Source of the DNA: a virus
Length of the DNA: 28,256 nucleotides
Direction: 5' to 3' (one strand)
Virus record (IMG/VR): IMGVR_UViG_3300037245_003526
Coordinates: 216,297 to 244,552 of that record
Below the pieces are notes generated by a model. That model was not told the DNA's origin. It saw only the letters and a program-made list of their open reading frames with translations, and ran no database searches. Both the position numbers and the translations under genes were made by a program. This document shows, piece after piece, positions 1 through 28,256 of this stretch. How positions within the stretch are numbered: position 1 is the first letter of the stretch; each line of letters begins with the position of its first letter.

Positions 1-236
1 AGTACTACTGCAACAGGAGATGAAGATACAATTCTGGTATCTAATAATACTACAATAACACTACCTTTAGCATCTAGTAGTGATAAAAGATTAACAATAA
101 TTAATACAGATGGAAATACAACTACTATTAATAGAGCTGGATCGGATACAATTGATGGTGCAACATCAGTTGTAATGAATACACAATATAGTACAATAGT
201 TTTATTACCTGAAGGAACTACGTGGCATGAAGTATA
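1..236 (+). CDS. 5'-truncated CDS; Thr/Asn/Ser-rich C-terminus of a structural (tail-fibre-like) protein
   Basis: Frame 1 is open from base 1 to TAA at 234-236 (...ITLPLASSSDKRLTIINTDGNTTTINRAGSDTIDGATSVVMNTQYSTIVLLPEGTTWHEV*). The T/N/S-rich composition typical of fibre or receptor-binding tips, and the position just before the lysis genes, suggest a structural role. No motif-level identification. Confidence 0.45.
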
Positions 237-252
237 ACAGGAGGACAATGTA

Positions 253-543
253 ATGGCAGATTATAGATTTGAATCAGTGCAGTCAGATATAGACGAACTA
301 GAGGGAAAATATAGAGAAACTATTTCGTCATGGACTGGAGTAACTGATCCTACATACGGTGATTGTTATAGAGCTACTGTAGCACATTCTTTAGATCCAG
401 TTAATAGTGCCCATAACGTTACATTTTGGGATACAGGTACTAGCGAACAAATTATTCCATTAGCATGTAGAATTGTTGATGCTAGTTCATTTTATGTTTT
501 TATGCCAGTTAATACAGTAACAGTACAAGTTGTTGCCAATTAG
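253..543 (+). CDS. hypothetical protein (96 aa)
   Basis: AGGAGG sits 8 nt upstream of the ATG. It directly follows the fibre-like gene. A fibre chaperone is possible but unsupported. Confidence 0.6.
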   Translation: MADYRFESVQSDIDELEGKYRETISSWTGVTDPTYGDCYRATVAHSLDPVNSAHNVTFWDTGTSEQIIPLACRIVDASSFYVFMPVNTVTVQVVAN

Positions 544-569
544 TCGAAAACTTTGACGGAGACTCAAAT

Positions 570-869
570 ATGTTAAATCAATCTAGTAAACTAGTACAGT
601 CAATTTTGGAAGGAATAAATTCCGATTCTACAAAAGATACATTATCTATGTTGAGTAATCTTATTGAAGTTTTAGAAACGAAAGAAGATCCAGAATTAGA
701 AGAAGTTAAACTTGTAGAAGACGTTCATATCTTTATTGAAAAATTAAAACTTCTAGAAGCAAGACTTAGAAATTATATTAAGGAATCAAATAAAACCCTT
801 CCAGGAAATAAACTTGCCTCTCTCTATGAAAAACTTTCTTATAATAATGGTAGTATTTACCACGATTAA
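570..869 (+). CDS. hypothetical coiled-coil protein (99 aa)
   Basis: ORF with a weak GGAG RBS, same orientation as its neighbours. Confidence 0.5.
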   Translation: MLNQSSKLVQSILEGINSDSTKDTLSMLSNLIEVLETKEDPELEEVKLVEDVHIFIEKLKLLEARLRNYIKESNKTLPGNKLASLYEKLSYNNGSIYHD

Positions 870-901
870 TTAGACCTTTTTTTGATGTTAGAGGAGGAAC
901 T

Positions 902-1387
902 ATGTTACGATATATGAATAGATCTATTTTGAGCGCTCCAAATTTTAAGTATAGAGAATTTATAAAATCAGACACAGCAACAAGATATAATATTAAAAAT
1001 GAACCAACTGATGAGCAATGGCAAAATATAGAAATAGTAGCATCACAAATTATTCAACCAGTTCGAAATGAATTTGGTGGAATAAGAATTACATCAGGAT
1101 TTAGAAGTCCTGAACTTTGTGAAAAGATAGGAAGTTCTAAAAAATCCAATCACACAAAAGGGCAAGCAGTTGATTTTGAACCTATAGATAACGTTCCTAT
1201 GATTAAAATATTGGAGTGGATTTCAGAAAATTGTGAGTTTAGAGAACTTATAGCTGAATTTTTTCCAGACGGATGGATTCACGTAGCATATAGACTTGGT
1301 GGTAATATTGGGAAGATAAAACTAAAAGATCCAAACCATAATTATGAAGAAAAAAATATAGAATATATCCGTTCAATATACCAGTAG
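902..1387 (+). CDS. peptidase M15 family (L-alanyl-D-glutamate peptidase / VanY-like), probable endolysin
   Basis: Strong RBS GAGGAGG. Zn-ligand pattern SGFRSPE...SNHTKGQAVDFEP...GWIHVAY (H-x-x-G-x-A-x-D plus a distal His), as in T5-type endolysins of the M15 family. Confidence 0.7.
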   Translation: MLRYMNRSILSAPNFKYREFIKSDTATRYNIKNEPTDEQWQNIEIVASQIIQPVRNEFGGIRITSGFRSPELCEKIGSSKKSNHTKGQAVDFEPIDNVPMIKILEWISENCEFRELIAEFFPDGWIHVAYRLGGNIGKIKLKDPNHNYEEKNIEYIRSIYQ

Positions 1388-1403
1388 TTTACAGGAGATA
1401 CTA

Positions 1404-1859
1404 ATGGCAGATCAGAATCAGCAGGCTATGTCGAGGGATGATCTATTCCTATTAATGCAGAGTTATGAAAATACAGTTCAACTTAATACTACACTTCTAA
1501 ATCAACATCAAAAATTATTAGATGATAGTAAATCTCTTTTAGAAAAACATTCAGATATTATTATTAACCTAAATTCTTTAGCTGATAAACAACAAAAAAT
1601 TTCTGAAAAAAATACAACTATAATTAATAAAATAACAACACTTTCAGAACACCATGAGAGAAACATAGAAAATATTGACATAAAGATCGACGATCACAGA
1701 GTAGAAACCCTAAAGGATCATAATCAGCTCAAAACAAAAATTATAGTTATTGGTGCATTAATTGGTACTGTAGGAATTACACTATTAACTCTAATAGGCC
1801 AAATGTGGAGTAAGTATGAAATACTGGAGGCCATAGCAAAATCGTTAGGAGTTAACTAA
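1404..1859 (+). CDS. coiled-coil protein with one C-terminal transmembrane helix; possible holin/spanin-like lysis accessory
   Basis: AGGAGA RBS. The N-terminal ~110 aa are coiled-coil-like, followed by a hydrophobic stretch IIVIGALIGTVGITLLTLIGQMW. It sits directly after the endolysin. Functional call is inference. Confidence 0.55.
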   Translation: MADQNQQAMSRDDLFLLMQSYENTVQLNTTLLNQHQKLLDDSKSLLEKHSDIIINLNSLADKQQKISEKNTTIINKITTLSEHHERNIENIDIKIDDHRVETLKDHNQLKTKIIVIGALIGTVGITLLTLIGQMWSKYEILEAIAKSLGVN

Positions 1860-2701
1860 TGAATGATACTATATTTATTTTAGATGACGAAGACCAATTC
1901 TTAGAAATAATGAAATCATTTCTAATAGGAAGTGATATACCATGTAATGTTAGTACGTTTACAAAACCAGAAGACTTATTATCACAAACAAATATTAAAG
2001 ATGTAGATTTATTTATTATAGATATTAATCTAAAAACTGCACTTGATGGAAGAGAAGTATGTTCTGAAATACTGAAAATAAATAAGTATGCTGTATTTCT
2101 TTTTAACTCTGGTTACGATTATAATTATAATTCATTTATAAATCTTGATTGTACATTTGATTATATTCAAAAACCTGTTACTCACCCTATAATTATTAAT
2201 CGAACAAAAACTCTTCTTCATCTTTCTAAAGAACTTAAAAAAATAAATAAAACAAAAAAGAAAATTGAATTGAGTTTACGAGATATTTTTGACTATTCTG
2301 ATATCTATTTATTAGTTCTAAATTCAGAAATGGAAATACGATTATGTAGTTATAGATTATCAGTAGATTTAGGATTTGAATCTTCAGATGAAATTATAGG
2401 AAAAAATTGGACTAAATTTCTTCCTATTGAAATGGCTCCTCTAAAAGATCTTTTTAGTCCAGAAAGAAAAAAAATATTTAATGAATTTACTAATGATATA
2501 CAAACTAAAGATGGTAAAAGAATTCCTACTAAATGGTTTAATACAAGAATTAAAAATGGTGAAATGTGGACATTTAGTATTGGTATCCCATTAACAAAAG
2601 AAATAACTAAAGAAGATAGTATTGAAACAATGAGATCATATTGGGAAGATATTATAAAAAAAGATAGAACAACAATTAACGTCTTTAAAGACTTAATGTA
2701 A
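1859..2701 (+). CDS. CheY-like receiver domain fused to a PAS-like domain
   Basis: The ATG overlaps the upstream TAA. Receiver signature: acidic pocket ILDDED, phospho-acceptor DLFIIDINL..DGRE, S/T in FLFNSG, and conserved YIQKP (K-P). The C-terminal half has PAS-like DLGFESSDEIIGKNW...KDGKRIPTKWFNTRIKNGEMWTFSIG. Confidence 0.65.
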   Translation: MNDTIFILDDEDQFLEIMKSFLIGSDIPCNVSTFTKPEDLLSQTNIKDVDLFIIDINLKTALDGREVCSEILKINKYAVFLFNSGYDYNYNSFINLDCTFDYIQKPVTHPIIINRTKTLLHLSKELKKINKTKKKIELSLRDIFDYSDIYLLVLNSEMEIRLCSYRLSVDLGFESSDEIIGKNWTKFLPIEMAPLKDLFSPERKKIFNEFTNDIQTKDGKRIPTKWFNTRIKNGEMWTFSIGIPLTKEITKEDSIETMRSYWEDIIKKDRTTINVFKDLM

Positions 2702-2706
2702 TAGTA

Positions 2707-2747
2707 ATATGGATTATTTAGATTTAATTAAATGATCCATATTTTTT
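2707..2747 (+). terminator. rho-independent terminator hairpin
   Basis: ATATGGAT-(20 nt loop)-ATCCATAT followed by TTTTTT, 6 nt after the receiver-PAS stop. Confidence 0.5.
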
Positions 2748-2833
2748 CCGTCGAAAATAACCTCGTATTTACACCTTATATTTGGAACAAATAACCAATA
2801 GGATTTAATCAATAAAAGTGAAAAGGAGAATCT

Positions 2834-3709
2834 ATGAAACAAATCGAAGATGTGAAAATTTTAGTAGTTGGCGATATTATGTTAGATGAATATATAGTTG
2901 GAGATGTTAATAGAATTTCACCAGAAGCTCCAGTACCAATAGTTACTGTTAAAGATACATATTATAAACTAGGTGGTTGTGGAAACGTAATATCTAATCT
3001 TTCAAATATTGGAGCTAGAGTATCTTGTGTAACAGCAATAGGTCAAGATCAACCATCGAATATTATTCTGAAAGAACTTAGAAGTTTAAATGTTGATACA
3101 GAGTTTTTAATTTCTAGATCTGATATAACAACTACAATTAAAACAAGAATTATTTCTGATGAACGACAAATACAAATACTTCGATATGACACAGAGAATA
3201 TAAAAGATGTAGATACGTCTATTCTTGAATTAACTAATGGATATGATGTAATTGTAATTTCAGATTATGCTAAAGGTATGATAACAAAACCATTAATGGA
3301 TAAACTTAAAAGTTTTGGTAATAATATCATAGTTGATCCAAAACCAAAAAATTCACATTTATATAATGATATATTTTTAATGACTCCAAACCAAAAAGAA
3401 CATGATGAAATGATGAACGGTTATTTTCCAAGAGTTGAATATGTATTAAAAACTATGGGAAAAAATGGAATGGAGTTAATAGAGCAAAAACATGGAAGAC
3501 AAGGTGGAATTAAAATTAAATCAAAACCTGTCGATGTTTATAATGTAAGCGGAGCAGGTGATACAGTAGTAGCAATTATATCTCTTTGTTTAGCATTAGG
3601 TAACGACTTATATACCTCTGCTAAAATAGCAAATGAATGTGCCGGTTATGTAGTAACCCAAACAGGAACCTCAATGGTGCCAAGAGAATTTTTTAAGGAG
3701 CTATTATGA
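2834..3709 (+). CDS. D-glycero-beta-D-manno-heptose-7-phosphate kinase-like (HldE/RfaE domain I, pfkB/ribokinase fold)
   Basis: AAAGGAGA RBS. The N-terminus ILVVGDIMLDEYIVGDVNRISPEAPVPIVTV is nearly diagnostic for RfaE/HldE domain I. Also present: DYAKG, IVDPKPKN, and the C-terminal pfkB anion-hole motif NVSGAGDTVVAI...AGYVVTQTGT. At 291 aa it is kinase-only; there is no adenylyltransferase domain. Confidence 0.75.
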   Translation: MKQIEDVKILVVGDIMLDEYIVGDVNRISPEAPVPIVTVKDTYYKLGGCGNVISNLSNIGARVSCVTAIGQDQPSNIILKELRSLNVDTEFLISRSDITTTIKTRIISDERQIQILRYDTENIKDVDTSILELTNGYDVIVISDYAKGMITKPLMDKLKSFGNNIIVDPKPKNSHLYNDIFLMTPNQKEHDEMMNGYFPRVEYVLKTMGKNGMELIEQKHGRQGGIKIKSKPVDVYNVSGAGDTVVAIISLCLALGNDLYTSAKIANECAGYVVTQTGTSMVPREFFKELL

Positions 3710-4443
3710 AGAAAATTATATTAGTTTTATTTATATTATTAGTAAGTATATGCTCCTTAAGTTATGCAGATATTACTGTACAATGGGACGCAAATACAGA
3801 ACCTGACTTAGCAGGTTATAAAGTTTATTATGATGAAATATCACAGTGTCCAGATGGAGAAGATACATGTACAAATCCTAATTCATTATATACTGGTACT
3901 GGAGCAGTAGAGGGATCATCTCCTATTATAATAAATGAAACTCTATCAAATCCAGAATTTACTTTAACCGGACTTGATTCTTCAATAGATTGGTTTATAT
4001 CAGTTACAGCTTTTGATAATGAAACACCTGCTTTAGAAAGTGATCTTTCAAATCAGGTGGTAGCTTTAAAAGATATTATTACACCTCCTGATATTATTCT
4101 TGAAGAAACAACTTTGTTATGGGATGCTAATACAGAACCTGACTTAGCAGGTTATAAAGTTTATTATGATACAAATACAGGAACTCCATATAGTGGTACT
4201 GGAGCTATAGTATGGGGTGTACCAGCTGATTCTCCAATTATCATTCCATTAACTGCTCCTGGATTTGATCCTACTAATCCAGAGATTACACTAAAACTTG
4301 ATGGATGTATAACATGGTTTTTTGTAGTTACAGCTTATGACACTGAAAATCTTGAAAGTGATTATTCAAACGAAGTTTCAGATCCAGATGGTTGTCCACC
4401 TGAACCACCAACTGGAGTGATAGTAGTAATAACTCCAATATAG
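3706..4443 (+). CDS. secreted protein with two fibronectin-III-like repeats
   Basis: ATGA overlap with the upstream stop, and an AAGGAG RBS. N-terminal signal peptide MKKIILVLFILLVSICSLSYA. Two ~110-aa repeats share WDANTEPDLAGYKVYYD...SPIII...W..VTA.D.EN.ESD.SN.V. A 48-nt DNA tract is near-identical at 3787-3834 and 4123-4170. Confidence 0.65.
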   Translation: MKKIILVLFILLVSICSLSYADITVQWDANTEPDLAGYKVYYDEISQCPDGEDTCTNPNSLYTGTGAVEGSSPIIINETLSNPEFTLTGLDSSIDWFISVTAFDNETPALESDLSNQVVALKDIITPPDIILEETTLLWDANTEPDLAGYKVYYDTNTGTPYSGTGAIVWGVPADSPIIIPLTAPGFDPTNPEITLKLDGCITWFFVVTAYDTENLESDYSNEVSDPDGCPPEPPTGVIVVITPI

Positions 4444-4457
4444 TGAAAGGAAAAATA

Positions 4458-4988
4458 ATGAAACCAACGAATGAAATGAAAGAATATTTTGAACTAAGAA
4501 CCAACAGTCATATTAATATTGTGCAACTTAGTATGTTTTCTTTAATAAATAAAAAAGTTCATGAGAAGTATAATCTTAATAAAATTAATTTAATAAGTAG
4601 AGCTGATATACATGATAAATCCAAATTTGGTGATGTGGAATATACTCCATATGTTTGGTTAACAGAATTTTATCGAGCTAAAAATAATAACGAGCCTTTT
4701 AGTTATCCAGATGGAATGGAAGATTTAATATTTGATGCTTGGATACATCACTCTGAAACTAATCCTCATCATCCAGAATATTATCATAATTGTATTAGAA
4801 TGTCAGAAGAAGATATGGTTGAAATGGTTTGTGATTGGAATTCTATGTCACAGGAATATAATCAATCTCTTAAGAAATGGGTAGATGAAAATATTGATAG
4901 AAAATGGAAATTTAATAAAAAAAATAAAAAGTTTATTTATGAGATAGTAGAAATATTAGAACAAAAACTAAATACAGATATACTTTAA
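4458..4988 (+). CDS. possible HD-domain phosphohydrolase
   Basis: The ORF track starts at GTG 4443. An ATG at 4458 with an upstream AAAGGA fits better. His/Asp pattern: H(INIV)...RADIHDKSKFGD...DAWIHHSETNPHH...VCDWN. Weak motif-level call. Confidence 0.5.
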   Translation: MKPTNEMKEYFELRTNSHINIVQLSMFSLINKKVHEKYNLNKINLISRADIHDKSKFGDVEYTPYVWLTEFYRAKNNNEPFSYPDGMEDLIFDAWIHHSETNPHHPEYYHNCIRMSEEDMVEMVCDWNSMSQEYNQSLKKWVDENIDRKWKFNKKNKKFIYEIVEILEQKLNTDIL

Positions 4989-5001
4989 AAGAGGTAGCTA
5001 T

Positions 5002-5772
5002 ATGTTACAACTAGACACTAACAAAAAAAGAATACTTGAATATAAAATAGATATTCAAGGAATTGATTATAAAGAACTTGAAGGTGTTTTAAAATTTACA
5101 ATAGAAAATGTACATTATGGATTTCCATTAGAAATATTGTCTGATAATATTTTAGCAGAAGTACCTCCATTAGAAACAATTGTAAAGAATCTAAAAGATA
5201 AAGATATCATAAAATGTAAACTTGAAGTTTATGGAGAAGGTTTTTATTTGAATCCATGGTCAGGTGAATTTCAACTTGCAAAACCAGTTAAAGTAGAAGC
5301 TGCTCTTAAAGGTGAAGATGAAATTGAAGGTAAAGCTGTTACTGCTACATTAGTTGAAAAAACTAACAGACCTAAAGAAGATATAAAACCTGAAAATATT
5401 GACGAATCTGAAAAGAAGAAAGTTCTAACTAAATTATTCAAGAAAATAGAAGCAGCTCCTAAGAAAAAATTAATATCAGAGAAAGTACAATCAAAACTAA
5501 CAGAAATGAATAATCTTGTTGATATGTTTACAAGTTCATCTCTAAGAAATATAAAGAATATACCAAAACCAGTCAAACCTAAAAAAATTATGGTAGAAAA
5601 TGATCCATTGGCTCTAATGGCATCATTTGGAATGAAAAATAAAAATATTCAAGAAAGATTATTAGAATCTATTGGAGATAATGAACCAGATGAAGTTTGT
5701 AGACAACTTAGAAAAATGCTAGGAAATGAAAATCAAGATTCAATTTCATTATATTCTAAACTTCGAGGATAA
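5002..5772 (+). CDS. hypothetical Lys/Glu-rich protein (256 aa)
   Basis: AAGAGG RBS, long ORF, no recognisable motifs. Confidence 0.6.
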   Translation: MLQLDTNKKRILEYKIDIQGIDYKELEGVLKFTIENVHYGFPLEILSDNILAEVPPLETIVKNLKDKDIIKCKLEVYGEGFYLNPWSGEFQLAKPVKVEAALKGEDEIEGKAVTATLVEKTNRPKEDIKPENIDESEKKKVLTKLFKKIEAAPKKKLISEKVQSKLTEMNNLVDMFTSSSLRNIKNIPKPVKPKKIMVENDPLALMASFGMKNKNIQERLLESIGDNEPDEVCRQLRKMLGNENQDSISLYSKLRG

Positions 5773-5775
5773 CAA

Positions 5776-6123
5776 ATGATACTAGATTCATATTTACAAT
5801 ACATTCAAAAAGAAGAGACGTTGCAAGAATTTATAACAGTCCCTATGATTGCTATATTAGTAAAAGTCTATACCAGACATTTAAGTAAAGCTGCCAAGGC
5901 ATGTATCGGACATACAAGAGTCTCAAAAACAATATGTATATTAGAATATAGATTAAAAGCAGCACAAAACATTCAAACCGATTTAAAGAAAATTATTGGA
6001 AAATGTAGAAGTTCTAAAAATCCACAAAAATGTGTTTTAAAAGTTAATAATCGAATAAATTATTTTAAACGAAAAGAACAAAAAATAAGACAACAACTAT
6101 CAAAAGCATATCAGAAGGTTTAA
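5776..6123 (+). CDS. hypothetical basic protein, member of an 'SYL(D/Q)YIQ' N-terminal motif family
   Basis: GAGGA RBS. N-terminus MILDSYLQYIQKEE is shared with the ORFs at 6125 and 12685. Confidence 0.55.
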   Translation: MILDSYLQYIQKEETLQEFITVPMIAILVKVYTRHLSKAAKACIGHTRVSKTICILEYRLKAAQNIQTDLKKIIGKCRSSKNPQKCVLKVNNRINYFKRKEQKIRQQLSKAYQKV

Positions 6124-6124
6124 T

Positions 6125-6544
6125 ATGAATAAAATTACAGAATCCTATTTAGATTATATTCAGTCTGAAAAATATACAATCAAATCTGCTATAAAAGCTA
6201 CTGGAAAGTCTGTAGCCACTATGGCAAAAGGAACAAGTAAAGCTGCTTTAAGTGCAGTGACATTACCTTATAAAGTAGCTAAAGGTGTTGGTCGTGCCGC
6301 AGAAAAATCAGGTGAAATTTATTATAAAAGAGAAAAAAGAATAAGAGATAGAAAAATTGCAAAAAAAAGAAGAGCAGAAGCAAGAAAAAAGTTTGTAGGG
6401 AAGCTTAAATCAGCAAAAGCAAAAGTATCAAAACATGCACCAAAGGCAGTTGTCGCTGGTTTAGCAGGTATTGCAGCACATCAATTATATAAGAAATATA
6501 AACAATATAAAAAAGGTAAAGATAGCGAAAAAAATGAAGAATAA
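6125..6544 (+). CDS. basic Lys/Ala-rich protein (histone-H1-like tail), 'SYLDYIQ' family
   Basis: N-terminus ESYLDYIQSEKY, then a K/A/R-rich body (KRRAEARKKFVGKLKSAKAKVSKHAPKAVVAGLAG...). Confidence 0.6.
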   Translation: MNKITESYLDYIQSEKYTIKSAIKATGKSVATMAKGTSKAALSAVTLPYKVAKGVGRAAEKSGEIYYKREKRIRDRKIAKKRRAEARKKFVGKLKSAKAKVSKHAPKAVVAGLAGIAAHQLYKKYKQYKKGKDSEKNEE

Positions 6545-7112
6545 TATAATTAAAAATTATTTAAGTTTAATTCAAGAAGGTTACCTATTTTCGGATAAAA
6601 CAATAAGTATAGATCTTAATAAATTTGAAAGTGGAGAATCTAATACATTACTCGTAGTAGGTCTTATAGGTTCTGGTAAAACAACGTTAGGAAACTATCT
6701 CGCAAAAGAATATAAAGCACAATCCCTTCATACAGATAAATGTATTGCTTGGACTATAGCAGAACATCCTCCAAATAAAAAATTAATATCTGAATATTAT
6801 AAATGTATTCTAAAAATGATTAATTCTAATAAAAAAAGTGTTGTTGAAGGAACTGGTTTAATAGATCTAATGTTAGATAAAAAAGAATTGTTTGATTATC
6901 CAATGATTATAATTGGAAAGTCTGCCTTAGCAAGTTCAATTCAGTCAATGTTAAGAAATAGAAAAAATAAAGAAGAAAAGTTTTGGAGATTAATTTCCAT
7001 TCATACAAGATTGAATTTTAAAACTTTTTATAAAAAAATATTAGAAGTAAGAAAAGAAAGATTAAAAATACCTGGAGCAGTCATAGAAGAATATAAGGTA
7101 CCTAAATTATGA
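6534..7112 (+). CDS. P-loop nucleotide/polynucleotide kinase-like protein
   Basis: The track ORF starts at 6471 inside the previous gene. The ATG at 6534 overlaps the upstream stop by 11 nt and gives MKNNIIKNY... Walker A LLVVGLIGSGKTTLGNYLAKEY in a ~190-aa protein, consistent with a dNMP-kinase / PNK-kinase-like fold. Confidence 0.6.
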   Translation: MKNNIIKNYLSLIQEGYLFSDKTISIDLNKFESGESNTLLVVGLIGSGKTTLGNYLAKEYKAQSLHTDKCIAWTIAEHPPNKKLISEYYKCILKMINSNKKSVVEGTGLIDLMLDKKELFDYPMIIIGKSALASSIQSMLRNRKNKEEKFWRLISIHTRLNFKTFYKKILEVRKERLKIPGAVIEEYKVPKL

Positions 7113-7136
7113 ACTATCTAATGAACAGGAGAACTA

Positions 7137-7406
7137 ATGGCTAAACGCAAATCTTGTAAGCTTTGCACAGTTAAGAGAAAACAATGGGAAGAGGAAAACT
7201 TTTTTGGAGTTAATTGTAGGAAACATTTCGTACCTTTAATGGTAGTAAAAACACATAAGAAACGATTAAGTCCAGAGGAGAAAATTCAGGTTAAATTATT
7301 TATTGAAAAATATCATAATGGTATGTTTCCAGATAAATCGTTCAATGATTCAGAAGAACATTGGCACTTACATTTAACAAAAAAAGACAAGGGAATTAAA
7401 ATATAA
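7137..7406 (+). CDS. small Cys-containing basic protein (89 aa), possible zinc-binding
   Basis: CAGGAGA RBS. CKLCTVKRKQWEEENFFGVNCRKHF. Confidence 0.5.
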   Translation: MAKRKSCKLCTVKRKQWEEENFFGVNCRKHFVPLMVVKTHKKRLSPEEKIQVKLFIEKYHNGMFPDKSFNDSEEHWHLHLTKKDKGIKI

Positions 7407-7422
7407 TTCCCAAGCTTTTTTA
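7391..7422. terminator. bidirectional terminator hairpin
   Basis: GGGAATT-aaaatat-AATTCCC perfect 7-bp stem spanning the 7137..7406 stop, with an A-run upstream and a T-run downstream. It lies between convergent genes. Confidence 0.5.
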
Positions 7423-7425
7423 TTC

Positions 7426-7686
7426 TTACTCATATGATTCAGAACAAATACTACAATTCTTATCCAGGTCTAATTTAATTCCTCCGCAGCACATCCAAGA
7501 ATCTGGTTCATCTGGATTTTTATTATTAAGTCCTGTTAAGTCTATCTTTTTATGTCTCTTTATATAATCTAAAATAACATTTTCTATCTGTAGTGATTTT
7601 ATAATTGTACTAGATCTTATAGAATCTATTATTTCTCTACTCATTGTCATTGCATCTAATCTTGTAATCTCAGCTGTTATGGTCAT
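7426..7686 (-). CDS. hypothetical protein (86 aa)
   Basis: The track begins at TTG 7689. The ATG at 7686 has a strong RBS (AATGGAGGAtattgATG). Confidence 0.5.
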   Translation of the reverse strand: MTITAEITRLDAMTMSREIIDSIRSSTIIKSLQIENVILDYIKRHKKIDLTGLNNKNPDEPDSWMCCGGIKLDLDKNCSICSESYE

Positions 7687-7773
7687 CAATATCCTCCATT
7701 AAAAAAATTAATAAAATACTTTATCTATTTATTAATATATATACTTAAGAACATATATAAAAGGAGAATTATT

Positions 7774-7923
7774 ATGGATCTATATATAGAGCATATAAAG
7801 AATATTTTAAAAGAACCAAAAAAAATAAATCTATCAGAAGTAACCATCACTAATAAAGATTTATTTATAATAAATGAAATCGCTAGAAAAGATGAAAAAC
7901 TTTTTCAGATTGGAGATGAATAA
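7774..7923 (+). CDS. small ORF (49 aa) below the track size cut-off
   Basis: AAAAGGAGAattattATG at 7774. Translation MDLYIEHIKNILKEPKKINLSEVTITNKDLFIINEIARKDEKLFQIGDE*. Its TAA overlaps the ATG of the next gene (TAATG coupling). Confidence 0.4.
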   Translation: MDLYIEHIKNILKEPKKINLSEVTITNKDLFIINEIARKDEKLFQIGDE

Positions 7924-8348
7924 TGGATGATAATGACTATTTAAACCTATTAAAAGATCAACAAAAAAAAGACGATGAATCATTGGTTATGTTAAATGAA
8001 GAGAAACAAGATACCGAAACATTCGCTCCGTGGATAGGTGTTGATCTTGATGGAACATTAGCATATTATGAAAAAGGATATGCTCAGAAAAAAATGATTG
8101 GTGATCCAATTCCTGAAATGTTTGAAAGAGTAAAGAAGTGGATTGCTGATGGTAAAATAGTAAAAATATTTACTGCAAGAGTATACAAAAAAGAAGATGT
8201 TGGATTAATAAAAGATTGGTTGAAAAAAGTTGGTCTCCCTGATCTTGATGTAACCAATATTAAAGATCCTGGTATGTATGTCCTTTATGACGATAGAGCA
8301 GTTCAAGTACAACAAAATACCGGAAAGCTTCTAGGTAAACCTATTTAA
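7923..8348 (+). CDS. HAD-superfamily phosphatase (polynucleotide 3'-phosphatase / deoxyribonucleotidase-like)
   Basis: HAD motif I GVDLDGTLAY, motif II KIFTAR, and a motif IV-like LYDDRAVQV resembling the T4 Pnk phosphatase DDRTQVV. Confidence 0.6.
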   Translation: MDDNDYLNLLKDQQKKDDESLVMLNEEKQDTETFAPWIGVDLDGTLAYYEKGYAQKKMIGDPIPEMFERVKKWIADGKIVKIFTARVYKKEDVGLIKDWLKKVGLPDLDVTNIKDPGMYVLYDDRAVQVQQNTGKLLGKPI

Positions 8349-8353
8349 TTATG

Positions 8354-8380
8354 AGGTGGTAAAACTTCTACCACCTTTAT
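8354..8380. terminator. bidirectional terminator hairpin
   Basis: AGGTGGTA-aaacttc-TACCACCT perfect 8-bp stem followed by TTTAT, between convergent genes. Confidence 0.55.
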
Positions 8381-8386
8381 AATTAT

Positions 8387-8701
8387 TCACTCTTGATTAA
8401 CAAACTTATCCAACAGTTCATTTATAATACAATTAATATTTAGAAGATCAATACCATACCCATTTTGAAATTGCTTGAAAATTAATCCTTCTTCTTGAAA
8501 TATATTTTCTAATATACAAGGTGGAAATTCTAATTCTTCCCCGTTATAAAATCCGATTATCTTAAGTTCATCTACTATTCTAATTAGCTCACTTTTAGTA
8601 TGAACAATATCTTCTGGTTCTACTTCTTTAAAATATCTATCCTCAAAATGATCAGATATTTTAAAATTCTCCGGTATGACACATAATATTATATATCCCA
8701 C
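8387..8701 (-). CDS. hypothetical protein (104 aa), GTG start coupled to the upstream gene
   Basis: No in-frame ATG. GTG at 8701 directly follows the TAA of 8702..9205, and GGGGGTGA lies upstream of it. Confidence 0.45.
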   Translation of the reverse strand: MGYIILCVIPENFKISDHFEDRYFKEVEPEDIVHTKSELIRIVDELKIIGFYNGEELEFPPCILENIFQEEGLIFKQFQNGYGIDLLNINCIINELLDKFVNQE

Positions 8702-9205
8702 TTATTCACCCCCTAAATATTGACCGCATGTACATGCATCAGGTAATGCGTCAAGTTTTTTAATTATATCATTAAAATATTCTGAAGTTAAAACATGATC
8801 ATCATCTTTAACATAAATTTGTCTGAATCCTTTTACGTCTCCTGTTATTTCCTCCTGACTATAAGCAGCACTAACTCCAGAAAAACTTGGAAGTACTTTT
8901 CTAACACACATTATTAAATCTGATTCTTTTGGCCATAATTGAACCTCTATTGACGTACCTTCTATTACTTTATTAAATTCTGAAGAATTTAACATAAGGT
9001 ATACAAAAATTTCATTTATGGTTGCACAATTATCAACAGAACCAAACGCTTTATGATTTATGAACATTTCTGGTAGATTTACAATATTTAATCCATGAGT
9101 ATGGGTTGGAAATAATCCGCCTGAATCAGTATGGACAATATGAGGTGGGGGTGCTTTTTTTAGTGTCTCTAAATCTAAAATACTTTCATTATAGTAATCG
9201 CTCAT
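8702..9205 (-). CDS. DUF4262-like protein (167 aa)
   Basis: AAGGAGAC RBS. Motif FPTHTHGLNIVNLPEMF resembles the (Y/H)T.GL...PE(L/M) signature of DUF4262, from memory. Confidence 0.5.
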   Translation of the reverse strand: MSDYYNESILDLETLKKAPPPHIVHTDSGGLFPTHTHGLNIVNLPEMFINHKAFGSVDNCATINEIFVYLMLNSSEFNKVIEGTSIEVQLWPKESDLIMCVRKVLPSFSGVSAAYSQEEITGDVKGFRQIYVKDDDHVLTSEYFNDIIKKLDALPDACTCGQYLGGE

Positions 9206-9249
9206 TATAGTCTCCTTTCAATTTTAGTAAACAAACTCTCCTATTCAAT

Positions 9250-9286
9250 AATTTATATATATAGTAATTTCTATATTATAGAACAA
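9250..9286 (-). promoter_or_regulatory. sigma70-like promoter candidate for 8702..9205 (TTGTTC-N17-TATATATATAAAT)
   Basis: On the minus strand: TTGTTCtataatatagaaattacTATATATATAAAT. Same architecture as the promoters downstream of the terminators at 22.4, 24.2 and 26.9 kb. Confidence 0.4.
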
Positions 9287-9297
9287 ATTAAAAAGGA
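9271..9297 (+). repeat. 27-nt exact repeat, also at 12624-12650
   Basis: ctatattatagaacaaattaaaaagga at 9271-9297 (upstream of the caspase gene) and again at 12624-12650 (3' end of 12405..12644, upstream of the histone-like gene). Confidence 0.7.
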
Positions 9298-9307
9298 GGT
9301 ATTTATT

Positions 9308-10246
9308 ATGGGATGTAAATGTTTAGAAAAAATACAATCATTATTTTCTGGTTGGAATCCATATCCATATGTACCTGGACAAGATGATAATATTATTCTT
9401 GACCCAATACCTGAACCTACTCCTGACCCAATACCTGAACCTATTATTGAACCTGTAAAGAAAGCAGTATTGGTTGGTATAAATATTTATCCAGCTCATA
9501 TGGATGCTAATTTAAGTGGATGTGTAAATGATGTTACGAATATGAGAAATTTATTGGTTTATACGTATGGATTTGATCCTGATAACATTAGAGTTCTAAA
9601 TGATGATCGTGCTACTAAAGCTAAAATTTTTGAAAGGTTAACATGGTTAATGAATTCTAATGAAGGTGATGAATTAGTATTTCATTATAGTGGTCATGGT
9701 AGTCAAGTAAGAGATAGAAATGGCGATGAACTAGATGATGGTTTAGATGAAATATTAATACCATACGACCATGATTGGGATGCTCCATTATTAGATGATC
9801 AAATAGCTGAAATATTTAAAACACAACCTGAAGGAACTAATCTCACAATGATTGCTGATTGCTGTCACAGTGGTTCTGTTTCTAGAGATATATCTAAAAA
9901 GAAGAAAAAAATTAGATTCCTTACACCACCATTTGATATCAGAAATAGAAGTCTTGATAAAGACTTATTATTAAGAAAAATTGGAGTTAAACCAAAAGGG
10001 ACTCAAAGACATATTCTTGCATCAGGTTGTAAAGATCATCAAACCTCAGCAGATGCATATATAGGATCAACATGGCAAGGTGCTTTTACATACGCTTTAA
10101 CTTCAGCTTTAAAAACAAATTCTAATCAATCTTGGACTTCAGCAATTGAAAAATTAAGTAGTATATTAGAAGTAAAAGGTTTTGATCAAACACCTCAACT
10201 AAGCGGAGATGATCAAAATAAATTAGTTTTTGGCGGAGCTGTTTAA
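9308..10246 (+). CDS. caspase-family (peptidase C14, metacaspase-like) protease
   Basis: AAAAGGAGG RBS. Catalytic dyad contexts FHYSGHGSQ (His) and IADCCHSGS (Cys, the D-x-C-H-S-G metacaspase signature). Typical fold start VLVGINIY and C-terminal QLSGDDQNKLVFGG. N-terminal MGCKC followed by a Pro-rich linker DPIPEPTPDPIPEPIIEP encoded by an 18-nt direct repeat. Confidence 0.8.
   Translation: MGCKCLEKIQSLFSGWNPYPYVPGQDDNIILDPIPEPTPDPIPEPIIEPVKKAVLVGINIYPAHMDANLSGCVNDVTNMRNLLVYTYGFDPDNIRVLNDDRATKAKIFERLTWLMNSNEGDELVFHYSGHGSQVRDRNGDELDDGLDEILIPYDHDWDAPLLDDQIAEIFKTQPEGTNLTMIADCCHSGSVSRDISKKKKKIRFLTPPFDIRNRSLDKDLLLRKIGVKPKGTQRHILASGCKDHQTSADAYIGSTWQGAFTYALTSALKTNSNQSWTSAIEKLSSILEVKGFDQTPQLSGDDQNKLVFGGAV
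9401..9442 (+). repeat. 18-nt direct repeat (x2) encoding a Pro-rich linker in the caspase gene
   Basis: gacccaatacctgaacct at 9401-9418 and 9425-9442 (DPIPEP x2). Confidence 0.7.
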
Positions 10247-10549
10247 ATGGGGACTGGAAATGGTAATGATAAAATAAATAGAACCTTAATAGAAAGAATC
10301 TTCAATACAGAACTTGAAAAAAGAGAAGAAGAACAAACTAAAACTATTATGAGAAATATTTTAATAGGTTGTATTATTACTACAGTTGTTACCTTATTAG
10401 GAACATGGACAGTATGGAATACTATACAAACTATGCAAGTAAAATATAATAAAGAAGAGATTATAGAAATACAAGAACAACTAGAAAAAAATGAAGAAAG
10501 GTTTACAAAATTTAGAGAAGAATTTTTAACAAGTCCAAAAAAGAAGTAA
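10247..10549 (+). CDS. single-pass membrane protein (100 aa) coupled to the caspase gene
   Basis: TAAATG overlap with the caspase stop. A central TM ILIGCIITTVVTLLGTWTVW is flanked by charged coiled-coil-like segments. Confidence 0.55.
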   Translation: MGTGNGNDKINRTLIERIFNTELEKREEEQTKTIMRNILIGCIITTVVTLLGTWTVWNTIQTMQVKYNKEEIIEIQEQLEKNEERFTKFREEFLTSPKKK

Positions 10550-10561
10550 GGAGGATTTACC

Positions 10562-10912
10562 ATGGAACCAAAACCAGGAAAGAAAAGTACAGAATTCGGA
10601 ATGTCTATAGCTGGAGCTATTTTAGGGATAGCAGTAGTATTCGGAATTATATCACCAGATGAAAGTTTAGCTTTGAATGGAAATATACAAACAATAGTTG
10701 GTGGTGCTATAAGTGCGGTATCAGTAGTTGGTTATGCTATTTCAAGAGCAAGAGCAAAAGGAAGCGCAACAGATTCTCAAACTATATTAAATGCTATTGC
10801 TTCATTATCAAATACACAACCGCCGCCACGTGTTAAAGTAAGTGCTAGACAAATTGCTCATGTTATGAAATTAATAGAAGCAAAAAAAGAAAAAGATAAA
10901 TTAGGTAAATAA
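10562..10912 (+). CDS. two-TM glycine-zipper small membrane protein (116 aa), holin-like topology
   Basis: AAGGAGG RBS. TM1 MSIAGAILGIAVVFGII and TM2 IVGGAISAVSVVGYAI carry GxxxG/A motifs. Basic C-terminal tail. Confidence 0.6.
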   Translation: MEPKPGKKSTEFGMSIAGAILGIAVVFGIISPDESLALNGNIQTIVGGAISAVSVVGYAISRARAKGSATDSQTILNAIASLSNTQPPPRVKVSARQIAHVMKLIEAKKEKDKLGK

Positions 10913-10920
10913 TATATTAA

Positions 10921-10951
10921 GGAGAAAGGGGAATTAAATCCCCCTTTCTCC
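10921..10951. terminator. bidirectional terminator hairpin
   Basis: GGAGAAAGGGG-aattaaatc-CCCCTTTCTCC 11-bp perfect stem between convergent genes. Confidence 0.6.
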
Positions 10952-11319
10952 TACTTCTTTTGATTCTTTCTAATCCATCTTCCAAACTTATAAAAACCCC
11001 TACCTGGACGTTTAATTCTTTCATCACCCTTTTGTGCCATTTGAGTTAACCCATTATGAATTTGTTTTCTGTTTAATACAGGTAGGAGTTCATGAACCTC
11101 CACGGTTCTTAAACCTCCTGGTTTATCATTATCAAACAAAATCTGAAGAATAAGATCTCTTTGAAAGTTCTTTTTATCTCTTCTTAACCGTACCTTATAC
11201 TCATTAGTGGCCGTAAAAGTTTGAATGAAATGAAGTAAAATATTAGTCAGTGTTTTTTGCTTTCCCATCTCTTTTTCTAATTTTGCAACTTTTTCATTTA
11301 ACTCTTTTAAAGTAGCCAT
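10951..11319 (-). CDS. possible winged-helix DNA-binding protein (122 aa)
   Basis: C-terminal GLTQMAQKGDERIKRPGRGFYKF resembles the G..L.R..RG.Y wHTH of the AbiEi-N-like family. Weak. Confidence 0.5.
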   Translation of the reverse strand: MATLKELNEKVAKLEKEMGKQKTLTNILLHFIQTFTATNEYKVRLRRDKKNFQRDLILQILFDNDKPGGLRTVEVHELLPVLNRKQIHNGLTQMAQKGDERIKRPGRGFYKFGRWIRKNQKK

Positions 11320-11322
11320 ATT

Positions 11323-11592
11323 TTATCCACCTCGTTCTGGTTTCGACTCCCTAATTCTTTTTATTCTTTCAAGTCTTCTTACTTCACACCCAAATGGTTT
11401 ATTAATTATTTTAGTAATCAATTGACAAGTATCACATGGTCTATATGATGCTGTATGCATGTCTTTTGAAATAATATCAAAAGCATGAAATAATGTTTCG
11501 TTTGGTTTGTTAAGCTTATCTTCTATAGTAGATACTCGTCTTTCGAGATCACCAATACGTGCTTGAGCAGGACTTTGATTTTTAGTATTCAT
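11323..11592 (-). CDS. hypothetical protein (89 aa) with a CxxC..C cluster
   Basis: Its ATG overlaps the upstream TAA (TAATG). An RBS for the next gene is embedded in its final codons (..ERGG*). Confidence 0.5.
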   Translation of the reverse strand: MNTKNQSPAQARIGDLERRVSTIEDKLNKPNETLFHAFDIISKDMHTASYRPCDTCQLITKIINKPFGCEVRRLERIKRIRESKPERGG

Positions 11593-11789
11593 TATCCTCC
11601 TCCCTTTGGGACAATGGTATGTTTTTTAATATACATTTCTACTTTTTTACTTACATCAGGATCCAAACAAATTTGGTTAGTCACACTCATACCGTCTTCA
11701 GTTGTTAATACAATATGAAAACCATCAAAATGAGCGTATACAGCATCACCTAAATATTGCTTGTCTATTTCATTTATTTTATCTGGCAT
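11592..11789 (-). CDS. hypothetical protein (65 aa)
   Basis: AAAGGAGAataaaaATG. The C-terminal GGG codons GGAGGAGGA double as the SD of the downstream gene. Confidence 0.5.
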   Translation of the reverse strand: MPDKINEIDKQYLGDAVYAHFDGFHIVLTTEDGMSVTNQICLDPDVSKKVEMYIKKHTIVPKGGG

Positions 11790-11801
11790 TTTTATTCTCC
11801 T

Positions 11802-11918
11802 TTAATCATCGAAAAATTCTCCGATAATCTCAAATATAATTAGAATAGGATTCACTTTAAGTTTAAAACAAATCCCTATAATAAATAGTATAATTCCGCC
11901 GATTGTCCAACCTGTCAT
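11802..11918 (-). CDS. small hydrophobic peptide (38 aa) below the track cut-off
   Basis: Minus-strand ATG at 11918-11916 overlaps the TAA of 11918..12145 (TAATG). Translation MTGWTIGGIILFIIGICFKLKVNPILIIFEIIGEFFDD*. Its stop lies just before the RBS of 11592..11789. Single-TM-like. Confidence 0.35.
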   Translation of the reverse strand: MTGWTIGGIILFIIGICFKLKVNPILIIFEIIGEFFDD

Positions 11919-12145
11919 TAGAAGTCTCCTTTATCTGCAAAAGATTCAAGTGATTTTTTATTTCTTTTAAACTTCTTTGGCCATTTTCCATTTGCTATTA
12001 TATATGCAACTTGGGTTTTCAAACCCTCTTCTCCATTTCCATCAAAAGATTTCTCAAGGGCACCCAAATAAATTTTACCATGTCTTGTTAATGTAGCAGG
12101 TTCACATAACTTTTTAATTAACTTAATTACTTCAATTTTATTCAT
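11918..12145 (-). CDS. hypothetical protein (75 aa)
   Basis: AAGGAGGTGtaATG RBS. Confidence 0.5.
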   Translation of the reverse strand: MNKIEVIKLIKKLCEPATLTRHGKIYLGALEKSFDGNGEEGLKTQVAYIIANGKWPKKFKRNKKSLESFADKGDF

Positions 12146-12404
12146 TACACCTCCTTAATATTAAAATATTAAAAACAAATGAATCCTATCACTAAATAAT
12201 ATATATAGTAGTAGTGACTTTAAAATAGGGATTTTTATGTTTATTTTAGTAACATATTATTAAAGGAGGTTATTATTAATACTACAAAAGATAGAGATAT
12301 TTATTATCATTATAAATTTATCTTAGGAACCCATGGATCGGATAGAGCTATAGTTCTTACGTCAATCCTTTTTAATAAGGATGAAGGTATAGTCAAAAAA
12401 ATAT

Positions 12405-12644
12405 GTGAAGAAGGAGATAAGAAATATAATGAAAAAATCTAAAAAAAGAAAATTGAAAAAAAGAAAACAACAACCTAAAATAGTTACTCATCAAATAAAA
12501 AAACCTACCTTACTAGAAATAATAAAAAGAAAATTTAAACAATTCAAAGAAGATCATTTTATTATATACTCATTTTTAGATACTATAGTATATATGACTC
12601 TTATATATGGATCAATAGCACTACTATATTATAGAACAAATTAA
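12405..12644 (+). CDS. basic protein with C-terminal TM (79 aa)
   Basis: GAAGGAGA RBS. KKRKLKKRKQQPK N-terminus, hydrophobic C-terminus. Confidence 0.5.
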   Translation: MKKEIRNIMKKSKKRKLKKRKQQPKIVTHQIKKPTLLEIIKRKFKQFKEDHFIIYSFLDTIVYMTLIYGSIALLYYRTN

Positions 12645-12684
12645 AAAGGATTAATATTAACAATTCAAAATAGGAGTTATTGTA

Positions 12685-13227
12685 ATGAAACTTTATAAAA
12701 GTTATTTAGAGGATCCATCAGATAATATAGTAGAAGCAAAAGAAGATGAAATTGTATCAGAAGATGAGCTTTTAACAGAAGCTGAAATTCTTCCAGATCT
12801 ATTAGTTGATTGTCTTTTAGAATCAAATGAACTAACTGAGTTATTCTTAGATTACATTCAAGAAGCAGATGCAGATAAAAAAGAAACTAAAAAAGAGAAG
12901 TTTAAAAGATATCTTAAAACGGCCGGAAAAGCAGCACTTGTTGGCGCAGCAGGTTATGGTGCTTATACAGCAGCTACAAAAGCAAAGGCAGCTTATCCTG
13001 GAGCAAAAGCAGCAGCAACAAAGAAAGGTAAAGAAGTAAAAGTAGCAGCAGCAGCAACAAAGAAAAAAGTAGTAGCAACAGGTAAAGAAGCAGCAGCAAA
13101 AGTAAAAGCAGCAGCAAAAGAAATAAAAAGAAAAGGAAAATTAAAAGGTAAAGAATTAGTAGCAGCTTATCAATTACATCGCACAAAACCTCACGATGTT
13201 AAAATACCATATCGTCCAAAAGGTTAA
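12685..13227 (+). CDS. Lys/Ala-rich histone-H1-like protein, third member of the SYL.YIQ family
   Basis: TAGGAG RBS. Acidic N-terminal half with LFLDYIQEAD, then a C-terminal half AAKAKAAYPGAKAAATKKGKEVKVAAAATKKKVVATGKEAAAKVKAAAKEIKRKGK encoded by (GCA)n-rich DNA. Confidence 0.6.
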   Translation: MKLYKSYLEDPSDNIVEAKEDEIVSEDELLTEAEILPDLLVDCLLESNELTELFLDYIQEADADKKETKKEKFKRYLKTAGKAALVGAAGYGAYTAATKAKAAYPGAKAAATKKGKEVKVAAAATKKKVVATGKEAAAKVKAAAKEIKRKGKLKGKELVAAYQLHRTKPHDVKIPYRPKG

Positions 13228-13243
13228 AAATAATAAACTAATG

Positions 13244-13275
13244 GATGGGAGTTGAATATTCTTCTCCCATCTTAT
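13244..13275 (+). terminator. terminator hairpin
   Basis: GATGGGAG-(12 nt)-CTCCCATC perfect 8-bp stem, then TTAT. The T-run is weak. Confidence 0.45.
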
Positions 13276-13444
13276 AGTTCCTTCCCATGTAACACCCTAG
13301 TCTAAAACAAAATACTCCATTTATCAATATTACATTGTTATAAACCGTAAGATTTATTCTAATAATATCAGATAGTAACTAAATATAATTATTTCAAGAA
13401 TTTAGAACAAATAATAAATACTAATATTATATTGGAGGTTTATT

Positions 13445-14677
13445 ATGGGTAAAATTAAATATCCTGGTTTATGTGAGTTCGTTCAGGAAAAACTCAAACA
13501 GAAAAAAGATTCCACAGAGATATTTAATGAGGCATGTAGAACATTCAATTACAAAGATAGAATTAGTAGCTTCAGAAGATATGTAAATAATATAAAATAT
13601 AGACATAAAGATGATAGTCCAAATCAACCCTCAAATGATCAAACCATAAAAGAAAACTTACCAAAAGATGACGTATCAGAATTTCTTGATATTGTTTCGA
13701 AACAAAAAAATATAAGCATTATTGACATATGTAATGATCTTAATTGTTCACCACAAAGAATAGATAATTTAGTTTCCTATCATAGATCAAAAGGTTATGA
13801 TATCACCATTCATGAAGATATGGTTATGTTCTTTACAGACCTAGTATCATCAGTCGAACAAGTCCCTCAGATATCAGAAACCGAAATAACATTTGGTGTA
13901 GCATCCGACCTACACTTTGGATCCAAAGCAGCACAAATAACCGCTCTAAATGAGTTCTGTAATATATGTTCAAAAAGAGGAGTTAAACACATATTCAGTC
14001 CAGGTGATATTGTAGCAGGTTATAATGTATACCCTGGACAGCAATTCGATTTATATGCTTTATCAGCAGAAGAGCAAGAAGATTCAGTAATTAAAAATCT
14101 TCCAACCGGTGACTTTCAATGGTATATGTTAGGTGGTAATCATGATTATGCCTTTATTAAAAAGGGTGGTGGTCATAATCCTGTATTAGCAATAGCATCA
14201 AAAAGAGAAGATGTACATTATGTAGGTTTCGATGATGCTGATATACCTATACTTAATGGAGTAGAGCTTAAGCTGTGGCACCCTTCTGGAGGTGTGCCAT
14301 ATTCAGTATCTTATAGATTACAAAAAGGTGTAGAGCAAATATCATATAGCGAATTAAGAAGAATAATAAGCGGAGAAAAAATGGCACCAACAATTAGATT
14401 TGTACTGTCTGGTCATTTACATATTCAAGTACAAGCTATGATTGGATCAATATTCGGAATGCAATGTGGAGCATTTGAAGGTCAAACAAATTATCTAAAA
14501 CGTAAAGGTTTAGTACCTAATATTGGTGGATATATAGTTAATGCAGAATTAGGAAAAAATGGTCTTATTAAAAATTTCGATGCTAAATTTTATATGTTTG
14601 AAGATATAGAAGATGATTGGAGAAACTATAGTCATAGTATACCAAAACAAAAAATAGTTAAACCTATATTTGGATGA
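13445..14677 (+). CDS. calcineurin-like metallophosphoesterase with an N-terminal extension (410 aa)
   Basis: TGGAGG RBS. MPP motifs ASDLHFG (D-x-H), SPGDIVAG (GD), LGGNHDY (GNHD), LWHPSGG, and LSGHLHIQ (GH-x-H). Confidence 0.7.
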   Translation: MGKIKYPGLCEFVQEKLKQKKDSTEIFNEACRTFNYKDRISSFRRYVNNIKYRHKDDSPNQPSNDQTIKENLPKDDVSEFLDIVSKQKNISIIDICNDLNCSPQRIDNLVSYHRSKGYDITIHEDMVMFFTDLVSSVEQVPQISETEITFGVASDLHFGSKAAQITALNEFCNICSKRGVKHIFSPGDIVAGYNVYPGQQFDLYALSAEEQEDSVIKNLPTGDFQWYMLGGNHDYAFIKKGGGHNPVLAIASKREDVHYVGFDDADIPILNGVELKLWHPSGGVPYSVSYRLQKGVEQISYSELRRIISGEKMAPTIRFVLSGHLHIQVQAMIGSIFGMQCGAFEGQTNYLKRKGLVPNIGGYIVNAELGKNGLIKNFDAKFYMFEDIEDDWRNYSHSIPKQKIVKPIFG

Positions 14678-15441
14678 AAACTGAAAAATATTATATTTAT
14701 GCATATTTAGATCCAACAAAAAAAGGTAATTTTAAATATACGATTGAAGGAAAAATATTTATATTTGAATTTGAACCTTTTTATATTGGAAGAGGAACAA
14801 AAAATAGACTATTGGATCATTTAAAGTTACATCCTTTAGATAAAAATTATTTTAAAAAGAATAAAATTAAAAAAATAAAAAAATTAAATATAGAACCAAT
14901 AATAGTCAAGGTAAAGTTTTTACCTGATAAAATAAAAGCTAACTTATTAGAAAAAGAATTTATTAGTGTTATTGGTAGAAGAGATTTGAATCTAGGACCC
15001 TTAACAAATCTTACTGATGGGGGAGATGGAACTTATGGTTATAAACCTTCTGAAGAAGCAAAAAGAAACTGGAAAAAATCTATAAAAAAATTTTATGATG
15101 TAAAAGAAAATAGAGATAGAATGGGTTACTATAGTACAATTGAAGGAATGATTGAAAAATATGGAATAGTTGAGGGAGAAAAAAAGTATAAAGAAAGAAT
15201 AAGAAAGATGAAGAAGTCGATTAATAAAACATATAGTGATCCAAAAATAAGAAAAAAATGCTCAAATAAAGGTTCTAAAAATGGAATGTTTGGTATTACC
15301 CCACCTCATGCAAAAAAAGTTTTAGTTATGGAAGTTTTTTATAACTCCATTGCAGAAGCTTCTAAACATACTAAAGTTCCGTATACCACATTATCTCAAA
15401 GGTTAAATAGTAAAAATTTTTCAGAATATAAATATTTATAA
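14674..15441 (+). CDS. GIY-YIG homing endonuclease
   Basis: Overlaps the preceding stop (ATGA) and has a weak RBS, as is typical of free-standing HEGs. N-terminus YIYAYLDP...PFYIGRGTKNRLLDH carries GIY and YIG motifs with conserved R/H. The C-terminus has a NUMOD-like HTH (GMFG..PHAKKVL..EVFYNSIAEASKHTKVPYTTLSQRLNS). Confidence 0.8.
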   Translation: MKTEKYYIYAYLDPTKKGNFKYTIEGKIFIFEFEPFYIGRGTKNRLLDHLKLHPLDKNYFKKNKIKKIKKLNIEPIIVKVKFLPDKIKANLLEKEFISVIGRRDLNLGPLTNLTDGGDGTYGYKPSEEAKRNWKKSIKKFYDVKENRDRMGYYSTIEGMIEKYGIVEGEKKYKERIRKMKKSINKTYSDPKIRKKCSNKGSKNGMFGITPPHAKKVLVMEVFYNSIAEASKHTKVPYTTLSQRLNSKNFSEYKYL

Positions 15442-15484
15442 TAAGAAACCTAGAAATTCAATCAAAAGATTCCTAGGTTTCTTA
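15442..15484. terminator. bidirectional terminator hairpin
   Basis: TAAGAAACCTAG-(19 nt)-CTAGGTTTCTTA 12-bp perfect stem between convergent genes. Confidence 0.55.
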
Positions 15485-15489
15485 TTACT

Positions 15490-15699
15490 TCATTTAATAA
15501 ACATAGTACACATAATCCAACCTTCTTTAAATAAGGAATAAGCTTCCTCAAGTTCAGGTTGAGATTTTTCAACCATGTTAGAATTAGCTTTATATAGTTC
15601 GTCAAAATGTTTCTTTATAACAATTTCTTCTACTTTAGATAAAGTCCTTATATACTCCCTATATGCTTTCCAATCAAAATTAAAAAATGGTTCACTCAT
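15490..15699 (-). CDS. hypothetical protein (69 aa)
   Basis: GAAAGGAG RBS. The 15.5-17.2 kb span holds seven consecutive small ORFs on this strand. Confidence 0.5.
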   Translation of the reverse strand: MSEPFFNFDWKAYREYIRTLSKVEEIVIKKHFDELYKANSNMVEKSQPELEEAYSLFKEGWIMCTMFIK

Positions 15700-15713
15700 T
15701 CCTCTACTCCTTT

Positions 15714-16106
15714 CTATAGATAAAACATATGAGGTCCTGTTGTAAATGAAATCTCACATGCAGGATCTTGTTGATTTTCCTCTATAAATTTTTGTACATC
15801 ATCTGATATTCTCTTAGATGATATTACTTTAATTTTAAGTTTATATCTCCTATTAGGATCAAACCAAGAATCCCAAAATTTGATATCATTAACCTTATAA
15901 TATACTAATGCAAAACATTGTAAATTTGTTTTATGATATATTACCGCTTCAAAATCAAACGTTGTATAAATCCTTCCCATATCATTTTTAATATGCATAG
16001 CATACTCATGAGGAAATGTCTCGTTACGCTCAGAAACAGTAACCCCTTGATCCCATAGATTCCTTTTTAATATACTAAACCATTGTCTTACTCTATATAA
16101 AATCAT
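15714..16106 (-). CDS. hypothetical protein (~130 aa)
   Basis: The track starts at TTG 16115. The ATG at 16106 overlaps the upstream TGA (ATGA), so it is preferred. Confidence 0.5.
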   Translation of the reverse strand: MILYRVRQWFSILKRNLWDQGVTVSERNETFPHEYAMHIKNDMGRIYTTFDFEAVIYHKTNLQCFALVYYKVNDIKFWDSWFDPNRRYKLKIKVISSKRISDDVQKFIEENQQDPACEISFTTGPHMFYL

Positions 16107-16297
16107 GCCCACCAATCCCTTTCTTTAATTTTTTTTATTATTCCAGGAATAGCAGATATAAATAAAGCACCAGCTATTATAGAACCTATCCATGGAATTA
16201 TATCTAAGAACATAATAAAATCATCACAAGTAGCAACCCATATCCTATCCCAAAAAGACAATTTTTCAAACTCTTGAATTATTTCATATTTATCCAT
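16103..16297 (-). CDS. small membrane protein (~64 aa)
   Basis: The track starts at GTG 16303. The ATG at 16297 is preceded by AGAGGTGA. Hydrophobic IPWIGSIIAGALFISAIPGII. Confidence 0.45.
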   Translation of the reverse strand: MDKYEIIQEFEKLSFWDRIWVATCDDFIMFLDIIPWIGSIIAGALFISAIPGIIKKIKERDWWA

Positions 16298-16299
16298 AA

Positions 16300-16527
16300 T
16301 CACCTCTGACCGAATCTATGACTTATATCATCAACCCATAATATTCTACCAGTTGGATCTCCATTTTCATTAAGATTAGTAATATGTTGAATCATTACAT
16401 TAAGACCTAAATCGGAAATCTTTTTAGCAATGAGAAAGATGTTTTCATCTTTCGTTAGATACTGGTTGTGACTATAACCAATCCACTCAAAATCTTGACA
16501 TGCCCAAAAACCAATTTGATCAGCCAT
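16300..16527 (-). CDS. hypothetical protein (75 aa)
   Basis: ORF in series with its neighbours. Confidence 0.5.
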   Translation of the reverse strand: MADQIGFWACQDFEWIGYSHNQYLTKDENIFLIAKKISDLGLNVMIQHITNLNENGDPTGRILWVDDISHRFGQR

Positions 16528-16555
16528 TGTAGTTTCATCTCCATATTAAGTAAGA

Positions 16556-16741
16556 TTACACATCTTTATCTTCTTTCCACTTTTCAAATTCAGCATCAAA
16601 ATCTAATCCCCTACTCTCCATAGATTCTCTCGCCATATTAATAATTTTTGTAAGAGACATATCACTTTCAAGATCCTGACGCATAAATTCTAATTGAGTT
16701 TCTGTAAATCCTTCATGTTCATAATCTTTTTTTTCAGGCAT
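16556..16741 (-). CDS. acidic small protein (61 aa)
   Basis: Highly acidic (EHEGFTETQLEFMRQDLESDMS...). Overlaps the upstream stop. Confidence 0.5.
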   Translation of the reverse strand: MPEKKDYEHEGFTETQLEFMRQDLESDMSLTKIINMARESMESRGLDFDAEFEKWKEDKDV

Positions 16742-16943
16742 TTTTTCTCCTTATAAATCCTAGTTTGCAAGAGTATACTAATGTTCCTCCCCAATGAATA
16801 CTATTAGTATAACTAAAACTATTATTTTCTGGTAATTTAACCAGTTTACAAGCAGTTATATATGCCTTATAATTATTTATAGCATATATATTATATGTCT
16901 TAACTCTTCCATTCCCTTTAATTTCAATTGTATAACCATGCAT
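16734..16943 (-). CDS. hypothetical protein (69 aa)
   Basis: The RBS AGGAGGAGGG is embedded in the end of the upstream ORF. Confidence 0.5.
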   Translation of the reverse strand: MHGYTIEIKGNGRVKTYNIYAINNYKAYITACKLVKLPENNSFSYTNSIHWGGTLVYSCKLGFIRRKNA

Positions 16944-16946
16944 ATA

Positions 16947-17228
16947 TTACCCTCCTCCTGATAAAGTCTTTTTTAATTCCTCCTTTGTTATGGGAATGAT
17001 CATTGTTTGATGAGTAAAAATTGGAATCTTCTTTACAAGTCCACCACACTTCTCGATAGCATTAAGCATTTCAACAATATGATCATTTCTATGTTCAATA
17101 ATTATATTTCCATACTTAATTATTCCCCATATACGTTTATGCTCATTTTCAACTTTAGTGCCTTTTGGAAAATGTTTTATTATATCTTCAAGTACCAAAC
17201 CCTCTACATATACTATTCCACTATTCAT
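16947..17228 (-). CDS. hypothetical protein (93 aa)
   Basis: TAGGAGATTATAatg RBS. Its C-terminal ...SGGG is encoded by the downstream gene's SD. Confidence 0.5.
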   Translation of the reverse strand: MNSGIVYVEGLVLEDIIKHFPKGTKVENEHKRIWGIIKYGNIIIEHRNDHIVEMLNAIEKCGGLVKKIPIFTHQTMIIPITKEELKKTLSGGG

Positions 17229-17324
17229 ATTATAATCTCCTATTCAGTAGTAAAATTTCAATGAAAAACCTATCCATTATTTAATATATATATTCAACCT
17301 TTACCAAAATGAATAAAAAGAAAA

Positions 17325-17355
17325 CAAAAAAAAGGGGTTGCTAGTCCCTTTTTTT
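17325..17355 (-). terminator. terminator hairpin downstream of 17365..17778
   Basis: A8-GGGG-ttgctagt-CCC-T8 on the plus strand. On the minus strand this reads as a hairpin followed by a U-run. Confidence 0.45.
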
Positions 17356-17364
17356 TATTCTTTT

Positions 17365-17778
17365 TTATTCGTTTACTCCATCTTGCACCAATAAATCAAG
17401 AATACTAACATTTTGCTCATTTACTTCTTCCATTTTCTTCAGCTCTTTAACCTTACTTTCCAGGTAAAATACCTCCTTCACGTTTATATGTTTATCCCGA
17501 ACGTGTTTACCAGTTCTACATAGATTACTTTCATCAGATTCAATTTGTCCATGTTGACCGCAAGGAGTGTCCTTAAACCAAATTTTTTCATGAATAGCAC
17601 ACACAGCAGTATCTCCATTCCAAGAAAAATGAGGACATACTTCTCCATCATGTTTATGATAAACCTGATCTCCAAACTTTTCAATATTTTCTTCCTTTGG
17701 ATTATACCTTTCAACCCATTCAGGAGCAACTATAACCACTGGAAACAGACAACATTTACCACAGCGTAAACATTTCAT
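17365..17778 (-). CDS. YkgJ/UPF0153-like CxxCGxCC metal-cluster protein
   Basis: The track starts at 17796. The second ATG at 17778 is preceded by GAAGGAGGacaag and gives MKCLRCGKCC... (C-x2-C-G-x-C-C), plus further Cys/His (CPHF, CAIH, CGQHG). Confidence 0.5.
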   Translation of the reverse strand: MKCLRCGKCCLFPVVIVAPEWVERYNPKEENIEKFGDQVYHKHDGEVCPHFSWNGDTAVCAIHEKIWFKDTPCGQHGQIESDESNLCRTGKHVRDKHINVKEVFYLESKVKELKKMEEVNEQNVSILDLLVQDGVNE

Positions 17779-17808
17779 CTTGTCCTCCTTCTCCATGCTA
17801 AGGTTAAT

Positions 17809-18228
17809 TTAGCTACCATTGATATATTCCCAATCCTCTTCAGAGATAAACCAAGGACGTTCTTCACTGTCAGCAGCCTCCCATCCTTCTTGAAACAGAG
17901 AAATTTCAGTATCTTGATCCATACCGTCAAGATTTTCTGATCTGCAAGACATTCCAAATGTACTGTTTTCATTACCAAAAGTATCATGATCATCAAAATC
18001 ACCATTAGCCATTTTCATAGCACCACTAGCCAAAACACCGACTATAATTGAAAATATAATGGGATGCTCGCCAATCCATTTTCCAGCTTTGCTATTTTCA
18101 ATTTTTTCCATTGCAGGTGAAATAACATGTTCAATAACTGGACTTAATGTATGATCAAAAACCCAATCTAACTTATCAAAAGTAAAATCTATTGCGTTAT
18201 CTAACTTGTCTGACATCTTGTCTGACAT
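17809..18228 (-). CDS. acidic protein with a central hydrophobic segment (139 aa)
   Basis: AAAAGGAGGacaagATG. Starts MSDKMSDK, encoded by a 12-nt tandem duplication. D/E-rich ends flank IIFSIIVGVLASGAM. Confidence 0.55.
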   Translation of the reverse strand: MSDKMSDKLDNAIDFTFDKLDWVFDHTLSPVIEHVISPAMEKIENSKAGKWIGEHPIIFSIIVGVLASGAMKMANGDFDDHDTFGNENSTFGMSCRSENLDGMDQDTEISLFQEGWEAADSEERPWFISEEDWEYINGS

Positions 18229-18332
18229 CTTGTCCTCCTTTTATTTAAAAATTTAATCCAAATACTCCATTAACTCAAATTATAATATATATAACAAATA
18301 CTATTATATTGGATTAAATTTTCTTAAGCTCT

Positions 18333-18789
18333 TCATCTCTTCTTCTTTTTAGTTTTAGATTTTTTAATCGGTATTTTATAATCATTAAATCTTATAATTA
18401 AATTATCTAATTCCTTTCTAAGTTTAATAACTTCGTCAGTAGTATATGTATCATCACCAATTGCTTTAATAGCAGACTTTATTGCTCCTATAGATTCATC
18501 TACTACGTCTATCACTTCCATCCGTTTTTCCAACTCAGTGATTCTGTTATTGTAATTATTTAAAACTATAGCTATTATTAATAGAGCCACAGCAGTCAAA
18601 ATTCTCAAAATCCATCTAATAATCATATTAGTTCCTTCAAGCTGCTCATCAGTTTTCTTTTCCGGCATTTCCTTTTCCTTTTCCTTAAAAATTATTTTAG
18701 ATTCTGTACCCCAAAGAAATCTCATTCTTAAATGTTCTTTTTTTATATGTGGATTTTTTTTATAAAATTCCACAGCTGAAACTGTTTTC
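18333..18789 (-). CDS. single-TM coiled-coil protein
   Basis: The track starts at 18836, which overlaps the upstream gene by 38 nt. An internal ATG at 18789 is preceded by TAGGAGAAat and gives MKTVSAVEF... TM WILRILTAVALLIIAIVL. Alternative start 18836. Confidence 0.5.
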
Positions 18790-18798
18790 ATATTTCTC

Positions 18799-19101
18799 CT
18801 ATAAACTCCATGATTTTTCCGGATCTTTTTTTCCATTCATTCCTGAACAGATCATCCATGCTTTACCTTTTTCAAGATTTTTAATGGTTATAGGACCTGG
18901 TTTTTTACTTATTTTTTCCTCATATAAGTGACTACATTTTACCTTATGTAAGGTATCTTTAAATAAATTAACCATAAAATTATATGCATCTTCTGATATA
19001 TATGCACATATATAAACTTTTTCCTCAATATCTGAAAAAGAAGGATACCATTTTACAGTAAAAATCTGCATTACTTTATTCTTAGTATTGTCATTTTCCA
19101 T
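18799..19101 (-). CDS. hypothetical protein (100 aa)
   Basis: AAAGGAGcataaaaaATG RBS. Confidence 0.5.
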   Translation of the reverse strand: MENDNTKNKVMQIFTVKWYPSFSDIEEKVYICAYISEDAYNFMVNLFKDTLHKVKCSHLYEEKISKKPGPITIKNLEKGKAWMICSGMNGKKDPEKSWSL

Positions 19102-19177
19102 TTTTTATGCTCCTTTGTAATTAAAATAATATATAATAATTTCCAATTTTAAGAACATATTAAAAAAGGAGAATCAA

Positions 19178-19363
19178 ATGAGTGAAACTACTAATGAAAA
19201 GAAAATTGAACTTATAGAATTTAGTATAGATATGCCAAATGAAATATTCGATTTCCTAGTTAAATTTGGTCTTGAAAAAATAAAAGAAGATAAAGAAGAA
19301 CTTGCTAATTATGCCTTGAATATTATACTTAAAGATGCAGTCAAAAATCTAAAAATAGAATAA
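19178..19363 (+). CDS. small acidic protein (61 aa), lone plus-strand gene
   Basis: AAAAGGAGAatcaaATG. Ribbon-helix-helix-like pattern (KKIELIEFSIDMPNEIFDFL...). Weak. Confidence 0.4.
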   Translation: MSETTNEKKIELIEFSIDMPNEIFDFLVKFGLEKIKEDKEELANYALNIILKDAVKNLKIE

Positions 19364-19414
19364 TAACCCTTCCTTAGTTAGTAATATATTTAGTAGTCAT
19401 TATTATATTGGAAC

Positions 19415-19444
19415 AAAAAAAGAGGGTTGCCATACCTCTCTTTT
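19415..19444. terminator. bidirectional terminator between convergent genes
   Basis: A7-GAGGG-ttgccata-CCTCTC-T4, preceded by the conserved ATTATATTGGAACAA block. Confidence 0.5.
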
Positions 19445-19459
19445 CCCGTATTGGTTATA

Positions 19460-20128
19460 TCACCACCTATTCCCACCACCTTTTGCCTTTTTTAATTTAA
19501 CATCTTTAAAAAGTTTGTTATTCCCTTTAGTACAATAAAGGAAATGAAACACCGGGAAATCAACAGTATCTATCTTTTTATAGTAACCTTTTCTAATAAG
19601 AGTTCCTGCTGGACTTTTTTCATGATATTTAGCAACCAAACCTTTAATGGATGTCTTACGGAACCCATATTTTTCATATAAAAAGTCTGCAATATCATCC
19701 GTTGAAAAAACCTTATCTGCAAAGGGACCATTAATACATTTTATTATATGATCCATCGCACTTCCAATCCTTACAGTTCCAGGTTTTACACCTATCTTTC
19801 TGCTAACATAAATTACCGATCCGTTTCCCGTTACCCTTTCTAATTTTACTTTTTTAAAAAGATTGAAATTACCCTTGAGACAATAAAGATAATGAAAAGT
19901 TTTAATACCATTTTTTGCCTTCTTTTTCTTATAGAAAGCTTTCCGAAGTAAGATACCAGGATCGTCATTATATAACTTCGTGACTTCGCTCCTAATTGAA
20001 TCTTCAGCATAACCATATTTTTCGTATAAAAACATAGAAACATCTGCCGTCGAAAATACTTTTTTTGCAAATGGACCATTAACACATTTGATTATATGAT
20101 CCATTTGACTACCCTCTCTTATTTCCAT
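19460..20128 (-). CDS. protein made of two tandem ~105-aa homologous halves
   Basis: AAAGGAGatgaataATG. Half 1 MDHIIKCVNGPFAKKVFSTADVSMFLYEKYGY...FHYLYCLKGNFNLFKKVKL. Half 2 MDHIIKCINGPFADKVFSTDDIADFLYEKYGF...FHFLYCTKGNNKLFKDVKL. Confidence 0.6.
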   Translation of the reverse strand: MEIREGSQMDHIIKCVNGPFAKKVFSTADVSMFLYEKYGYAEDSIRSEVTKLYNDDPGILLRKAFYKKKKAKNGIKTFHYLYCLKGNFNLFKKVKLERVTGNGSVIYVSRKIGVKPGTVRIGSAMDHIIKCINGPFADKVFSTDDIADFLYEKYGFRKTSIKGLVAKYHEKSPAGTLIRKGYYKKIDTVDFPVFHFLYCTKGNNKLFKDVKLKKAKGGGNRW

Positions 20129-20154
20129 TATTCATCTCCTTTCTTTTTATTTAA

Positions 20155-20793
20155 TTAATCAAGATCCTCCTTATTAACATCAATATCTTTCCATTCCAAA
20201 TCATATTTTTCAAGTAAAAATGATAGAATAGTAAAAAAGTTATGATCAAGACTAATTAATACATCCTGTGGATTTTTATCAGGGTTATCCTCTAAACATT
20301 TTTCTACCGTTTCATTAAAATGTTCACTAATGTGAATTCCAGTGTCCTCATTTTTTTCAACAATCCATGTATCATATTCCTCATTATAAAGAATCTCAGG
20401 GGTATGAAAGTGTAAACTAAATTGGGTACGTGGATCGTTATCAGGATTTTTAACTTTATCAAATGCCAGCGTCATGACACTGTTTTCCTCTATAGCGTTT
20501 TTATATTGACCAAGTTCATCATCAATAACTTCTCTTAATTCACTTTCAACTACGTCACCAATACCCTCTTTAATCTTCTTTATCAAAACATCTACTTTAT
20601 TCAATTCGGTAGTTTTATCTTCCTGTTCCGATCTTTTTTCCATTACAAATAATCCTTCATCTAAATACTTGGCCATCTCTTCAAGCCTAGTATCAGGATA
20701 AGTTATCTTATTAAACTCAAGCTGACCATCCAAATCAATAGTCAGTGCAAGTAATCCATCAGGTTGTATGAATATTCTACGTATCACTTTCAT
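20155..20793 (-). CDS. strongly acidic protein (212 aa)
   Basis: Long ORF, D/E-rich throughout. Confidence 0.55.
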   Translation of the reverse strand: MKVIRRIFIQPDGLLALTIDLDGQLEFNKITYPDTRLEEMAKYLDEGLFVMEKRSEQEDKTTELNKVDVLIKKIKEGIGDVVESELREVIDDELGQYKNAIEENSVMTLAFDKVKNPDNDPRTQFSLHFHTPEILYNEEYDTWIVEKNEDTGIHISEHFNETVEKCLEDNPDKNPQDVLISLDHNFFTILSFLLEKYDLEWKDIDVNKEDLD

Positions 20794-21166
20794 TATGAAG
20801 AATACCTTTCTTTAAGTTGTTAATGGCAGTATGTACTGAATTTTCTTCATCCAATATTTTTTCGGATGCTTTTATGTTCTTTTCCAATACCTCTAAATTT
20901 ATAATATTACCAGCATCAGAACCGTATATTTCCATTGAATATTTTACGACATCCATAATATTTAATGCCTCATTCAACTCATTAAAACCGAATTCATACA
21001 TTCCTATATTTCCTGTGAGGTCTTCCTTCAAAAATTTCAGTCCGTCTTTAGCTTTAGAAAAAGCTTCCTCGTCTTCAAAAGCACTAAATAATTCCTGCTG
21101 CTCTTCTTCATTTAACTTCAACTCAAAGTCTTTCAGAATCCTTACAAAATTAATGTATGCCGTCAT
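20777..21166 (-). CDS. hypothetical acidic protein (129 aa)
   Basis: GAAAGGTGAtaaaaaATG. Confidence 0.5.
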   Translation of the reverse strand: MTAYINFVRILKDFELKLNEEEQQELFSAFEDEEAFSKAKDGLKFLKEDLTGNIGMYEFGFNELNEALNIMDVVKYSMEIYGSDAGNIINLEVLEKNIKASEKILDEENSVHTAINNLKKGILHNESDT

Positions 21167-21214
21167 TTTTTATCACCTTTCTTTTTTAAGCTATCAATTT
21201 ATAACACTTTGTCT

Positions 21215-21532
21215 TCATTTCATCCTCCCAACCTTCTTAAGTACCTTATCAAGTCTGTCCTGTACCTCTTTTAAAGATTTCTTTATATTACCAATCTCTT
21301 TCTCCATAAATTTAGCAACATAATAACCTATGTAATTAGAAGTGATTACACGGAGAATTAAAGCAATTTCGTTTTCAGCAATACCAACTACACCATAACG
21401 GTATTCTATTATTTTACCTATAATATCAGGGTCAGAAGCCTTAAGCATTTCATATAATATTTTAATATCATAGTCAGAAATTTTGTCAGTTATCTCCTTC
21501 CCTGCCTCTTCAAATTTATCTAAATCAAACAT
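21215..21532 (-). CDS. hypothetical protein (105 aa)
   Basis: AAAGGAGAatatataATG. Confidence 0.5.
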   Translation of the reverse strand: MFDLDKFEEAGKEITDKISDYDIKILYEMLKASDPDIIGKIIEYRYGVVGIAENEIALILRVITSNYIGYYVAKFMEKEIGNIKKSLKEVQDRLDKVLKKVGRMK

Positions 21533-21545
21533 TATATATTCTCCT

Positions 21546-21980
21546 TTATTTTTTTAGTAAATCATTTATTTTACCTGATAATGGTTCTATTAAATTAATT
21601 GCTTCATGAGTAGTACCACCAAATTCCTCATTCCATTTAAGGGGAGTTTGAATAATAATACGATAAGGAGTCTTAAATCCAACTAATGTCATGATCAATT
21701 GCATTACTTTATCACTGGGTAATTGACCTTTTTCATGAACACTTACAGATAAATGTTTGCACATACATGGAGGTTGTTGTTCATGTGTATATGTAATACA
21801 TACTTGCTCATCATTTATAACTACATAAATAGTAAAGTCTTCATTCACTCCTCCAGGAGATGCTTCACCTTTAGTTAAAGCTTCCATAGTCTCTAATGAG
21901 GTTGGATTTTCAGTAGCATGTTTTATTATTCGCTCAATCTCATCCATAAAGTTTCCAGACGTAATAAATATTTCACCCAT
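21546..21980 (-). CDS. hypothetical protein (144 aa)
   Basis: AAGGAAAGGAtttaaaATG. Confidence 0.5.
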   Translation of the reverse strand: MGEIFITSGNFMDEIERIIKHATENPTSLETMEALTKGEASPGGVNEDFTIYVVINDEQVCITYTHEQQPPCMCKHLSVSVHEKGQLPSDKVMQLIMTLVGFKTPYRIIIQTPLKWNEEFGGTTHEAINLIEPLSGKINDLLKK

Positions 21981-21994
21981 TTTAAATCCTTTCC

Positions 21995-22351
21995 TTATTT
22001 ATCAAGTCCTATTAATTTGCGTCGCAAGTCTTCCATCAGATTAGAAGGTAAACGAAGTTCTAATAAATCTAATATTTTTAAGATATCACTAAATAAAAAT
22101 GAACCTTTCCCGTTTTCTTTTTTTGAATAATTGGACCTATCCATTTTTATATACCCAGCAATATCATCCTGTTTTAAGTTTGCTAATTTCCTAGCTACCT
22201 TAATAAAGGACGGAACCGTTAAAGGATCTCTCCATGTTATATATTTAGATTTTTCAGTACCGTTAATAATTTTATCTATCTGATTTAAATTTAAAAATGA
22301 TGAGATATCATCATGTTCAATAATTATAATCCTAAATTTATTGTCACTCAT
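21995..22351 (-). CDS. XRE-type helix-turn-helix regulator, first gene of a transcription unit
   Basis: AAGGAGctaaaATG. HTH signature VARKLANLKQDDIAGYIKMDRSNYSKKENGK. Confidence 0.6.
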   Translation of the reverse strand: MSDNKFRIIIIEHDDISSFLNLNQIDKIINGTEKSKYITWRDPLTVPSFIKVARKLANLKQDDIAGYIKMDRSNYSKKENGKGSFLFSDILKILDLLELRLPSNLMEDLRRKLIGLDK

Positions 22352-22402
22352 TTTAGCTCCTTATATTTTTAGTAATGTATATTCTCAACGAATACTCGTA
22401 TC

Positions 22403-22443
22403 ACTTAATAATATATATAGCATCCGTCATTATATTGGAACAA
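22403..22443 (-). promoter_or_regulatory. promoter cassette immediately downstream of a terminator (TTGTTC-N18-TATATATATTATTAAG)
   Basis: On the minus strand: T7-GTTCCAATATAATgacggatgcTATATATATTATTAAG. Near-identical cassettes occur at 24158-24196 and 26862-26900. Confidence 0.4.
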
Positions 22444-22474
22444 AAAAAGAGGTAGACTAATCCTCTCCTTTTTA
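22442..22474 (-). terminator. terminator hairpin (A7-AGAGG-tagactaat-CCTCT-T5)
   Basis: Follows the stop of 22485..23123. Loop sequence tagactaat is identical to the hairpin at 26899-26928. Confidence 0.5.
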
Positions 22475-22484
22475 CTATGTTCGT

Positions 22485-23123
22485 CTAATTTATTTTGCCT
22501 CTATCAGTTGGAATCTCAAGTTTGTTAAGCACATTGTCAAAATTTCCATGTACTGATGAACCACTCTCTAAAATTTCTCCTCTTTCCTTTTTACATTTTT
22601 CGCAGGGGCAACTTTTAGGTACTATATTCTTTAATAAATCTCCAACCATTTCTACAATTTTTGAATCTTCTATAGGTAGTGGAGGATTATCATCTATTAT
22701 TTTTTTAATAACTAAACGATTATCCTCATTCCAGGGAGATACATATTGTTCAAATGGAACATTGAATGCCCATTGTGTATCTTCTATATAGGTTTCCCCG
22801 CCCGGCGTAATGTCTTTCATACCAATCTTTATAGCATTCTTTCCATCCGATTCAGTGTATACCATAGCTAATGTATGTGTAGTTTCCGATATAAATAATA
22901 CCAAATCCGTTTTAACTTTGTAAGATATTATAGATACAAAATCACCTGCCTCTTTCCTCATAGCAGGATCATGGACTGGAAGAACGTTTACATCAACTTC
23001 CTCGTTTTCCATTTTTTTGACCAATATAAACAAAGAAGGTCTGTATTCCTTATTTATGTTATTAATAGCTTCACTAAAAATTTCATCAGCAATCTCCTTA
23101 AACTTCATTTTAAATTCTTCCAT
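22485..23123 (-). CDS. paralogue A of a duplicated 212-aa protein family with a C-terminal Cys cluster
   Basis: AGGGGAAttaaaATG. About 60% identical to 23468..24106. The C-terminal CPCEKCKKERGEILESGSSVHGNFDNVLNKLEIP is near-identical to its paralogue. Confidence 0.65.
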   Translation of the reverse strand: MEEFKMKFKEIADEIFSEAINNINKEYRPSLFILVKKMENEEVDVNVLPVHDPAMRKEAGDFVSIISYKVKTDLVLFISETTHTLAMVYTESDGKNAIKIGMKDITPGGETYIEDTQWAFNVPFEQYVSPWNEDNRLVIKKIIDDNPPLPIEDSKIVEMVGDLLKNIVPKSCPCEKCKKERGEILESGSSVHGNFDNVLNKLEIPTDRGKIN

Positions 23124-23145
23124 TTTAATTCCCCTTTATTAGAAT

Positions 23146-23424
23146 TTATTTTATTTTTTTTTGTTTCAGTATATTTTTTGTAAAAATTATCTTAGAATTC
23201 TTTATAGCTTCATCAAGAATTTCCTCAATCTCCTTACGTTTCTCAGCATTCAAGCCTGGATGTTTTTCCATTATCTCTATAAATTCTGACCTGAATCCAC
23301 CCAATATATTACCAGTATATCTCACCATACTTTTTTTATATTCTCTAGTAAGATATTCATCATTATTATTTTTACTCTTTCTTCTATTAAATCTATCATT
23401 CCATTGTTTAGTAGACCTGTTCAT
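23146..23424 (-). CDS. basic hypothetical protein (92 aa) between the two paralogues
   Basis: GAAGGTGActaactaATG. Confidence 0.5.
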   Translation of the reverse strand: MNRSTKQWNDRFNRRKSKNNNDEYLTREYKKSMVRYTGNILGGFRSEFIEIMEKHPGLNAEKRKEIEEILDEAIKNSKIIFTKNILKQKKIK

Positions 23425-23467
23425 TAGTTAGTCACCTTCAATAGTTTGCATATTTCAGTTTCCTATT

Positions 23468-24106
23468 TTAATTTATTTTGTTTTTATCATTAGGAATCTC
23501 AAGTTTGTTAAGCACATTGTCAAAATTTCCATGTACTGATGCTCCACTTTCTAAAATTTCTCCTCTTTCCCTTCTACATTTTTCGCATTGACAATGGTTA
23601 GATGCTAAATTCTTTAATACATCTCCAACTATTTCCATAATTTCTGAATCTCCTATGGGATCTGGAGGAGGATTATCCTTTATCAACTGTTCGATAAATA
23701 AACGATTTTCCTCATTCCAGGGTGATACATATTGTTCAAATGGAGAATTGAATTCCCAGGTTGAATCTCCTACATATATTCCTTCTGGTTTATTGTATTT
23801 AGTACCAAACTTTAGAGCACTCTTTCCGTCCGATTCGGTGTACGACATATACAATGTATTTTCAGTTTCCCATATGAATAATATCAAATCCTTTTTATTT
23901 TTGTAAGATATTATAGATACAAAATTACCTGCCTCTTTTCTTTTAGCAGGATCATATACAGGAATAATGTCTACATCACTTTCCCCGTTTTTCAAATCTT
24001 TGACCAATATGAAAAGAGAAGGTCTTTCTTTCTCGTTTATATTATTACAAGCTTCACTAAAAATCTCATCAGCAATCTTAATAAACTTCATATCAAATTT
24101 TTCCAT
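23468..24106 (-). CDS. paralogue B of the duplicated 212-aa family
   Basis: GGGGGaaaaATG. C-terminal CQCEKCRRERGEILESGASVHGNFDNVLNKLEIP. Confidence 0.65.
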   Translation of the reverse strand: MEKFDMKFIKIADEIFSEACNNINEKERPSLFILVKDLKNGESDVDIIPVYDPAKRKEAGNFVSIISYKNKKDLILFIWETENTLYMSYTESDGKSALKFGTKYNKPEGIYVGDSTWEFNSPFEQYVSPWNEENRLFIEQLIKDNPPPDPIGDSEIMEIVGDVLKNLASNHCQCEKCRRERGEILESGASVHGNFDNVLNKLEIPNDKNKIN

Positions 24107-24157
24107 TTTTCCCCCAATTATTTAAATTTATTTAAAACAAATATTCCTAGTCTTATA

Positions 24158-24196
24158 ACTTAATATATATAGATTCCTTTTATAATATTGGAACAA
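24158..24196 (-). promoter_or_regulatory. promoter cassette downstream of a terminator (TTGTTC-N19-TATATATATTAAGTTATAAGACTAGG)
   Basis: Conserved block shared with 26862-26900, including the 5'-leader-like GTTATAAGACTAGG(A/G)ATATTT. Confidence 0.4.
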
Positions 24197-24242
24197 AAAA
24201 GAAGGTTGGAAGACTGTTCGTTTATAGAACAATCTCCCAACC
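24195..24242 (-). terminator. terminator: 16-bp stem hairpin
   Basis: GGTTGGAAGACTGTTC-gtttata-GAACAATCTCCCAACC. The two plus-strand mismatches become G-U wobbles in the minus-strand RNA. A U-run follows on the minus strand. Confidence 0.55.
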
Positions 24243-24256
24243 TAATTAGGGTGGTA

Positions 24257-25093
24257 CTAAAATAATTCAGAATGGTTGTTAAAATATTGGGCAAATGCAT
24301 TATATCCGTTTTTATTTAACCATGTATTACTAGGAATTTTACCTCCGTTTTCCTTTATTAATTTCTCAGCAGTTTTTATATGATCTTTATGAGTTGCTCT
24401 CAATGAGACCTTTTTCAAATGACTAAATGATTCAGGATTTCTATACATACAACCGTAAAGATTACCATACCCGTTATTTTTCAACCATGTTGGATTAGGA
24501 ACTTTACCTCCGTTTTTCTTTGCTAATTTCTCAGCAGTTTTTACATAATCTTCCTTCTTTACAAAAGAATTATCTTGTTTTAAATGACTGAACACCTTAC
24601 GATGTTTCGTAAAATAACTGGAAAGAGGCATATACCCATTGTTTTCCAACCATGTAAAAGAGGGAACTTTACCTCCATTTTTCTTTGCTAATTTCTCAGC
24701 AGTTTTGATATGTTTTTCACGAGATATAAAAAAATTTTCTTGTTTTAAATTAGTGAATAACTCAGGGTGATTTATAAGATATTGAGCAAATGCACCATAT
24801 CCTTTTTTTATTAACCATGAATGACTAGGAATCTTATCATTATTATTTTTAGCTAATTTAGCAGCAGTTTCAATATGTACTTCAGAAGCTAGAACTAATT
24901 TTTCTTGCTCTAAATGATCAAATAATTCAGGAAGTCTCATAATACAACCTCCAAGAGCAATATAACCGTTTTCCGATAACCATTTAAAAGTGGGAATTTT
25001 ACCTCCATTTTCCTTTGCTAATTTCTCAGCAGTTTTCACATGATCTTCATTTATAATTCTTAAACTTCTAGAAAATATTTCCCTAAACTCTTT
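24257..25093 (-). repeat. five tandem ~165-nt coding repeats in the helicase 3' end
   Basis: Recurrent block (t)tacctccgtttt(c/t)ctttgctaatttctcagcagttt at about 24340, 24505, 24670, 24830 and 25000. Confidence 0.7.
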
Positions 25094-26800
25094 AAATGTC
25101 TCAATTCCTAATTGGTCAGTTCCAAAAACTAGTAATTTATCAAATATTTTATTCTCCCATATCTTATCAAATCCTGCCTCCAACATAAAGGATATATCCA
25201 AACCCTTCTTATATCCTGGGTCTTTAGAATCAGTTATTATAGAATCCCTCCTTAACATTTTAGCTATGTGTATAGTAATATCATCAATCATCTCCTTCCT
25301 TATATTAAAATTATTTAAAACAGTTTTAATAGTTTCTTTAGAATCGTCTAATGTAGGTTCACCTTTTGATTCTTTCAAAAATATTAATTCCATAATAATA
25401 TTATCCATAATATCCTGTCTTATTCCTTCATTTGAAACTTCTTCAATAAAACAATTATAAGTCCTGGTACCATTTTTTTTATTACCTCTACCTCTCTTTA
25501 TATAAGGTATTGGTTCAATAGTTTCCCGTAAAAGTAACGATGCTGTAAAAGCATTATAGCTATTACTAAGATGTGATCTTCGATCCACTTCGATATTATA
25601 TTTTGAAATATATGGTAAAAAAACATTATAACCTATATGAGTCTTTTTAGGAAGATCCCTCCATAGTCTCCCGTGTCTTTGTCCTAAAACCCTTAATGAG
25701 TTAGATGGTGCAAGATCCAATATCTGCTCAGCATATAACCAGTCAGAACCTTCATCAAAAATTTTCAAAGCAAGTATGATGTCAATATTCCCTGCTTTTT
25801 TATTATCAAAAATTATTTTCTTTTTCTCGTCCCTGTTGTTAGTAGTAATTAAGTCCATTATATTGCAGTCAGACCAAACCTCCCTTATTATGGAAATAAG
25901 TCGGTCCCTAAATATATATTTGTCAATTCCATTCAAAAGATTACCTACGTAAGGACAATATATAACATACTTCTTTTTACCAAATTTAGTTATTACCTCC
26001 TTTACCGAATCAAAAATGTCAGTATATGTAACAAAATTAAATTCAAATGACTTAATGTGTTTAATGTTCTCTTCCCAGTGTCGGTCTAATGGTAAAAAAT
26101 GATAAGTAAATTTCGAAATAACTTCTTCTGGTAATATTAATCCCCGGTCTCCTCTAAAAAATGTAGCAGTTGGAAGCCATATAGATGTAGTAGGATCGTC
26201 AAATGTAGTTAACTCCCTTATAAGTTTACCTATCATATTACATGAATCACTTTCTTCAGTTTCAGGAAATAATATGTGGTGAGCTTCATCAATTACCAAT
26301 GTAGTGTTACTGAATAATTCCCCAATAAATTTACCATAATGTTGAATTATCCTCGACATGTTAGCATGTGTAGTTATTAAAATTCTATCAGATATTTCTT
26401 TATCATTAGAAGATTTCTTTCCTTTTAGAAAATCCTCTAAAAATTTTACCTTTCTTCCAAGGTTTATTCCATTGCATAAATCATGGCCAATTGCCCAATC
26501 TAATTCAGCACCATCAGTATATCGTAAATTGATATCTTTAAAGGATTTTATTATTAGCGTTTGTGGTATGCATATTATTAACTTGTGTTCATTGTCCCTA
26601 TGTAACCTCTTTGCCATTACAAACTTAATAGTCGTACTCTTACCTGAACCCGGAGGTTCGTTCATTATAAAGTATCTCTCGTCAGAATAATTAGTAAGTA
26701 TGTAGTCCTGATGTTTTCTAATTGTATGTGTACCTTCGTTACCAATTGATAGTTTACCTTTTCGTTTTTGTTTTGTAGCTATGAATGAGTTCTTTATCAT
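24257..26800 (-). CDS. superfamily-2 DEAH-box helicase/ATPase with five C-terminal ~55-aa tandem repeats (helicase-associated-like)
   Basis: GGAGGaaatATG. Walker A NEPPGSGKSTT, motif II VIDEAHHI, TAT motif LPTATFF, motif VI GQRHGRLWR. C-terminal repeats (H/Y)(I/V)KTAEKLAKKNGGK(V/I)P..TWL..NGY... x5, visible as ~165-nt DNA tandem repeats. Confidence 0.8.
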   Translation of the reverse strand: MIKNSFIATKQKRKGKLSIGNEGTHTIRKHQDYILTNYSDERYFIMNEPPGSGKSTTIKFVMAKRLHRDNEHKLIICIPQTLIIKSFKDINLRYTDGAELDWAIGHDLCNGINLGRKVKFLEDFLKGKKSSNDKEISDRILITTHANMSRIIQHYGKFIGELFSNTTLVIDEAHHILFPETEESDSCNMIGKLIRELTTFDDPTTSIWLPTATFFRGDRGLILPEEVISKFTYHFLPLDRHWEENIKHIKSFEFNFVTYTDIFDSVKEVITKFGKKKYVIYCPYVGNLLNGIDKYIFRDRLISIIREVWSDCNIMDLITTNNRDEKKKIIFDNKKAGNIDIILALKIFDEGSDWLYAEQILDLAPSNSLRVLGQRHGRLWRDLPKKTHIGYNVFLPYISKYNIEVDRRSHLSNSYNAFTASLLLRETIEPIPYIKRGRGNKKNGTRTYNCFIEEVSNEGIRQDIMDNIIMELIFLKESKGEPTLDDSKETIKTVLNNFNIRKEMIDDITIHIAKMLRRDSIITDSKDPGYKKGLDISFMLEAGFDKIWENKIFDKLLVFGTDQLGIETFKEFREIFSRSLRIINEDHVKTAEKLAKENGGKIPTFKWLSENGYIALGGCIMRLPELFDHLEQEKLVLASEVHIETAAKLAKNNNDKIPSHSWLIKKGYGAFAQYLINHPELFTNLKQENFFISREKHIKTAEKLAKKNGGKVPSFTWLENNGYMPLSSYFTKHRKVFSHLKQDNSFVKKEDYVKTAEKLAKKNGGKVPNPTWLKNNGYGNLYGCMYRNPESFSHLKKVSLRATHKDHIKTAEKLIKENGGKIPSNTWLNKNGYNAFAQYFNNHSELF

Positions 26801-26861
26801 ATTTCCTCCATATATATTTAAATTAAATTAAATGTTAAAAATAAATATCCCTAGTCTTATA

Positions 26862-26900
26862 ACTTAATATATATAGTATCAATCATTAAAATTGGAACAA
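26862..26900 (-). promoter_or_regulatory. promoter cassette for the helicase transcription unit
   Basis: Minus strand: T7-GTTCCAATTTTAATgattgatacTATATATATTAAGTTATAAGACTAGGGATATTT. Confidence 0.4.
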
Positions 26901-26928
26901 AAAAAGAGGTAGACTAATCCCCTTTTTT
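26899..26928 (-). terminator. terminator hairpin after 26939..28237
   Basis: A7-GAGG-tagactaat-CCCC-T6. The stem is weak because it is AT-rich. Confidence 0.4.
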
Positions 26929-26938
26929 CGTAAATACT

Positions 26939-28237
26939 TTATGGGTGAATAATTTTAAACCGAGTAGTTCCTATTGTTATATTTTCCTCTCCCCTTAAAT
27001 GTTTAGGAATGTTTGTGAAGTCAGTTCCTTCCCCTACCCTCCTTTGATGACTTCTTACCCAGTGTTTAATATATCTTAAACGACCTGTCTGTGTCACGGG
27101 AGCATCTCTAGCATAAAATAAAGATTTAATTTGCTCATAGTCAACTGAAAATGTGCATTTACTCTTCCCTTCCAAAGCTATTATTTTCCACATTTCCTTC
27201 TCACGAATCATTTCGTCGCAGTCTAGCATAATTGACGCCATTCTGCATGATTTTTGTAGTTCTATATGTGTTAGCTTTGTCATAGTTTTGTTTTGAAAGT
27301 CTTCAGGAAGTTCATACAAACCATTATTTTTTCCATTTAAAGCTTTTGTAAAACTCATTGGAAAAATAGGACCTATTAAATTGTTTCTAAAATCAATACG
27401 AAGTGGAATCTTATAACCAAATATTCCACCCTCGTCTCTATAAGCAAGCTTGTATAGAGCATAGGGTCTAGACCAGTTATTCCATAACTCAGGTATTGTA
27501 CCTAAATCCTTATGTGGAGAAGGTTCAGGTTTTAAATAATACATATAAGTGTTTGCCGTCCTGTATGTTATGTAATCAGCTGCAGATCCTTGTAACCCTA
27601 GTTTTTCAGTCATATTTTTAGCAGCTGAATCCTCTACTCCCTTATCCTGATTGCCAGATACAGATACAGATATAACCCCAGTTGGCCTATCATAATCAGC
27701 AAGAAATATAGCAGCATGGTCCTCTGTAAATCTATCACTTACATCCTCGTCCTGAAATGGAGATCTCCTGTTGTCACTCTTAGAGTAGTTCATAAATGGA
27801 GTAAAGTAGGGTCCAATCTTTTTCAAAAAGTTGAATTGATTAGGTTTTATTCTGAATAATTTATCGTACCCTTCTTTACATGTCATCTTTTCTAAAAAAG
27901 CTATTAATGTAGTCTCAACCACATCAGAAAAATGATCATCATCCCACCAATCAATCATTCTCCTTTCCTTTTTTTCCTTCATAGATATAGTAATCTTTTC
28001 CCATTCACCATTTGTAGATTTCCACTTACCGCGTAAAGACCAAGGATTCTTCCAATATAATTGAAGTGTGTGGTCTGTACCTGTTAACCTTACTCCTTCA
28101 TCTCCTTTGTCATTACCTTCTAGTATTAAACTAGAAAATATAATAGTAATTATATTTGTTGAATTATCCTTATTATATTCCCCTTGATATGTGCTTATTT
28201 TTTCGTTGTAATTATGTATGGTTATTCTAGCTTTCAT
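26939..28237 (-). CDS. hypothetical protein (432 aa)
   Basis: AAGGGAGtacttaATG. Long uninterrupted ORF, Trp/Tyr-rich, no recognised motif. Confidence 0.6.
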   Translation of the reverse strand: MKARITIHNYNEKISTYQGEYNKDNSTNIITIIFSSLILEGNDKGDEGVRLTGTDHTLQLYWKNPWSLRGKWKSTNGEWEKITISMKEKKERRMIDWWDDDHFSDVVETTLIAFLEKMTCKEGYDKLFRIKPNQFNFLKKIGPYFTPFMNYSKSDNRRSPFQDEDVSDRFTEDHAAIFLADYDRPTGVISVSVSGNQDKGVEDSAAKNMTEKLGLQGSAADYITYRTANTYMYYLKPEPSPHKDLGTIPELWNNWSRPYALYKLAYRDEGGIFGYKIPLRIDFRNNLIGPIFPMSFTKALNGKNNGLYELPEDFQNKTMTKLTHIELQKSCRMASIMLDCDEMIREKEMWKIIALEGKSKCTFSVDYEQIKSLFYARDAPVTQTGRLRYIKHWVRSHQRRVGEGTDFTNIPKHLRGEENITIGTTRFKIIHP

Positions 28238-28256
28238 TAAGTACTCCCTTATATTT

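Follow-up and report, generated by a model that had tools for sequence, protein, structure and literature searches.

A receiver-PAS protein paired with a membrane protein beside a phage endolysin gene: a candidate signal-gated regulator of lysis

What does a response regulator-like protein without a recognisable output domain do in a phage genome? The question is raised by a gene in a 28,256-nt stretch of DNA (positions 216,297 to 244,552 of IMG/VR record IMGVR_UViG_3300037245_003526), the whole of which is called the window here and which comes from an uncultivated marine phage, T4-like or jumbo; a tRNA scan of the window found none. Because the receiver-PAS (REC-PAS) product of this gene is paired with a membrane protein beside an endolysin, the phage may time the lysis of its host through the host's signalling state. 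The gene and its parts are as follows.

1859..2701, + strand: REC-helix-PAS-tail gene, an ATG-to-stop open reading frame of 280 aa plus stop
1859..2182, + strand: receiver (REC), residues 1-108, placed by receiver alignments, strand ends in the model and family conservation
1883-1888, + strand: codons of D9 and D10, the receiver acidic pair
2021-2023, + strand: codon of D55, the phospho-acceptor Asp
2108-2110, + strand: codon of S84, at the conserved Ser/Thr position
2162-2164, + strand: codon of Y102, at the aromatic switch position
2171-2176, + strand: codons of K105-P106, the conserved K-P
2183..2296, + strand: long α5/linker helix, residues 109-146, a helix over 109-146 in the AlphaFold2 (AF2) model
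2297..2593, + strand: divergent PAS-fold core, residues 147-245, placed by AF2 strands, Foldseek and invariant columns
2594..2698, + strand: conserved C-terminal tail and helix, residues 246-280 (…IETMRSYWEDIIKKDRTTINVFK), placed by a helix over 255-279 and invariant columns

Judged from its sequence and from the model, the N-terminal domain is a genuine and complete receiver of the OmpR/PhoB type that looks competent for phosphorylation. Pfam Response_reg (PF00072) matched residues 5-113 over profile positions 1-107 of 111, with 41.6 bits (E 1.6e-10) against a gathering cut-off of 30.2 bits. A phmmer search of the PDB with the REC-PAS protein retrieved the receivers of PhoP, VicR/CovR, RstA and BfmR, and in alignments to the receivers of PhoP, VicR and MicA/RR02, their DD(E) motif, phospho-acceptor Asp, Thr/Ser and K-P stand opposite D9-D10, D55, S84 and K105-P106, respectively; a weak alignment to CheY placed D55 opposite CheY D57. 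Use of a family profile raised the match to PhoP (1mvo) to an E of 2e-16, and the top PDB matches of that search were OmpR/PhoB-type receivers. The AF2 model (mean pLDDT 82 over the whole protein, with ten-residue block means of 82-95 across residues 1-120) shows a (βα)5 fold of five β-strands alternating with five helices, in which D9/D10, D55, S84 and K105-P106 lie at the ends of β1 (3-8), β3 (51-55), β4 (79-84) and β5 (99-104). Foldseek target TM-scores were 0.80-0.86 for the PhoP, BfmR, RstA and 3crn receivers, that for PhoP being 0.80 with an rmsd of 2.8 Å. An earlier note, made from the sequence alone, had claimed a complete receiver signature, had proposed a profile search and structure prediction as checks, and had named misalignment of the key residues as the outcome that would count against it. 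The claim is borne out: Response_reg scores above its cut-off, the quintet aligns, the predicted structure contains both a receiver and a PAS fold, and the D/D/S/K positions match those of solved receivers. The OmpR/PhoB receivers (B. subtilis PhoP 1mvo, YycF/WalR/VicR, ArlR and AdeR) match residues 1-125 best in both sequence and structure and share with them every phosphorylation residue as well as the aromatic switch Y102, but the OmpR/PhoB family has a winged-helix Trans_reg_C domain and the window protein does not.

The α5/linker helix that follows is likely, on the model, to serve both dimerisation and signal transmission, and the protein would dimerise through it. The next domain is PAS, borderline by sequence and clear by fold. 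Two profiles stopped narrowly below their cut-offs (Pfam PAS_9, 26.4 bits against 27; TIGR00229, 22.4 bits against 22.9), whereas AF2 placed strands at 150-154, 159-163, 208-215, 221-233 and 235-244 with helices between them, and Foldseek matched this half to 3bwl, 3mfx, EcDOS and FixL with a probability of 1.0 and target TM-scores of 0.66-0.77. The PAS-like fold of the earlier note thus stands by AF2 and Foldseek and falls short by profiles. Family-invariant residues listed for the core are Y146/S147, E209, W226, F227, G242, P244 and L245, and in family alignments conserved residues lie on both faces of the β-sheet. In the tail, R259 and D269 are invariant in the 16 closest relatives (alignment A1), and R259 is still nearly invariant across 68 members (alignment A3). 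The strongest conservation in the family lies in the PAS core and tail together (PAS+tail).

Searches with Pfam and NCBIfam found no DNA-binding domain in the REC-PAS protein, the Trans_reg_C winged helix included, and NCBIfam regulator models aligned to the receiver part only, far under their cut-offs. Because that winged-helix domain is absent, the JGI label 'DNA-binding response OmpR family regulator' is wrong for the C-terminal half, where a PAS fold stands instead. No window ORF of at least 90 aa and no called gene of the related loci gave a HisKA or HATPase_c match; the view that the window has no DNA-binding output and no kinase, also put forward before, agrees with these Pfam and NCBIfam searches. 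For REC-PAS regulators that have neither an enzymatic nor a DNA-binding output, the expected mode of action is dimerisation or protein contacts (Galperin et al. 2018, PMC5847659). Like the REC-PAS class of that census (PMC5847659), the window protein has a receiver, then PAS, and no further output domain; in contrast to it, the PAS is divergent and below the Pfam cut-off, there is an extra conserved C-terminal helix, and the family is known from phage and metagenome contigs only. An obligate membrane-protein partner gene is likewise a feature of the window's family that is not described for cellular REC-PAS proteins.

The PAS+tail family comprises at least 135 clusters, all from metagenomes and phage contigs. 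N-terminal to PAS+tail there may be REC, pseudo-REC, REC-PAS, two to three PAS domains, PAS-GAF-PAS or GAF, and PAS+tail is found also as a complete stand-alone ORF. Since it stays invariant behind swapped inputs and also occurs alone, PAS+tail behaves as an output module. The pattern seen in the family's sequences fits a constant output and fits a sensor role poorly, contrary to the earlier assignment of the PAS half as the sensor. Among 82 family representatives the full receiver quintet is retained in 50 and D55 in 75, and the quintet is intact within the clade of the window protein. Phosphorylation is not essential to what the family does at its core, because about 32 of the 82 full-length representatives no longer have all the receiver residues, and in other members the input is GAF or PAS.

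Against GenBank phages, blastn of window positions 1-8000 and tblastn of the full REC-PAS protein gave no match, tblastn of the PAS+tail half gave no useful match, and a stand-alone family member gave a weak generic PAS match in a 735-kb uncultured phage and nothing else. When the genomes of 185,579 cellular species were scanned with protein motifs and with a DNA pattern (WFN-x10-FSIG[IL]P), 14 and 11 chance matches, respectively, came up and no relative; both scans had limited sensitivity, and the DNA pattern recovers 13/18 known loci. Literature searches on phage-encoded response regulators and on signalling domains in lysis cassettes turned up no account of this two-gene module. The genes and elements that surround the REC-PAS gene are listed here, with related loci designated by L numbers.

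570..869, + strand: g99, gene of a soluble acidic 99-aa protein, with BLAST and HMM matches in L004-L007 and L011-L015
902..1387, + strand: endolysin gene, Peptidase_M15_3 (Pfam E 1.8e-13; PHROG endolysin E 1.9e-31)
1404..1859, + strand: g151, gene of a tail-anchored membrane protein, identified by transmembrane (TM) scan, alignment and obligate pairing
2706..2749, + strand: terminator-like element, a perfect 15-bp hairpin then a U-run, just 3' of the REC-PAS stop codon

The pairing of g151 with the REC-PAS gene is obligate. A g151 homologue lies immediately upstream of the PAS+tail gene in all 14 of the distinct loci that have upstream sequence, GAF, PAS×3 and stand-alone variants included, and in the window the stop codon of g151 and the start codon of the REC-PAS gene overlap (TAATG, 1857-1861). 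The g151 protein has a conserved motif near its N terminus (LSRDDLFLLMQSYENTVQLNTTLL) and a long cytoplasmic helix; its TM segment spans residues 113-131 and leaves a tail of 20 aa, and its predicted structure is one helix over residues 11-147 (pLDDT 87). In most loci with enough flank, the (+) strand that bears the gene encodes no other clear TM protein within ±3.5 kb. No family in Pfam or NCBIfam matched it, and no homology to described holin or antiholin families was detectable. Two specific relationships were considered and rejected: homology to the N4 pinholin gp63 (BLAST E 2.2, hhalign probability 5.5%), with which topology alone is shared, and kinship with XhlA or 'hemolysin', for which there was a weak PHROG match in 3/15 members and nothing in Pfam.

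The start of g151 is 17 nt past the stop codon of the endolysin gene, whose product is soluble, with neither a signal nor a SAR sequence. The module and the endolysin share a strand at tight spacing, and the order endolysin, g151, REC-PAS is kept down to about 31% identity. Among the 12 loci with longer flanks, eight have an endolysin directly upstream of g151; this is Peptidase_M15_3 in seven and an unrelated Amidase_3 in L018, which belongs to a different phage lineage (Phage_capsid_2 instead of Gp23). That the gene is lysis-proximal, as had been suggested, can therefore be put more strongly, given an order that is conserved and that persists with a non-orthologous endolysin; the lysis functions had been placed downstream of it, however, and the endolysin is actually upstream of the REC-PAS gene. 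L018 also has a classical 2-TM holin-like ORF, so that g151 is not necessarily the holin. In the other four loci (L007, L013-L015) no recognisable endolysin, other endolysin types included, was found near the module. All four have degenerate receivers, and canonical receivers accompany an adjacent endolysin in 7/7 cases versus 0/4. Upstream of the module, g99 is kept in every T4-like or jumbo locus; it matched no Pfam family.

On the 3' side, the hairpin at 2706..2749 has an RNA fold of -15.7 kcal/mol (z = -3.46; 1/200 shuffles as good), and a consensus terminator scan missed it because its stem is A+T-rich. PfkB follows the REC-PAS gene in the window phage only: it does not adjoin the family gene in L004, L006 or L011 and is 6 kb off in L005. 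Control of a downstream heptose kinase and secreted protein, as the earlier note had it, is thus disfavoured, since other loci do not keep the linkage and the strong terminator-like hairpin separates the REC-PAS gene from PfkB here. Accessory genes in the region are PfkB, a secreted repeat protein and DUF5662. The T4 late promoter TATAAATA was considered as a driver of the cassette and rejected, with 9 matches where 10 would be expected and no match ahead of the cassette, and a σ70-like promoter scan of the window stayed at background level.

Our preferred reading, to which we give not quite even weight, is that the REC-PAS protein acts as a phosphorylation-gated cytoplasmic regulator of g151, a holin-like lysis membrane protein. 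From the arrangement of the locus we infer a physical interaction between g151 and the REC-PAS protein, a role in lysis and a phosphodonor. After the receiver, a long helix, a divergent PAS and a C-terminal helix stand where a DNA-binding domain is usual, and PAS+tail would be the output, working with g151 from the translationally coupled upstream gene and most likely binding its conserved cytoplasmic N-terminal region. The pair would be part of the lysis cassette, with g151 as a holin or holin regulator that gives the soluble M15 endolysin access to the cell wall. A host histidine kinase or acetyl phosphate would set the phosphorylation state of D55, which would change the dimer or the conformation through helix α5; this change would in turn switch the hold of PAS+tail on g151, making lysis earlier or later with host physiology. 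A broader reading, possible although we hold it with more reserve, is that of a modular, phage-specific lysis switch in which a constant cytoplasmic effector, PAS+helix, would hold or let go a tail-anchored membrane protein of holin type and swapped inputs would couple host signals post-translationally to the lysis clock. It is similarly a tentative suggestion that these inputs, a phosphorylatable receiver here and GAF or PAS elsewhere, convey two-component phosphorylation or cytoplasmic metabolites.

Other explanations have to be weighed against these. The g151/PAS+tail pair could be a membrane conflict module unconnected with lysis (superinfection exclusion, anti-defence or envelope remodelling) that came near the endolysin in one clade by travel. 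T4 Imm and Sp are small membrane proteins, four of the 12 loci have no recognisable endolysin nearby, and accessory genes (PfkB, the secreted repeat protein, DUF5662) lie around the module. We consider this unlikely, given that the endolysin stands directly upstream in eight of the 12 loci, on a common strand and with tight spacing, and that replacement by a non-orthologous endolysin in the other lineage of L018 is hard to attribute to hitch-hiking. A somewhat poorer prospect is the proposal of the earlier note, in which the PAS domain senses a small ligand while the receiver intercepts a host phosphorelay, timing the heptose kinase, secreted protein and lysis with no dedicated partner. Both folds are real, the protein shows no recognisable output domain, ligand binding is common among PAS domains, and the conservation on both faces of the β-sheet would suit such a role. 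Conversely, PAS+tail is the constant part while the N-terminal inputs are swapped, and stand-alone copies exist; PfkB adjacency is not conserved and the terminator-like hairpin intervenes; and there is no DNA- or RNA-binding domain with which genes could be timed. Moreover, the LOV domain motif is GRNCRFL, and by visual inspection only, GKNWTKFL stands at that site and there is no Fα histidine, so that neither the LOV Cys motif nor a heme-ligand His is visible.

Two further alternatives concern the phosphoryl group itself. The receiver could be a phosphate sink or decoy that drains a host histidine kinase and blunts the host response, for example in a stress or phosphate-starvation pathway, with g151 as nothing but a membrane tether near the kinases. 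We doubt this slightly more than the ligand-sensor explanation. The canonical quintet is intact in the window clade, the closest receivers are of the OmpR/PhoB type, which pair with membrane kinases, and the membrane-anchored g151 would put the receiver at the membrane. However, many members that lack phospho-acceptor chemistry or have GAF or PAS instead keep both g151 and PAS+tail; a receiver alone would suffice as a sink, yet PAS+tail is the most conserved part; and the adjacency to the endolysin is left unexplained. It is very improbable that g151 is instead a minimal DHp- or HPt-like phosphotransfer partner using H106, a residue just before the TM segment that at least 90% of the paired sequences keep. 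The protein forms a helical coiled coil and its gene is translationally coupled to that of the receiver, but g151 lacks an H-box and matches neither HisKA nor Hpt, the window holds no ATPase domain, and H106 is kept equally with degenerate-receiver or receiver-less partners (L007, L013, L014, L018). The candidacy of g151 as a phosphodonor was rejected on these grounds.

The preferred reading, a phosphorylation-gated regulator of g151, has partial parallels in known systems. In Staphylococcus, the two-component system LytSR controls the holin-like CidAB/LrgAB; it is cellular, has its own kinase and acts transcriptionally via the LytTR DNA-binding regulator LytR. LytSR resembles our model in tying two-component signalling to holin/antiholin-like membrane proteins, whereas control in the window phage would be post-translational, phage-encoded and without a kinase gene nearby. 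In T4, the holin T is accompanied by the antiholins RI (periplasmic) and RIII (cytoplasmic). During T4 lysis inhibition, dedicated soluble proteins are reported to bind the holin and reset lysis timing on a signal (PMC11413866). The likeness of T/RI/RIII to the window pair is one of functional analogy only, as the proteins are not similar in sequence or in domains: the periplasmic domain of T is large, whereas g151 is almost wholly cytoplasmic, and the T4 signal is superinfection whereas the signal here would be phosphorylation or a cytoplasmic ligand. Closer in build is the N4 pinholin gp63, which has a C-terminal anchor, an N-in/C-out topology and a helical cytoplasmic N-terminal domain that takes regulatory input (PMC12642591), and whose gene adjoins the endolysin (bioRxiv 2025.11.12.688109, PMC12642591). 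It resembles g151 in build and in genomic position and provides an experimental precedent for a holin of g151-like topology, but the N4 lysis regulator gp62 is a 2-TM protein and the window regulator is a signalling-domain protein. The 'receiver domain' of PMC12642591 is the name of a gp63 segment, not a CheY-type receiver such as that of the window protein. A receiver-fold domain is also known from jumbo phages as cREC, a divergent receiver that belongs to NAD/cyclic-nucleotide conflict systems (Iyer et al. 2021, PMC7824862). As in the window protein, it is a receiver-fold domain of large phages, but its partners are NAD- or ADP-ribose-processing enzymes instead of a membrane protein and an endolysin. 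Identity with cREC (PF20274) was rejected, as the window protein has no cREC_REC match and a classical Response_reg match instead, and its neighbours are lysis genes.

To our knowledge, the mechanism by which the moment of lysis is adjusted to the host is known for few model phages (T4 RI/RIII, the λ S107 antiholin and N4), and we know of no lysis-timing regulator among them other than dedicated small proteins without a recognisable sensory domain. In the uncultivated marine T4-like or jumbo phages described here, REC, GAF and PAS inputs are joined to a conserved effector whose gene is firmly tied to that of a membrane protein of the lysis cassette. If the modular-switch reading is true, two-component chemistry would for the first time be seen to act directly on the timing of phage lysis, and there would be a directly testable route from host nutrient, stress or energy signalling to the timing of bursts in the ocean. 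It would also give a function to the orphan REC-PAS class of response regulators, and synthetic biology would gain a compact, modular, signal-gated lysis switch. Should the inference fail, a well-defined and unannotated two-gene phage module would still stand, and the automatic annotation 'DNA-binding OmpR family regulator' would still be corrected. As to the host, weak hints come from the window's G+C content of 30%, from the 45-49% identity of its endolysin to Pelagibacter podophage endolysins, and from one relative found in a benthic foraminifer assembly.

The genes discussed together here are:

570-869, + strand: g99, a small protein gene
902-1387, the gene preceding g151: soluble endolysin (Peptidase_M15_3) without an export signal
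1404-1859, + strand: g151, a membrane protein of 151 aa
1859-2701, + strand: REC-PAS, 280 aa, receiver, long helix, PAS fold and C-terminal helix

The REC-PAS open reading frame runs from ATG to stop at exactly 1859-2701. An earlier note had claimed that it encodes a complete receiver signature fused to a PAS-like fold, and both parts of this claim were borne out. Pfam Response_reg matched residues 5-113 with 41.6 bits (gathering score 30.2), and in phmmer searches of all PDB chains the protein matched the receivers PhoP, VicR/CovR, RstA and BfmR, with D9-D10 aligned to their DD(E) motif, D55 to their phospho-acceptor Asp, S84 to the conserved Thr/Ser and K105-P106 to the Lys-Pro pair. The PhoP match improved to E 2e-16 with a profile of the ten closest members of the family (proteins sharing the C-terminal half, PAS+tail), and judged by sequence the nearest receiver kind is the OmpR/PhoB type. 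In the comparison with E. coli CheY, D55 still lay opposite CheY D57, in a pairwise BLAST alignment that was weak (E 1.3). An AlphaFold2 model (input of 16 family sequences; mean pLDDT 82) contains a (βα)5 receiver with D9-D10, D55, S84 and K105-P106 at the ends of β1, β3, β4 and β5, and an extended α5 (residues 109-146). Foldseek searches of the PDB with the N-terminal half returned receivers (PhoP, target TM 0.80, rmsd 2.8 Å). All residues needed for phosphorylation are kept, including the aromatic switch position, Y102. Since the clade of the window protein conserves them, we predict that proteins of this clade are probably phosphorylated, with a host kinase or acetyl phosphate as donor.

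After α5 the model continues with a five-stranded β-sheet and short helices (147-245) and then a C-terminal helix (255-279). Foldseek matched the C-terminal half to the PAS domains 3bwl, 3mfx, FixL and EcDOS (target TM ~0.7). The profile check proposed in the note succeeded for Response_reg and fell marginally short for PAS (PAS_9, 26.4 against a threshold of 27; TIGR00229, 22.4 against 22.9). Domain-profile searches found no DNA-binding domain in the protein and no HisKA or HATPase_c in any window ORF of at least 90 aa, as the note had stated for DNA-binding output and cognate kinase. The label given by JGI, "DNA-binding response OmpR family regulator", is mistaken as regards the C-terminal half. 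The class of REC-PAS regulators that carry no additional output is already known; it is abundant in archaea and obscure in mechanism (PMC5847659). Other proteins with receiver and PAS domains in viral genomes and metagenomes are automatic annotations only, none of them close (<= 23% identity), and cREC, a receiver-like domain of jumbo phages, is distinct from this receiver. REC-PAS is a bona fide response regulator, and what is new about it is its output module, its partner and its context.

HMMER, run exhaustively against 1.84 billion cluster representatives, gave 720 proteins with E <= 1e-3, 135 of them with E <= 1e-10. Separate queries with the receiver (residues 1-120) and with PAS+tail (125-280) showed PAS+tail to be what the family has in common. 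The full DD/D/S/K quintet occurs in 50 of 82 full-length representatives, including the window protein and its entire clade; about 32 have degenerate receivers, the D55 position being retained in 75 of the 82. N-terminal to PAS+tail, other members carry REC-PAS, two or three PAS domains, PAS-GAF-PAS or GAF alone, and one (P0016) is the module by itself, a complete 165-aa ORF. In alignments, family-wide invariant residues fell mainly within PAS+tail: E209 and W226, plus D101 of the receiver, are invariant in 68 members, F227, G242, P244 and R259 nearly so, and D269 is invariant in the closest 16. Because the C-terminal module stays constant while the sensory domains ahead of it are exchanged, PAS+tail bears the mark of an output domain; the receiver is one among several possible inputs to it.

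The module has a constant neighbour. A g151 homologue lies directly upstream of the family gene in 14 of 14 distinct loci with upstream sequence, spanning GAF, PAS×3, REC-PAS-PAS and stand-alone variants, and in a fifteenth, represented by gene calls only, a 165-aa ORF occupies that position. The stop codon of g151 and the REC-PAS start overlap in the window (TAATG). The g151 proteins share an N-terminal motif, LS(R/K)DDLFLLMQSYENxVQLNTTLL (D13, Y21 and N23 invariant), followed by a variable, heptad-like stretch and a single strongly hydrophobic segment near the C-terminus (113-131 in the window), which has Lys/Arg on its N-terminal side and a tail of 5-25 residues beyond it. AlphaFold2 predicted one unbroken helix (residues 11-147, pLDDT 87). 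Given the lack of a signal peptide and the more than 100 residues preceding the TM segment, g151 is predicted to be a tail-anchored protein whose rod lies on the cytoplasmic side. No relatives past coiled-coil noise were found in Pfam, NCBIfam or the PDB. The N4 pinholin gp63, characterized experimentally in a preprint, is C-terminally anchored, N-in/C-out, with a long helical cytoplasmic domain that takes regulatory input (PMC12642591); g151 shares this unusual build but is not homologous. REC-PAS and g151 very probably function together, and the literature searched, with incomplete coverage, described no protein with signalling domains tied to a membrane protein of a lysis cassette. Two loci of the degenerate-receiver clade (L007, 3426-3752; L014, 5638-5958) have an extra ORF of ~107 aa, with no TM segment, between g151 and the family gene.

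Synteny, counted over 12-15 loci from few clades, places an endolysin before g151 in 8 of the 12 loci with sufficient flank. Endolysin, g151 and family gene also stand in this order in L004, L005, L006, L011, L012 and the P0015 contig, among relatives with identity down to ~31%. In L018, whose phage belongs to another lineage and has a Phage_capsid_2 capsid, the slot is taken by an endolysin of unrelated type, an Amidase_3. The remaining four loci (L007, L013-L015), each with a degenerate receiver, have no recognisable endolysin nearby. An adjacent endolysin accompanies canonical receivers in 7/7 loci versus 0/4, an association that may reflect just one or two evolutionary events. Within ±3.5 kb on the strand that bears the gene, the T4-like loci with an endolysin encode essentially no clear TM protein apart from g151. 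In L018 the amidase is also preceded by a classical 2-TM holin-like ORF, so g151 may be the holin or a holin regulator. Upstream, g99 (acidic, soluble, 99 aa; motifs LIExLExKNDPDP and GNKLxxLY) is found with the module in every T4-like/jumbo locus, is absent from L018 and may be a third component. In the L006 and L012 phages (L006, 1-9043; L012, 3787-4800), genes for UDP-glucose dehydrogenase, MaoC dehydratase, ThiF, radical SAM and acetyltransferase are clustered upstream of the module, and a papain-like Peptidase_C1 (337 aa) stands between g99 and the endolysin.

What is shown are the domains, their conservation and the order of the genes; what follows is inferred. Phosphorylated OmpR/PhoB-type receivers dimerise via the α4-β5-α5 face. 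In the model, α5 continues directly into a 38-residue helix bearing PAS+tail, so that phosphorylation state should alter the arrangement of the module. We propose that PAS+tail binds g151 at its conserved N-terminal part, which is predicted to be cytoplasmic. Binding would restrain or promote the assembly of g151 in the membrane and so set the time at which the soluble endolysin reaches the wall. GAF or PAS inputs of relatives would act likewise in response to small molecules, and control by stand-alone or pseudo-receiver versions would be constitutive or exerted via protein levels. That the pair serves lysis we regard as evenly balanced; the whole chain from phosphorylation through PAS+tail and g151 to lysis timing is tentative, a little short of even.

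Other readings bear on the same observations. A membrane conflict module apart from lysis, acting for example in superinfection exclusion or anti-defence, is unlikely. It is rather unlikely that the PAS domain is a ligand sensor without a dedicated partner. A membrane-tethered phosphate sink draining host kinases is distinctly unlikely. Minimal phosphotransfer by g151 through its conserved H106 is very improbable, because H-box and ATPase domain are missing and H106 is conserved whatever the partner's receiver.

No DNA or protein match to the REC-PAS gene was found in 50,697 GenBank phage records, and no member of the family emerged when 185,579 cellular species genomes were scanned twice by motif, with limited sensitivity. 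Identical or related proteins occur in metagenomes, in IMG/VR contigs of 96-269 kb (a 244.5-kb contig lies within the cluster of identical protein) and in two NCBI assemblies. One relative is on a 168-kb contig with a T4 Gp23-type capsid gene 8 kb away, another comes from a benthic marine foraminifer assembly, and the cultured phages nearest by endolysin are Pelagibacter podophages (45-49% identity). From these sources and this kinship, the window phage is uncultivated, probably marine, and T4-like or jumbo. The window is A+T-rich (~30% G+C), and its helicase, Metallophos nuclease, GIY-YIG homing endonuclease and caspase-like peptidase genes are consistent with a large lytic phage. Features downstream of REC-PAS are:

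2706-2749, between REC-PAS and PfkB: hairpin, 15 bp perfect plus U-run, -15.7 kcal/mol, z = -3.46
2834-3709, + strand: PfkB kinase, RfaE-domain-I-like, adjoining REC-PAS only in the window phage
3706-4443, + strand: secreted repeat protein, 245 aa, signal peptide
4443-4988, + strand: DUF5662 protein (E 1.8e-30), overlapping the preceding stop codon
9308-10246, + strand: caspase-domain ORF, 312 aa (Peptidase_C14, E 2e-32, 113 bits)
13445-15441, + strand: Metallophos nuclease-like ORF (410 aa) with a GIY-YIG / I-TevI-type homing endonuclease (255 aa) directly after it, the two overlapping
22485-23123 and 23468-24106, - strand: two 212-aa paralogues, 68% identical, with a 92-aa ORF between

The grouping of REC-PAS with a heptose kinase and a secreted protein, also put forward in the note, found no support, given the intervening hairpin and a PfkB adjacency confined to the window phage; the family gene has no PfkB beside it in L004, L006 or L011, and the L005 homologue is 6 kb downstream of the module. 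The PfkB of the window is closest to RfaE domain I (D-glycero-β-D-manno-heptose-7-phosphate kinase; 252.6 bits, under the equivalog cut-off of 345) and may be an auxiliary gene for the envelope or for sugar nucleotides. The secreted protein has two internal repeats, each starting WDANTEPDLAGYKVYYD, at residues 27 and 139, no Pfam family and a weak PHROG minor-tail match. A metacaspase-like protease is unusual for a lytic phage and could bear on host cell-death pathways. Neither 212-aa paralogue has a Pfam or PHROG family. Gene orientation flips from the + to the - strand at ~15.4-15.7 kb, where cumulative GC skew peaks, and this may be a point of divergence or convergence of transcription or replication.

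Follow-up and report, generated by a model that had tools for sequence, protein, structure and literature searches.

Heptose nucleotides build the inner core of lipopolysaccharide (LPS), some capsules and glycoproteins, and also act as innate-immune agonists. LPS heptose is, moreover, a common phage receptor. Genes for heptose activation have been documented in viruses: pelagimyophages and cyanomyophages count rfaE among their auxiliary genes (PMC7029224), and Tang et al. (Science 2024) described functional heptose biosynthetic enzymes in viruses, according to a commentary on that work (PMC11461863). The same commentary gives the GmhB-type phosphatase step as not found in viruses. Another phage pathway of sugar activation leads to UDP-arabinose; in it, AfhE joins an APH/choline-kinase-like kinase domain to a MurU-like nucleotidyltransferase, and AfhF is the arabinose-1,5-bisphosphate phosphatase (PMC13326640).

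The window analyzed here is a stretch of 28,256 nucleotides (28.3 kb) from the IMG/VR virus record IMGVR_UViG_3300037245_003526. Judged from sequence comparisons, its ORF at 2834-3709 very likely encodes a standalone heptose-7-phosphate kinase, the enzyme of the second step of activated-heptose synthesis. The features on which the following account relies are these:

902-1387: M15 endolysin (PHROG endolysin, 1.9e-31)
1859-2701: receiver+PAS protein, upstream of the kinase
2823..2828, plus strand: Shine-Dalgarno sequence AAGGAG, 5 nt before the kinase ATG, read directly from the sequence
2834..3709, plus strand: kinase ORF of 291 aa with an ATG start (ORF listing; profile, structure and motif matches)
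2861..2938, plus strand: RfaE-domain-I N-terminal signature, residues 10-35, LVVGDIMLDEYIVGDVNRISPEAPVP, with predicted substrate Asp residues and lid (assigned by conservation)
3389..3400, plus strand: pfkB NxxE motif, N186-Q-K-E189 (N186 and E189 invariant in the clade and 70-sequence alignments)
3551..3565, plus strand: pfkB anion hole and catalytic Asp, G240-A-G-D243-T244 (from the alignments; aligns with the GAGDT of HldA)
3706..4443, plus strand: signal-peptide protein with two FN3-like repeats (ORF listing; direct repeats D1/D2 with 336/324-nt spacing)
4443..4988, plus strand: DUF5662 protein (PF18907, 106 bits), starting at GTG 4443 or, more likely, at ATG 4458
7923..8348, plus strand: small capless HAD-type phosphatase with a DLDGT nucleophile motif (phrog_1238, E 6e-11)

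Profile and structure comparisons agree on the identity of the kinase. The top NCBIfam model was TIGR02198 rfaE_dom_I (252.6 bits, E 4.8e-75, profile positions 3-307 of 315), followed by the bifunctional HldE model NF008454 (201.7 bits), which aligned over positions 6-306 of 475, that is, over its kinase half only. The ribokinase model TIGR02152 reached 61.9 bits against a cut-off of 299.65, and no non-heptose pfkB model in NCBIfam scored above about 64 bits. Pfam PfkB matched residues 8-280 with 112.5 bits (E 3.3e-32), and E-values of 4.8e-75 and 3.3e-32 for TIGR02198 and PfkB rule out a chance match. In the PDB sequence comparison, the best match and the sole strong one was Burkholderia cenocepacia HldA (4E84; E 1.2e-38, residues 3-283), with ribokinase at only E 1e-8. 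The earlier note, made from the sequence alone, had identified the ORF as a heptose-7-phosphate kinase and had suggested setting rfaE domain I against ribokinase; both the best profile and the best structure bear out that identification, and the suggested comparison gave 252.6 against 61.9 bits.

The TIGR02198 score lies below the NCBI equivalog cut-off of 345, so that equivalog status under this model is not established. The score was calibrated on viral kinases with a recognizable pathway partner. Two kinases that adjoin an HldC-type gene, those of loci L013 and L004, scored 238.7 and 255.1 bits, respectively, and the kinase portion of L073, a viral fusion with an adenylyltransferase, scored 268.3, while Salmonella HldE reached 427. 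Since partner-linked viral kinases score 239-268 bits, the sub-cut-off value is read as viral divergence and not as a sign of another function.

Residue conservation leads to the same assignment. In an alignment of 70 viral and cellular kinases, 78 positions are identical across the window kinase, HldA and Salmonella HldE. Among them are the catalytic elements of pfkB kinases (G47-G48, N186..E189 and G240-A-G-D243-T) as well as the motifs of RfaE domain I, namely G13-D14, D18, Y20, R27-P35, T100/K103/R105, R117/D119, S143-D-Y-A-K-G148 and D168-P-K; the key residues of these motifs reach 96% conservation or more over the 70 sequences. In the N-terminal region, G13, D14, D18, Y20, R27, S29, E31, P33 and P35 are the same in HldA/HldE and at least 99% conserved over the 70 kinases. 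At the C-terminal end, G240, G242, D243 and T244 show no variation in either the clade alignment A1 or the 70-sequence alignment, and A241 reaches 96% conservation. Within the clade, G47-G48, N186..E189 (the NxxE motif of pfkB kinases binds Mg2+/phosphate) and G240-A-G-D243 are invariant or nearly so, and all align to HldA/HldE. The RfaE-specific stretches GDxMLDxY...RISPEAPVP, TTxKxR, LRxD, SDYAKG and DPK are all present and identical to those of HldA 4E84 and Salmonella HldE; substrate-contact residues were assigned by this conservation and not from the HldA crystal structure. The N-terminal signature at residues 10-35 and the GAGDT at 240-244, both cited in the earlier note, are where it placed them, and the alignment to HldA/HldE extends to the N-terminal substrate loop.

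The gene is complete. The kinase ORF is preceded by a 132-nt intergenic gap, and its stop overlaps the start of the next, unrelated ORF (3706..4443) by 4 nt. Homologues of the same length (290-305 aa) were found at 93%, 84%, 83%, 74% and about 50% identity, so that the gene is intact and not a shortened hldE; together with the downstream ORF overlapping the stop, they rule out a truncated hldE pseudogene. Because the ORF ends in a stop codon and the next ORF is unrelated, no adenylyltransferase domain is fused to the kinase: translation stops at residue 291 and an FN3-like protein follows, in line with the earlier claim that the adenylyltransferase half is missing. No CTP_transf_like domain was detected at E<=1e-3 in the six frames of the window, and the best match at E<=10 was 10.5-bit noise. 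This result and the same-length homologues make the protein HldA-type rather than HldE-type. A promoter-site scan of the window returned fewer sites than in shuffled sequence.

The neighboring genes described in the earlier note are present: the M15 endolysin, the receiver+PAS protein, the FN3-like signal-peptide protein and the DUF5662 protein. Upstream of the kinase there is also a protein of 151 aa that has a hydrophobic segment near its C-terminus. The FN3-like gene is probably co-transcribed with the kinase, and its L003 orthologue matches Pfam fn3 with 28.3 bits. A gap of 14 nt or less separates it from the DUF5662 gene, for which ATG 4458 is the likelier start because database homologues begin at the Met encoded there. 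The DUF5662 protein, which was also considered as an HD-type phosphatase partner, has two close homologues only, no match among PDB sequences, and an AF2 model with a pLDDT of 39.7. The order kinase-FN3-DUF5662 is kept in a single relative, L003, whose kinase is 74% identical and whose collinearity runs on past a protein of 256 aa and three small ORFs to the HAD-type and caspase-like proteins. Across the 68 unique viral loci compared, DUF5662 occurs near the kinase in 4, the FN3 protein in 6 and the caspase-like protein in 3, which is about what chance would give for windows of ±10 kb in genomes of about 200 kb. The earlier reading of the local arrangement as functional evidence is thus a weak one; with neighbor recurrence at chance level, no functional weight is placed on it. 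The window further encodes a GIY-YIG/I-TevI-type endonuclease and consists mostly of ORFan genes. It also carries a DP1-like metallophosphoesterase, whose best GenBank virus match comes from a Halorubrum virus.

Pathway partners were sought in relatives by calling and clustering ORFs at 92 loci and searching HMMs of the recurrent partner families against six-frame translations; partners were counted within 10 kb of the kinase over the 68 unique viral loci. An HldC-type nucleotidyltransferase was the most frequent (24/68, fused to the kinase in 9), followed by a small WbuC-type cupin (20/68), an NAD-dependent epimerase (19/68) and a GmhA-type SIS isomerase (5/68). The window's own clade was defined by a kinase at least 45% identical and comprises 16 unique loci, three of which have a partner gene within 10 kb and 13 none. 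In L004, an HldC-like gene lies 1 kb upstream of the kinase; in L013, one lies directly downstream; and in L014, a GmhA-like gene lies 6.4 kb away. All three partners find their best models among heptose-specific ones: the HldC proteins of L004 and L013 score 158 and 170 bits, respectively, to rfaE_dom_II but no more than 47-50 bits to the model for glycerol-3-phosphate cytidylyltransferase, and the SIS protein of L014 gives 170 and 154 bits to phosphoheptose isomerase/GmhA. The L013 locus is particularly telling, running from the kinase through HldC, a methyltransferase, a GT2, a GT9 heptosyltransferase (PF01075, 36.6 bits) and an intein-bearing Dam methylase to a PD-(D/E)XK nuclease, two GT1-like proteins and an ORF of 198 aa that has no annotation, and ending with a methyltransferase and a sulfotransferase. 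Going by this gene content, the L013 kinase clearly feeds a phage-encoded pathway of heptosylation and glycan tailoring. On the 269-kb L029 contig, about 60 kb separate the kinase from a GmhA-like gene, so heptose-pathway genes can be dispersed.

Around the window kinase, no HldC, GmhA, cupin or epimerase was detected in six frames, even at E<=10; the search covered the 28.3-kb window, 3.2 kb of additional upstream sequence (L001) and 29 kb from L003/L254, the closest long relative, where an extension by 8 kb along the L003 contig likewise brought up no partner. For glycosyltransferases, the window ORFs from 200 aa upward gave no recognizable match. Searches from the proteins at the window ends gave matches only on a 1.4-kb contig, or none on record. 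As about 31 kb of this phage lack HldC, GmhA, epimerase and any recognizable glycosyltransferase, the genes for these heptose steps must lie in another part of the genome, or the host must provide the steps. The earlier proposal of a phage-driven heptosylation of glycans is favored indirectly by the L013 cluster of kinase, HldC, GT9, further glycosyltransferases, methyltransferases and sulfotransferase, but nothing alike is seen in the window. Consumption of sugar-phosphate pools and a signalling role, which the earlier note also raised, are speculative.

A gene that may bear on the pathway is the HAD-type ORF at 7923-8348. NCBIfam and Pfam gave no match to it, and its AF2 model (pLDDT 83.8) predicts a HAD core. 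Foldseek placed the model near BT_0820, the phosphatase domain of T4 Pnkp and phage AfhF (9IQW; probability 0.97, E 0.024), with E 0.004-0.5 across matches; GmhB ranked below these three at E 0.2-0.5. The family phrog_1238 carries the label "phosphoheptose isomerase", which probably derives from cyanophage annotation of a short HAD-like gene beside the kinase. In S-CAM1 this gene encodes 107 aa with a DIDGT motif, too short for a SIS-fold GmhA. The HAD family of the window ORF lies directly upstream of the kinase-nucleotidyltransferase gene in L092, and it has a member close to the kinase in only some 4 of the 68 lineages; about 2,000 homologues were detected. From these model comparisons, the ORF is a reasonable though weak candidate for the heptose-1,7-bisphosphate 7-phosphatase step.

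Relatives of the kinase are widespread in viruses. A two-pattern scan found them on at least 234 IMG/VR contigs, and GenBank holds 34 viral records and one Salmonella contig, all below 35% identity. This abundance, together with the listing of rfaE as an auxiliary gene (PMC7029224), contradicts the earlier statement that the enzyme is rare in phages; the kinase is a further member of a viral auxiliary gene type already documented. The GenBank relatives are mostly cyanomyoviruses, and two records represent a 735-kb metagenomic phage. No close cultured relative was found through the window helicase or metallophosphoesterase, and the GenBank kinase relatives all stay under 35%. Other genes of the pathway are common as well, with HldC-like genes on at least 591 IMG/VR contigs (L013's own contig is not among the matches listed) and GmhA-like genes on 393. 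The closest relatives, at about 50% identity, form a clade of single-domain kinases of about 300 aa on phage-like contigs of 80-330 kb. Every long contig inspected (168-256 kb) was phage-like, with baseplate hub, PAAR, Amidase_2, T4 gp13, Gp53-like and homing endonuclease genes, and these contigs also carry large RNA-polymerase subunits, NAD ligase and a family-B polymerase; several of them are also present in IMG/VR. In neighbor-joining trees, the window kinase groups with that of L003 at 100% bootstrap and the two are joined by the HldC-bearing L004 at 77%, while a separate sub-clade, supported at 93% and made up wholly of kinases with no partner within 10 kb, excludes the window lineage. 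Deeper nodes of these trees are without resolution.

The best overall explanation, to which we assign a probability of roughly 0.7, is that the protein is a standalone, HldA-type, ATP-dependent kinase of pfkB/ribokinase fold that feeds NDP-heptose synthesis for glycan heptosylation. The kinase would supply an NDP-heptose pool, a role that is suggested by its relatives only, and the heptose might be placed on the LPS core of the host, on a capsule, or on a glycoconjugate of either phage or host. For the isomerase, nucleotidyltransferase and transferase steps, the genes would lie in other parts of the genome of about 170 kb or the host would provide the enzymes, and the phosphatase step may be provided by the HAD-type protein at 7923-8348.

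An unlikely alternative is that the enzyme is an orphan that kept the HldA fold, diverged in role and acts alone. Its end product might then be heptose 1,7-bisphosphate, it might drain the sedoheptulose/heptose-phosphate pool, or it might phosphorylate a related sugar such as mannose, or another sugar phosphate, perhaps together with the co-transcribed FN3-like and DUF5662 proteins. The partner-free surroundings in about 31 kb of this phage and 29 kb of its closest relative fit this reading, as do the 13 of 16 near-clade loci that are orphans within 10 kb, the well-supported all-orphan sub-clade among them; yet partners may be distant, as the GmhA-like gene of L029 illustrates, and the window lineage itself groups with the HldC-bearing L004. 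PMC10948575, citing Morrison and Tanner 2007, reports that the HldE kinase domain accepts mannose, whereas the residues common to HldA and HldE are kept at 96% or more in orphans and non-orphans alike, which argues for one substrate. The order kinase-FN3-DUF5662 is conserved at 74% kinase identity, but co-location of the DUF5662 and FN3 genes is at chance level.

A narrower version of that idea, which we hold to be decidedly unlikely, has the kinase work without HldC or GmhA from the phage, in a novel module of three genes whose other two products are the secreted FN3-repeat protein and the DUF5662 protein. In such a module, either the HAD-type ORF at 7923-8348 or the DUF5662 protein would carry out the GmhB step, or heptose 1,7-bisphosphate would itself be the product. 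If this were true, the orphan kinases of large phages would represent an undescribed route to hijack host heptose flux.

A role of the kinase in providing an NDP-sugar with which phage DNA is hypermodified, by analogy with the UDP-arabinose pathway that arabinosylates 5-hydroxycytosine, is improbable. The pathway logic is parallel and the window HAD-type protein resembles AfhF, but the kinase domain of AfhE is APH/choline-kinase-like and not pfkB (PMC13326640); this difference in fold also rules out an AfhE-type arabinose kinase for the window protein. Within 10 kb of its kinase, L004 encodes a thymidylate-synthase homologue, an HD protein and a radical-SAM protein, whereas the window has neither a thymidylate-synthase homologue nor a recognized glycosyltransferase. 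The GT9, sulfotransferase and methyltransferases of L013, the one relative in which transferases adjoin the kinase, are, moreover, typical of glycan and not of DNA modification. To our knowledge, heptosylated DNA bases have not been described.

A cellular (archaeal or bacterial) origin of the gene is very improbable. The homologues P0054, P0076 and P0111 bear Thermoplasmata or Pacearchaeota MAG names, and the Halorubrum virus match of the window metallophosphoesterase might be taken to point the same way; nevertheless, phage hallmark genes occur on every long contig examined, several of which are in IMG/VR, and they rule out an archaeal origin argued from the MAG names. The window itself has a PHROG endolysin, the GIY-YIG/I-TevI-type endonuclease and mostly ORFans, and neither tRNA nor rRNA genes were found in it. 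That the ORF encodes a generic ribokinase, fructokinase, adenosine kinase or other pfkB sugar kinase is hardly credible: although the Pfam match is only to the broad PfkB family, the ribokinase and other pfkB equivalog models stay at or below 62 bits against 252.6 for rfaE_dom_I, a profile ranking (61.9 or less for generic kinases) that rules them out, and the RfaE-specific N-terminal and internal motifs are present.

If the kinase does feed NDP-heptose for glycan heptosylation, phage control of this committed step could remodel the cell surface, with phage exclusion or receptor masking as possible outcomes, or could serve to glycosylate phage components. The gene is further evidence of how widely heptose-pathway genes occur in uncultured large phages, and L013 provides an example of a phage-borne cluster of kinase, HldC and GT9 heptosyltransferase. 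The value of the present locus lies chiefly in cataloguing and in a candidate for the viral phosphatase-step question, with no new mechanism shown in the window.

Among known systems, the window kinase is most readily compared with Burkholderia HldA (4E84). Both are single-domain proteins, and the RISPEAPVP lid, TTIK.R, LR.D, SDYAKG, DPK, TPN..E and GAGDT are identical between them. The window kinase is about 30% identical to HldA overall, about 20 residues shorter through trimmed loops, and phage-encoded, with no hldC, gmhA or gmhB nearby. Its likeness to domain I of HldE (RfaE) amounts to 32.5% identity to the Salmonella protein over 97% of the query; enterobacterial HldE, however, is bifunctional with a C-terminal rfaE_dom_II, whereas the window protein stops after the kinase domain.

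The rfaE-like "carbohydrate kinases" of cyanomyoviruses and pelagimyophages (S-CAM1, P-SSM2, S-SM2) belong to the same family and are often standalone (PMC7029224), but identity to them is only 25-31%. Their operon includes a nucleotidyltransferase, a WbuC-type cupin, a small HAD protein and an epimerase, none of which adjoins the window kinase. The AfhE/AfhF pathway of HY126, RB69 and DLP3 shares the sequence of steps, from sugar phosphate through a 1,x-bisphosphate and a HAD phosphatase to the 1-phosphate and the NDP-sugar; it differs in a kinase fold unrelated to pfkB, in arabinose as the sugar and in DNA as the acceptor (PMC13326640). The closest company is found in the large-phage clade (e.g., L003-L025), which has no described member and whose gene context varies: in one sub-clade the kinase has RNA polymerase and baseplate genes beside it, in L013 HldC and GT9. 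To these kinases the window protein is 49-74% identical, equal in length and alike in its motifs.

The viral relatives of the kinase include loci in which it is clustered with other heptose-pathway and glycan genes, and others in which pathway enzymes are fused:
L013 9998-19962, phage-borne heptose/glycan gene cluster
L037 8274-9251, viral nucleotidyltransferase-GmhA (phosphoheptose isomerase) fusion, 326 aa
L073 3463-4707, viral kinase-nucleotidyltransferase fusion, 415 aa
The L013 cluster combines the kinase with the nucleotidyltransferase HldC, a methyltransferase, a GT2 enzyme, a GT9 heptosyltransferase, an intein-containing Dam methylase and a PD-(D/E)XK nuclease, along with two GT1-like genes, a further methyltransferase and a sulfotransferase. 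Its kinase is closely preceded by a gene for a LAGLIDADG endonuclease. Some relatives (L005, L007/L008, with proteins P0076 and P0111, and the homologue P0054) carry source names that assign them to MAGs of Thermoplasmata, Pacearchaeota or another 'Candidatus' group. Because the P0076 and P0111 contigs, of 223-256 kb, encode a baseplate hub, PAAR, Amidase_2 and RNA-polymerase subunits, they probably come from phages and were placed in archaeal MAGs during binning.

Around the kinase, the plus strand of the window encodes several further proteins, and others lie on the minus strand:
1859-2701, +, fusion of a response-regulator receiver domain with PAS
7391-7411, terminator-like hairpin, bidirectional (GGGAATTA...TAATTCCC)
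7923-8348, +, small HAD-type phosphatase without a cap, DLDGT motif
9308-10246, +, caspase-like protease of the phage (Peptidase_C14, 113 bits)
13445-14677, +, calcineurin-like metallophosphoesterase
14674-15441, +, GIY-YIG homing endonuclease, DNA-binding domain of the I-TevI type
22485-23123 and 23468-24106, -, pair of paralogous genes in tandem, 212 aa each
24257-26800, -, SF2 helicase, 847 aa
The receiver-PAS gene sits between the kinase and the lysis genes, and its product has no recognisable output domain; the contig of the closest long relative, L003, also encodes a receiver-only protein (L254 17146-17508). The hairpin at 7391-7411 closes a tightly packed plus-strand block (253-7406), opposite a convergent minus-strand gene (7426-7689). 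The caspase-like protease has a PIPEP-rich repeat at its N-terminus; in L031 and L043 a homologue follows the kinase at a distance of 290 nt, and in L003 and L034 one lies at most 10 kb from it. For the metallophosphoesterase, the top NCBIfam models are the archaeal DNA polymerase II (PolD) small subunit, and GenBank viruses give a single match, to Halorubrum tailed virus BLv36 at 28.6% identity; the GIY-YIG gene is directly 3' of it.

Repetition marks several other products. Five tandem repeats, each with a conserved 'KTAEKLAKKNGGKVPS..WL..NGY'-type motif, make up the C-terminal third of the SF2 helicase, which distantly resembles a helicase of Tunturiibacter phage Tunturi_5 (309 kb). The 212-aa paralogues have a CxC...CxxC motif in their C-terminal part and matched nothing in Pfam or PHROG. 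ORF 19460-20128 consists of a unit of roughly 110 aa that is duplicated internally.

Two small proteins are possible candidates for steps of the viral heptose pathway. In Synechococcus phage S-CAM1 (L012), the gene pair 4725-5048 / 5008-5385 encodes a 107-aa HAD-like protein (DIDGT), annotated 'phosphoheptose isomerase', and a WbuC-family cupin, annotated 'cysteine dioxygenase'. Cupins of this kind accompany the kinase in 20 of the 68 viral loci, SIS-type GmhA in only 5, and the cupin might act in the viral pathway as isomerase or epimerase. The HAD-type protein of the window, whose family comprises roughly 105-140 aa members with about 2,000 homologues detected, is a possible viral substitute for the phosphatase GmhB. 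The gene has a terminator-like hairpin of its own at 8353-8377.

Among known systems, the fold of this HAD-type protein is similar to those of the T4 Pnkp phosphatase domain and the arabinose-pathway phosphatase AfhF of phages, and the kinase-nucleotidyltransferase form of L073 matches one described architecture of HENase (Tang et al.).

Follow-up and report, generated by a model that had tools for sequence, protein, structure and literature searches.

The motif shared by several small proteins of this phage is a portable N-terminal tag of about 11 residues that occurs on many otherwise unrelated proteins. It follows the pattern M-x(0-4)-[ILV]-[ND]-x-Y-L-x-Y-[IL]-[QN]-E (consensus, M-I-N-x-Y-L-x-Y-[I/L]-Q-E), and it heads more than 40 different open reading frames (ORFs) on AT-rich contigs of an uncultured clade of jumbo phages, up to 308 kb in length, often in tandem arrays. 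The tag is real, N-terminal, portable, conserved at the protein level, confined to phages, and arrayed, and the proteins that carry it are basic; these are direct results. By analogy with phage T4, we give the tag a nearly even chance of being a propeptide that loads proteins into the capsid, so that they are packaged and injected together with the DNA. That the capsid is the destination and that the tag is cleaved are what we infer.

The window, by which we mean the whole stretch of 28,256 nucleotides (nt) that was analyzed, has a GC content of ∼30% and is densely coding, with strong Shine-Dalgarno sites. A megablast search with 25 kb of it against 50,697 phage records found no near relatives. 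There was also no match when cultured phages were searched by tblastn with orf6534 (described below) and with a 432-aa window protein, or when IMG/VR was scanned with the single proteins orf6125, the helicase, and orf6534. Looking for the window sequence itself in IMG/VR also gave no exact match. Among cultured phages, the window helicase reached only 26% identity, to jumbo phage Tunturi_5, and the window phosphoesterase reached only 29% identity, to a Halorubrum virus.

A preliminary description of this DNA quoted the motif in three ORFs, here called orf5776, orf6125, and orf12685, and all three copies lie at the positions that it gave. A six-frame scan added a fourth copy, which that description lacked, in orf6534, the next gene downstream of orf6125; three consecutive genes (5776, 6125, and 6534) therefore carry the motif at residues 3 to 15. 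Four copies of [YF]L.[YL]IQ were counted across the 52 genes of the window (8,530 aa), versus 0.017 expected from composition (Poisson P = 3e-9, for a pattern set after the data were seen), and the maximum in 1,500 shuffles was 1. Because of this excess, chance does not account for the number of copies, and the shared motif is real. All the carriers in the window lie in its plus-strand block, together with the genes for an endolysin and an Ig-like protein; the minus-strand block (∼23 genes, including the helicase gene) has no tagged genes. The density of tags in the window is high, at least 4 to 5 in 28 kb.

The first carrier, orf5776 (positions 5776 to 6123, plus strand), encodes 115 aa that start MILDSYLQYIQKE, with the tag LDSYLQYIQKE at residues 3 to 13 (nt 5782 to 5814). 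Next to the tag comes a short hydrophobic stretch, EFITVPMIAILVKVY, and after it a basic region with four invariant Cys residues. Both the tag and the four Cys residues are kept in the orthologs on related contigs (L036, L039, L043/L065, L046, and L078). The orf5776 product is a Cys4 protein and is not rich in Lys and Ala (K/A-rich).

The second, orf6125 (6125 to 6544, plus strand; 139 aa; start, MNKITESYLDYIQSE), has the tag TESYLDYIQSE at residues 5 to 15 (nt 6137 to 6169). Past the tag the protein is 30% K+R and 17% A, with a net charge of +28, and a Gly/Ala-rich hydrophobic segment, VVAGLAGIAAHQLYKKYK, lies inside the K/A-rich part. Its sole match in a search of 5.8 billion proteins was a 98% variant. 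An ortholog with 37% identity on contig L039, starting MTKVTDNYLQYLQNES, keeps both the tag and the C-terminal segment.

The start of the third, orf6534 (6534 to 7112, plus strand; 192 aa; start, MKNNIIKNYLSLIQEG; gene call at 6534), overlaps the stop of orf6125 by 11 nt. Its tag, IKNYLSLIQE, occupies residues 6 to 15 (nt 6549 to 6578), and the domain downstream of the tag is P-loop kinase-like, its Walker A motif reading GLIGSGKTT. The best Pfam match is AAA_18, whose score of 25.4 bits is under the 29.4-bit cutoff of that family, and we regard orf6534 as a putative P-loop kinase-like protein. The orthologs on five contigs (L012, L041, L052, L060, and L078) start MI[ND]xYLxYIQEGYLF.... The reservation in the preliminary description that orthologs might not retain the motif thus falls away, since the orthologs of orf5776, orf6125, and orf6534 all keep it.

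In orf12685 (12685 to 13227, plus strand; 180 aa) the tag is internal, with ...TELFLDYIQEA at residues 51 to 61. An acidic leader (residues 1 to 50; nt 12685 to 12834) precedes the tag itself, TELFLDYIQE (residues 51 to 60; nt 12835 to 12864). Residues 1 to 60 have a net charge of −16 and hold five [LI]xE sites versus about one expected, and the tail past the tag is 28% K+R and 25% A, with a net charge of +25. Internal repeats in the DNA of this gene recur every 18, 21, or 33 nt, always in frame, and the K/A tail is made partly of the 21- and 33-nt repeats. In the variant L004, orf12685 is intact and its tag is altered by I58V. A search of 1.84 billion representative proteins returned no homologs other than orf12685 itself, which makes it an orphan, and an AF2 model built without an alignment was all-helical at low confidence (mean pLDDT, 45).

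A fifth ORF, orf7923 (7923 to 8348, plus strand; 141 aa), has an N-terminal extension of ∼38 aa and is probably also a carrier, with a degenerate tag, MDDNDYLNLLKDQ. It scored weakly against the tag profile (1.5 bits); its ortholog on L039 has a clear tag at the start, MILKNYLKRLNEQ (also given as MILKNYLKRLNE). After the extension there is a DxDGT motif, GVDLDGTLA, by which the protein appears to be HAD-phosphatase-like; because there was no Pfam match, this label comes from the sequence motif only.

The K/A-rich tracts of orf6125 and orf12685 could in principle be out-of-frame artifacts of (GCA)n DNA, an alternative that the preliminary description had raised. It fails, because the frames are genuine: codon usage favors the annotated frame in all of the motif ORFs, K/A tails included, and a variant contig that is 94.5% identical in its DNA has the motif ORFs intact. 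Codon usage, together with the in-frame repeats of orf12685, rules out a frame artifact of GCA-type repeats.

That description also read orf5776, orf6125, and orf12685 as one paralogous family, two members of which have tails like those of histone H1, Hc1, or AlgP. When these three proteins were compared pairwise by BLASTP, they were similar only in the motif stretch (12 to 32 residues). Because the similarity is confined to the motif, and because the same tag stands on kinase-like, NUDIX, GNAT, and DsrC-like domains, the carriers are not one paralogous family. The genes for orf5776, orf6125, and orf6534 do adjoin one another, as recent duplicates would, but the similarity among orf5776, orf6125, and orf12685 stops at the tag, and the tag heads folds as different as those just named. 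Likewise, orf6125 and orf12685 have a K/A-rich, very basic makeup, and their tails might plausibly bind DNA, yet orf5776 is a Cys4 protein instead, and the K/A tail of orf12685 is derived from local in-frame repeats. We therefore consider it highly improbable that these ORFs are diverged paralogs of one H1-like, DNA-compacting family in which the motif is an ancestral remnant.

As to the histone-like part of the earlier reading, there is a likeness in composition only, which does not amount to kinship. In being K/A-rich, highly basic, and of low complexity, orf6125 and orf12685 resemble the C-terminal tails of H1, chlamydial Hc1, and AlgP. Unlike them, the two proteins are proline-poor (only 2 to 3%), have Gly/Ala-rich hydrophobic segments in their tails, and bear an N-terminal tag that has no counterpart there, and they have no profile or sequence match to such proteins. 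Pfam assigned neither orf5776 nor orf6125 to a family and matched orf12685 only at chance level, with no match at an E value of ≤0.05, and a PDB search gave no match to a histone, H1, Hc1, or a DNA-binding protein. Overall, no match in Pfam, PHROG, PADLOC, or PDB tied the carriers in the window to H1, Hc1, or other DNA-compacting proteins. The claim of paralogy is largely refuted; compaction of DNA by the mature K/A-rich parts is possible.

Beyond the window, a profile made from the four window N termini found two short proteins, P0002 and P0003, starting MIN[TS]YLQYIQEGYLFSDKTIS, which consist of the orf6534 N terminus, including the tag, without the kinase domain. The 1.5-kb ENA contig of P0003 holds two further ORFs, which start MINEYLNYLQEN and MINEYLDYLQID. 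In IMG/VR, back-translated MINxYLxY[IL]Q matched the genuine starts of three ORFs, located on contigs of 115, 203, and 207 kb. In JGI metagenomes, MINxYLxY[IL]QE had 29 matches, 26 of which were the exact starts of tag-bearing ORFs (44 to 215 aa, on contigs of 23 to 32% GC and up to 308 kb). Across 596 Gb of prokaryotic genomes the same pattern matched 4 times, never at a tag of this clade: two were not ORFs, and two were bacterial gene starts with Y-F instead of Y-L. The SIS_2 protein of L054/L070, which starts MINQYFNYLQE, was likewise discarded as a false positive, being a bacterial gene.

Among 42 nonredundant tags, the conserved residues (with counts) were I(31)-N(29)-x-Y(41)-L(42)-x-Y(36)-[I22/L20]-Q(36)-E(36), figures that are inflated at the positions fixed by the search pattern. 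At least 20 of the tags came from adjacency or orthology, independently of that pattern. The neighboring genes that the pattern did not pick often have variant tags, such as MIDKYLDHIQEG, MIDLYLHYLNEM, MSYINDYLNMLQEA, MTLVNEYLEYIQEA, and MSIIETYLDYLQED, and also MDMLENYLDKIQ, MLLESYLKYLQEE, MTKVTDNYLQYLQNE, and MILKNYLKRLNE. Conservation in the set of 42 ends abruptly after the Glu, and 36 of the 42 tags end in [IL]-[QN]-E. Within the window, [IL]-x-E is exact in orf6534 and orf12685 and is shifted by one residue in orf5776 (IQKE) and orf6125 (IQSE), which carry an extra residue and therefore have no exact [IL]-x-E at that point.

When 310 ORFs (41 kaa) were scanned with the tag profile, 15 of 16 tags began at ORF residues 2 to 6, and there was no internal match in the 41 kaa other than that of orf12685. 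In 43 of 44 carriers, the tag has its first Tyr at residue 5 to 10. Several synonymous codons are in use at the conserved Y, L, I, Q, and E; selection is thus on the peptide and not on the RNA, and an RNA- or DNA-level element is ruled out. The tag forms a strongly amphipathic helix, with a hydrophobic moment of 0.61, in the top 0.7% of shuffles. Our searches of Pfam, PHROGs, PADLOC, PDB, and the literature are in line with the remark in the preliminary description that it knew of no described family with the motif. PADLOC gave no match for the tagged small proteins, and the literature searched described neither this tag nor, in metagenomic phages, tags like the capsid targeting sequence (CTS) of T4.

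The three consecutive tagged genes form an array with conserved flanks. On its left is orf5002 (5002 to 5772, plus strand; 256 aa), and on its right is orf7137 (7137 to 7406, plus strand; 89 aa), a Cys-rich protein whose orthologs lie directly 3′ of the array on L036, L037, L039, and L078. The number of tagged genes between the two flanks varies: 3 in the window, 2 on L039, 1 each on L036 and L078, and 0 on L037. Two or three tagged genes also stand in tandem on L009, L012, L049, L052, L058, L059, and L063. A confidently predicted Ig-like beta-sandwich N-domain in orf5002 is followed by a K-rich disordered linker and a helical C-domain. The family has at least 54 members, which in relatives lie downstream of tail-fiber-like genes, and orf5002 is probably a virion-associated protein. 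We had considered orf5002 as a pointer to the destination of the tag and dropped it, the fold being only generically Ig-like.

The proteins that bear the tag are diverse. Pfam searches with 45 of them yielded six AAA_18 kinase-like, three NUDIX, three or four GNAT, and one DsrC match; ∼30 had no match, and one SIS protein was a bacterial false positive. Their lengths range from 78 to 298 aa, with a median of 157 aa. What they share besides the tag is charge. The median net charge per 100 aa was +10.2 for tagged proteins versus 0.0 for untagged ORFs of the same loci, and 96% versus 48% were net positive (Mann-Whitney P = 9e-11 for the difference in charge). The basic charge extends beyond the low-complexity proteins to the tagged enzymes.

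Short N-terminal peptides on otherwise unrelated basic proteins are familiar from phage T4, whose CTS has the sequence MKTYQEFIAE|A. In that peptide, Y4 and F7 are needed for targeting to the scaffolding core and I8 and E10 for processing, and the prohead protease gp21, which removes the CTS, cleaves after L/I-X-E (PMC9026906). The T4 internal-protein loci are variable, and their proteins are otherwise unrelated, with only the CTS conserved (PMC3012670, PMC9026906). The tag has the same Y-x-x-aromatic-[I/L]-x-E spacing as the CTS, the corresponding tag residues, which rank among its most conserved, being Y in 41, Y in 36, I or L in all, and E in 36 of the 42 tags, and both peptides end in L/I-x-E. 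Both are amphipathic helices (hydrophobic moment of 0.45 for T4 versus 0.61 for the tag), and both are N-terminal, 10 to 19 residues long, and common to otherwise unrelated proteins (IPI, IPII, IPIII, and Alt in T4). In T4 as in this clade, the carriers are small and basic, with an enzyme (Alt) among them in T4 also, and the carrier genes are in variable loci outside the head-gene cluster; the variable tagged array between orf5002 and orf7137 resembles the T4 internal-protein loci in this respect.

The likeness does not extend to demonstrable descent. When the tag hidden Markov model (HMM) was run on 254 T4 ORFs, IPI, IPII, and IPIII were not among the top 15, and on this test the tag was rejected as a homolog of the T4 CTS; since the HMM misses the IPII and IPIII N termini, the likeness is an analogy and not a demonstrated homology. 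The clade phages differ from known T4-like phages, with no relatedness at the level testable here. Compared with T4, they have many more carriers per kb and a wider range of enzymes, and their cargo is much more basic (median of +10 per 100 aa versus a net charge of +4 for T4 IPII). In addition, cleavage and packaging of the tagged proteins are putative.

Because the layout is T4-like, because the conserved stretch ends at Glu, and because orf12685 has a multisite acidic leader, we propose that the tag is a capsid-loading propeptide. Also counting in favor are its constant N-terminal place, its portability, its conservation as a peptide, its specificity for these phages, the variable arrays, the basic charge of the carriers, and the gene context in the window, where carriers share a block with the endolysin and Ig-like genes and not with the helicase gene. 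The hydrophobic face of the tag (I, Y, L, Y, I/L) would dock a new protein on the core or scaffold of the assembling prohead. The prohead protease would then cut after the conserved Glu of [I/L]-[Q/N]-E, and the strongly basic mature proteins would remain with the DNA inside the head and pass into the host along with it. The proteins encoded by orf5776, orf6125, orf6534, and orf12685 would be functional analogs of T4's internal proteins, and the 50-residue acidic leader of orf12685, with its several [LI]xE sites, would keep the basic tail masked until the leader was cut away. This best explanation, to which we give a little less than an even chance on the T4 analogy, matches the second option of the preliminary description, namely, internal virion proteins injected with the genome.

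Giant phages offer a second comparison. The phiKZ-like phages (phiKZ, 201phi2-1, and SPN3US), likewise jumbo phages, package dozens of proteins with their DNA. The N-terminal propeptides of their ejection and inner-body proteins carry a three-residue motif with cleavage after its Glu, in some of them at multiple sites, and paralogs have conserved N termini in common (PMC5694885, PMC9026906). The acidic multisite leader of orf12685 resembles these propeptides. However, phiKZ-like propeptides are mostly more than 100 residues long and have the motif S/A/G-x-E rather than [IL]-x-E, and, unlike this clade, those phages have no single short consensus tag across unrelated folds. The cargo-loading peptides of encapsulins are similar in concept, in that a short terminal peptide loads unrelated enzymes into an HK97-fold shell. 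They differ from the tag in having another sequence, in usually being C-terminal, and in involving neither a protease step nor DNA.

Several observations count against capsid loading, among them the lack of an exact [IL]-x-E in two of the four window tags and the failure of the tag HMM to pick out the T4 N termini. The DsrC-like and HAD-like cargo looks metabolic, and a benefit from its injection is not obvious. The density of tags is high, and T4 late-promoter sequences (TATAAATA) are not enriched, with 9 matches versus 10 expected. The loci around the tags, orf5002, and the tail sheath have only tail, baseplate, and accessory genes; no genes for a major capsid protein, portal, scaffold, or prohead protease were found in them. 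Past the tail sheath of the distant relative L038 there were tube and baseplate genes and no head genes. The lack of head genes near the tags in the loci examined would fit an uncleaved docking helix that takes basic proteins not to the capsid but to some other place in the cell, for example, phage DNA under replication, a compartment that the phage builds, or a partner protein common to them all. A docking helix accounts equally well for the amphipathic N-terminal helix, its portability, and the basic charge, and it suits a cargo of kinase-like, NUDIX, GNAT, HAD-like, and DsrC-like enzymes, whose role would be metabolic or nucleic acid associated inside the cell. It leaves unexplained, however, why conservation ends so sharply at a Glu in an L/I-x-E context and why orf12685 has an acidic, [LI]xE-rich leader, and the literature searched held no linear N-terminal import or docking signal of such a kind; we know of none. 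On balance, we regard a docking helix as unlikely, if a serious contender.

The tag might instead set the life of a protein and not its location, as an N-terminal degron, a zymogen peptide removed by a host or phage protease, or a leader that tunes translation. The last of these is at odds with the synonymous codon variation, which speaks against an RNA-level leader. The placement of the tags at the extreme N terminus suits a degron or zymogen, and there are unusual peptidases near tagged genes: a C14 (caspase-like) peptidase at 9308 to 10246 in the window, found also on L039 and L079, and C1 (papain-like) and C92 peptidases on L036. The C14 and C1 enzymes would be candidates for a phage protease that recognizes the tag. 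But these three kinds of peptidase are missing from some of the loci examined, and we know of no C14 or C1 peptidase that cuts after Glu. A degron would also leave the shared strong basicity unexplained. We consider all three variants together to be quite improbable and keep capsid loading as the preferred reading.

T4 already provides the idea of an N-terminal loading peptide that is portable between proteins; new here are the sequence of the tag, the clade of phages that has it, the wide range of enzymes in its cargo, and how strongly basic that cargo is. No phage but T4, to our knowledge, has had a short, transferable peptide for capsid loading mapped at the level of single residues. The T4 CTS has since been adopted as a tool for packaging foreign proteins. 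In its broadest form, our proposal, which we offer tentatively and regard as somewhat doubtful, is that a clade of 200- to 300-kb aquatic phages routes dozens of unrelated, charge-adapted proteins by one N-terminal "address code" to the capsid or to a DNA-associated compartment. If to the capsid, the virion would be a delivery vehicle for a toolkit of kinase-like, NUDIX, GNAT, and other enzymes; if to a DNA-associated compartment, the tag would be the first linear sorting signal described for a phage-organized compartment. Were loading by the tag to prove true, N-terminal-tag cargo loading might be a general strategy, possibly one that evolved more than once. A simple sequence rule would then list the injected proteins of such phages from metagenomes alone, the listed proteins would point to candidate antidefense and takeover factors, and engineering would gain a new targeting peptide. 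Even if the proteins are not bound for the capsid, a linear sorting signal common to more than 40 phage proteins that are otherwise unrelated offers a testable way into protein organization in large phages.

Matches in a scan of the window for sigma-70 promoters were at or below chance. A terminator-like hairpin at 7391 to 7411, at the 3′ end of orf7137, marks the end of the operon.

The tag, an N-terminal motif of about 11 residues that heads many otherwise unrelated phage proteins, was carried in contig L017 by a 257-aa protein (positions 2206 to 2979) in the variant form MIDLYLHYLNE; the C-terminus of this protein holds a DsrC/TusE-like domain (Pfam E = 9e-25). The same gene was present in L055; it is a tag-carrying auxiliary gene of the sulfur-relay type. 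Two mini-proteins of 48 to 54 aa, P0003 (L009, 375 to 521) and P0002 (L010, 254 to 418), lacked the P-loop domain of the kinase-like orf6534 family but retained its tag, together with ~30 residues at its N-terminal end and ~8 at its C-terminal end. They look like deletion derivatives of this family in which the reading frame has stayed open.

In the window, a terminator-like hairpin on both strands (7391 to 7411) lies at the 3′ end of orf7137, the conserved right flank of the tagged array, and overlaps its stop codon; this hairpin closes the operon containing the array. A second hairpin (8353 to 8377) lies 3′ of orf7923, a probable carrier of a degenerate tag. Part of the K/A-rich tail of the orphan orf12685 (13005 to 13140) is made up of imperfect tandem repeats with in-frame units of 21/33 nt, and part of its acidic leader (12741 to 12789) of 18-nt repeats, which suggests rapid growth through local repeat expansion.

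A GIY-YIG homing-endonuclease-like gene (14674 to 15441, plus strand) matched the LEM-3_GIY-YIG and I-TevI DNA-binding domains below the Pfam cutoffs. It was missing from the variant contig L004, which is 94.5% identical to and otherwise collinear with the window, as expected for a mobile element. The caspase-family Peptidase_C14 gene (9308 to 10246, plus strand; Pfam E = 2e-32; PADLOC "caspase" match) encodes a protein with an N-terminal MGCKC motif and a linker of PIPEP repeats. This gene was kept in the compared contigs L039 and L079, and the relatives L036 and L037 encoded a papain-like C1 peptidase instead.

On the minus strand, two 212-aa paralogues (22485 to 23123 and 23468 to 24106) are 68% identical to each other, lie ~350 nt apart with one 92-aa ORF (23146 to 23424) between them, and share a C-terminal CxCxxC motif; no family match was found for either. 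A conserved 432-aa protein (26939 to 28237, minus strand) has an orthologue in L017; it had no match in Pfam, PHROGs, PDB, or cultured phages, and its exact product was not found in the contig index. A 222-aa protein (19460 to 20128, minus strand) consists of two internal repeats of ~110 aa each (MDHIIKC[VI]NGPFA.KVFST.D...), seen in translation only.

Parts of two-component signaling systems are also phage encoded: a PAS-domain response regulator lies beside a PfkB sugar kinase in the window (1859 to 2701 and 2834 to 3709, plus strand), and the related contig L042 encodes a hybrid histidine-kinase-like protein of 938 aa (4507 to 7323).

Follow-up and report, generated by a model that had tools for sequence, protein, structure and literature searches.

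A metacaspase gene next to a holin-like gene in a large uncultivated phage, and its possible part in lysis

Metacaspases, lysis cassettes and caspase-like defence proteases

The enzymes that we take as reference metacaspases (MEROPS C14B) are yeast Yca1 (4F6O), the Candida glabrata enzyme CgMCA (7QP0/7QP1), Trypanosoma brucei MCA2, here TbMCA2 (4AFR), and GSU0716 from Geobacter (3BIJ). A protease much like the type I and prokaryotic members of the family is encoded in the stretch of viral DNA analysed here, a window of 28,256 nucleotides (positions 216,297 to 244,552 of IMG/VR record IMGVR_UViG_3300037245_003526). It has in common with them the HYSGHG/DxCHSG dyad, Asp residues presumed to be those of S1, an acidic cluster, a short p20-p10 linker, a Pro-rich N-terminal region and the caspase-hemoglobinase fold. 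The joining of an N-terminal transmembrane (TM) helix to a metacaspase domain is an architecture already known in prokaryotes (PMC3501461). What distinguishes the window protease from known metacaspases is that it is phage-encoded, that an amphipathic N-terminus of the MCKC type replaces the TM helix, and that it appears to be co-transcribed with a gene of a holin-like family.

In Arabidopsis, membrane damage leads to an influx of Ca2+ that activates metacaspase 4 (AtMC4), and the active enzyme cleaves PROPEP1. By analogy the phage metacaspase may report loss of membrane integrity through Ca2+, and AtMC4 structures (6W8R) are the top structural matches to its model. AtMC4, however, is a type II enzyme with a long linker that acts in the eukaryotic cytosol, whereas for the phage enzyme dependence on Ca2+ is suggested by alignment. 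Metacaspases and caspases are also present in eukaryotic viruses of the NCLDV group, but there they have no holin or endolysin context; the only significant viral matches of the window protease in BFVD were such giant-virus proteins (e.g. from Fadolivirus and Clandestinovirus, E ~1e-18), with no phage protein matched at E<=0.001.

Canonical lysis cassettes are exemplified by lambda S/R/Rz/Rz1 and T4 t/e/rI. Control of phage lysis is generally attributed to holin, antiholin, endolysin and spanin proteins, no dedicated protease being known to take part, and the literature that was searched yielded no lysis cassette with a caspase-family protease. Viromics papers list “viral metacaspase” genes only as auxiliary genes for stress or programmed cell death (bioRxiv 10.64898/2026.01.21.700432). 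The third gene of the present locus, ORF3, recalls the canonical cassettes in that its product is small and has two TM segments, a predicted N-in/C-in topology and a basic, charged C-terminal tail, as befits a class II holin, and in that its relatives adjoin amidases, a lysozyme and spanin-like lipoproteins. Related phages, moreover, have the gene order endolysin, metacaspase, lipoprotein, two-TM protein. A difference is that the candidate endolysin gene of the window is not adjacent to ORF3.

Bacterial gasdermin and caspase-like systems also encode a clan-CD protease beside small membrane-active proteins, and because the window has such an arrangement the idea that proteolysis licenses membrane permeabilization applies to it as a concept. 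Other caspase-like or CHAT defence proteases are the type III-E Craspase and the TIR-caspase variants of Thoeris. In contrast to the gasdermin systems, ORF2 and ORF3 encode TM proteins of 100 and 116 residues for which neither a gasdermin family match nor gasdermin-like homologues were found, and unlike the defence proteases the phage enzyme is a plain metacaspase, has no sensor or signalling domain, is phage-borne and has partners that are not conserved.

The three genes and their products

A first-pass annotation of the sequence had described a self-contained cluster of three genes, and three co-directional, tightly packed plus-strand ORFs are indeed there (Table 1). The proposed translational coupling of the protease gene to ORF2 agrees with the way in which the stop codon of the former (TAA, 10244-10246) directly abuts the ATG of the latter. 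The gap between ORF2 and ORF3 is 12 nt, with a Shine-Dalgarno-like AAGGAGG at 10548-10554, and the GGAGG of the protease gene lies 8 nt ahead of its ATG. Downstream, the hairpin has a dG of -21.7 kcal/mol (z=-3.9; 0 of 200 shuffles folded as well) and separates ORF3 from a convergent gene at 10951-11319 on the minus strand, so that it is terminator-like, in agreement with the strong bidirectional terminator of the initial description; the phage-like character of the genes around the cluster was likewise confirmed. A promoter belonging to the operon itself fared less well. The upstream intergenic region is 83% conserved across the window, L001 and a divergent relative, L172, and within it an AT-rich element reads TATATATATAGTA ... 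ATATTATAGAACAAA and is found again at no fewer than eight intergenic sites of the window. The orientation and spacing of this element match promoters of leftward genes, here of the one that runs divergently, and so the case for a rightward promoter is not made; a sigma-70 promoter was rejected, as a scan gave 17 sites against 15.6 expected, which is not above chance.

Table 1. Coordinates of the genes and signals considered, numbered from the first nucleotide of the window
Feature	Position	Strand	Details
Candidate endolysin, Peptidase_M15_3	902-1387	+	Pfam PF08291, E=1.8e-13
Coiled-coil protein with C-terminal TM, 151 aa	1404-1859	+	TM at about residues 113-130; gene after M15_3
Divergent intergenic region	9206-9307		GGAGG of protease gene at 9295-9299; conserved AT-rich element
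Metacaspase-type cysteine protease, 312 aa	9308-10246	+	PF00656, aligned dyad, AF2/Foldseek
Parts of the protease			residues 1-17, amphipathic N-terminus; 31-48, Pro/Glu-rich spacer; 51-304, C14 domain
Catalytic His130	9695-9697		
Catalytic Cys186	9863-9865		
ORF2, bitopic membrane protein, 100 aa	10247-10549	+	one TM, about residues 37-57 (nt 10355-10417)
ORF3, two-TM protein, 116 aa	10562-10912	+	TM1 about 14-34, TM2 about 42-60; predicted N-in/C-in
Terminator-like hairpin, bidirectional	10920-10952		12-bp stem, 9-nt loop

By its sequence the first product is a bona fide Peptidase C14 metacaspase (clan CD) with an intact dyad, as the first-pass annotation had it. The match to the Pfam Peptidase_C14 profile (E=2.1e-32, 113.1 bits with a cutoff of 21.4) extends over the whole C14 domain and takes in positions 2-229 of the 233 in the profile, and a search of PDB sequences gave metacaspase-1 at E=1e-34. 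HYSGHG and DCCHSG align residue by residue with HYSGHG and DSCHSG of the yeast and Candida metacaspase-1 (4F6O, 7QP0), so that His130 and Cys186 fall on the C14 catalytic residues as known from Yca1. Both are invariant among the 34 homologues aligned, together with D75 and D184 and with an acidic cluster, D136/D140/E141/D144/D147/E148 (DRNGDELDDGLDE), that aligns with DGDE-EDGMDD of Yca1 and CgMCA. With the roles that we presume from the TbMCA2 and Yca1 structures (D75/D184 as the S1 pocket, the Asp cluster as a Ca2+ site), Asp75 and Asp184 are expected to form an S1 pocket specific for Arg or Lys, and the cluster would be the counterpart of the Ca2+-site region of the yeast metacaspase, the phage enzyme being probably Ca2+-dependent. 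The AF2 model (pLDDT 77.8 overall and >90 in the core) has the caspase-hemoglobinase fold, and its best Foldseek matches are metacaspases, chiefly of plants and fungi (AtMC4, AtMC9, CgMCA, Yca1 and TbMCA2, E=1e-18 to 1e-13). An exact-sequence look-up of the protease and a single-sequence scan of IMG/VR with it gave no match, and the IMG/VR homologues were retrieved only with an alignment (A1) as query. A role as prohead protease was rejected, as the context of structural genes is absent.

The N-terminus of the protease merits separate comment. Its first 17 residues (MGCKCLEKIQSLFSGW) have a hydrophobic moment of 0.58, which is in the top 2% of shuffles, and MCKC-type segments generally are within the top 0.4-2%. 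Among the 120 closest homologues such a segment is present in 16 and some other amphipathic N-terminus in about 15, with 71 having a TM helix instead. Lys and Arg average 0.03 in the ten residues before that helix and 4.1 in the ten after, and from this charge pattern the catalytic domain is placed in the cytoplasm. It is plausible, then, that the N-terminus holds the window protease against the inner membrane on its cytoplasmic side, a tether that had been proposed from the sequence at the outset along with the Pro-rich linker, for which a 12-nt tandem repeat (9400-9438) codes. Eukaryote-style N-myristoylation or palmitoylation of MGCKC was rejected since Gly2 is variable (MCKF, MACKC, MGKCKC), and is disfavoured too by the strong bacterial Shine-Dalgarno sites of the genes. 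Export as a signal-anchor-release (SAR) enzyme was likewise rejected, the basic residues of the homologues coming after the TM helix and not before it.

ORF2 specifies a protein with a single hydrophobic segment, in agreement with the single-pass topology first assigned to it, and a charged, coiled-coil-like tail of 43 residues beyond this. By sequence comparison it is nearly an orphan: only two relatives were found among 1.84 billion representative proteins, P0152 (56% identity), whose gene directly follows a metacaspase gene in L172, and P0153 (33% identity) from L173, where there is no metacaspase nearby and the next gene is for a 197-aa lipoprotein. In a close variant of the locus (L007) ORF2 is truncated to 46 aa with loss of the TM. 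We take a longer minus-strand ORF (10243-10563) to be spurious, since it is the plus-strand product, ORF2, that L172 and L173 conserve. Identity as an i-spanin was also considered for ORF2 and set aside, the tail being short and the window having no adjacent or embedded ORF with a lipobox.

The two-TM, holin-like topology initially proposed for ORF3 is borne out, the helices of its AF2 model (residues 10-26, 32-83 and 95-114) being consistent with the TM predictions; the termini are basic and the loop between the TMs is acidic. Family alignments (A2, A3 and A5) place it among two-TM phage proteins of about 70 residues with the motif KPGWKTTEFW, or KPGxK(S/T)TEF, to which it adds a lineage-specific basic C-terminal extension of 50 residues that most of the family lack. 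Members are present at 80 IMG/VR loci, two of which also carry a metacaspase. One member gene comes directly after Amidase_2 (L126, E=2.5e-9), another directly after Amidase_3 (L151, E=3.8e-19) and a third two genes after Phage_lysozyme (L013, E=1.2e-11), and in most loci a gene for a conserved small lipoprotein follows. With relatives that adjoin endolysins (amidases or a lysozyme) and lipoproteins resembling spanins, ORF3 can be called a putative holin, of class II type by family context and topology. It matches no curated holin model at threshold (Pfam Phage_holin_10 gave E=0.021 and 15.3 bits, under the cutoff of 27), and just 3 of 18 family members had holin PHROG matches, which were weak (E ~0.002); for this reason it is termed holin-like and is not assigned to a named holin family. 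A tblastn search of 50,697 GenBank phages with ORF3 and a typical family member gave no match, keeping in mind that the low-complexity filter may mask TMs.

If ORF3 is a holin, its likely enzyme partner would be the M15_3 peptidase, which is the only recognizable endolysin in the window and is encoded 8 kb upstream, outside the operon. The coiled-coil protein specified by the gene that follows it has no similarity to the partner protein in L050, a locus returned to below.

Neighbours of the metacaspase gene in related phages

Related phages have the same protease inside lysis cassettes, and it is this that leads us to suggest, for phage lysis, a proteolytic step not described before. Immediately upstream of the metacaspase gene is one for Phage_lysozyme in L013 and L290, for Amidase_2 (E=2.8e-16) in L015, and for an M15-like peptidase in L022, L276, L169 and L280. 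A PDB sequence search with the 152-aa protein of L022 gave no useful match, and its M15-like label therefore derives from 43% identity to the L169 protein, itself sub-threshold for Peptidase_M15_4. Downstream of the metacaspase in L013, L290, L015, L022 and L276 are genes for a conserved lipoprotein of about 150 residues and a small two-TM protein. The resulting order, with endolysin first, is that of one phage clade, within which the endolysin has been swapped among three unrelated enzyme types and the metacaspase kept. An ORF3-family gene is directly upstream of the metacaspase in L012 and L018, and the divergent L172 retains the order protease, ORF2, ORF3 with identities of about 64%, 56% and about 70%, respectively.

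Our main reading, to which as a whole we give a probability of roughly 0.45, is that the large (~245 kb) uncultivated phage has here an accessory operon from which the protease and two small inner-membrane proteins are expressed together, and that this protease is membrane-tethered, Arg/Lys-specific and probably Ca2+-dependent and acts in the timing or execution of lysis. The role in lysis is partly supported, the basis being gene neighbourhood. Lysis timing had been one of the suggestions of the first-pass annotation; what has been gained for it is the comparative evidence of the cassettes and the L172 trio, and what weighs against it is that most homologues lie outside lysis contexts.

The wider distribution bears on a different possibility, that the metacaspase gene serves host takeover or counter-defence on its own, as an accessory gene that is a chance neighbour of a holin-type gene, co-transcribed with it but without a functional partnership. 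Its substrates would then be host proteins such as defence effectors or membrane-associated machinery. The protease family is very large (6869 matches) and mostly without lysis or membrane partners, and cellular homologues with 45-50% identity in MAGs of Desulfobacterota, Methanothrix and Nitrospirota suggest that a host gene has been captured repeatedly; among GenBank phages just one of 50,697 records was matched, an unannotated 485-kb uncultured phage. When the homologues were dereplicated into 34 clusters (at least 45% identity), the metacaspase of 7 was within 2.5 kb of a gene recognizable as endolysin or holin-like, where for a gene placed at random among the 100-300 of a genome we would presume a few percent. 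In 13 of the 34 the metacaspase is flanked by HNH and DUF1937 genes, and in 8 it follows a HAD-like phosphatase. Proteins with TMs are encoded at +1 and +2 of viral metacaspases in 22% and 21% of cases against a background of 18%, and so a general enrichment was rejected. The protease is without membrane partners in L002-L005, L168, L169 and L171, and in the relatives closest by genome type (L168, L171 and L275) neither ORF2 nor ORF3 adjoins it. By the early proposal's own standard a lack of conserved membrane partners in homologous phages counts against it, and family-wide the protease largely goes without them. As most of the cassette examples belong to a single phage clade, the number of independent associations with lysis is only about three. 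Chance, on the other hand, does not easily account for the repeated occurrence of the gene just behind endolysins of three unrelated types or for the upkeep of the protease-ORF2-ORF3 cluster in the divergent L172, and from the membrane tether one would expect substrates close to the membrane. On balance an independent accessory role is rather unlikely.

Lysis and the alternatives to it

A toxic membrane module gated by the protease, in the manner of gasdermins, for superinfection exclusion or abortive infection of competitors has some attraction, as the protease adjoins small membrane proteins whose basic tails might be cleaved. ORF2 or ORF3 would in that case be activated by the protease as pore formers in response to a trigger, and the long C-terminal extension of ORF3 could be inhibitory. 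A distant lineage (L050, L066, L070 and L072) has an analogous operon of non-homologous genes, with the protease followed by a tail-anchored coiled-coil protein and then a two-TM protein. The possibility is nevertheless improbable: nothing gasdermin-like was found by fold or family, the protease is devoid of sensor and repeat domains, conservation of the partners does not extend across the protease family, and the ORF3 family is found in ordinary lysis cassettes. The analogy with gasdermin or CHAT abortive infection that the first-pass annotation had drawn consequently finds no support, there being neither a gasdermin-like effector nor a sensor domain and the phage genomes not being defence islands.

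Very improbable is that the metacaspase is itself an envelope lytic enzyme, a second lysin or spanin substitute released through holin holes to cut Lys/Arg-containing links such as lipoprotein-peptidoglycan tethers or peptide stems, for although it is directly beside endolysins in L013, L015, L022, L276 and L290, although TM-anchored homologues have a conserved Lys/Arg-containing segment (...IKPDxSxRxPxKK) before the catalytic domain that could be an autocleavage site for release, and although Ca2+ is plentiful outside the cytoplasm, the catalytic domain is on the cytoplasmic side in most homologues, the protease has no signal peptide or SAR-type anchor, and we know of no C14 enzyme that acts on peptidoglycan or its tethers.

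For a protease acting in lysis, the preferred reading, two courses can be envisaged. The enzyme would be located on the cytoplasmic side of the inner membrane and would have little activity while cytoplasmic Ca2+ is at its resting level. It might trim the basic cytoplasmic tails of ORF3 or ORF2 and the timing of lysis would be set in this way. Alternatively a membrane lesion or a holin hole would admit Ca2+, upon which the protease would fire and cleave membrane-proximal proteins of host or phage, making lysis fast and irreversible. The more general proposition, that caspase-family proteases are an unrecognized component of phage lysis in which Ca2+ entry at the earliest membrane lesions, or autoprocessing, switches on a tethered metacaspase that cleaves holin or antiholin tails or envelope-maintenance proteins and thereby sets or locks the moment at which the host dies, is one that we regard as doubtful though worth stating.

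Should the adjacency be incidental, the locus would amount to a further case of a common bacterial protease carried by a phage. If the lysis reading is right, metacaspases in lysis cassettes would add a proteolytic and possibly Ca2+-sensing layer of control, and “viral metacaspase” genes would gain a concrete function, with the caspase family tied to bacterial cell death imposed by a virus. Lysis of bacteria as programmed by their viruses would then draw on the same family of proteases by which eukaryotic cells carry out their programmed death.

The protease and its probable N-terminal anchor

By sequence and predicted structure, the 312-aa product of the first gene is a metacaspase, with a Pfam Peptidase_C14 match at E=2e-32 and a match to PDB metacaspase-1 at E=1e-34 in which its HYSGHG and DCCHSG motifs align with HYSGHG and DSCHSG. 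The nearest structures to its AF2 model (pLDDT 77.8) are plant, fungal and trypanosome metacaspases. The catalytic dyad, His130 and Cys186, is invariant in an alignment of 34 homologues, as are Asp75, Asp184 and an acidic run, D136-E148. Asp75 and Asp184 we take, from TbMCA2 and Yca1, to form the S1 pocket, and the acidic run aligns with the Ca2+-site segment of Yca1 and CgMCA; the invariance of these residues makes Arg/Lys specificity and Ca2+ dependence likely.

The family is very large, with 6869 matches in a large protein collection, all of about 300 aa, yet reference phage data hardly contain it. Just one of 50,697 GenBank phage records matched, an unannotated one of 485 kb, and the significant matches in BFVD were all giant-virus or ascovirus proteins, with no phage protein among them. 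Among cellular sequences, homologues with 45-50% identity turn up in MAGs of Desulfobacterota, Methanothrix, Nitrospirota and Dehalococcoidia, which may point to the host or to where the gene came from. The closest cellular relatives (loci L174-L253 of a genome_contigs scan) also include Bipolaricaulota MAGs; the L174 entry is in fact phage contig L015, placed by binning in a Deltaproteobacteria MAG.

Among the 120 best homologues, 71 begin with a TM helix, with K/R at 0.03 in the ten residues before it and 4.1 in the ten after, a bias that under the positive-inside rule places the catalytic domains of these forms in the cytoplasm. Sixteen start with M(G/A)CK(C/F), as the window protein does, about 15 have other Trp/Phe/Leu/Lys-rich N-terminal segments and 10 lack the extension. 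The MCKC-type segments, which stand in place of the TM helix, have hydrophobic moments of 0.56-0.64 (top 0.4-2% of shuffles), which fits an in-plane membrane helix. The membrane tethering suggested in the first-pass annotation is thus supported indirectly, by the TM-helix homologues and by these amphipathic segments. An N-terminal TM joined to a metacaspase is a known prokaryotic architecture (PMC3501461). A Pro/Glu-rich spacer of variable length follows the N-terminus; a 12-nt repeat encodes it in the window, and in L172, a divergent relative with synteny to the window phage, the spacer has grown to (PEPEPI)n.

The operon and its surroundings

The window is AT-rich (GC about 30%), with short, closely packed genes and phage hallmarks (Peptidase_M15_3, DUF5662, a Metallophos nuclease, a GIY-YIG homing endonuclease, a helicase and many ORFans); no tRNA genes were found in it. 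An identical ORF3 sits on a JGI contig of 244,552 bp, which makes a jumbo phage the probable source. The three-ORF cluster and the hairpin closing it stand as annotated at first pass; a dedicated promoter is not supported, as a scan gave sigma-70-like matches at no more than chance level.

Features of the window and of compared loci (L numbers)
Feature	Locus	Position	Strand	Remark
Protease gene	window	9308-10246	+	GGAGG 8 nt ahead of ATG
ORF2	window	10247-10549	+	starts on base right after protease TAA
ORF3	window	10562-10912	+	12 nt past ORF2, AAGGAGG ahead
Hairpin	window	10920-10952		12-bp; dG -21.7 kcal/mol, z=-3.9; between trio and convergent gene
Composite element	window	9250-9300, 12194-12210, 19379-19417, 22406-22444, 24158-24197, 26862-26900		
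Further copies	window	2778-2791, 4953-4965, 12626-12640		
HAD/MscS-like neighbours	window	7923-8348		
HAD/MscS-like neighbours	L011	4111-4929		
HAD/MscS-like neighbours	L020	4129-4901		
HAD/MscS-like neighbours	L171	4217-4950		
HAD/MscS-like neighbours	L275	3570-3947		MscS-like protein only
Distant-lineage operon	L050	5001-6502		
Distant-lineage operon	L066	1114-2621		
Distant-lineage operon	L070	4776-6263		
Distant-lineage operon	L072	5001-6532		
M48-like and Zn-ribbon insert	L172	5310-6535		
TubZ-like gene before ORF3-like gene	L141	3769-4926		
Homing endonuclease	window	14674-15441		GIY-YIG/I-TevI-like
Receiver + PAS protein	window	1859-2701		Response_reg E=1.6e-10, PAS_9 E=8e-6
Receiver/PAS relative	L171	1656-3116		486 aa
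Secreted protein	window	3706-4443		
Gene after metacaspase	L018	4812-5267		

The conserved element upstream of the protease gene recurs at no fewer than eight other intergenic sites. It is composite, TAATATATATAGTA being followed after a gap of 5-10 nt by ATATT(N1-4)GAACAAA, and this second half is found 7 times where 0.28 would be expected, on the + strand every time and independently of gene orientation. Ahead of leftward operons the order in gene direction is terminator hairpin, GTTCCAATATAAT, CTATATATATTA, about 50 nt and ATG; the copy before the protease gene has the same orientation and spacing, and its likeliest role is that of promoter for the divergent gene 8702-9205. The recurrent unit may act as a promoter or regulatory unit of the phage.

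The homing endonuclease gene follows the Metallophos gene in the window and L006 and is missing there in the close relative L001, which looks like presence/absence polymorphism of a mobile gene. The window also encodes a response-regulator receiver and PAS protein, with a relative near the metacaspase in L171, and a secreted protein with the motif V(T)LxWDANTExDLAxYK(V/L)Y, shared by the product of the gene directly downstream of the L018 metacaspase; both of these last products have signal-like N-terminal segments.

The two small membrane proteins

Only two relatives of ORF2 came out of an exhaustive HMMER search over 1.84 billion representative proteins. P0152 (56% identity) lies in L172, where the order is metacaspase, ORF2 homologue, Peptidase_M48-like membrane protease, 60-aa Zn-ribbon protein and ORF3 homologue (93 aa). 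The L172 metacaspase (314 aa, MACKC start) has its dyad intact and DCCNSG in place of the otherwise invariant DCCHSG; the inserted M48-like metalloprotease has two TMs and HEIGH (Pfam E=1e-6). P0153 (33% identity) lies on a 304-kb contig, L173, and is followed by a 197-aa lipoprotein, with no metacaspase near it on that contig. In L007 ORF3 is 94% identical to that of the window and ORF2 is down to 46 aa without a TM. These two relatives and the reduction in L007 show ORF2 to be a real, lineage-restricted and possibly dispensable gene. It does not qualify as a spanin, the lipoprotein partner being absent here. A 106-aa antisense ORF (10243-10563, minus strand) with three hydrophobic segments covers all of ORF2 and is longer than it; it was judged spurious, since L172 and L173 conserve the protein encoded on the plus strand.

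Used by itself, ORF3 brought up nothing but near-identical proteins in a word-index search. Relatives found by tblastn against the metacaspase loci, in L012, L018 and L013/L014, gave a profile that reached 80 IMG/VR loci and 31 proteins, of about 60-100 aa, which open with an invariant KPG..(S/T)(S/T)EF, have two TM helices and close with Y..SR...K. The family keeps company with lysis genes: the gene directly upstream of a family member is Amidase_2 in L126 and Amidase_3 in L151, and Phage_lysozyme lies two genes upstream in L013. Most of the loci form one group with the order portal, TubZ-like protein, ORF3-like gene, about 60-aa protein and about 72-aa lipoprotein with PEGWY; there, in L141 and about 29 other loci among L088-L167, the ORF3-like gene directly follows the gene of a Tubulin/FtsZ/TubZ-like protein of about 385 aa (Pfam Tubulin E=1.5e-11), itself after terminase and portal genes. 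By topology and neighbourhood ORF3 is a putative holin, assigned to no named family because curated models give only weak signals (Phage_holin_10 E=0.021; holin PHROGs E about 0.002 in 3 of 18 family members). The window ORF3 is longer at its C-terminus by a basic stretch of 50 aa, modelled as a helix that carries on from TM2, a Pro-rich break and a confident terminal helix, with similar extensions in L172, L275 and L089. Both ends of the protein are predicted to face the cytoplasm, where the protease could reach them.

Neighbourhoods of the protease and its possible role

TM proteins are no commoner beside the protease than elsewhere, making up 22% and 21% of neighbours at +1 and +2 versus a background of 18% (59 dereplicated viral loci). 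Several well-sampled groups are without membrane or lysis neighbours, among them one of HNH ... metacaspase ... DUF1937 (13/34 clusters) and one of HAD-like phosphatase ... metacaspase, which includes the window's genome type (8/34). For the family as a whole this largely refutes the first-pass expectation of conserved membrane partners. The main rival explanation, less likely than the lysis reading below, makes the protease an enzyme of host takeover or counter-defence that works independently and lies next to ORF3 only by chance.

In most phages of the window's group the phosphatase lies just upstream of the metacaspase, often with a one-TM, MscS-beta-domain-like protein about 115 aa long; the window has two leftward ORFans between phosphatase and protease.

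One MCKxC-type clade is a clear exception, with endolysin, metacaspase, a lipoprotein of about 150 aa and a small two-TM protein. Its endolysin slot is taken by one of three unrelated enzyme classes, Phage_lysozyme (L013, L290), Amidase_2 (L015) or an M15-like peptidase (L022, L276), and this non-orthologous replacement of the endolysin while the metacaspase stays speaks for the protease as a resident of the cassette. In L169 and L280, both of the HNH/DUF1937 group, the protease has the same M15-like gene directly ahead of it, and in L012 and L018 an ORF3-like gene lies immediately upstream of the protease. A recognisable lysis gene lies within 2.5 kb in 7 of 34 clusters (at least 45% identity), a lower bound, since recognition drew only on seed sequences chosen for this analysis. 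Independent associations number about three: the MCKxC-type clade, the L169/L280 group and the window/L172 lineage.

In a distant lineage (L050, L066, L070, L072; 35-39% identity, no N-terminal anchor) the protease is followed by two translationally coupled proteins of about 125 aa, one a coiled coil tail-anchored by a C-terminal TM, the other with two TMs at its N-terminus and a tail of acidic character. This arrangement resembles that of the window operon with no sequence similarity, and is analogous rather than homologous.

The best-supported reading of those considered, with a probability of about 0.45, is that the metacaspase is a membrane-tethered, cytoplasm-facing protease of the lysis programme, here made with a holin-type protein from what would be one transcript. 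Two mechanisms would suit this anatomy. The protease could set lysis timing by cutting back the basic tails that ORF3 or ORF2 has in the cytoplasm; the charge of the holin tail is a timing determinant in lambda S. Ca2+ influx through the breached membrane could also activate the protease, which would then make lysis irreversible, the same logic as in the damage response of Arabidopsis MC4. A gasdermin-like toxin module is improbable, and an envelope-lysin role for the protease slightly more so.

No paper reached by full-text literature searches describes a protease of the caspase family as part of a phage lysis cassette, and phage metacaspases appear in the literature as unexplained auxiliary genes only. 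The protease is typical of an established family and ORF3 looks like a protein of a familiar kind; what is new is the recurrent combination of a metacaspase with a protein of the ORF3 kind.

Follow-up and report, generated by a model that had tools for sequence, protein, structure and literature searches.

The window analysed here, 28,256 nt from an uncultured jumbo myovirus of ~245 kb, carries a repeated element that is confirmed as real: a predicted terminator is followed by a putative phage-specific promoter, an arrangement that would split the leftward genes into separate transcription units. An earlier note had taken this for one element with a single genomic orientation. Two promoter classes account for it better: the orientation appears fixed because the second class serves all rightward genes.

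The window is an accessory region rich in ORFans, 10.4% of it is intergenic, and no T4 hallmark gene was found in the window itself. Its helicase is 47% identical to the counterpart in the related phage L002 (37-47% across the distant relatives, which are T4-type jumbo myoviruses), and the Metallophos orthologs of the window and L002 share 63% identity. These two proteins would link the window to a clade of carriers of T4-type structural genes, which in the relatives sit on contigs other than those compared. The phages sharing the motifs described below span 25-39% GC and probably have different hosts.

Predicted terminator-plus-promoter cassettes

Four cassettes lie on the minus strand, at 19380-19449, 22403-22472, 24158-24243 and 26862-26931. 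They share the order hairpin with U-tract, invariant T6-7GTTCCAAT, 14-15 nt and (C)TATATATATT, except that at 19380-19449 the spacer is N10 and TAAATATATT stands in place of (C)TATATATATT. In the minus sense, cassette 1 (26931->26862) reads AAAAAAGGGGATTAGTCTACCTC-T7-GTTCCAAT-N15-TATATATATTAAGT, cassette 2 (24243->24158) a 17-bp hairpin and T6-GTTCCAAT-N15-TATATATATTAAGT, cassette 3 (22472->22403) AAAAAGGAGAGGATTAGTCTACCTC-T7-GTTCCAAT-N14-TATATATATTATTAAGT, and cassette 4 (19449->19380) hairpin-T7-GTTCCAAT-N10-CTAAATATATTAC. The block identical in 4/4 cassettes is thus T7-GTTCCAAT at 26891..26905 (plus strand ATTGGAAC-A7), 22434..22448 and 19407..19421, and T6-GTTCCAAT at 24187..24200. Its recurrence is far above expectation: TTTGTTCCAAT occurs four times in the window against 0.07 expected, and ATTGGAACAAA with at most one mismatch has six matches, all on the plus strand, against 2.0 expected, a number reached in 0 of 100 shuffles. 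Pieces of the block (TTATATTGGA, TTGGAACAAA, ATTATATTGG) and one of class A (ATATATATAG) also rank among the window's most frequently repeated 10-mers. The partition of the leftward block by recurrent cassettes, proposed in the earlier note, is supported.

Each hairpin lies directly 3' of a minus-strand stop codon, and the folding is asymmetric (-10.3 to -26.2 kcal/mol in the minus sense with its U6-7 tail versus -6.3 to -19.7 in the plus sense). The predicted intrinsic terminator of cassette 1 (26897..26931, hairpin and U7) would end the 432-aa gene 26939-28237, with -13.1 kcal/mol in the minus versus -6.3 in the plus sense (z = -3.4). That of cassette 2 (24203..24243), with a 17-bp hairpin and a U6 tail in the minus sense only, would end the helicase gene 24257-26800 (-26.2 kcal/mol, z = -6.5). 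In cassette 3 (22442..22472) the loop ATTAGTCTA is the same as in cassette 1, and the hairpin would end gene 22485-23123 (-10.3 versus -6.9 kcal/mol). Finally, the cassette 4 hairpin (19413..19449; -15.3 kcal/mol minus sense, z = -3.0) lies between the convergent genes 19460-20128(-) and 19178-19363(+). The layout A7-hairpin-T5 given earlier holds in three cassettes and fails at 24203-24243, where the stem is different and longer, with A6 and no plus-strand T-run; nor is there a gap of ~5 nt before the block, as the T-run abuts GTTCC (0 nt).

The cassettes are mosaic. A hairpin loop is common to the copies at 22434 and 26891, and a ~40-nt leader to those at 24187 and 26891; the conserved leader GTTATAAGACTAGGGATATTT, reported for two of three cassettes, lies at 26843..26863 and 24139-24159 (minus strand). 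The T-GTTCCAAT core is invariant, whereas the spacers are ~50% identical. The 212-aa genes flanking the cassettes are paralogs (69% identical), and the cassettes themselves are probably paralogous, with parts reshuffled by recombination within the conserved core. Units of terminator and class A promoter are also present in the relatives L002, L125 and L127.

Two putative promoter classes that follow gene direction

The putative class A promoter, acTATATATATTAAt, precedes every minus-strand unit of the window, with 9-10 copies that are all intergenic, in minus-gene orientation and 54-75 nt before SD+ATG. Its core TATATATATT is found eight times against 1-2 expected, 8/8 being intergenic. The core CTATATATATTAAGT lies at 26862..26876 in cassette 1, 75 nt before the helicase ATG at 26800, and at 24158..24172 in cassette 2, 65 nt before the ATG at 24106; CTATATATATTATTAAGT lies at 22403..22420 in cassette 3, 68 nt before the ATG of the HTH gene at 22351. 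Cassette 4, in which only terminator and block had been recognized, also has a near-consensus core, CTAAATATATTACT at 19380..19393 (9/10 in the decamer, 19383-19392), although the next minus-strand start, 19101, is ~290 nt on, beyond a 61-aa plus-strand ORF. The count of at least three transcription units stands as a partition and is too low, as further class A sites occur outside the four cassettes. A fifth terminator and class A unit at 17283..17356 has a hairpin (17326-17356), T8-GTTTTC and TATATATATT (17283-17292), 64 nt before the ATG at 17228. Another site (18284..18313, decamer 18284-18293) lies 65 nt before the ATG at 18228. Other minus-strand copies precede genes 11918-12145 (12198..12207), 8702-9205 (9254..9263, back-to-back with the class B site at 9281) and 7426-7689 (7734..7743, back-to-back at 5 nt with the class B site at 7749), and a weak one, TATATATTAT at 19126..19135, precedes gene 18799-19101, back-to-back with the class B site at 19153. 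In the relatives, the class A 12-15-mer has four copies in L002, one in L125 and five in L127, always in gene orientation, and the helicase operon is preceded by it in all four phages.

The putative class B promoter, A/G-GAACA-aAa-AtAAA in the window and tA-GAACA-aAa.AtAAA as a consensus of 21 sites from the four phages, has eight copies before plus-strand genes, 25-51 nt from the ATG. Blocks had been noted upstream of the genes at 2834, 9308, 12685 and 13445; these stand, and GAACA blocks also precede 5002, 6125, 7775 and 19178. All on the plus strand, the sites are TATATTTGGAACAAATAACCAAT at 2775..2800 (after the terminator 2705-2745, 49 nt before the ATG at 2834), one inside the preceding ORF at 4949..4975 (43 nt before 5002), a class B-like site at 6066..6092 (49 nt before 6125), GAACATATATAAAAGGAG at 7739..7765 (26 nt before an ATG at 7775), TATATTATAGAACAAATTAAAAAGGAGG at 9270..9297 (27 nt before 9308), a site at 12623..12650 whose 21-mer is identical to that at 9281 (51 nt before 12685), one at 13395..13421 for the Mre11-like Metallophos gene, whose L002 ortholog also has a class B site, and one at 19143..19170 (25 nt before 19178). 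GGAG or GGA directly follows the box at 7749, 9281 and 19153 of the window, 3533 of L125, and 20439 and 17937 of L127, so transcription would start at most ~10 nt from GAACA. In L002, class B sites precede virion-protein and baseplate genes.

In the window, plus-strand genes all have class B and minus-strand genes all have class A, so the orientation of the motifs follows gene direction: TATATATATT is always oriented with a minus-strand gene and GAACA-AtAAA with a plus-strand gene. In the relatives either motif is on whichever strand carries the gene, 6/6 class B sites of L002 being on the minus strand. The proposal that TTGTTC...TATATATAT and the plus-strand GAACAAAT blocks form one element with an orientation kept at the DNA level is thus not sustained. 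The spacing between the two (TGTTC to TATATATA) varies, at about 1-6, 18-22 and 42-47 nt and once face-to-face (L002: 4, ~42 and ~43 nt; L127: ~1, ~22 and face-to-face; window: 5, 17, 17 and 42 nt). Because of this variation, TTGTTC does not generally serve class A as a -35 box, and the TTGTTC-N17 at 9286, to which expression of 8702..9205 had been attributed, belongs to the divergent promoter of gene 9308. TGTTC is found 17-19 nt upstream in 6/9 class A promoters of the window, more regular than unrelated promoters would predict, and the four cassette copies of GGAACAAA are the only ones pointing away from any gene.

Alternative readings of the cassettes

Two roles can be considered for the GGAAC core of the four cassettes: an upstream element peculiar to them, or a class B site in antisense that also occludes the early promoter. 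The latter, which we regard as rather unlikely, takes GGAACAAA as a genuine promoter or binding site of the class B specificity factor, with RNA polymerase or the factor, bound there at the onset of late transcription, transcribing the 3' end of the preceding early gene in antisense and/or covering the class A -35 region; if true, a single site would turn early units off while late units turn on. Scored with the full class B matrix, the four blocks take ranks 9, 10, 12 and 15 among 56,454 positions, all on the plus strand, and are its best non-training matches, but this score comes mostly from GAACA and the A-run, the latter being simply the U-tract of the terminator: when scored separately, the upstream flank reaches ranks 993-5161, and the downstream box 1452-3844, of ~56,490 positions. 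The cassette TTATATT-GGAACAAA differs little from TTATATTTGGAACAAA, which belongs to the gene-associated site 2785, yet the cassettes have AaGAG in place of the clade's AtAAA and lack two positions with a conservation of 80% or more. GAACA lies 17-19 nt from TATATATATT in the four cassettes, a distance also seen in the two genuine divergent pairs, 9263/9281 and 19135/19153. The flanks of the block have diverged but the block itself has not varied, and seven late promoters of phage AR9 are known to give antisense transcripts (PMC5312081). However, a plus-strand transcript would begin at the foot of the hairpin, with T4-6 after it in 3/4 and no plus-strand ORF downstream, and the core is absent from the terminator and class A units of L002, L125 and L127. 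Furthermore, at 18303-18313, upstream of the class A decamer at 18284, TCCAATATAAT is kept at the same distance from class A in the absence of both terminator and GAACA, which argues for a cassette-specific upstream element.

An ordinary terminator with a host sigma-70-type early promoter, TTGTTC or GTTCCA being the -35 and TATATA/TATATT the -10, is still less probable. The three full cassettes have GTTCCA 16-17 nt from TATATA, ~8/10 class A sites of the window are preceded at 15-17 nt by a hexamer containing TTC, and class A has a T-rich region upstream, as would fit the -10-dominated promoters of AT-rich hosts. Early genes of T4-type phages are also normally transcribed by the host RNA polymerase (PMC2988021, PMC2839356). 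Against this, TTGTTC agrees with TTGACA at only 3/6 positions, the 19 class A sites of the four phages show no conserved -35, and the 12-15 contiguous conserved bases, some downstream of the hexamer, exceed what a sigma-70 -10 needs and persist in phages that range from 25 to 39% GC. A sigma-70 scan gave matches not above shuffles (70 versus 76.7; 82 versus 93.3) and picked none of these promoter sites. Class A is not a sigma-70 consensus promoter, and the earlier view of a phage-specific element agrees with this and with the conservation of the motifs across the clade. A DNA-level polar signal for replication, packaging or recombination, like Chi or KOPS and oriented by the genome, could be read from GAACAAA, with 15 copies on the plus strand and none on the minus. 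It is very improbable: the bias largely disappears with GAACA[AT]A (18:6), whose minus-strand counts equal the Markov expectation (3 versus 2.3-2.6; 3 versus 3.8-5.0), sites 25-51 nt ahead of plus-strand starts, together with the four cassettes, explain the plus-strand excess, and motif strand equals gene strand in the relatives. The bias matches coding-strand composition plus promoter sites. Equally remote is a block with no function of its own, the cassettes having duplicated recently and been kept alike by recombination or gene conversion. The paralogous 212-aa genes and the mosaic parts fit this, but 14 contiguous bases are identical in 4/4 copies amid three unrelated hairpin types and diverged spacers, a pattern that would hardly arise unless selection or a functional recombination core maintained it.

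Proposed organisation and known systems

We consider it probable, on balance, that the region is transcribed from two promoter classes specific to this phage clade, with cassettes of terminator and class A promoter in which T6-7GTTCCAAT combines the U-tract with an upstream element specific to the cassette subfamily of class A. A TCCAAT/TTCnA element is situated 15-17 nt before TATATATATT. The backing is anatomy, statistics, folding asymmetry and clade conservation; we infer promoter and terminator activity and temporal class from position and conservation, and also the polymerase or factor that reads the promoters and the role of GTTCCAAT. Class A, acTATATATATTAAt followed by a purine-rich start region and with no conserved -35 box, would drive all minus-strand units of the window (helicase, HTH protein and many ORFans), presumably early genes. 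Class B, an invariant GAACA, 3-4 nt and a T/A-A-T/A-AAA box, with a start probably ~8-10 nt after GAACA, would drive all plus-strand units, and would be late or non-early because it precedes virion genes in the relatives. In each cassette, an intrinsic terminator would close one early unit and the class A promoter of the next would follow within ~40 nt, insulating and re-initiating transcription gene group by gene group.

The closest counterparts of these cassettes are the PeSL promoter/stem-loop cassettes, which have precedent in T4-type phages (PMC2839356, PMC4122927) and likewise insulate and re-initiate by gene group. The antisense class B reading would be comparable to the antisense late promoters of AR9 and, as a switch, to p4 of phi29, which acts between divergent early and late promoters.

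Terminator-promoter cassettes of the leftward region

The repeated element proposed in the earlier note is confirmed at four places on the minus strand (26862-26931, 24158-24243, 22403-22472 and 19380-19449), and all have one common layout. In minus-strand order, a stem-loop is followed by a run of six to seven T, the invariant GTTCCAAT abutting it, 14-15 AT-rich bases and (C)TATATATATT(AAGT), the core of a motif here called class A (a putative early promoter); a leader of ~50 nt, a strong Shine-Dalgarno sequence and an ATG then lie 3' of this core. The three full cassettes, also named by their block starts 26891, 24187 and 22434, precede a helicase gene (ATG 26800), a gene for a 212-aa protein (24106) and an HTH gene (22351), respectively. 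The fourth (19380-19449) has hairpin, T7 and GTTCCAAT as in the others and a 9/10 promoter match, TAAATATATT. The recurrence of these parts is well beyond chance. In the window, TTTGTTCCAAT occurs four times against 0.07 expected and TATATATATT eight times against 1-2 expected, and all eight copies of the latter are intergenic, intergenic DNA making up 10.4% of the window. Moreover, the most repeated 10-mers include the block fragments TTATATTGGA, TTGGAACAAA and ATTATATTGG and the class A fragment ATATATATAG. The cassette spacers are only ~50% identical; the block T6-7GTTCCAAT is invariant.

Each cassette hairpin lies directly after a minus-strand stop codon, and the four fold better as minus-sense RNA (-10.3, -13.1, -15.3 and -26.2 kcal/mol) than as plus-sense RNA (-6.9, -6.3, -11.4 and -19.7 kcal/mol, respectively), which together identify them as intrinsic terminators of leftward units: a stable stem-loop after a stop codon, with a U-rich tract next on the transcribed strand. 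The A7-hairpin-T5 description made from the sequence does not apply to 24203-24243, a different long stem without a plus-strand T-run. Three window hairpins have an A-tract on the opposite side and could therefore act in both directions. Prolongation of the stem by pairing of the GTTC after the U-tract with an upstream GAAC was rejected, being seen only at 22482 and inconsistent across copies.

The partition of the leftward region into transcription units thus holds, with a count exceeding the three initially recognized, since further class A promoters were found on the minus strand at 18293, 17292, 12207, 9263 and 7743, with a weak one at 19135. The promoter at 17292 has its own terminator (17326-17356), so that the window contains five units of terminator plus class A promoter, namely the four cassettes and 17283-17356.

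Cassettes 22434 and 26891 have a common hairpin loop, ATTAGTCTA, and cassettes 24187 and 26891 a common leader of ~40 nt. The 5' leader GTTATAAGACTAGG(G/A)ATATTT is conserved in the helicase and 212-aa units (26843-26863 and 24139-24159, minus strand). A partial third copy lies at 13297-13310, with AGACTAGGG at 13303 on the minus strand, a place without a gene on that strand. The leader AGACTA is complementary to TAGTCT in the loops of the 22442-22472 and 26897-26931 hairpins, and AAGACT to AGTCTT in the 24203-24243 stem; the leader may be an RNA-RNA or protein-binding element. Two 212-aa ORFan genes (22485-23123 and 23468-24106, minus strand) are 69% identical paralogs with a 92-aa gene between them, and are bracketed by cassettes 24187 and 22434. 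Another 212-aa gene (20155-20793) and a 222-aa gene (19460-20128) are only 19-26% identical to this pair.

Two classes of putative promoters in a jumbo-phage clade

The helicase of the window (24257-26800) has an identical counterpart encoded on a 244,552-bp metagenomic contig, which makes the phage a jumbo phage. The nearest helicases (37-47% identity) led to loci of three related phages. One (L002) carries T4_baseplate, gp25 and a sheath gene, another (L125, on a 304-kb contig) the Gp23 major capsid, Portal_T4 and Peptidase_S77, and the third (L127, on a 154-kb contig) a sheath gene and a response-regulator/PAS protein. An Mre11-like Metallophos gene is common to the window and L002 (63% identity). 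A T4-type affiliation of the phage is putative, with helicase (37-47%) and Metallophos (63%) as the link to these relatives, the window itself having no hallmark gene. Its accessory genes include an endolysin, a PfkB kinase, a receiver-PAS protein, a caspase-like peptidase, a GIY-YIG endonuclease and many ORFans.

No match was found by megablast of window 19000-27000 against GenBank phages, nor in IMG/VR by a related-locus search and two cassette patterns, the first with a wrong fixed gap. With the helicase and the Metallophos protein, tblastn gave only ~26-29% identity matches in unrelated phages. A metagenome scan with TTTGTTCCAATN{13,16}TATATATA was too loose, returning >120 single chance matches (L005-L124) in which a multi-motif screen revealed no related locus. 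Nothing relevant on TATATATATT was found in the phage promoter papers searched, and Rfam and tRNA scans of the window gave nothing.

The single element of fixed genomic orientation that had been proposed resolves into two motifs, each confined to one strand in the window. When every TATATATATT-like site and every GAACA[AT]A site of the window was listed, all TATATATATT-like sites were oriented with a minus-strand gene, 54-75 nt before its ATG. On the plus strand, GAACA sites at 2785, 4959, 6076, 7749, 9281, 12634, 13405 and 19153 each lie 25-51 nt before a plus-strand ATG and form, with an AtAAA-type box, class B (a putative late or non-early promoter). The phages sharing both motifs range from 25 to 39% GC. 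Nineteen class A sites from four phages align as ..ttac-TATATATATT-AATtA, with no conserved -35, and 21 class B sites as tA-GAACA-aAa.AtAAA. In each of the four phages a class A site lies upstream of the helicase operon, again after a terminator in L002, L125 and L127. In L002, class B sites lie ahead of the baseplate block, the Metallophos ortholog and two genes for PHROG virion proteins. In the relatives each motif takes the strand of its gene, for example the minus strand for all six class B sites of L002.

The two classes form back-to-back pairs in divergent intergenic regions (7743/7749, 9263/9281 and 19135/19153). This explains the TTGTTC-N17-TATATATAT promoter earlier assigned to 8702-9205, in which TTGTTC is the promoter of gene 9308 in reverse complement, adjoining the 9205 promoter. 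The back-to-back spacing varies (5, 17, 17 and 42 nt in the window, 4, ~42 and ~43 nt in L002, ~1 and ~22 nt in L127, which also has one face-to-face pair), so TGTTC cannot be a general -35 of class A. The distances from GAACA to the opposite-strand TATATATATT cluster at ~1-6, 18-22 and 42-47 nt, in steps of about two helical turns (window A/B pairs; 5320/5363, 9670/9712 and 14291/14295 in L002; 20439/20461 and 21355/21356 in L127). This post hoc pattern in a small sample is a hint that divergent promoters are constrained to certain faces of the helix.

The suggestion of a DNA-level polar site is not borne out. GAACAAA occurs 15:0 and GAACA[AT]A 18:6 on the plus and minus strands of the window; the minus-strand GAACA[AT]A counts equal the Markov expectation, and the plus-strand excess consists of the gene-associated sites and the four cassettes, so no DNA-level polarity signal is needed. 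The bias tracks gene orientation, and is not the gene-independent strand bias of Chi- or KOPS-like sites. Sigma-70 consensus matches in the window (TTGACA- and TATAAT-like hexamers 16-18 nt apart) numbered 70 against 76.7 and 82 against 93.3 in shuffles, with no class A or class B site among them. The idea of phage-specific elements distinct from the sigma-70 consensus therefore stands, and that of one element with one orientation gives way to two strand-segregated classes.

Several features were noted beside these promoters. A class B variant, GTAACATATTATTAAAGGAGG, lies at 12254-12290 (plus strand) with a strong Shine-Dalgarno sequence and no standard start codon after it; there may be a small gene missed by annotation, or a non-canonical start, upstream of ORF 12405-12644. 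A receiver-PAS protein (1859-2701), a PfkB-family sugar kinase (2834-3709) and a caspase-like Peptidase_C14 (9308-10246), all on the plus strand, are unusual phage cargo; a receiver-PAS protein is also present in L127 (8016-8939). At 13445-15441 (plus strand), the Mre11-like Metallophos gene overlaps by 4 nt the next gene, for a GIY-YIG/I-TevI-type homing endonuclease; the L002 ortholog lacks such a neighbour. The gene at 12685-13227 (plus strand) codes for a 180-aa protein that is acidic in its N-terminal half and Lys/Ala-rich, like histone H1, in its C-terminal half; no family match was found for it. Finally, a GC-rich region of ~220 nt in L002 (9712-9950, plus strand) separates a class A promoter from a strong terminator, a short way upstream of the helicase promoter. 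Its fold is far more stable than those of shuffled sequences (-92 kcal/mol, z = -4.9); it has no called ORF or Rfam match and is a candidate phage non-coding RNA.

The GGAAC core of the cassettes and a transcription model

The four cassette copies of GGAACAAA are the only ones to point away from any gene, and the main alternative to a class A element is that their core is a class B site acting in antisense or by occlusion. With a matrix built from the eight class B sites that precede window genes, the four copies rank 9, 10, 12 and 15 of 56,454 positions, and TTATATT-GGAACAAA is nearly the sequence at site 2785. However, this score comes mostly from GAACA and the A-run, which is the terminator U-tract, and the cassette flanks alone reach only the top 2-9%. 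The cassettes also have AaGAG where the clade consensus is AtAAA, and a plus-strand transcript from a cassette would begin at the foot of the hairpin, with T4-6 after the hairpin in three of the four. Moreover, at 18284-18313, a class A promoter without a terminator, TCCAATATAAT is kept at the same distance but with GGATT instead of GGAAC, and the terminator plus class A units of the relatives lack GAACA. These points favour a cassette-specific upstream element of class A, and we consider a class B identity of the core unlikely. Less probable still appears a joint reading in which the cores are sites of the class B machinery placed over the region upstream of early promoters and the clade uses phage-specified recognition, not host sigma-70. 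In that case a single 15-bp site would switch an early unit off just as the late genes come on, either by occluding it or by antisense transcription running head-on through the terminator. Phage-specified recognition throughout might apply because both classes resemble AR9 promoters (ATATATATTA; AACA-N-TA).

Plus-strand ORFs downstream of the cassettes (e.g. 22495-22791) were rejected, being without a Shine-Dalgarno sequence and antisense to clear genes. TCCAAT (window cassettes and 18303-18313) or ATCAAT (L002 9925-9947, L127 ~17100-17125) occurs within 2-3 nt after the terminator T-run at a variable distance from class A, and may reflect either a trait common to the DNA that follows terminators or chance.

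The overall model, in which the cassette block is a cassette-specific upstream element of class A, is in our view fairly probable. Class A would be the promoter of early-type units and class B that of non-early (late-type) units, both labels going by gene content only. Each cassette would terminate one early unit and restart the next, following the logic of the promoter-early stem-loop (PeSL) cassettes of T4-type phages (PMC2839356, PMC4122927). In six class B promoters of three phages, GGAG or GGA directly follows the AtAAA box; since the ribosome-binding site must be transcribed, class B would start within ~10 nt of GAACA, placing GAACA at about -10. Neither the window nor ~90 kb of the relatives' loci yielded an RNA polymerase (RNAP) domain, and a giant ORF (>1467 aa) of L002/L003, considered as RNAP, had no Pfam, PHROG or PDB match.

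The two motifs and the terminators provide a workable map of transcription for a clade of uncultured jumbo phages without a cultured relative and are directly searchable in metagenomic contigs. Such searches would separate early from late genes, predict where operons begin and end, and point to plastic regions in which cassette-mediated shuffling is likely. A new kind of mechanism would be revealed only if the cassette GAACA core were a late-machinery site, and until then the weight of the finding is modest.

Comparison with known terminators, cassettes and promoters

The window hairpins are stem-loops followed by U6-8 and do not themselves differ from Rho-independent terminators, whereas the invariant GTTCCAAT after the U-tract is foreign to that paradigm.

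PeSLs are known from the T4-type phages RB49/phi1, PST/T4 and nt-1/KVP40; their promoters conform to the E. coli sigma-70 consensus at both -35 and -10, and the stem-loop often overlaps these boxes or separates them (PMC2839356, PMC4122927). Both systems have a short intergenic composite of early promoter and terminator stem-loop, ending in a Shine-Dalgarno sequence and an ATG, repeated many times among ORFans in a plastic region and insulating each small transcription unit. The cassettes are indeed repeated among ORFans, most flanking genes in the 28 kb of genome covered having no family. As recombination between cassettes would give, conserved cores, mosaic flanks and neighbouring duplicated genes are found in both; the shared hairpin loop, the shared leader and the 69% paralogs are consistent with cassette-mediated shuffling. 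In contrast to PeSLs, the window promoter is a 12-15-nt AT-rich motif without a conserved -35 and not a sigma-70 consensus, and the hairpin is always upstream, has a U-tract and is separated from the promoter by the extra invariant GTTCCAAT. Recombination, as indels between relatives and mini-circles, is a PeSL feature.

The AR9/phiKZ-type early promoter, read by the virion RNAP, is AAATATATATTAT-(6N)-G, and the AR9 late promoter, read by the non-virion RNAP, has AACA at -11..-8, 6N and T(-1) A/G(+1), some late promoters being antisense (PMC5312081, PMC7598289). Class A shares ATATATATTA with the former and is likewise an extended, highly conserved AT-rich box (at least 10 nt, centred near -10) without a -35. 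Class B has AACA, invariant in 21/21 sites, ~8-10 nt before the inferred start, followed by T-A after 5 nt against 6 in AR9. Divergent early/late promoter pairs between genes occur in both systems. In contrast, a multisubunit phage RNAP gene, of the split beta/beta'-like kind encoded by AR9/phiKZ phages, was seen in none of the loci covered here, and the relatives have T4-type head and baseplate genes (Gp23, Portal_T4, Peptidase_S77, T4_baseplate), not phiKZ-type ones; the AR9/phiKZ link is one of resemblance only.

In T4, the late promoter, with TATAAATA at -13..-6 as its sole determinant, is read by gp55/gp33/gp45 within an early/middle/late programme (PMC2988021). In both cases transcription units are segregated by strand and class, and the late class (a label inferred for class B) is a short AT-rich box without a -35; the second box of class B nears TATAAATA at 5-8 of 8 positions and equals it at L002 18199. 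The most conserved (invariant) part of class B is however GAACA, upstream of this box, and, with GGAG or GGA abutting the box in six promoters, the ribosome-binding site would be left out of a transcript that started, as in T4, 6-7 nt after the box. The idea drawn from PeSLs, of terminator plus early promoter as insulator and recombination core, is extended to a lineage whose putative early promoters depart from the sigma-70 consensus: terminator/promoter cassettes resembling PeSLs, together with class-specific phage promoters, make up the system in this clade of uncultured jumbo phages, whose structural genes are T4-type.

Follow-up and report, generated by a model that had tools for sequence, protein, structure and literature searches.

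Results and discussion

Organization of the locus

The DNA analysed here, referred to as the window, is a 28,256-nt stretch of a viral genome (IMG/VR record IMGVR_UViG_3300037245_003526), and the helicase gene described below lies, with its flanking elements, on the minus strand. The ORF list contains a complete reading frame at 24257–26800 that encodes 847 aa followed by a stop codon. It starts with an ATG, 5 nt downstream of a GGAGG Shine–Dalgarno sequence, and a recorded protein (P0001), encoded on a 244.5-kb JGI contig, is identical to its product. A block of ~75 nt is common to both flanks of this gene, at 26909–26836 upstream and at 24205–24132 downstream. In the upstream cassette (26836–26909), a weak hairpin and T-run, apparently the terminator of the preceding gene, are followed by GTTCCAAT, ~15 nt and CTATATATATTAAGTTATAAGACTAGG, a promoter-like element for the helicase gene; the layout can also be written GTTCCAAT-N15-CTATATATAT. 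The second copy (24132–24205) would drive the next gene (23468–24106), and two further, diverged copies are found at ~22452 and ~19425. Two exact matches were obtained for the 24-nt core of the cassette, compared with none in 100 shuffles. An intrinsic-terminator-like hairpin (24203–24243) with a 17-bp stem and a 7-nt loop, followed by TCTTTTTTGT, lies 14 nt past the stop codon. The arrangement supports a monocistronic helicase gene set between terminator/promoter-like cassettes. A preliminary description of this DNA had credited the gene with its own promoter cassette, in agreement with the promoter-like block on both flanks, and with a 16-bp terminator; a terminator-like hairpin with a T-run is indeed present, but its stem is 17 bp long. 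The adjoining genes (26939–28237 and 23468–24106) matched no Pfam, PHROG or PADLOC family, the adjoining 432-aa protein is not on record, and no conserved functional neighbour was seen within the window.

The SF2 motor core

The N-terminal part of the protein (aa ~24–396; 25613–26731) is an SF2 motor core of two RecA-like domains. Motifs I (PPGSGKST, aa 49–56), Ia (CIPQT, aa 77–81), II (DEAHH, aa 171–175), III (TATFFRGD, aa 211–218), V (FDEGSDW, aa 348–354) and VI (QRHGRLWR, aa 374–381) were all found in the order typical of SF2 enzymes, and their key residues are invariant in an alignment of 43 homologues. The Pfam ResIII (5e-8) and DEAD (5e-7) models matched with scores exceeding the gathering cutoffs, and Helicase_C matched weakly. 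The AF2 model of the helicase (pLDDT 82.7, mostly >90 across aa 24–396) contains two tandem RecA-like domains, and a Foldseek search with it retrieved many SF2 helicase structures at probability 1.00 and E~1e-8. The core is followed by a family-specific helical domain (aa 397–582; 25055–25612), delineated from AF2 secondary structure and alignment conservation, whose C-terminal end is a conserved GFDKIW...FGT...TF.EFR segment directly before the repeat array. The SF2 DEAH helicase with a complete motif set that had been proposed earlier is thus confirmed by the motifs, the ResIII/DEAD matches and the two RecA domains. The N-terminal ~560 aa given earlier for the motifs do contain them but are a generous estimate, since the RecA core ends at ~aa 396 and the helical domain reaches aa 582.

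A single-sequence phmmer search of the helicase against the PDB gave no match; only the family profile did, with XPB/Rad25 (2e-11), XPBII, RadD and T4 UvsW (1e-5) as the best solved relatives. These enzymes act on DNA. XPB/Rad25, RadD and UvsW share the two-RecA motor and a DExH-type motif II with the present protein (profile matches 2e-11 to 1e-5), although the matches are partial for XPB/Rad25 (RecA2) and UvsW (motif I region), and all of them lack the helical middle domain and the C-terminal repeat array. We rejected the protein as a UvsW orthologue, as the match to UvsW (PDB entry 2oca; E~1e-5) covers the motif I region only. A tblastn search of the protein against 50,697 deposited phage records found no T4-group genome. 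No PADLOC defence helicase or NCBIfam named family matched at its family cutoff; the partial matches below threshold were PbeA (1e-12 on RecA2), the Cas3 core and dnd_restrict_1 (28 bits; cutoff 600).

In the Foldseek ranking, DEAD-box RNA helicases stand as high as DNA enzymes, and DbpA, eIF4AIII and Mss116, all of the DEAD-box type, are among the top matches of the full model. The enzyme could accordingly be read as an RNA helicase or RNA chaperone whose repeats anchor it to structured RNA, as the C-terminal domain of DbpA/YxiN does on rRNA. We consider this very unlikely: motif II is DEAH in a ResIII-type core rather than DEAD, and the nearest solved relatives by sequence profile are XPB/Rad25, RadD and UvsW. 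DbpA, itself among the top Foldseek matches for the helicase core, is instructive as a functional analogy only: its SF2 motor is tethered to the substrate by an added domain that binds nucleic acid. DbpA, however, belongs to the DEAD-box RNA helicases and has one RRM-like domain, whereas the present protein is of the DEAH/ResIII type, carries five tentatively winged-helix-like repeats and probably acts on DNA.

The five-repeat array

The remainder of the protein (aa 583–847; 24260–25054) is an array of five 55-aa repeats, defined by repeat analysis and an AF2 model of two units. Units 1 (24890–25054), 2 (24725–24889), 3 (24560–24724) and 4 (24395–24559) start at aa 583, 638, 693 and 748, respectively, and unit 5 (24260–24394) starts at aa 803 and is only 45 aa long, as the stop codon truncates it. 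The period is exactly 55 aa, the units match the repeat HMM at E values down to ~1e-24 and their consensus is T.EEWV..AE.LAKENGG.LP...WL..NGY.GL....RKHPE.F.HIKQ. (dots denote variable positions). At the DNA level, TRF detected a 165-nt period across 24498–25049 (3.3 copies, 69% matches). Both the five C-terminal tandem repeats of ~55 aa and their visibility as ~165-nt DNA repeats had been noted before and hold on these measures.

Each unit in the two-unit model (pLDDT 91.7) is built as H14-b-H6-H9-H4-b, a topology of H-b-H-H-(H)-b. The array has a pI of 9.6 and a net charge of +16, and K/R is conserved at positions 27–28, 39–40 and 49–54 of the unit. The model predicts a small basic helical module with a weak likeness to winged-helix domains, among them the Zalpha type; a search of the repeat profile against PDB sequences returned chance-level matches only. 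The Zalpha type bears on the RNA-helicase reading, since domains of this kind recognise left-handed RNA in addition to DNA. Protein contacts, too, are made through winged-helix folds, and ESCRT-II and RPA32 appear in the same match list, so that the array might instead be a protein–protein scaffold that does not bind nucleic acid and recruits or sequesters a phage or host protein, for example RNA polymerase, a replisome component or the conserved partner protein. A scaffold would suit the relatives in which the array is encoded as separate ORFs beside the helicase (Tunturi_5 gp99/gp98, L008, L011 and L019), as a split array must contact the motor or a partner through protein. We nevertheless judge this reading unlikely: the array is strongly basic, all other domains fused to the 55-aa repeat act on DNA, and the positionally equivalent HA domain has, from the title of its report, been indicated to bind DNA.

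Relation to helicase-associated domains

Bacteria, giant viruses and phages commonly encode tandem-HA helicases, and we know of no function assigned to HA arrays. Their solved example is PDB entry 2KTA, residues 627–691 of BVU_0683 from Bacteroides vulgatus (PF03457). The title of the paper on that structure states that it 'indicates domain binding to DNA' (Mills et al., 2013). In remoter homologues of this helicase core, two to seven tandem Pfam HA domains are found from ~aa 587–620. Their SF2 cores are homologous to that of the 847-aa helicase (23–30% identity, E 1e-30 to 1e-60), the two to seven small helical modules begin at about the same residue, the same conserved partner gene is nearby, and the array is sometimes divided into separate ORFs (L030, L035 and L037). 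The present protein likewise has its tandem copies, five from aa 583, on the C-terminal side of the helicase core, and across IMG/VR loci HA-type and 55-aa arrays, fused or split, fill the same slot of a helicase–array–partner module.

The 55-aa module nevertheless belongs to a different sequence family. The Pfam HA model (PF03457; gathering score 28.4 bits) gave no match at E ≤ 1 on the full 847-aa protein; with the threshold relaxed to E ≤ 10, the isolated array and three other repeat-rich relatives likewise gave no HA match, and a custom-built HA HMM matched none of the 55-aa repeat proteins. We therefore rejected HA family membership, which was contradicted by the full protein, the array and the relatives alike. 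Profile–profile comparison of the 55-aa repeat with HA gave a weak result (P = 0.0013, probability 18%). The equivalence is one of position rather than of demonstrated homology, because the Pfam HA model fails and the profile–profile P value is only ~1e-3. The resemblance to HA modules proposed in the preliminary description is accordingly retained for position, as HA arrays start at the same residue in the same gene slot, but not for family membership; the HMM search suggested there as a check was positive for ResIII and DEAD and negative for PF03457.

A second comparison is offered by HNH_repeat (PF18780, the homing endonuclease associated repeat), a 54-aa unit that also forms tandem arrays on DNA-acting enzymes and shares a 'helix, G-x-P turn, helices' pattern with the 55-aa repeat. 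Both are found in P0176, where four Pfam HNH_repeat units are followed by six units of the 55-aa repeat. HNH_repeat is, however, a distinct sequence family (profile–profile P 0.04), and it has no match on the 847-aa helicase.

Spread, copy number and fusion partners of the repeat

By profile comparison, the 55-aa repeat is an uncatalogued family separate from Pfam HA, with ~830 clusters at 50% identity (832 in the representative protein library). We found no literature on the 55-aa repeat, PF26683 or DUF7307. Near-identical DNA was not found among deposited phages, nor did a scan of IMG/VR yield close relatives of the helicase; an exact look-up of the helicase sequence recovered a single 3.4-kb Logan contig. 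Relatives carry 2–12 fused copies, and up to 21 where the array is divided among separate ORFs. Units are more alike within one protein than between orthologues, some arrays having units up to 91% identical, and expansion of the arrays has taken place separately in individual lineages. In the present gene, the units are 56–74% identical to one another in nucleotide sequence, with a longest in-register exact run of 29 nt; ongoing slippage is unlikely here because these units are old and diverged. The earlier suggestion that copy number may vary by recombination thus stands on an evolutionary scale, given the variable repeat number in relatives and the within-protein likeness, but not as a process now under way in this gene.

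The dominant fusion partner of the repeat is the SF2 helicase. Elsewhere, three units are borne by a large serine recombinase (P0246), and another repeat protein carries a T5orf172/MUG113 domain (P0131). Judged from their domain matches, all partners outside the helicases are DNA enzymes or DNA modules; such recombinase- and nuclease-type partners also weigh against an RNA helicase.

Among the 50,697 deposited phage genomes, the only repeat carrier is Tunturi_5 (Tunturiibacter phage, PP885688.1), a 309-kb jumbo myovirus in which gp100-gp99-gp98 form a comparable locus. Its helicase core is homologous to the present one (22–26% identity), and the 55-aa repeat is present in 5 + 3 copies. In contrast to the 847-aa protein, the core (641 aa) is not fused to the array, which is encoded by two further ORFs downstream, and the phage has an Acidobacteriota host and 58% GC, compared with ~30% GC for the window. 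All three ORFs are annotated plainly as 'DNA helicase', and the paper describing the phage does not mention the helicase or the arrays.

A conserved partner protein in relatives

Of the 28 distinct loci that were informative, 23 share a further gene: a protein of ~200–270 aa with the motifs QYWT.CG...QFHGVD...GDF...FNP..VN.D is encoded next to, or within 4 kb of, the helicase or array, irrespective of array type, fused or split state and gene order. Searches with Pfam on 23 members and with a profile against the PDB gave weak matches that fall on one common segment and point to class-I SAM methyltransferases (Methyltransf_25, 0.044; PDB entries 3cgg, 1.1; 9e72, 0.29; 9un4, 0.29). These are mutually consistent and none is significant alone; they hint faintly, as a hypothesis, at a methyltransferase-like protein. 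The partner is absent at E ≤ 10 from the entire 28-kb window, as well as from L002, the L020 group and the Tunturi_5 locus, where the 4 kb around the helicase core and arrays contain no partner gene. It could be located elsewhere in the genome, because the window extends just 1.4 kb beyond the gene on its upstream side; the protein may need such a distant partner, or may work differently here.

The frequent adjacency of the partner and its mutually consistent matches would fit a system of helicase, array and methyltransferase-like partner that modifies DNA or counters host defence, with the partner elsewhere in the 244-kb genome. Its absence from the window and from the loci named above, the lack of individual significance of any methyltransferase match and the absence of a conserved nuclease or other effector alongside make this improbable for the present gene.

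Proposed function

Helicase relatives adjoin Gp23, Portal_T4, sheath and baseplate genes on 150–300-kb contigs. Our preferred reading, held with somewhat better than even confidence, is that a large T4-like myovirus here encodes an ATP-driven SF2 DNA translocase or helicase of the ResIII/DEAH type, with a multivalent nucleic-acid-binding repeat tail, and that its gene is transcribed alone. Transcription would begin at the phage-specific promoter-like cassette and end at the intrinsic terminator. In the product, the motor core (aa ~24–396) and the helical domain (to aa 582) would be followed by five basic modules acting as a multivalent, low-specificity nucleic-acid tail, most likely for DNA. 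This tail would stop the motor from leaving its substrate, as has been proposed for the tandem HA domains at the same position. We infer DNA rather than RNA as the substrate, DNA binding by the repeats and their anchoring role; the tail is deduced from the HA-equivalent position and from repeat fusions to a recombinase, T5orf172 and homing-endonuclease repeats. A role in remodelling replication or recombination forks is a guess. The takeover of transcription or replication and the anti-restriction activity put forward in the preliminary description found no support in anything tested.

We also advance, tentatively and with considerable doubt, a broader proposal: that the 55-aa repeat is a new DNA-binding family interchangeable with HA and that, together with the helicase and the methyltransferase-like partner, it makes up a three-part system widespread in huge phages and integrative elements. 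The role of such a system might be to mark DNA or remodel it in the course of infection, or to counteract host defence, with the fast-evolving copy number of the array tuning affinity or reach, and the partner of the present gene would be encoded elsewhere. The conserved partner gene provides an experimental handle, and the cultivable Tunturi_5 has the helicase core and the arrays.

For this window the gain is modest: the gene, genuine but a rather unremarkable variant within a widespread phage helicase family, can be annotated as an SF2 DNA helicase with a probable DNA-binding repeat tail in a defined, apparently monocistronic unit. For the family, a second uncatalogued repeat, carried by only one cultured phage, can replace HA in the same slot, and its occurrence in recombinases and nuclease-type proteins suggests a modular device of general use for tethering proteins to DNA, one that can expand rapidly.

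The helicase core

The gene studied (24257-26800, minus strand of the window) encodes an 847-aa protein and has a ribosome-binding site, GGAGG, 5 nt 5' of its ATG. The description that fits best is a monocistronic gene whose product, an SF2 DNA translocase or helicase, has a tail of five repeat units. Pfam assigns ResIII (5e-8), DEAD (5e-7) and, weakly, Helicase_C, and the canonical SF2 motifs are all found in order: I (PPGSGKST, aa 49-56), Ia (CIPQT, aa 77-81), II (DEAHH, aa 171-175), III (TATFFRGD, aa 211-218), V (FDEGSDW, aa 348-354) and VI (QRHGRLWR, aa 374-381). Across 43 aligned homologues, the key motif residues do not vary. The AlphaFold2 model, built with a 43-sequence alignment as input, is confident (pLDDT 82.7) and comprises two RecA-like domains, a helical domain and five bead-like repeat units. 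The 847-aa SF2 helicase with a full motif set proposed in the preliminary description is thus borne out, although its placement of the motifs in the N-terminal ~560 aa can be refined: the RecA core extends to ~aa 396 only, and the helical domain is a separate one (aa 397-582).

In a Foldseek comparison with the PDB, the model showed generic SF2 likeness alone (RapA, DbpA, eIF4AIII, Pol theta, BLM and Lhr; E ~1e-8), and the single helicase sequence matched no solved structure in a sequence search. The family profile matched solved XPB/Rad25 (2e-11), XPBII, RadD and T4 UvsW (1e-5), which are DNA-acting enzymes. Orthology with UvsW was considered and rejected, and in searches with the helicase none of the named NCBIfam or PADLOC families reached threshold. 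The roles first put forward for the helicase, takeover of transcription or replication and anti-restriction, are hypothetical.

The C-terminal repeat array

Five repeat units make up the C-terminus. Their period is exactly 55 residues, with starts at aa 583, 638, 693, 748 and 803, and the stop codon shortens the fifth. Tandem Repeats Finder reports a 165-nt period in the DNA (24498-25049, 3.3 copies, 69% matches). Both the five ~55-aa repeats and the ~165-nt repeat said to be still visible in the DNA are therefore as first described; together with the ordered motifs, they confirm that the structural description of the gene is real.

With an HMM made of the five units, the repeat is recovered from every relative above ~35% identity, in 2-7 copies each, and the repeat profile matches 832 clusters at E<=1e-3 (294 at E<=1e-30) among 1.84 billion cluster representatives. 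The consensus is (T/S).EEWV..AE.LAKENGG.LP...WL.KNGY.GL...MRKHPE.F.HIKQE, with A9, L12, G18, L20, P21, W25, L26, L34, P42, F45 and H47 the most conserved positions. AlphaFold2 models a pair of units with confidence (pLDDT 91.7), each in the order helix(14)-strand-helix(6)-helix(9)-helix(4)-strand; the pTM of 0.59 suggests that the linkage between units may be flexible.

The repeats had been likened to the Pfam helicase-associated (HA) domain, PF03457. As family membership this is rejected, the array having no Pfam HA match even at E<=10. The local Pfam copy contains no family for the repeat; recurrent sub-threshold matches are to unrelated or uncharacterised models such as APP_Cu_bd, AbiEi_3_N and DUF7307, and a newer Pfam version gives just faint matches to PF26683 (Tyr_recomb_halo_N). 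As an analogy of position and function, however, it stands. In homologous helicases of 23-30% identity, tandem HA domains (2-7 of them) begin at the same residue as the 55-aa array, and across IMG/VR loci one slot in the same gene neighbourhood is filled by arrays of either type, so that their positional equivalence is strong. INT_rpt units occupy the array position in other relatives. According to the title of Mills et al. (2013), the structure of the HA domain points to binding of DNA. The helicase-HA array architecture is known but uncharacterised, and the window helicase is a variant of it with a different, uncatalogued repeat family.

Outside helicases, the repeat occurs as three units in a large serine recombinase of 1009 aa, in a protein with a T5orf172/MUG113 domain, and as six units following four Pfam HNH_repeat units in one protein. 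All of these contexts are DNA enzymes or DNA-binding modules, and it is mainly for this reason that we consider the five-unit tail probably DNA-binding.

The sole cultured phage with the repeat is Tunturi_5, a jumbo myovirus of Tunturiibacter. There the core (gp100, 641 aa) precedes two stand-alone array ORFs, gp99 (five units) and gp98 (three units), whereas in the window gene core and array are fused. Large contigs with integrase-flanked elements show this split too: in those elements the array is an 8-unit ORF that begins within the end of a core of 584 or 621 aa, the two overlapping. At one further locus (L019), a core with a single unit is accompanied by three ORFs of 7, 7 and 6 units. 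Such separate ORFs suggest that the array can work in trans. The Tunturi_5 gp99 and gp98 genes (locus L004, 5698-6780 and 6777-7553) encode a common N-terminal ~45-aa segment, …LR..Y..G.LTK.QIAVVE.RYP.(W/F)DW.P, which by eye resembles the C-terminal half of the HA domain and is undetected by the HA HMM and Pfam.

Fused arrays contain 2-12 units and split arrays up to 21. Units resemble others within the same protein more than any orthologue's unit, no positional orthology of units was found between the window protein and three homologous helicases (P0002, P0003 and P0005), and unit identity reaches 91% in some arrays, which argues that arrays expand or homogenise lineage by lineage. Between the window units, identity is only 36-60% for protein and 56-74% for DNA, and the longest in-register identical stretch is 29 bases; this array is old and gives no sign of active recombination. 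The earlier proposal of recombination-driven copy number thus suits the family, but not visibly the window copy.

Transcription unit

The stop codon is followed by a hairpin and T-run (24243-24203), so that the terminator first reported is present 3' of the gene, its stem measuring 17 bp rather than 16 bp. A ~75-nt block is common to both flanks, upstream at ~26909-26836 and downstream at 24205-24132 (both minus strand), and is laid out as T-run, GTTCCAAT, ~15 nt and CTATATATATTAAGTTATAAGACTAGG; its 24-nt core has two exact matches, compared with none in 100 shuffles. A search with the block as nhmmer profile located two further, diverged minus-strand copies (22452-22393 and 19425-19367), likewise after a hairpin and T-run, and the four copies follow the pattern hairpin, T-run, GTTCCAAT, ~15 nt, then (C)TATATATAT. 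This recurring terminator-plus-promoter-like cassette would divide the minus-strand genes into transcription units, with the helicase gene as its own unit. The stand-alone unit originally proposed agrees with the cassettes and hairpin; its promoter is promoter-like by sequence, and a generic sigma-70 scan performed no better than on shuffled sequence. Since the conserved GTTCCAAT box has the position expected of a -35 element or an activator box, the cassette may be a phage-specific promoter class.

Source genome and neighbouring genes

Window GC is ~30%, and no near-identical DNA was found among 50,697 deposited phage genomes. A protein identical to the window helicase is recorded from a JGI contig of 244.5 kb. 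Helicase relatives at 37-47% identity lie on 150-300-kb contigs by T4-type capsid (Gp23), portal, prohead protease, sheath and baseplate genes; from these and the window gene content we conclude that the source is a large T4-like myovirus. An Mre11/gp47-like metallophosphoesterase gene (13445-14677, plus strand) is interrupted by a GIY-YIG homing-endonuclease-like ORF (14674-15441, plus) overlapping its end. A 411-aa Metallophos gene lies near the helicase in relatives' loci L005 and L006, which suggests partial synteny with the window. A gene similar to that for the window's response-regulator receiver and PAS-domain protein (1859-2701, plus) lies near the helicase in L003 (8016-8939). The PfkB-family sugar kinase (2834-3709, plus; 3e-32) and CxxCxxCC zinc/iron-chelating domain (17365-17796, minus; 1e-5) genes are unusual phage auxiliary genes, and a caspase-family peptidase (Pfam Peptidase_C14, 2e-32) is encoded at 9308-10246 (plus). 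Two 212-aa paralogues, 68% identical, are encoded on the minus strand at 23468-24106, directly downstream of the helicase, and at 22485-23123; neither matched Pfam or PHROGs, nor did PADLOC match the 23468-24106 product, the one searched. A perfect 12-nt tandem repeat, CTTGTCTGACAT x2.5 (18205-18234), lies at the 5' end of ORF 17809-18228 (minus), and a repeat of 21/33-nt period (13005-13140) within ORF 12685-13227 (plus).

A conserved partner protein

At 23 of the 28 informative distinct loci, a gene for a ~200-270-aa partner protein adjoins the helicase or array or lies within 4 kb, either 3' of the array or immediately 5' of the helicase, and it accompanies HA-type, 55-aa-type or undetected arrays. 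The partners were aligned from L003 (12555-13295), L005 (12599-13291), L007 (12712-13428), L008 (7301-7891), L011 (7305-7877) and 18 further loci (alignment A6), and contain the motifs QYWT.CG, QFHGVD, GDF and FNP..VN.D. Their sole database similarities are weak and mutually agreeing, to class-I SAM methyltransferases with the same segment aligned. One 572-kb huge-phage contig from IMG/VR (IMGVR_UViG_3300015615_000629; loci L039 and L040) has two separate helicase-partner pairs ~44 kb apart. Even at E<=10, the partner gene is absent from the 24 kb downstream and 1.4 kb upstream of the helicase in the window. The most valuable lead is this conserved helicase-array-partner module, which the window represents in part.
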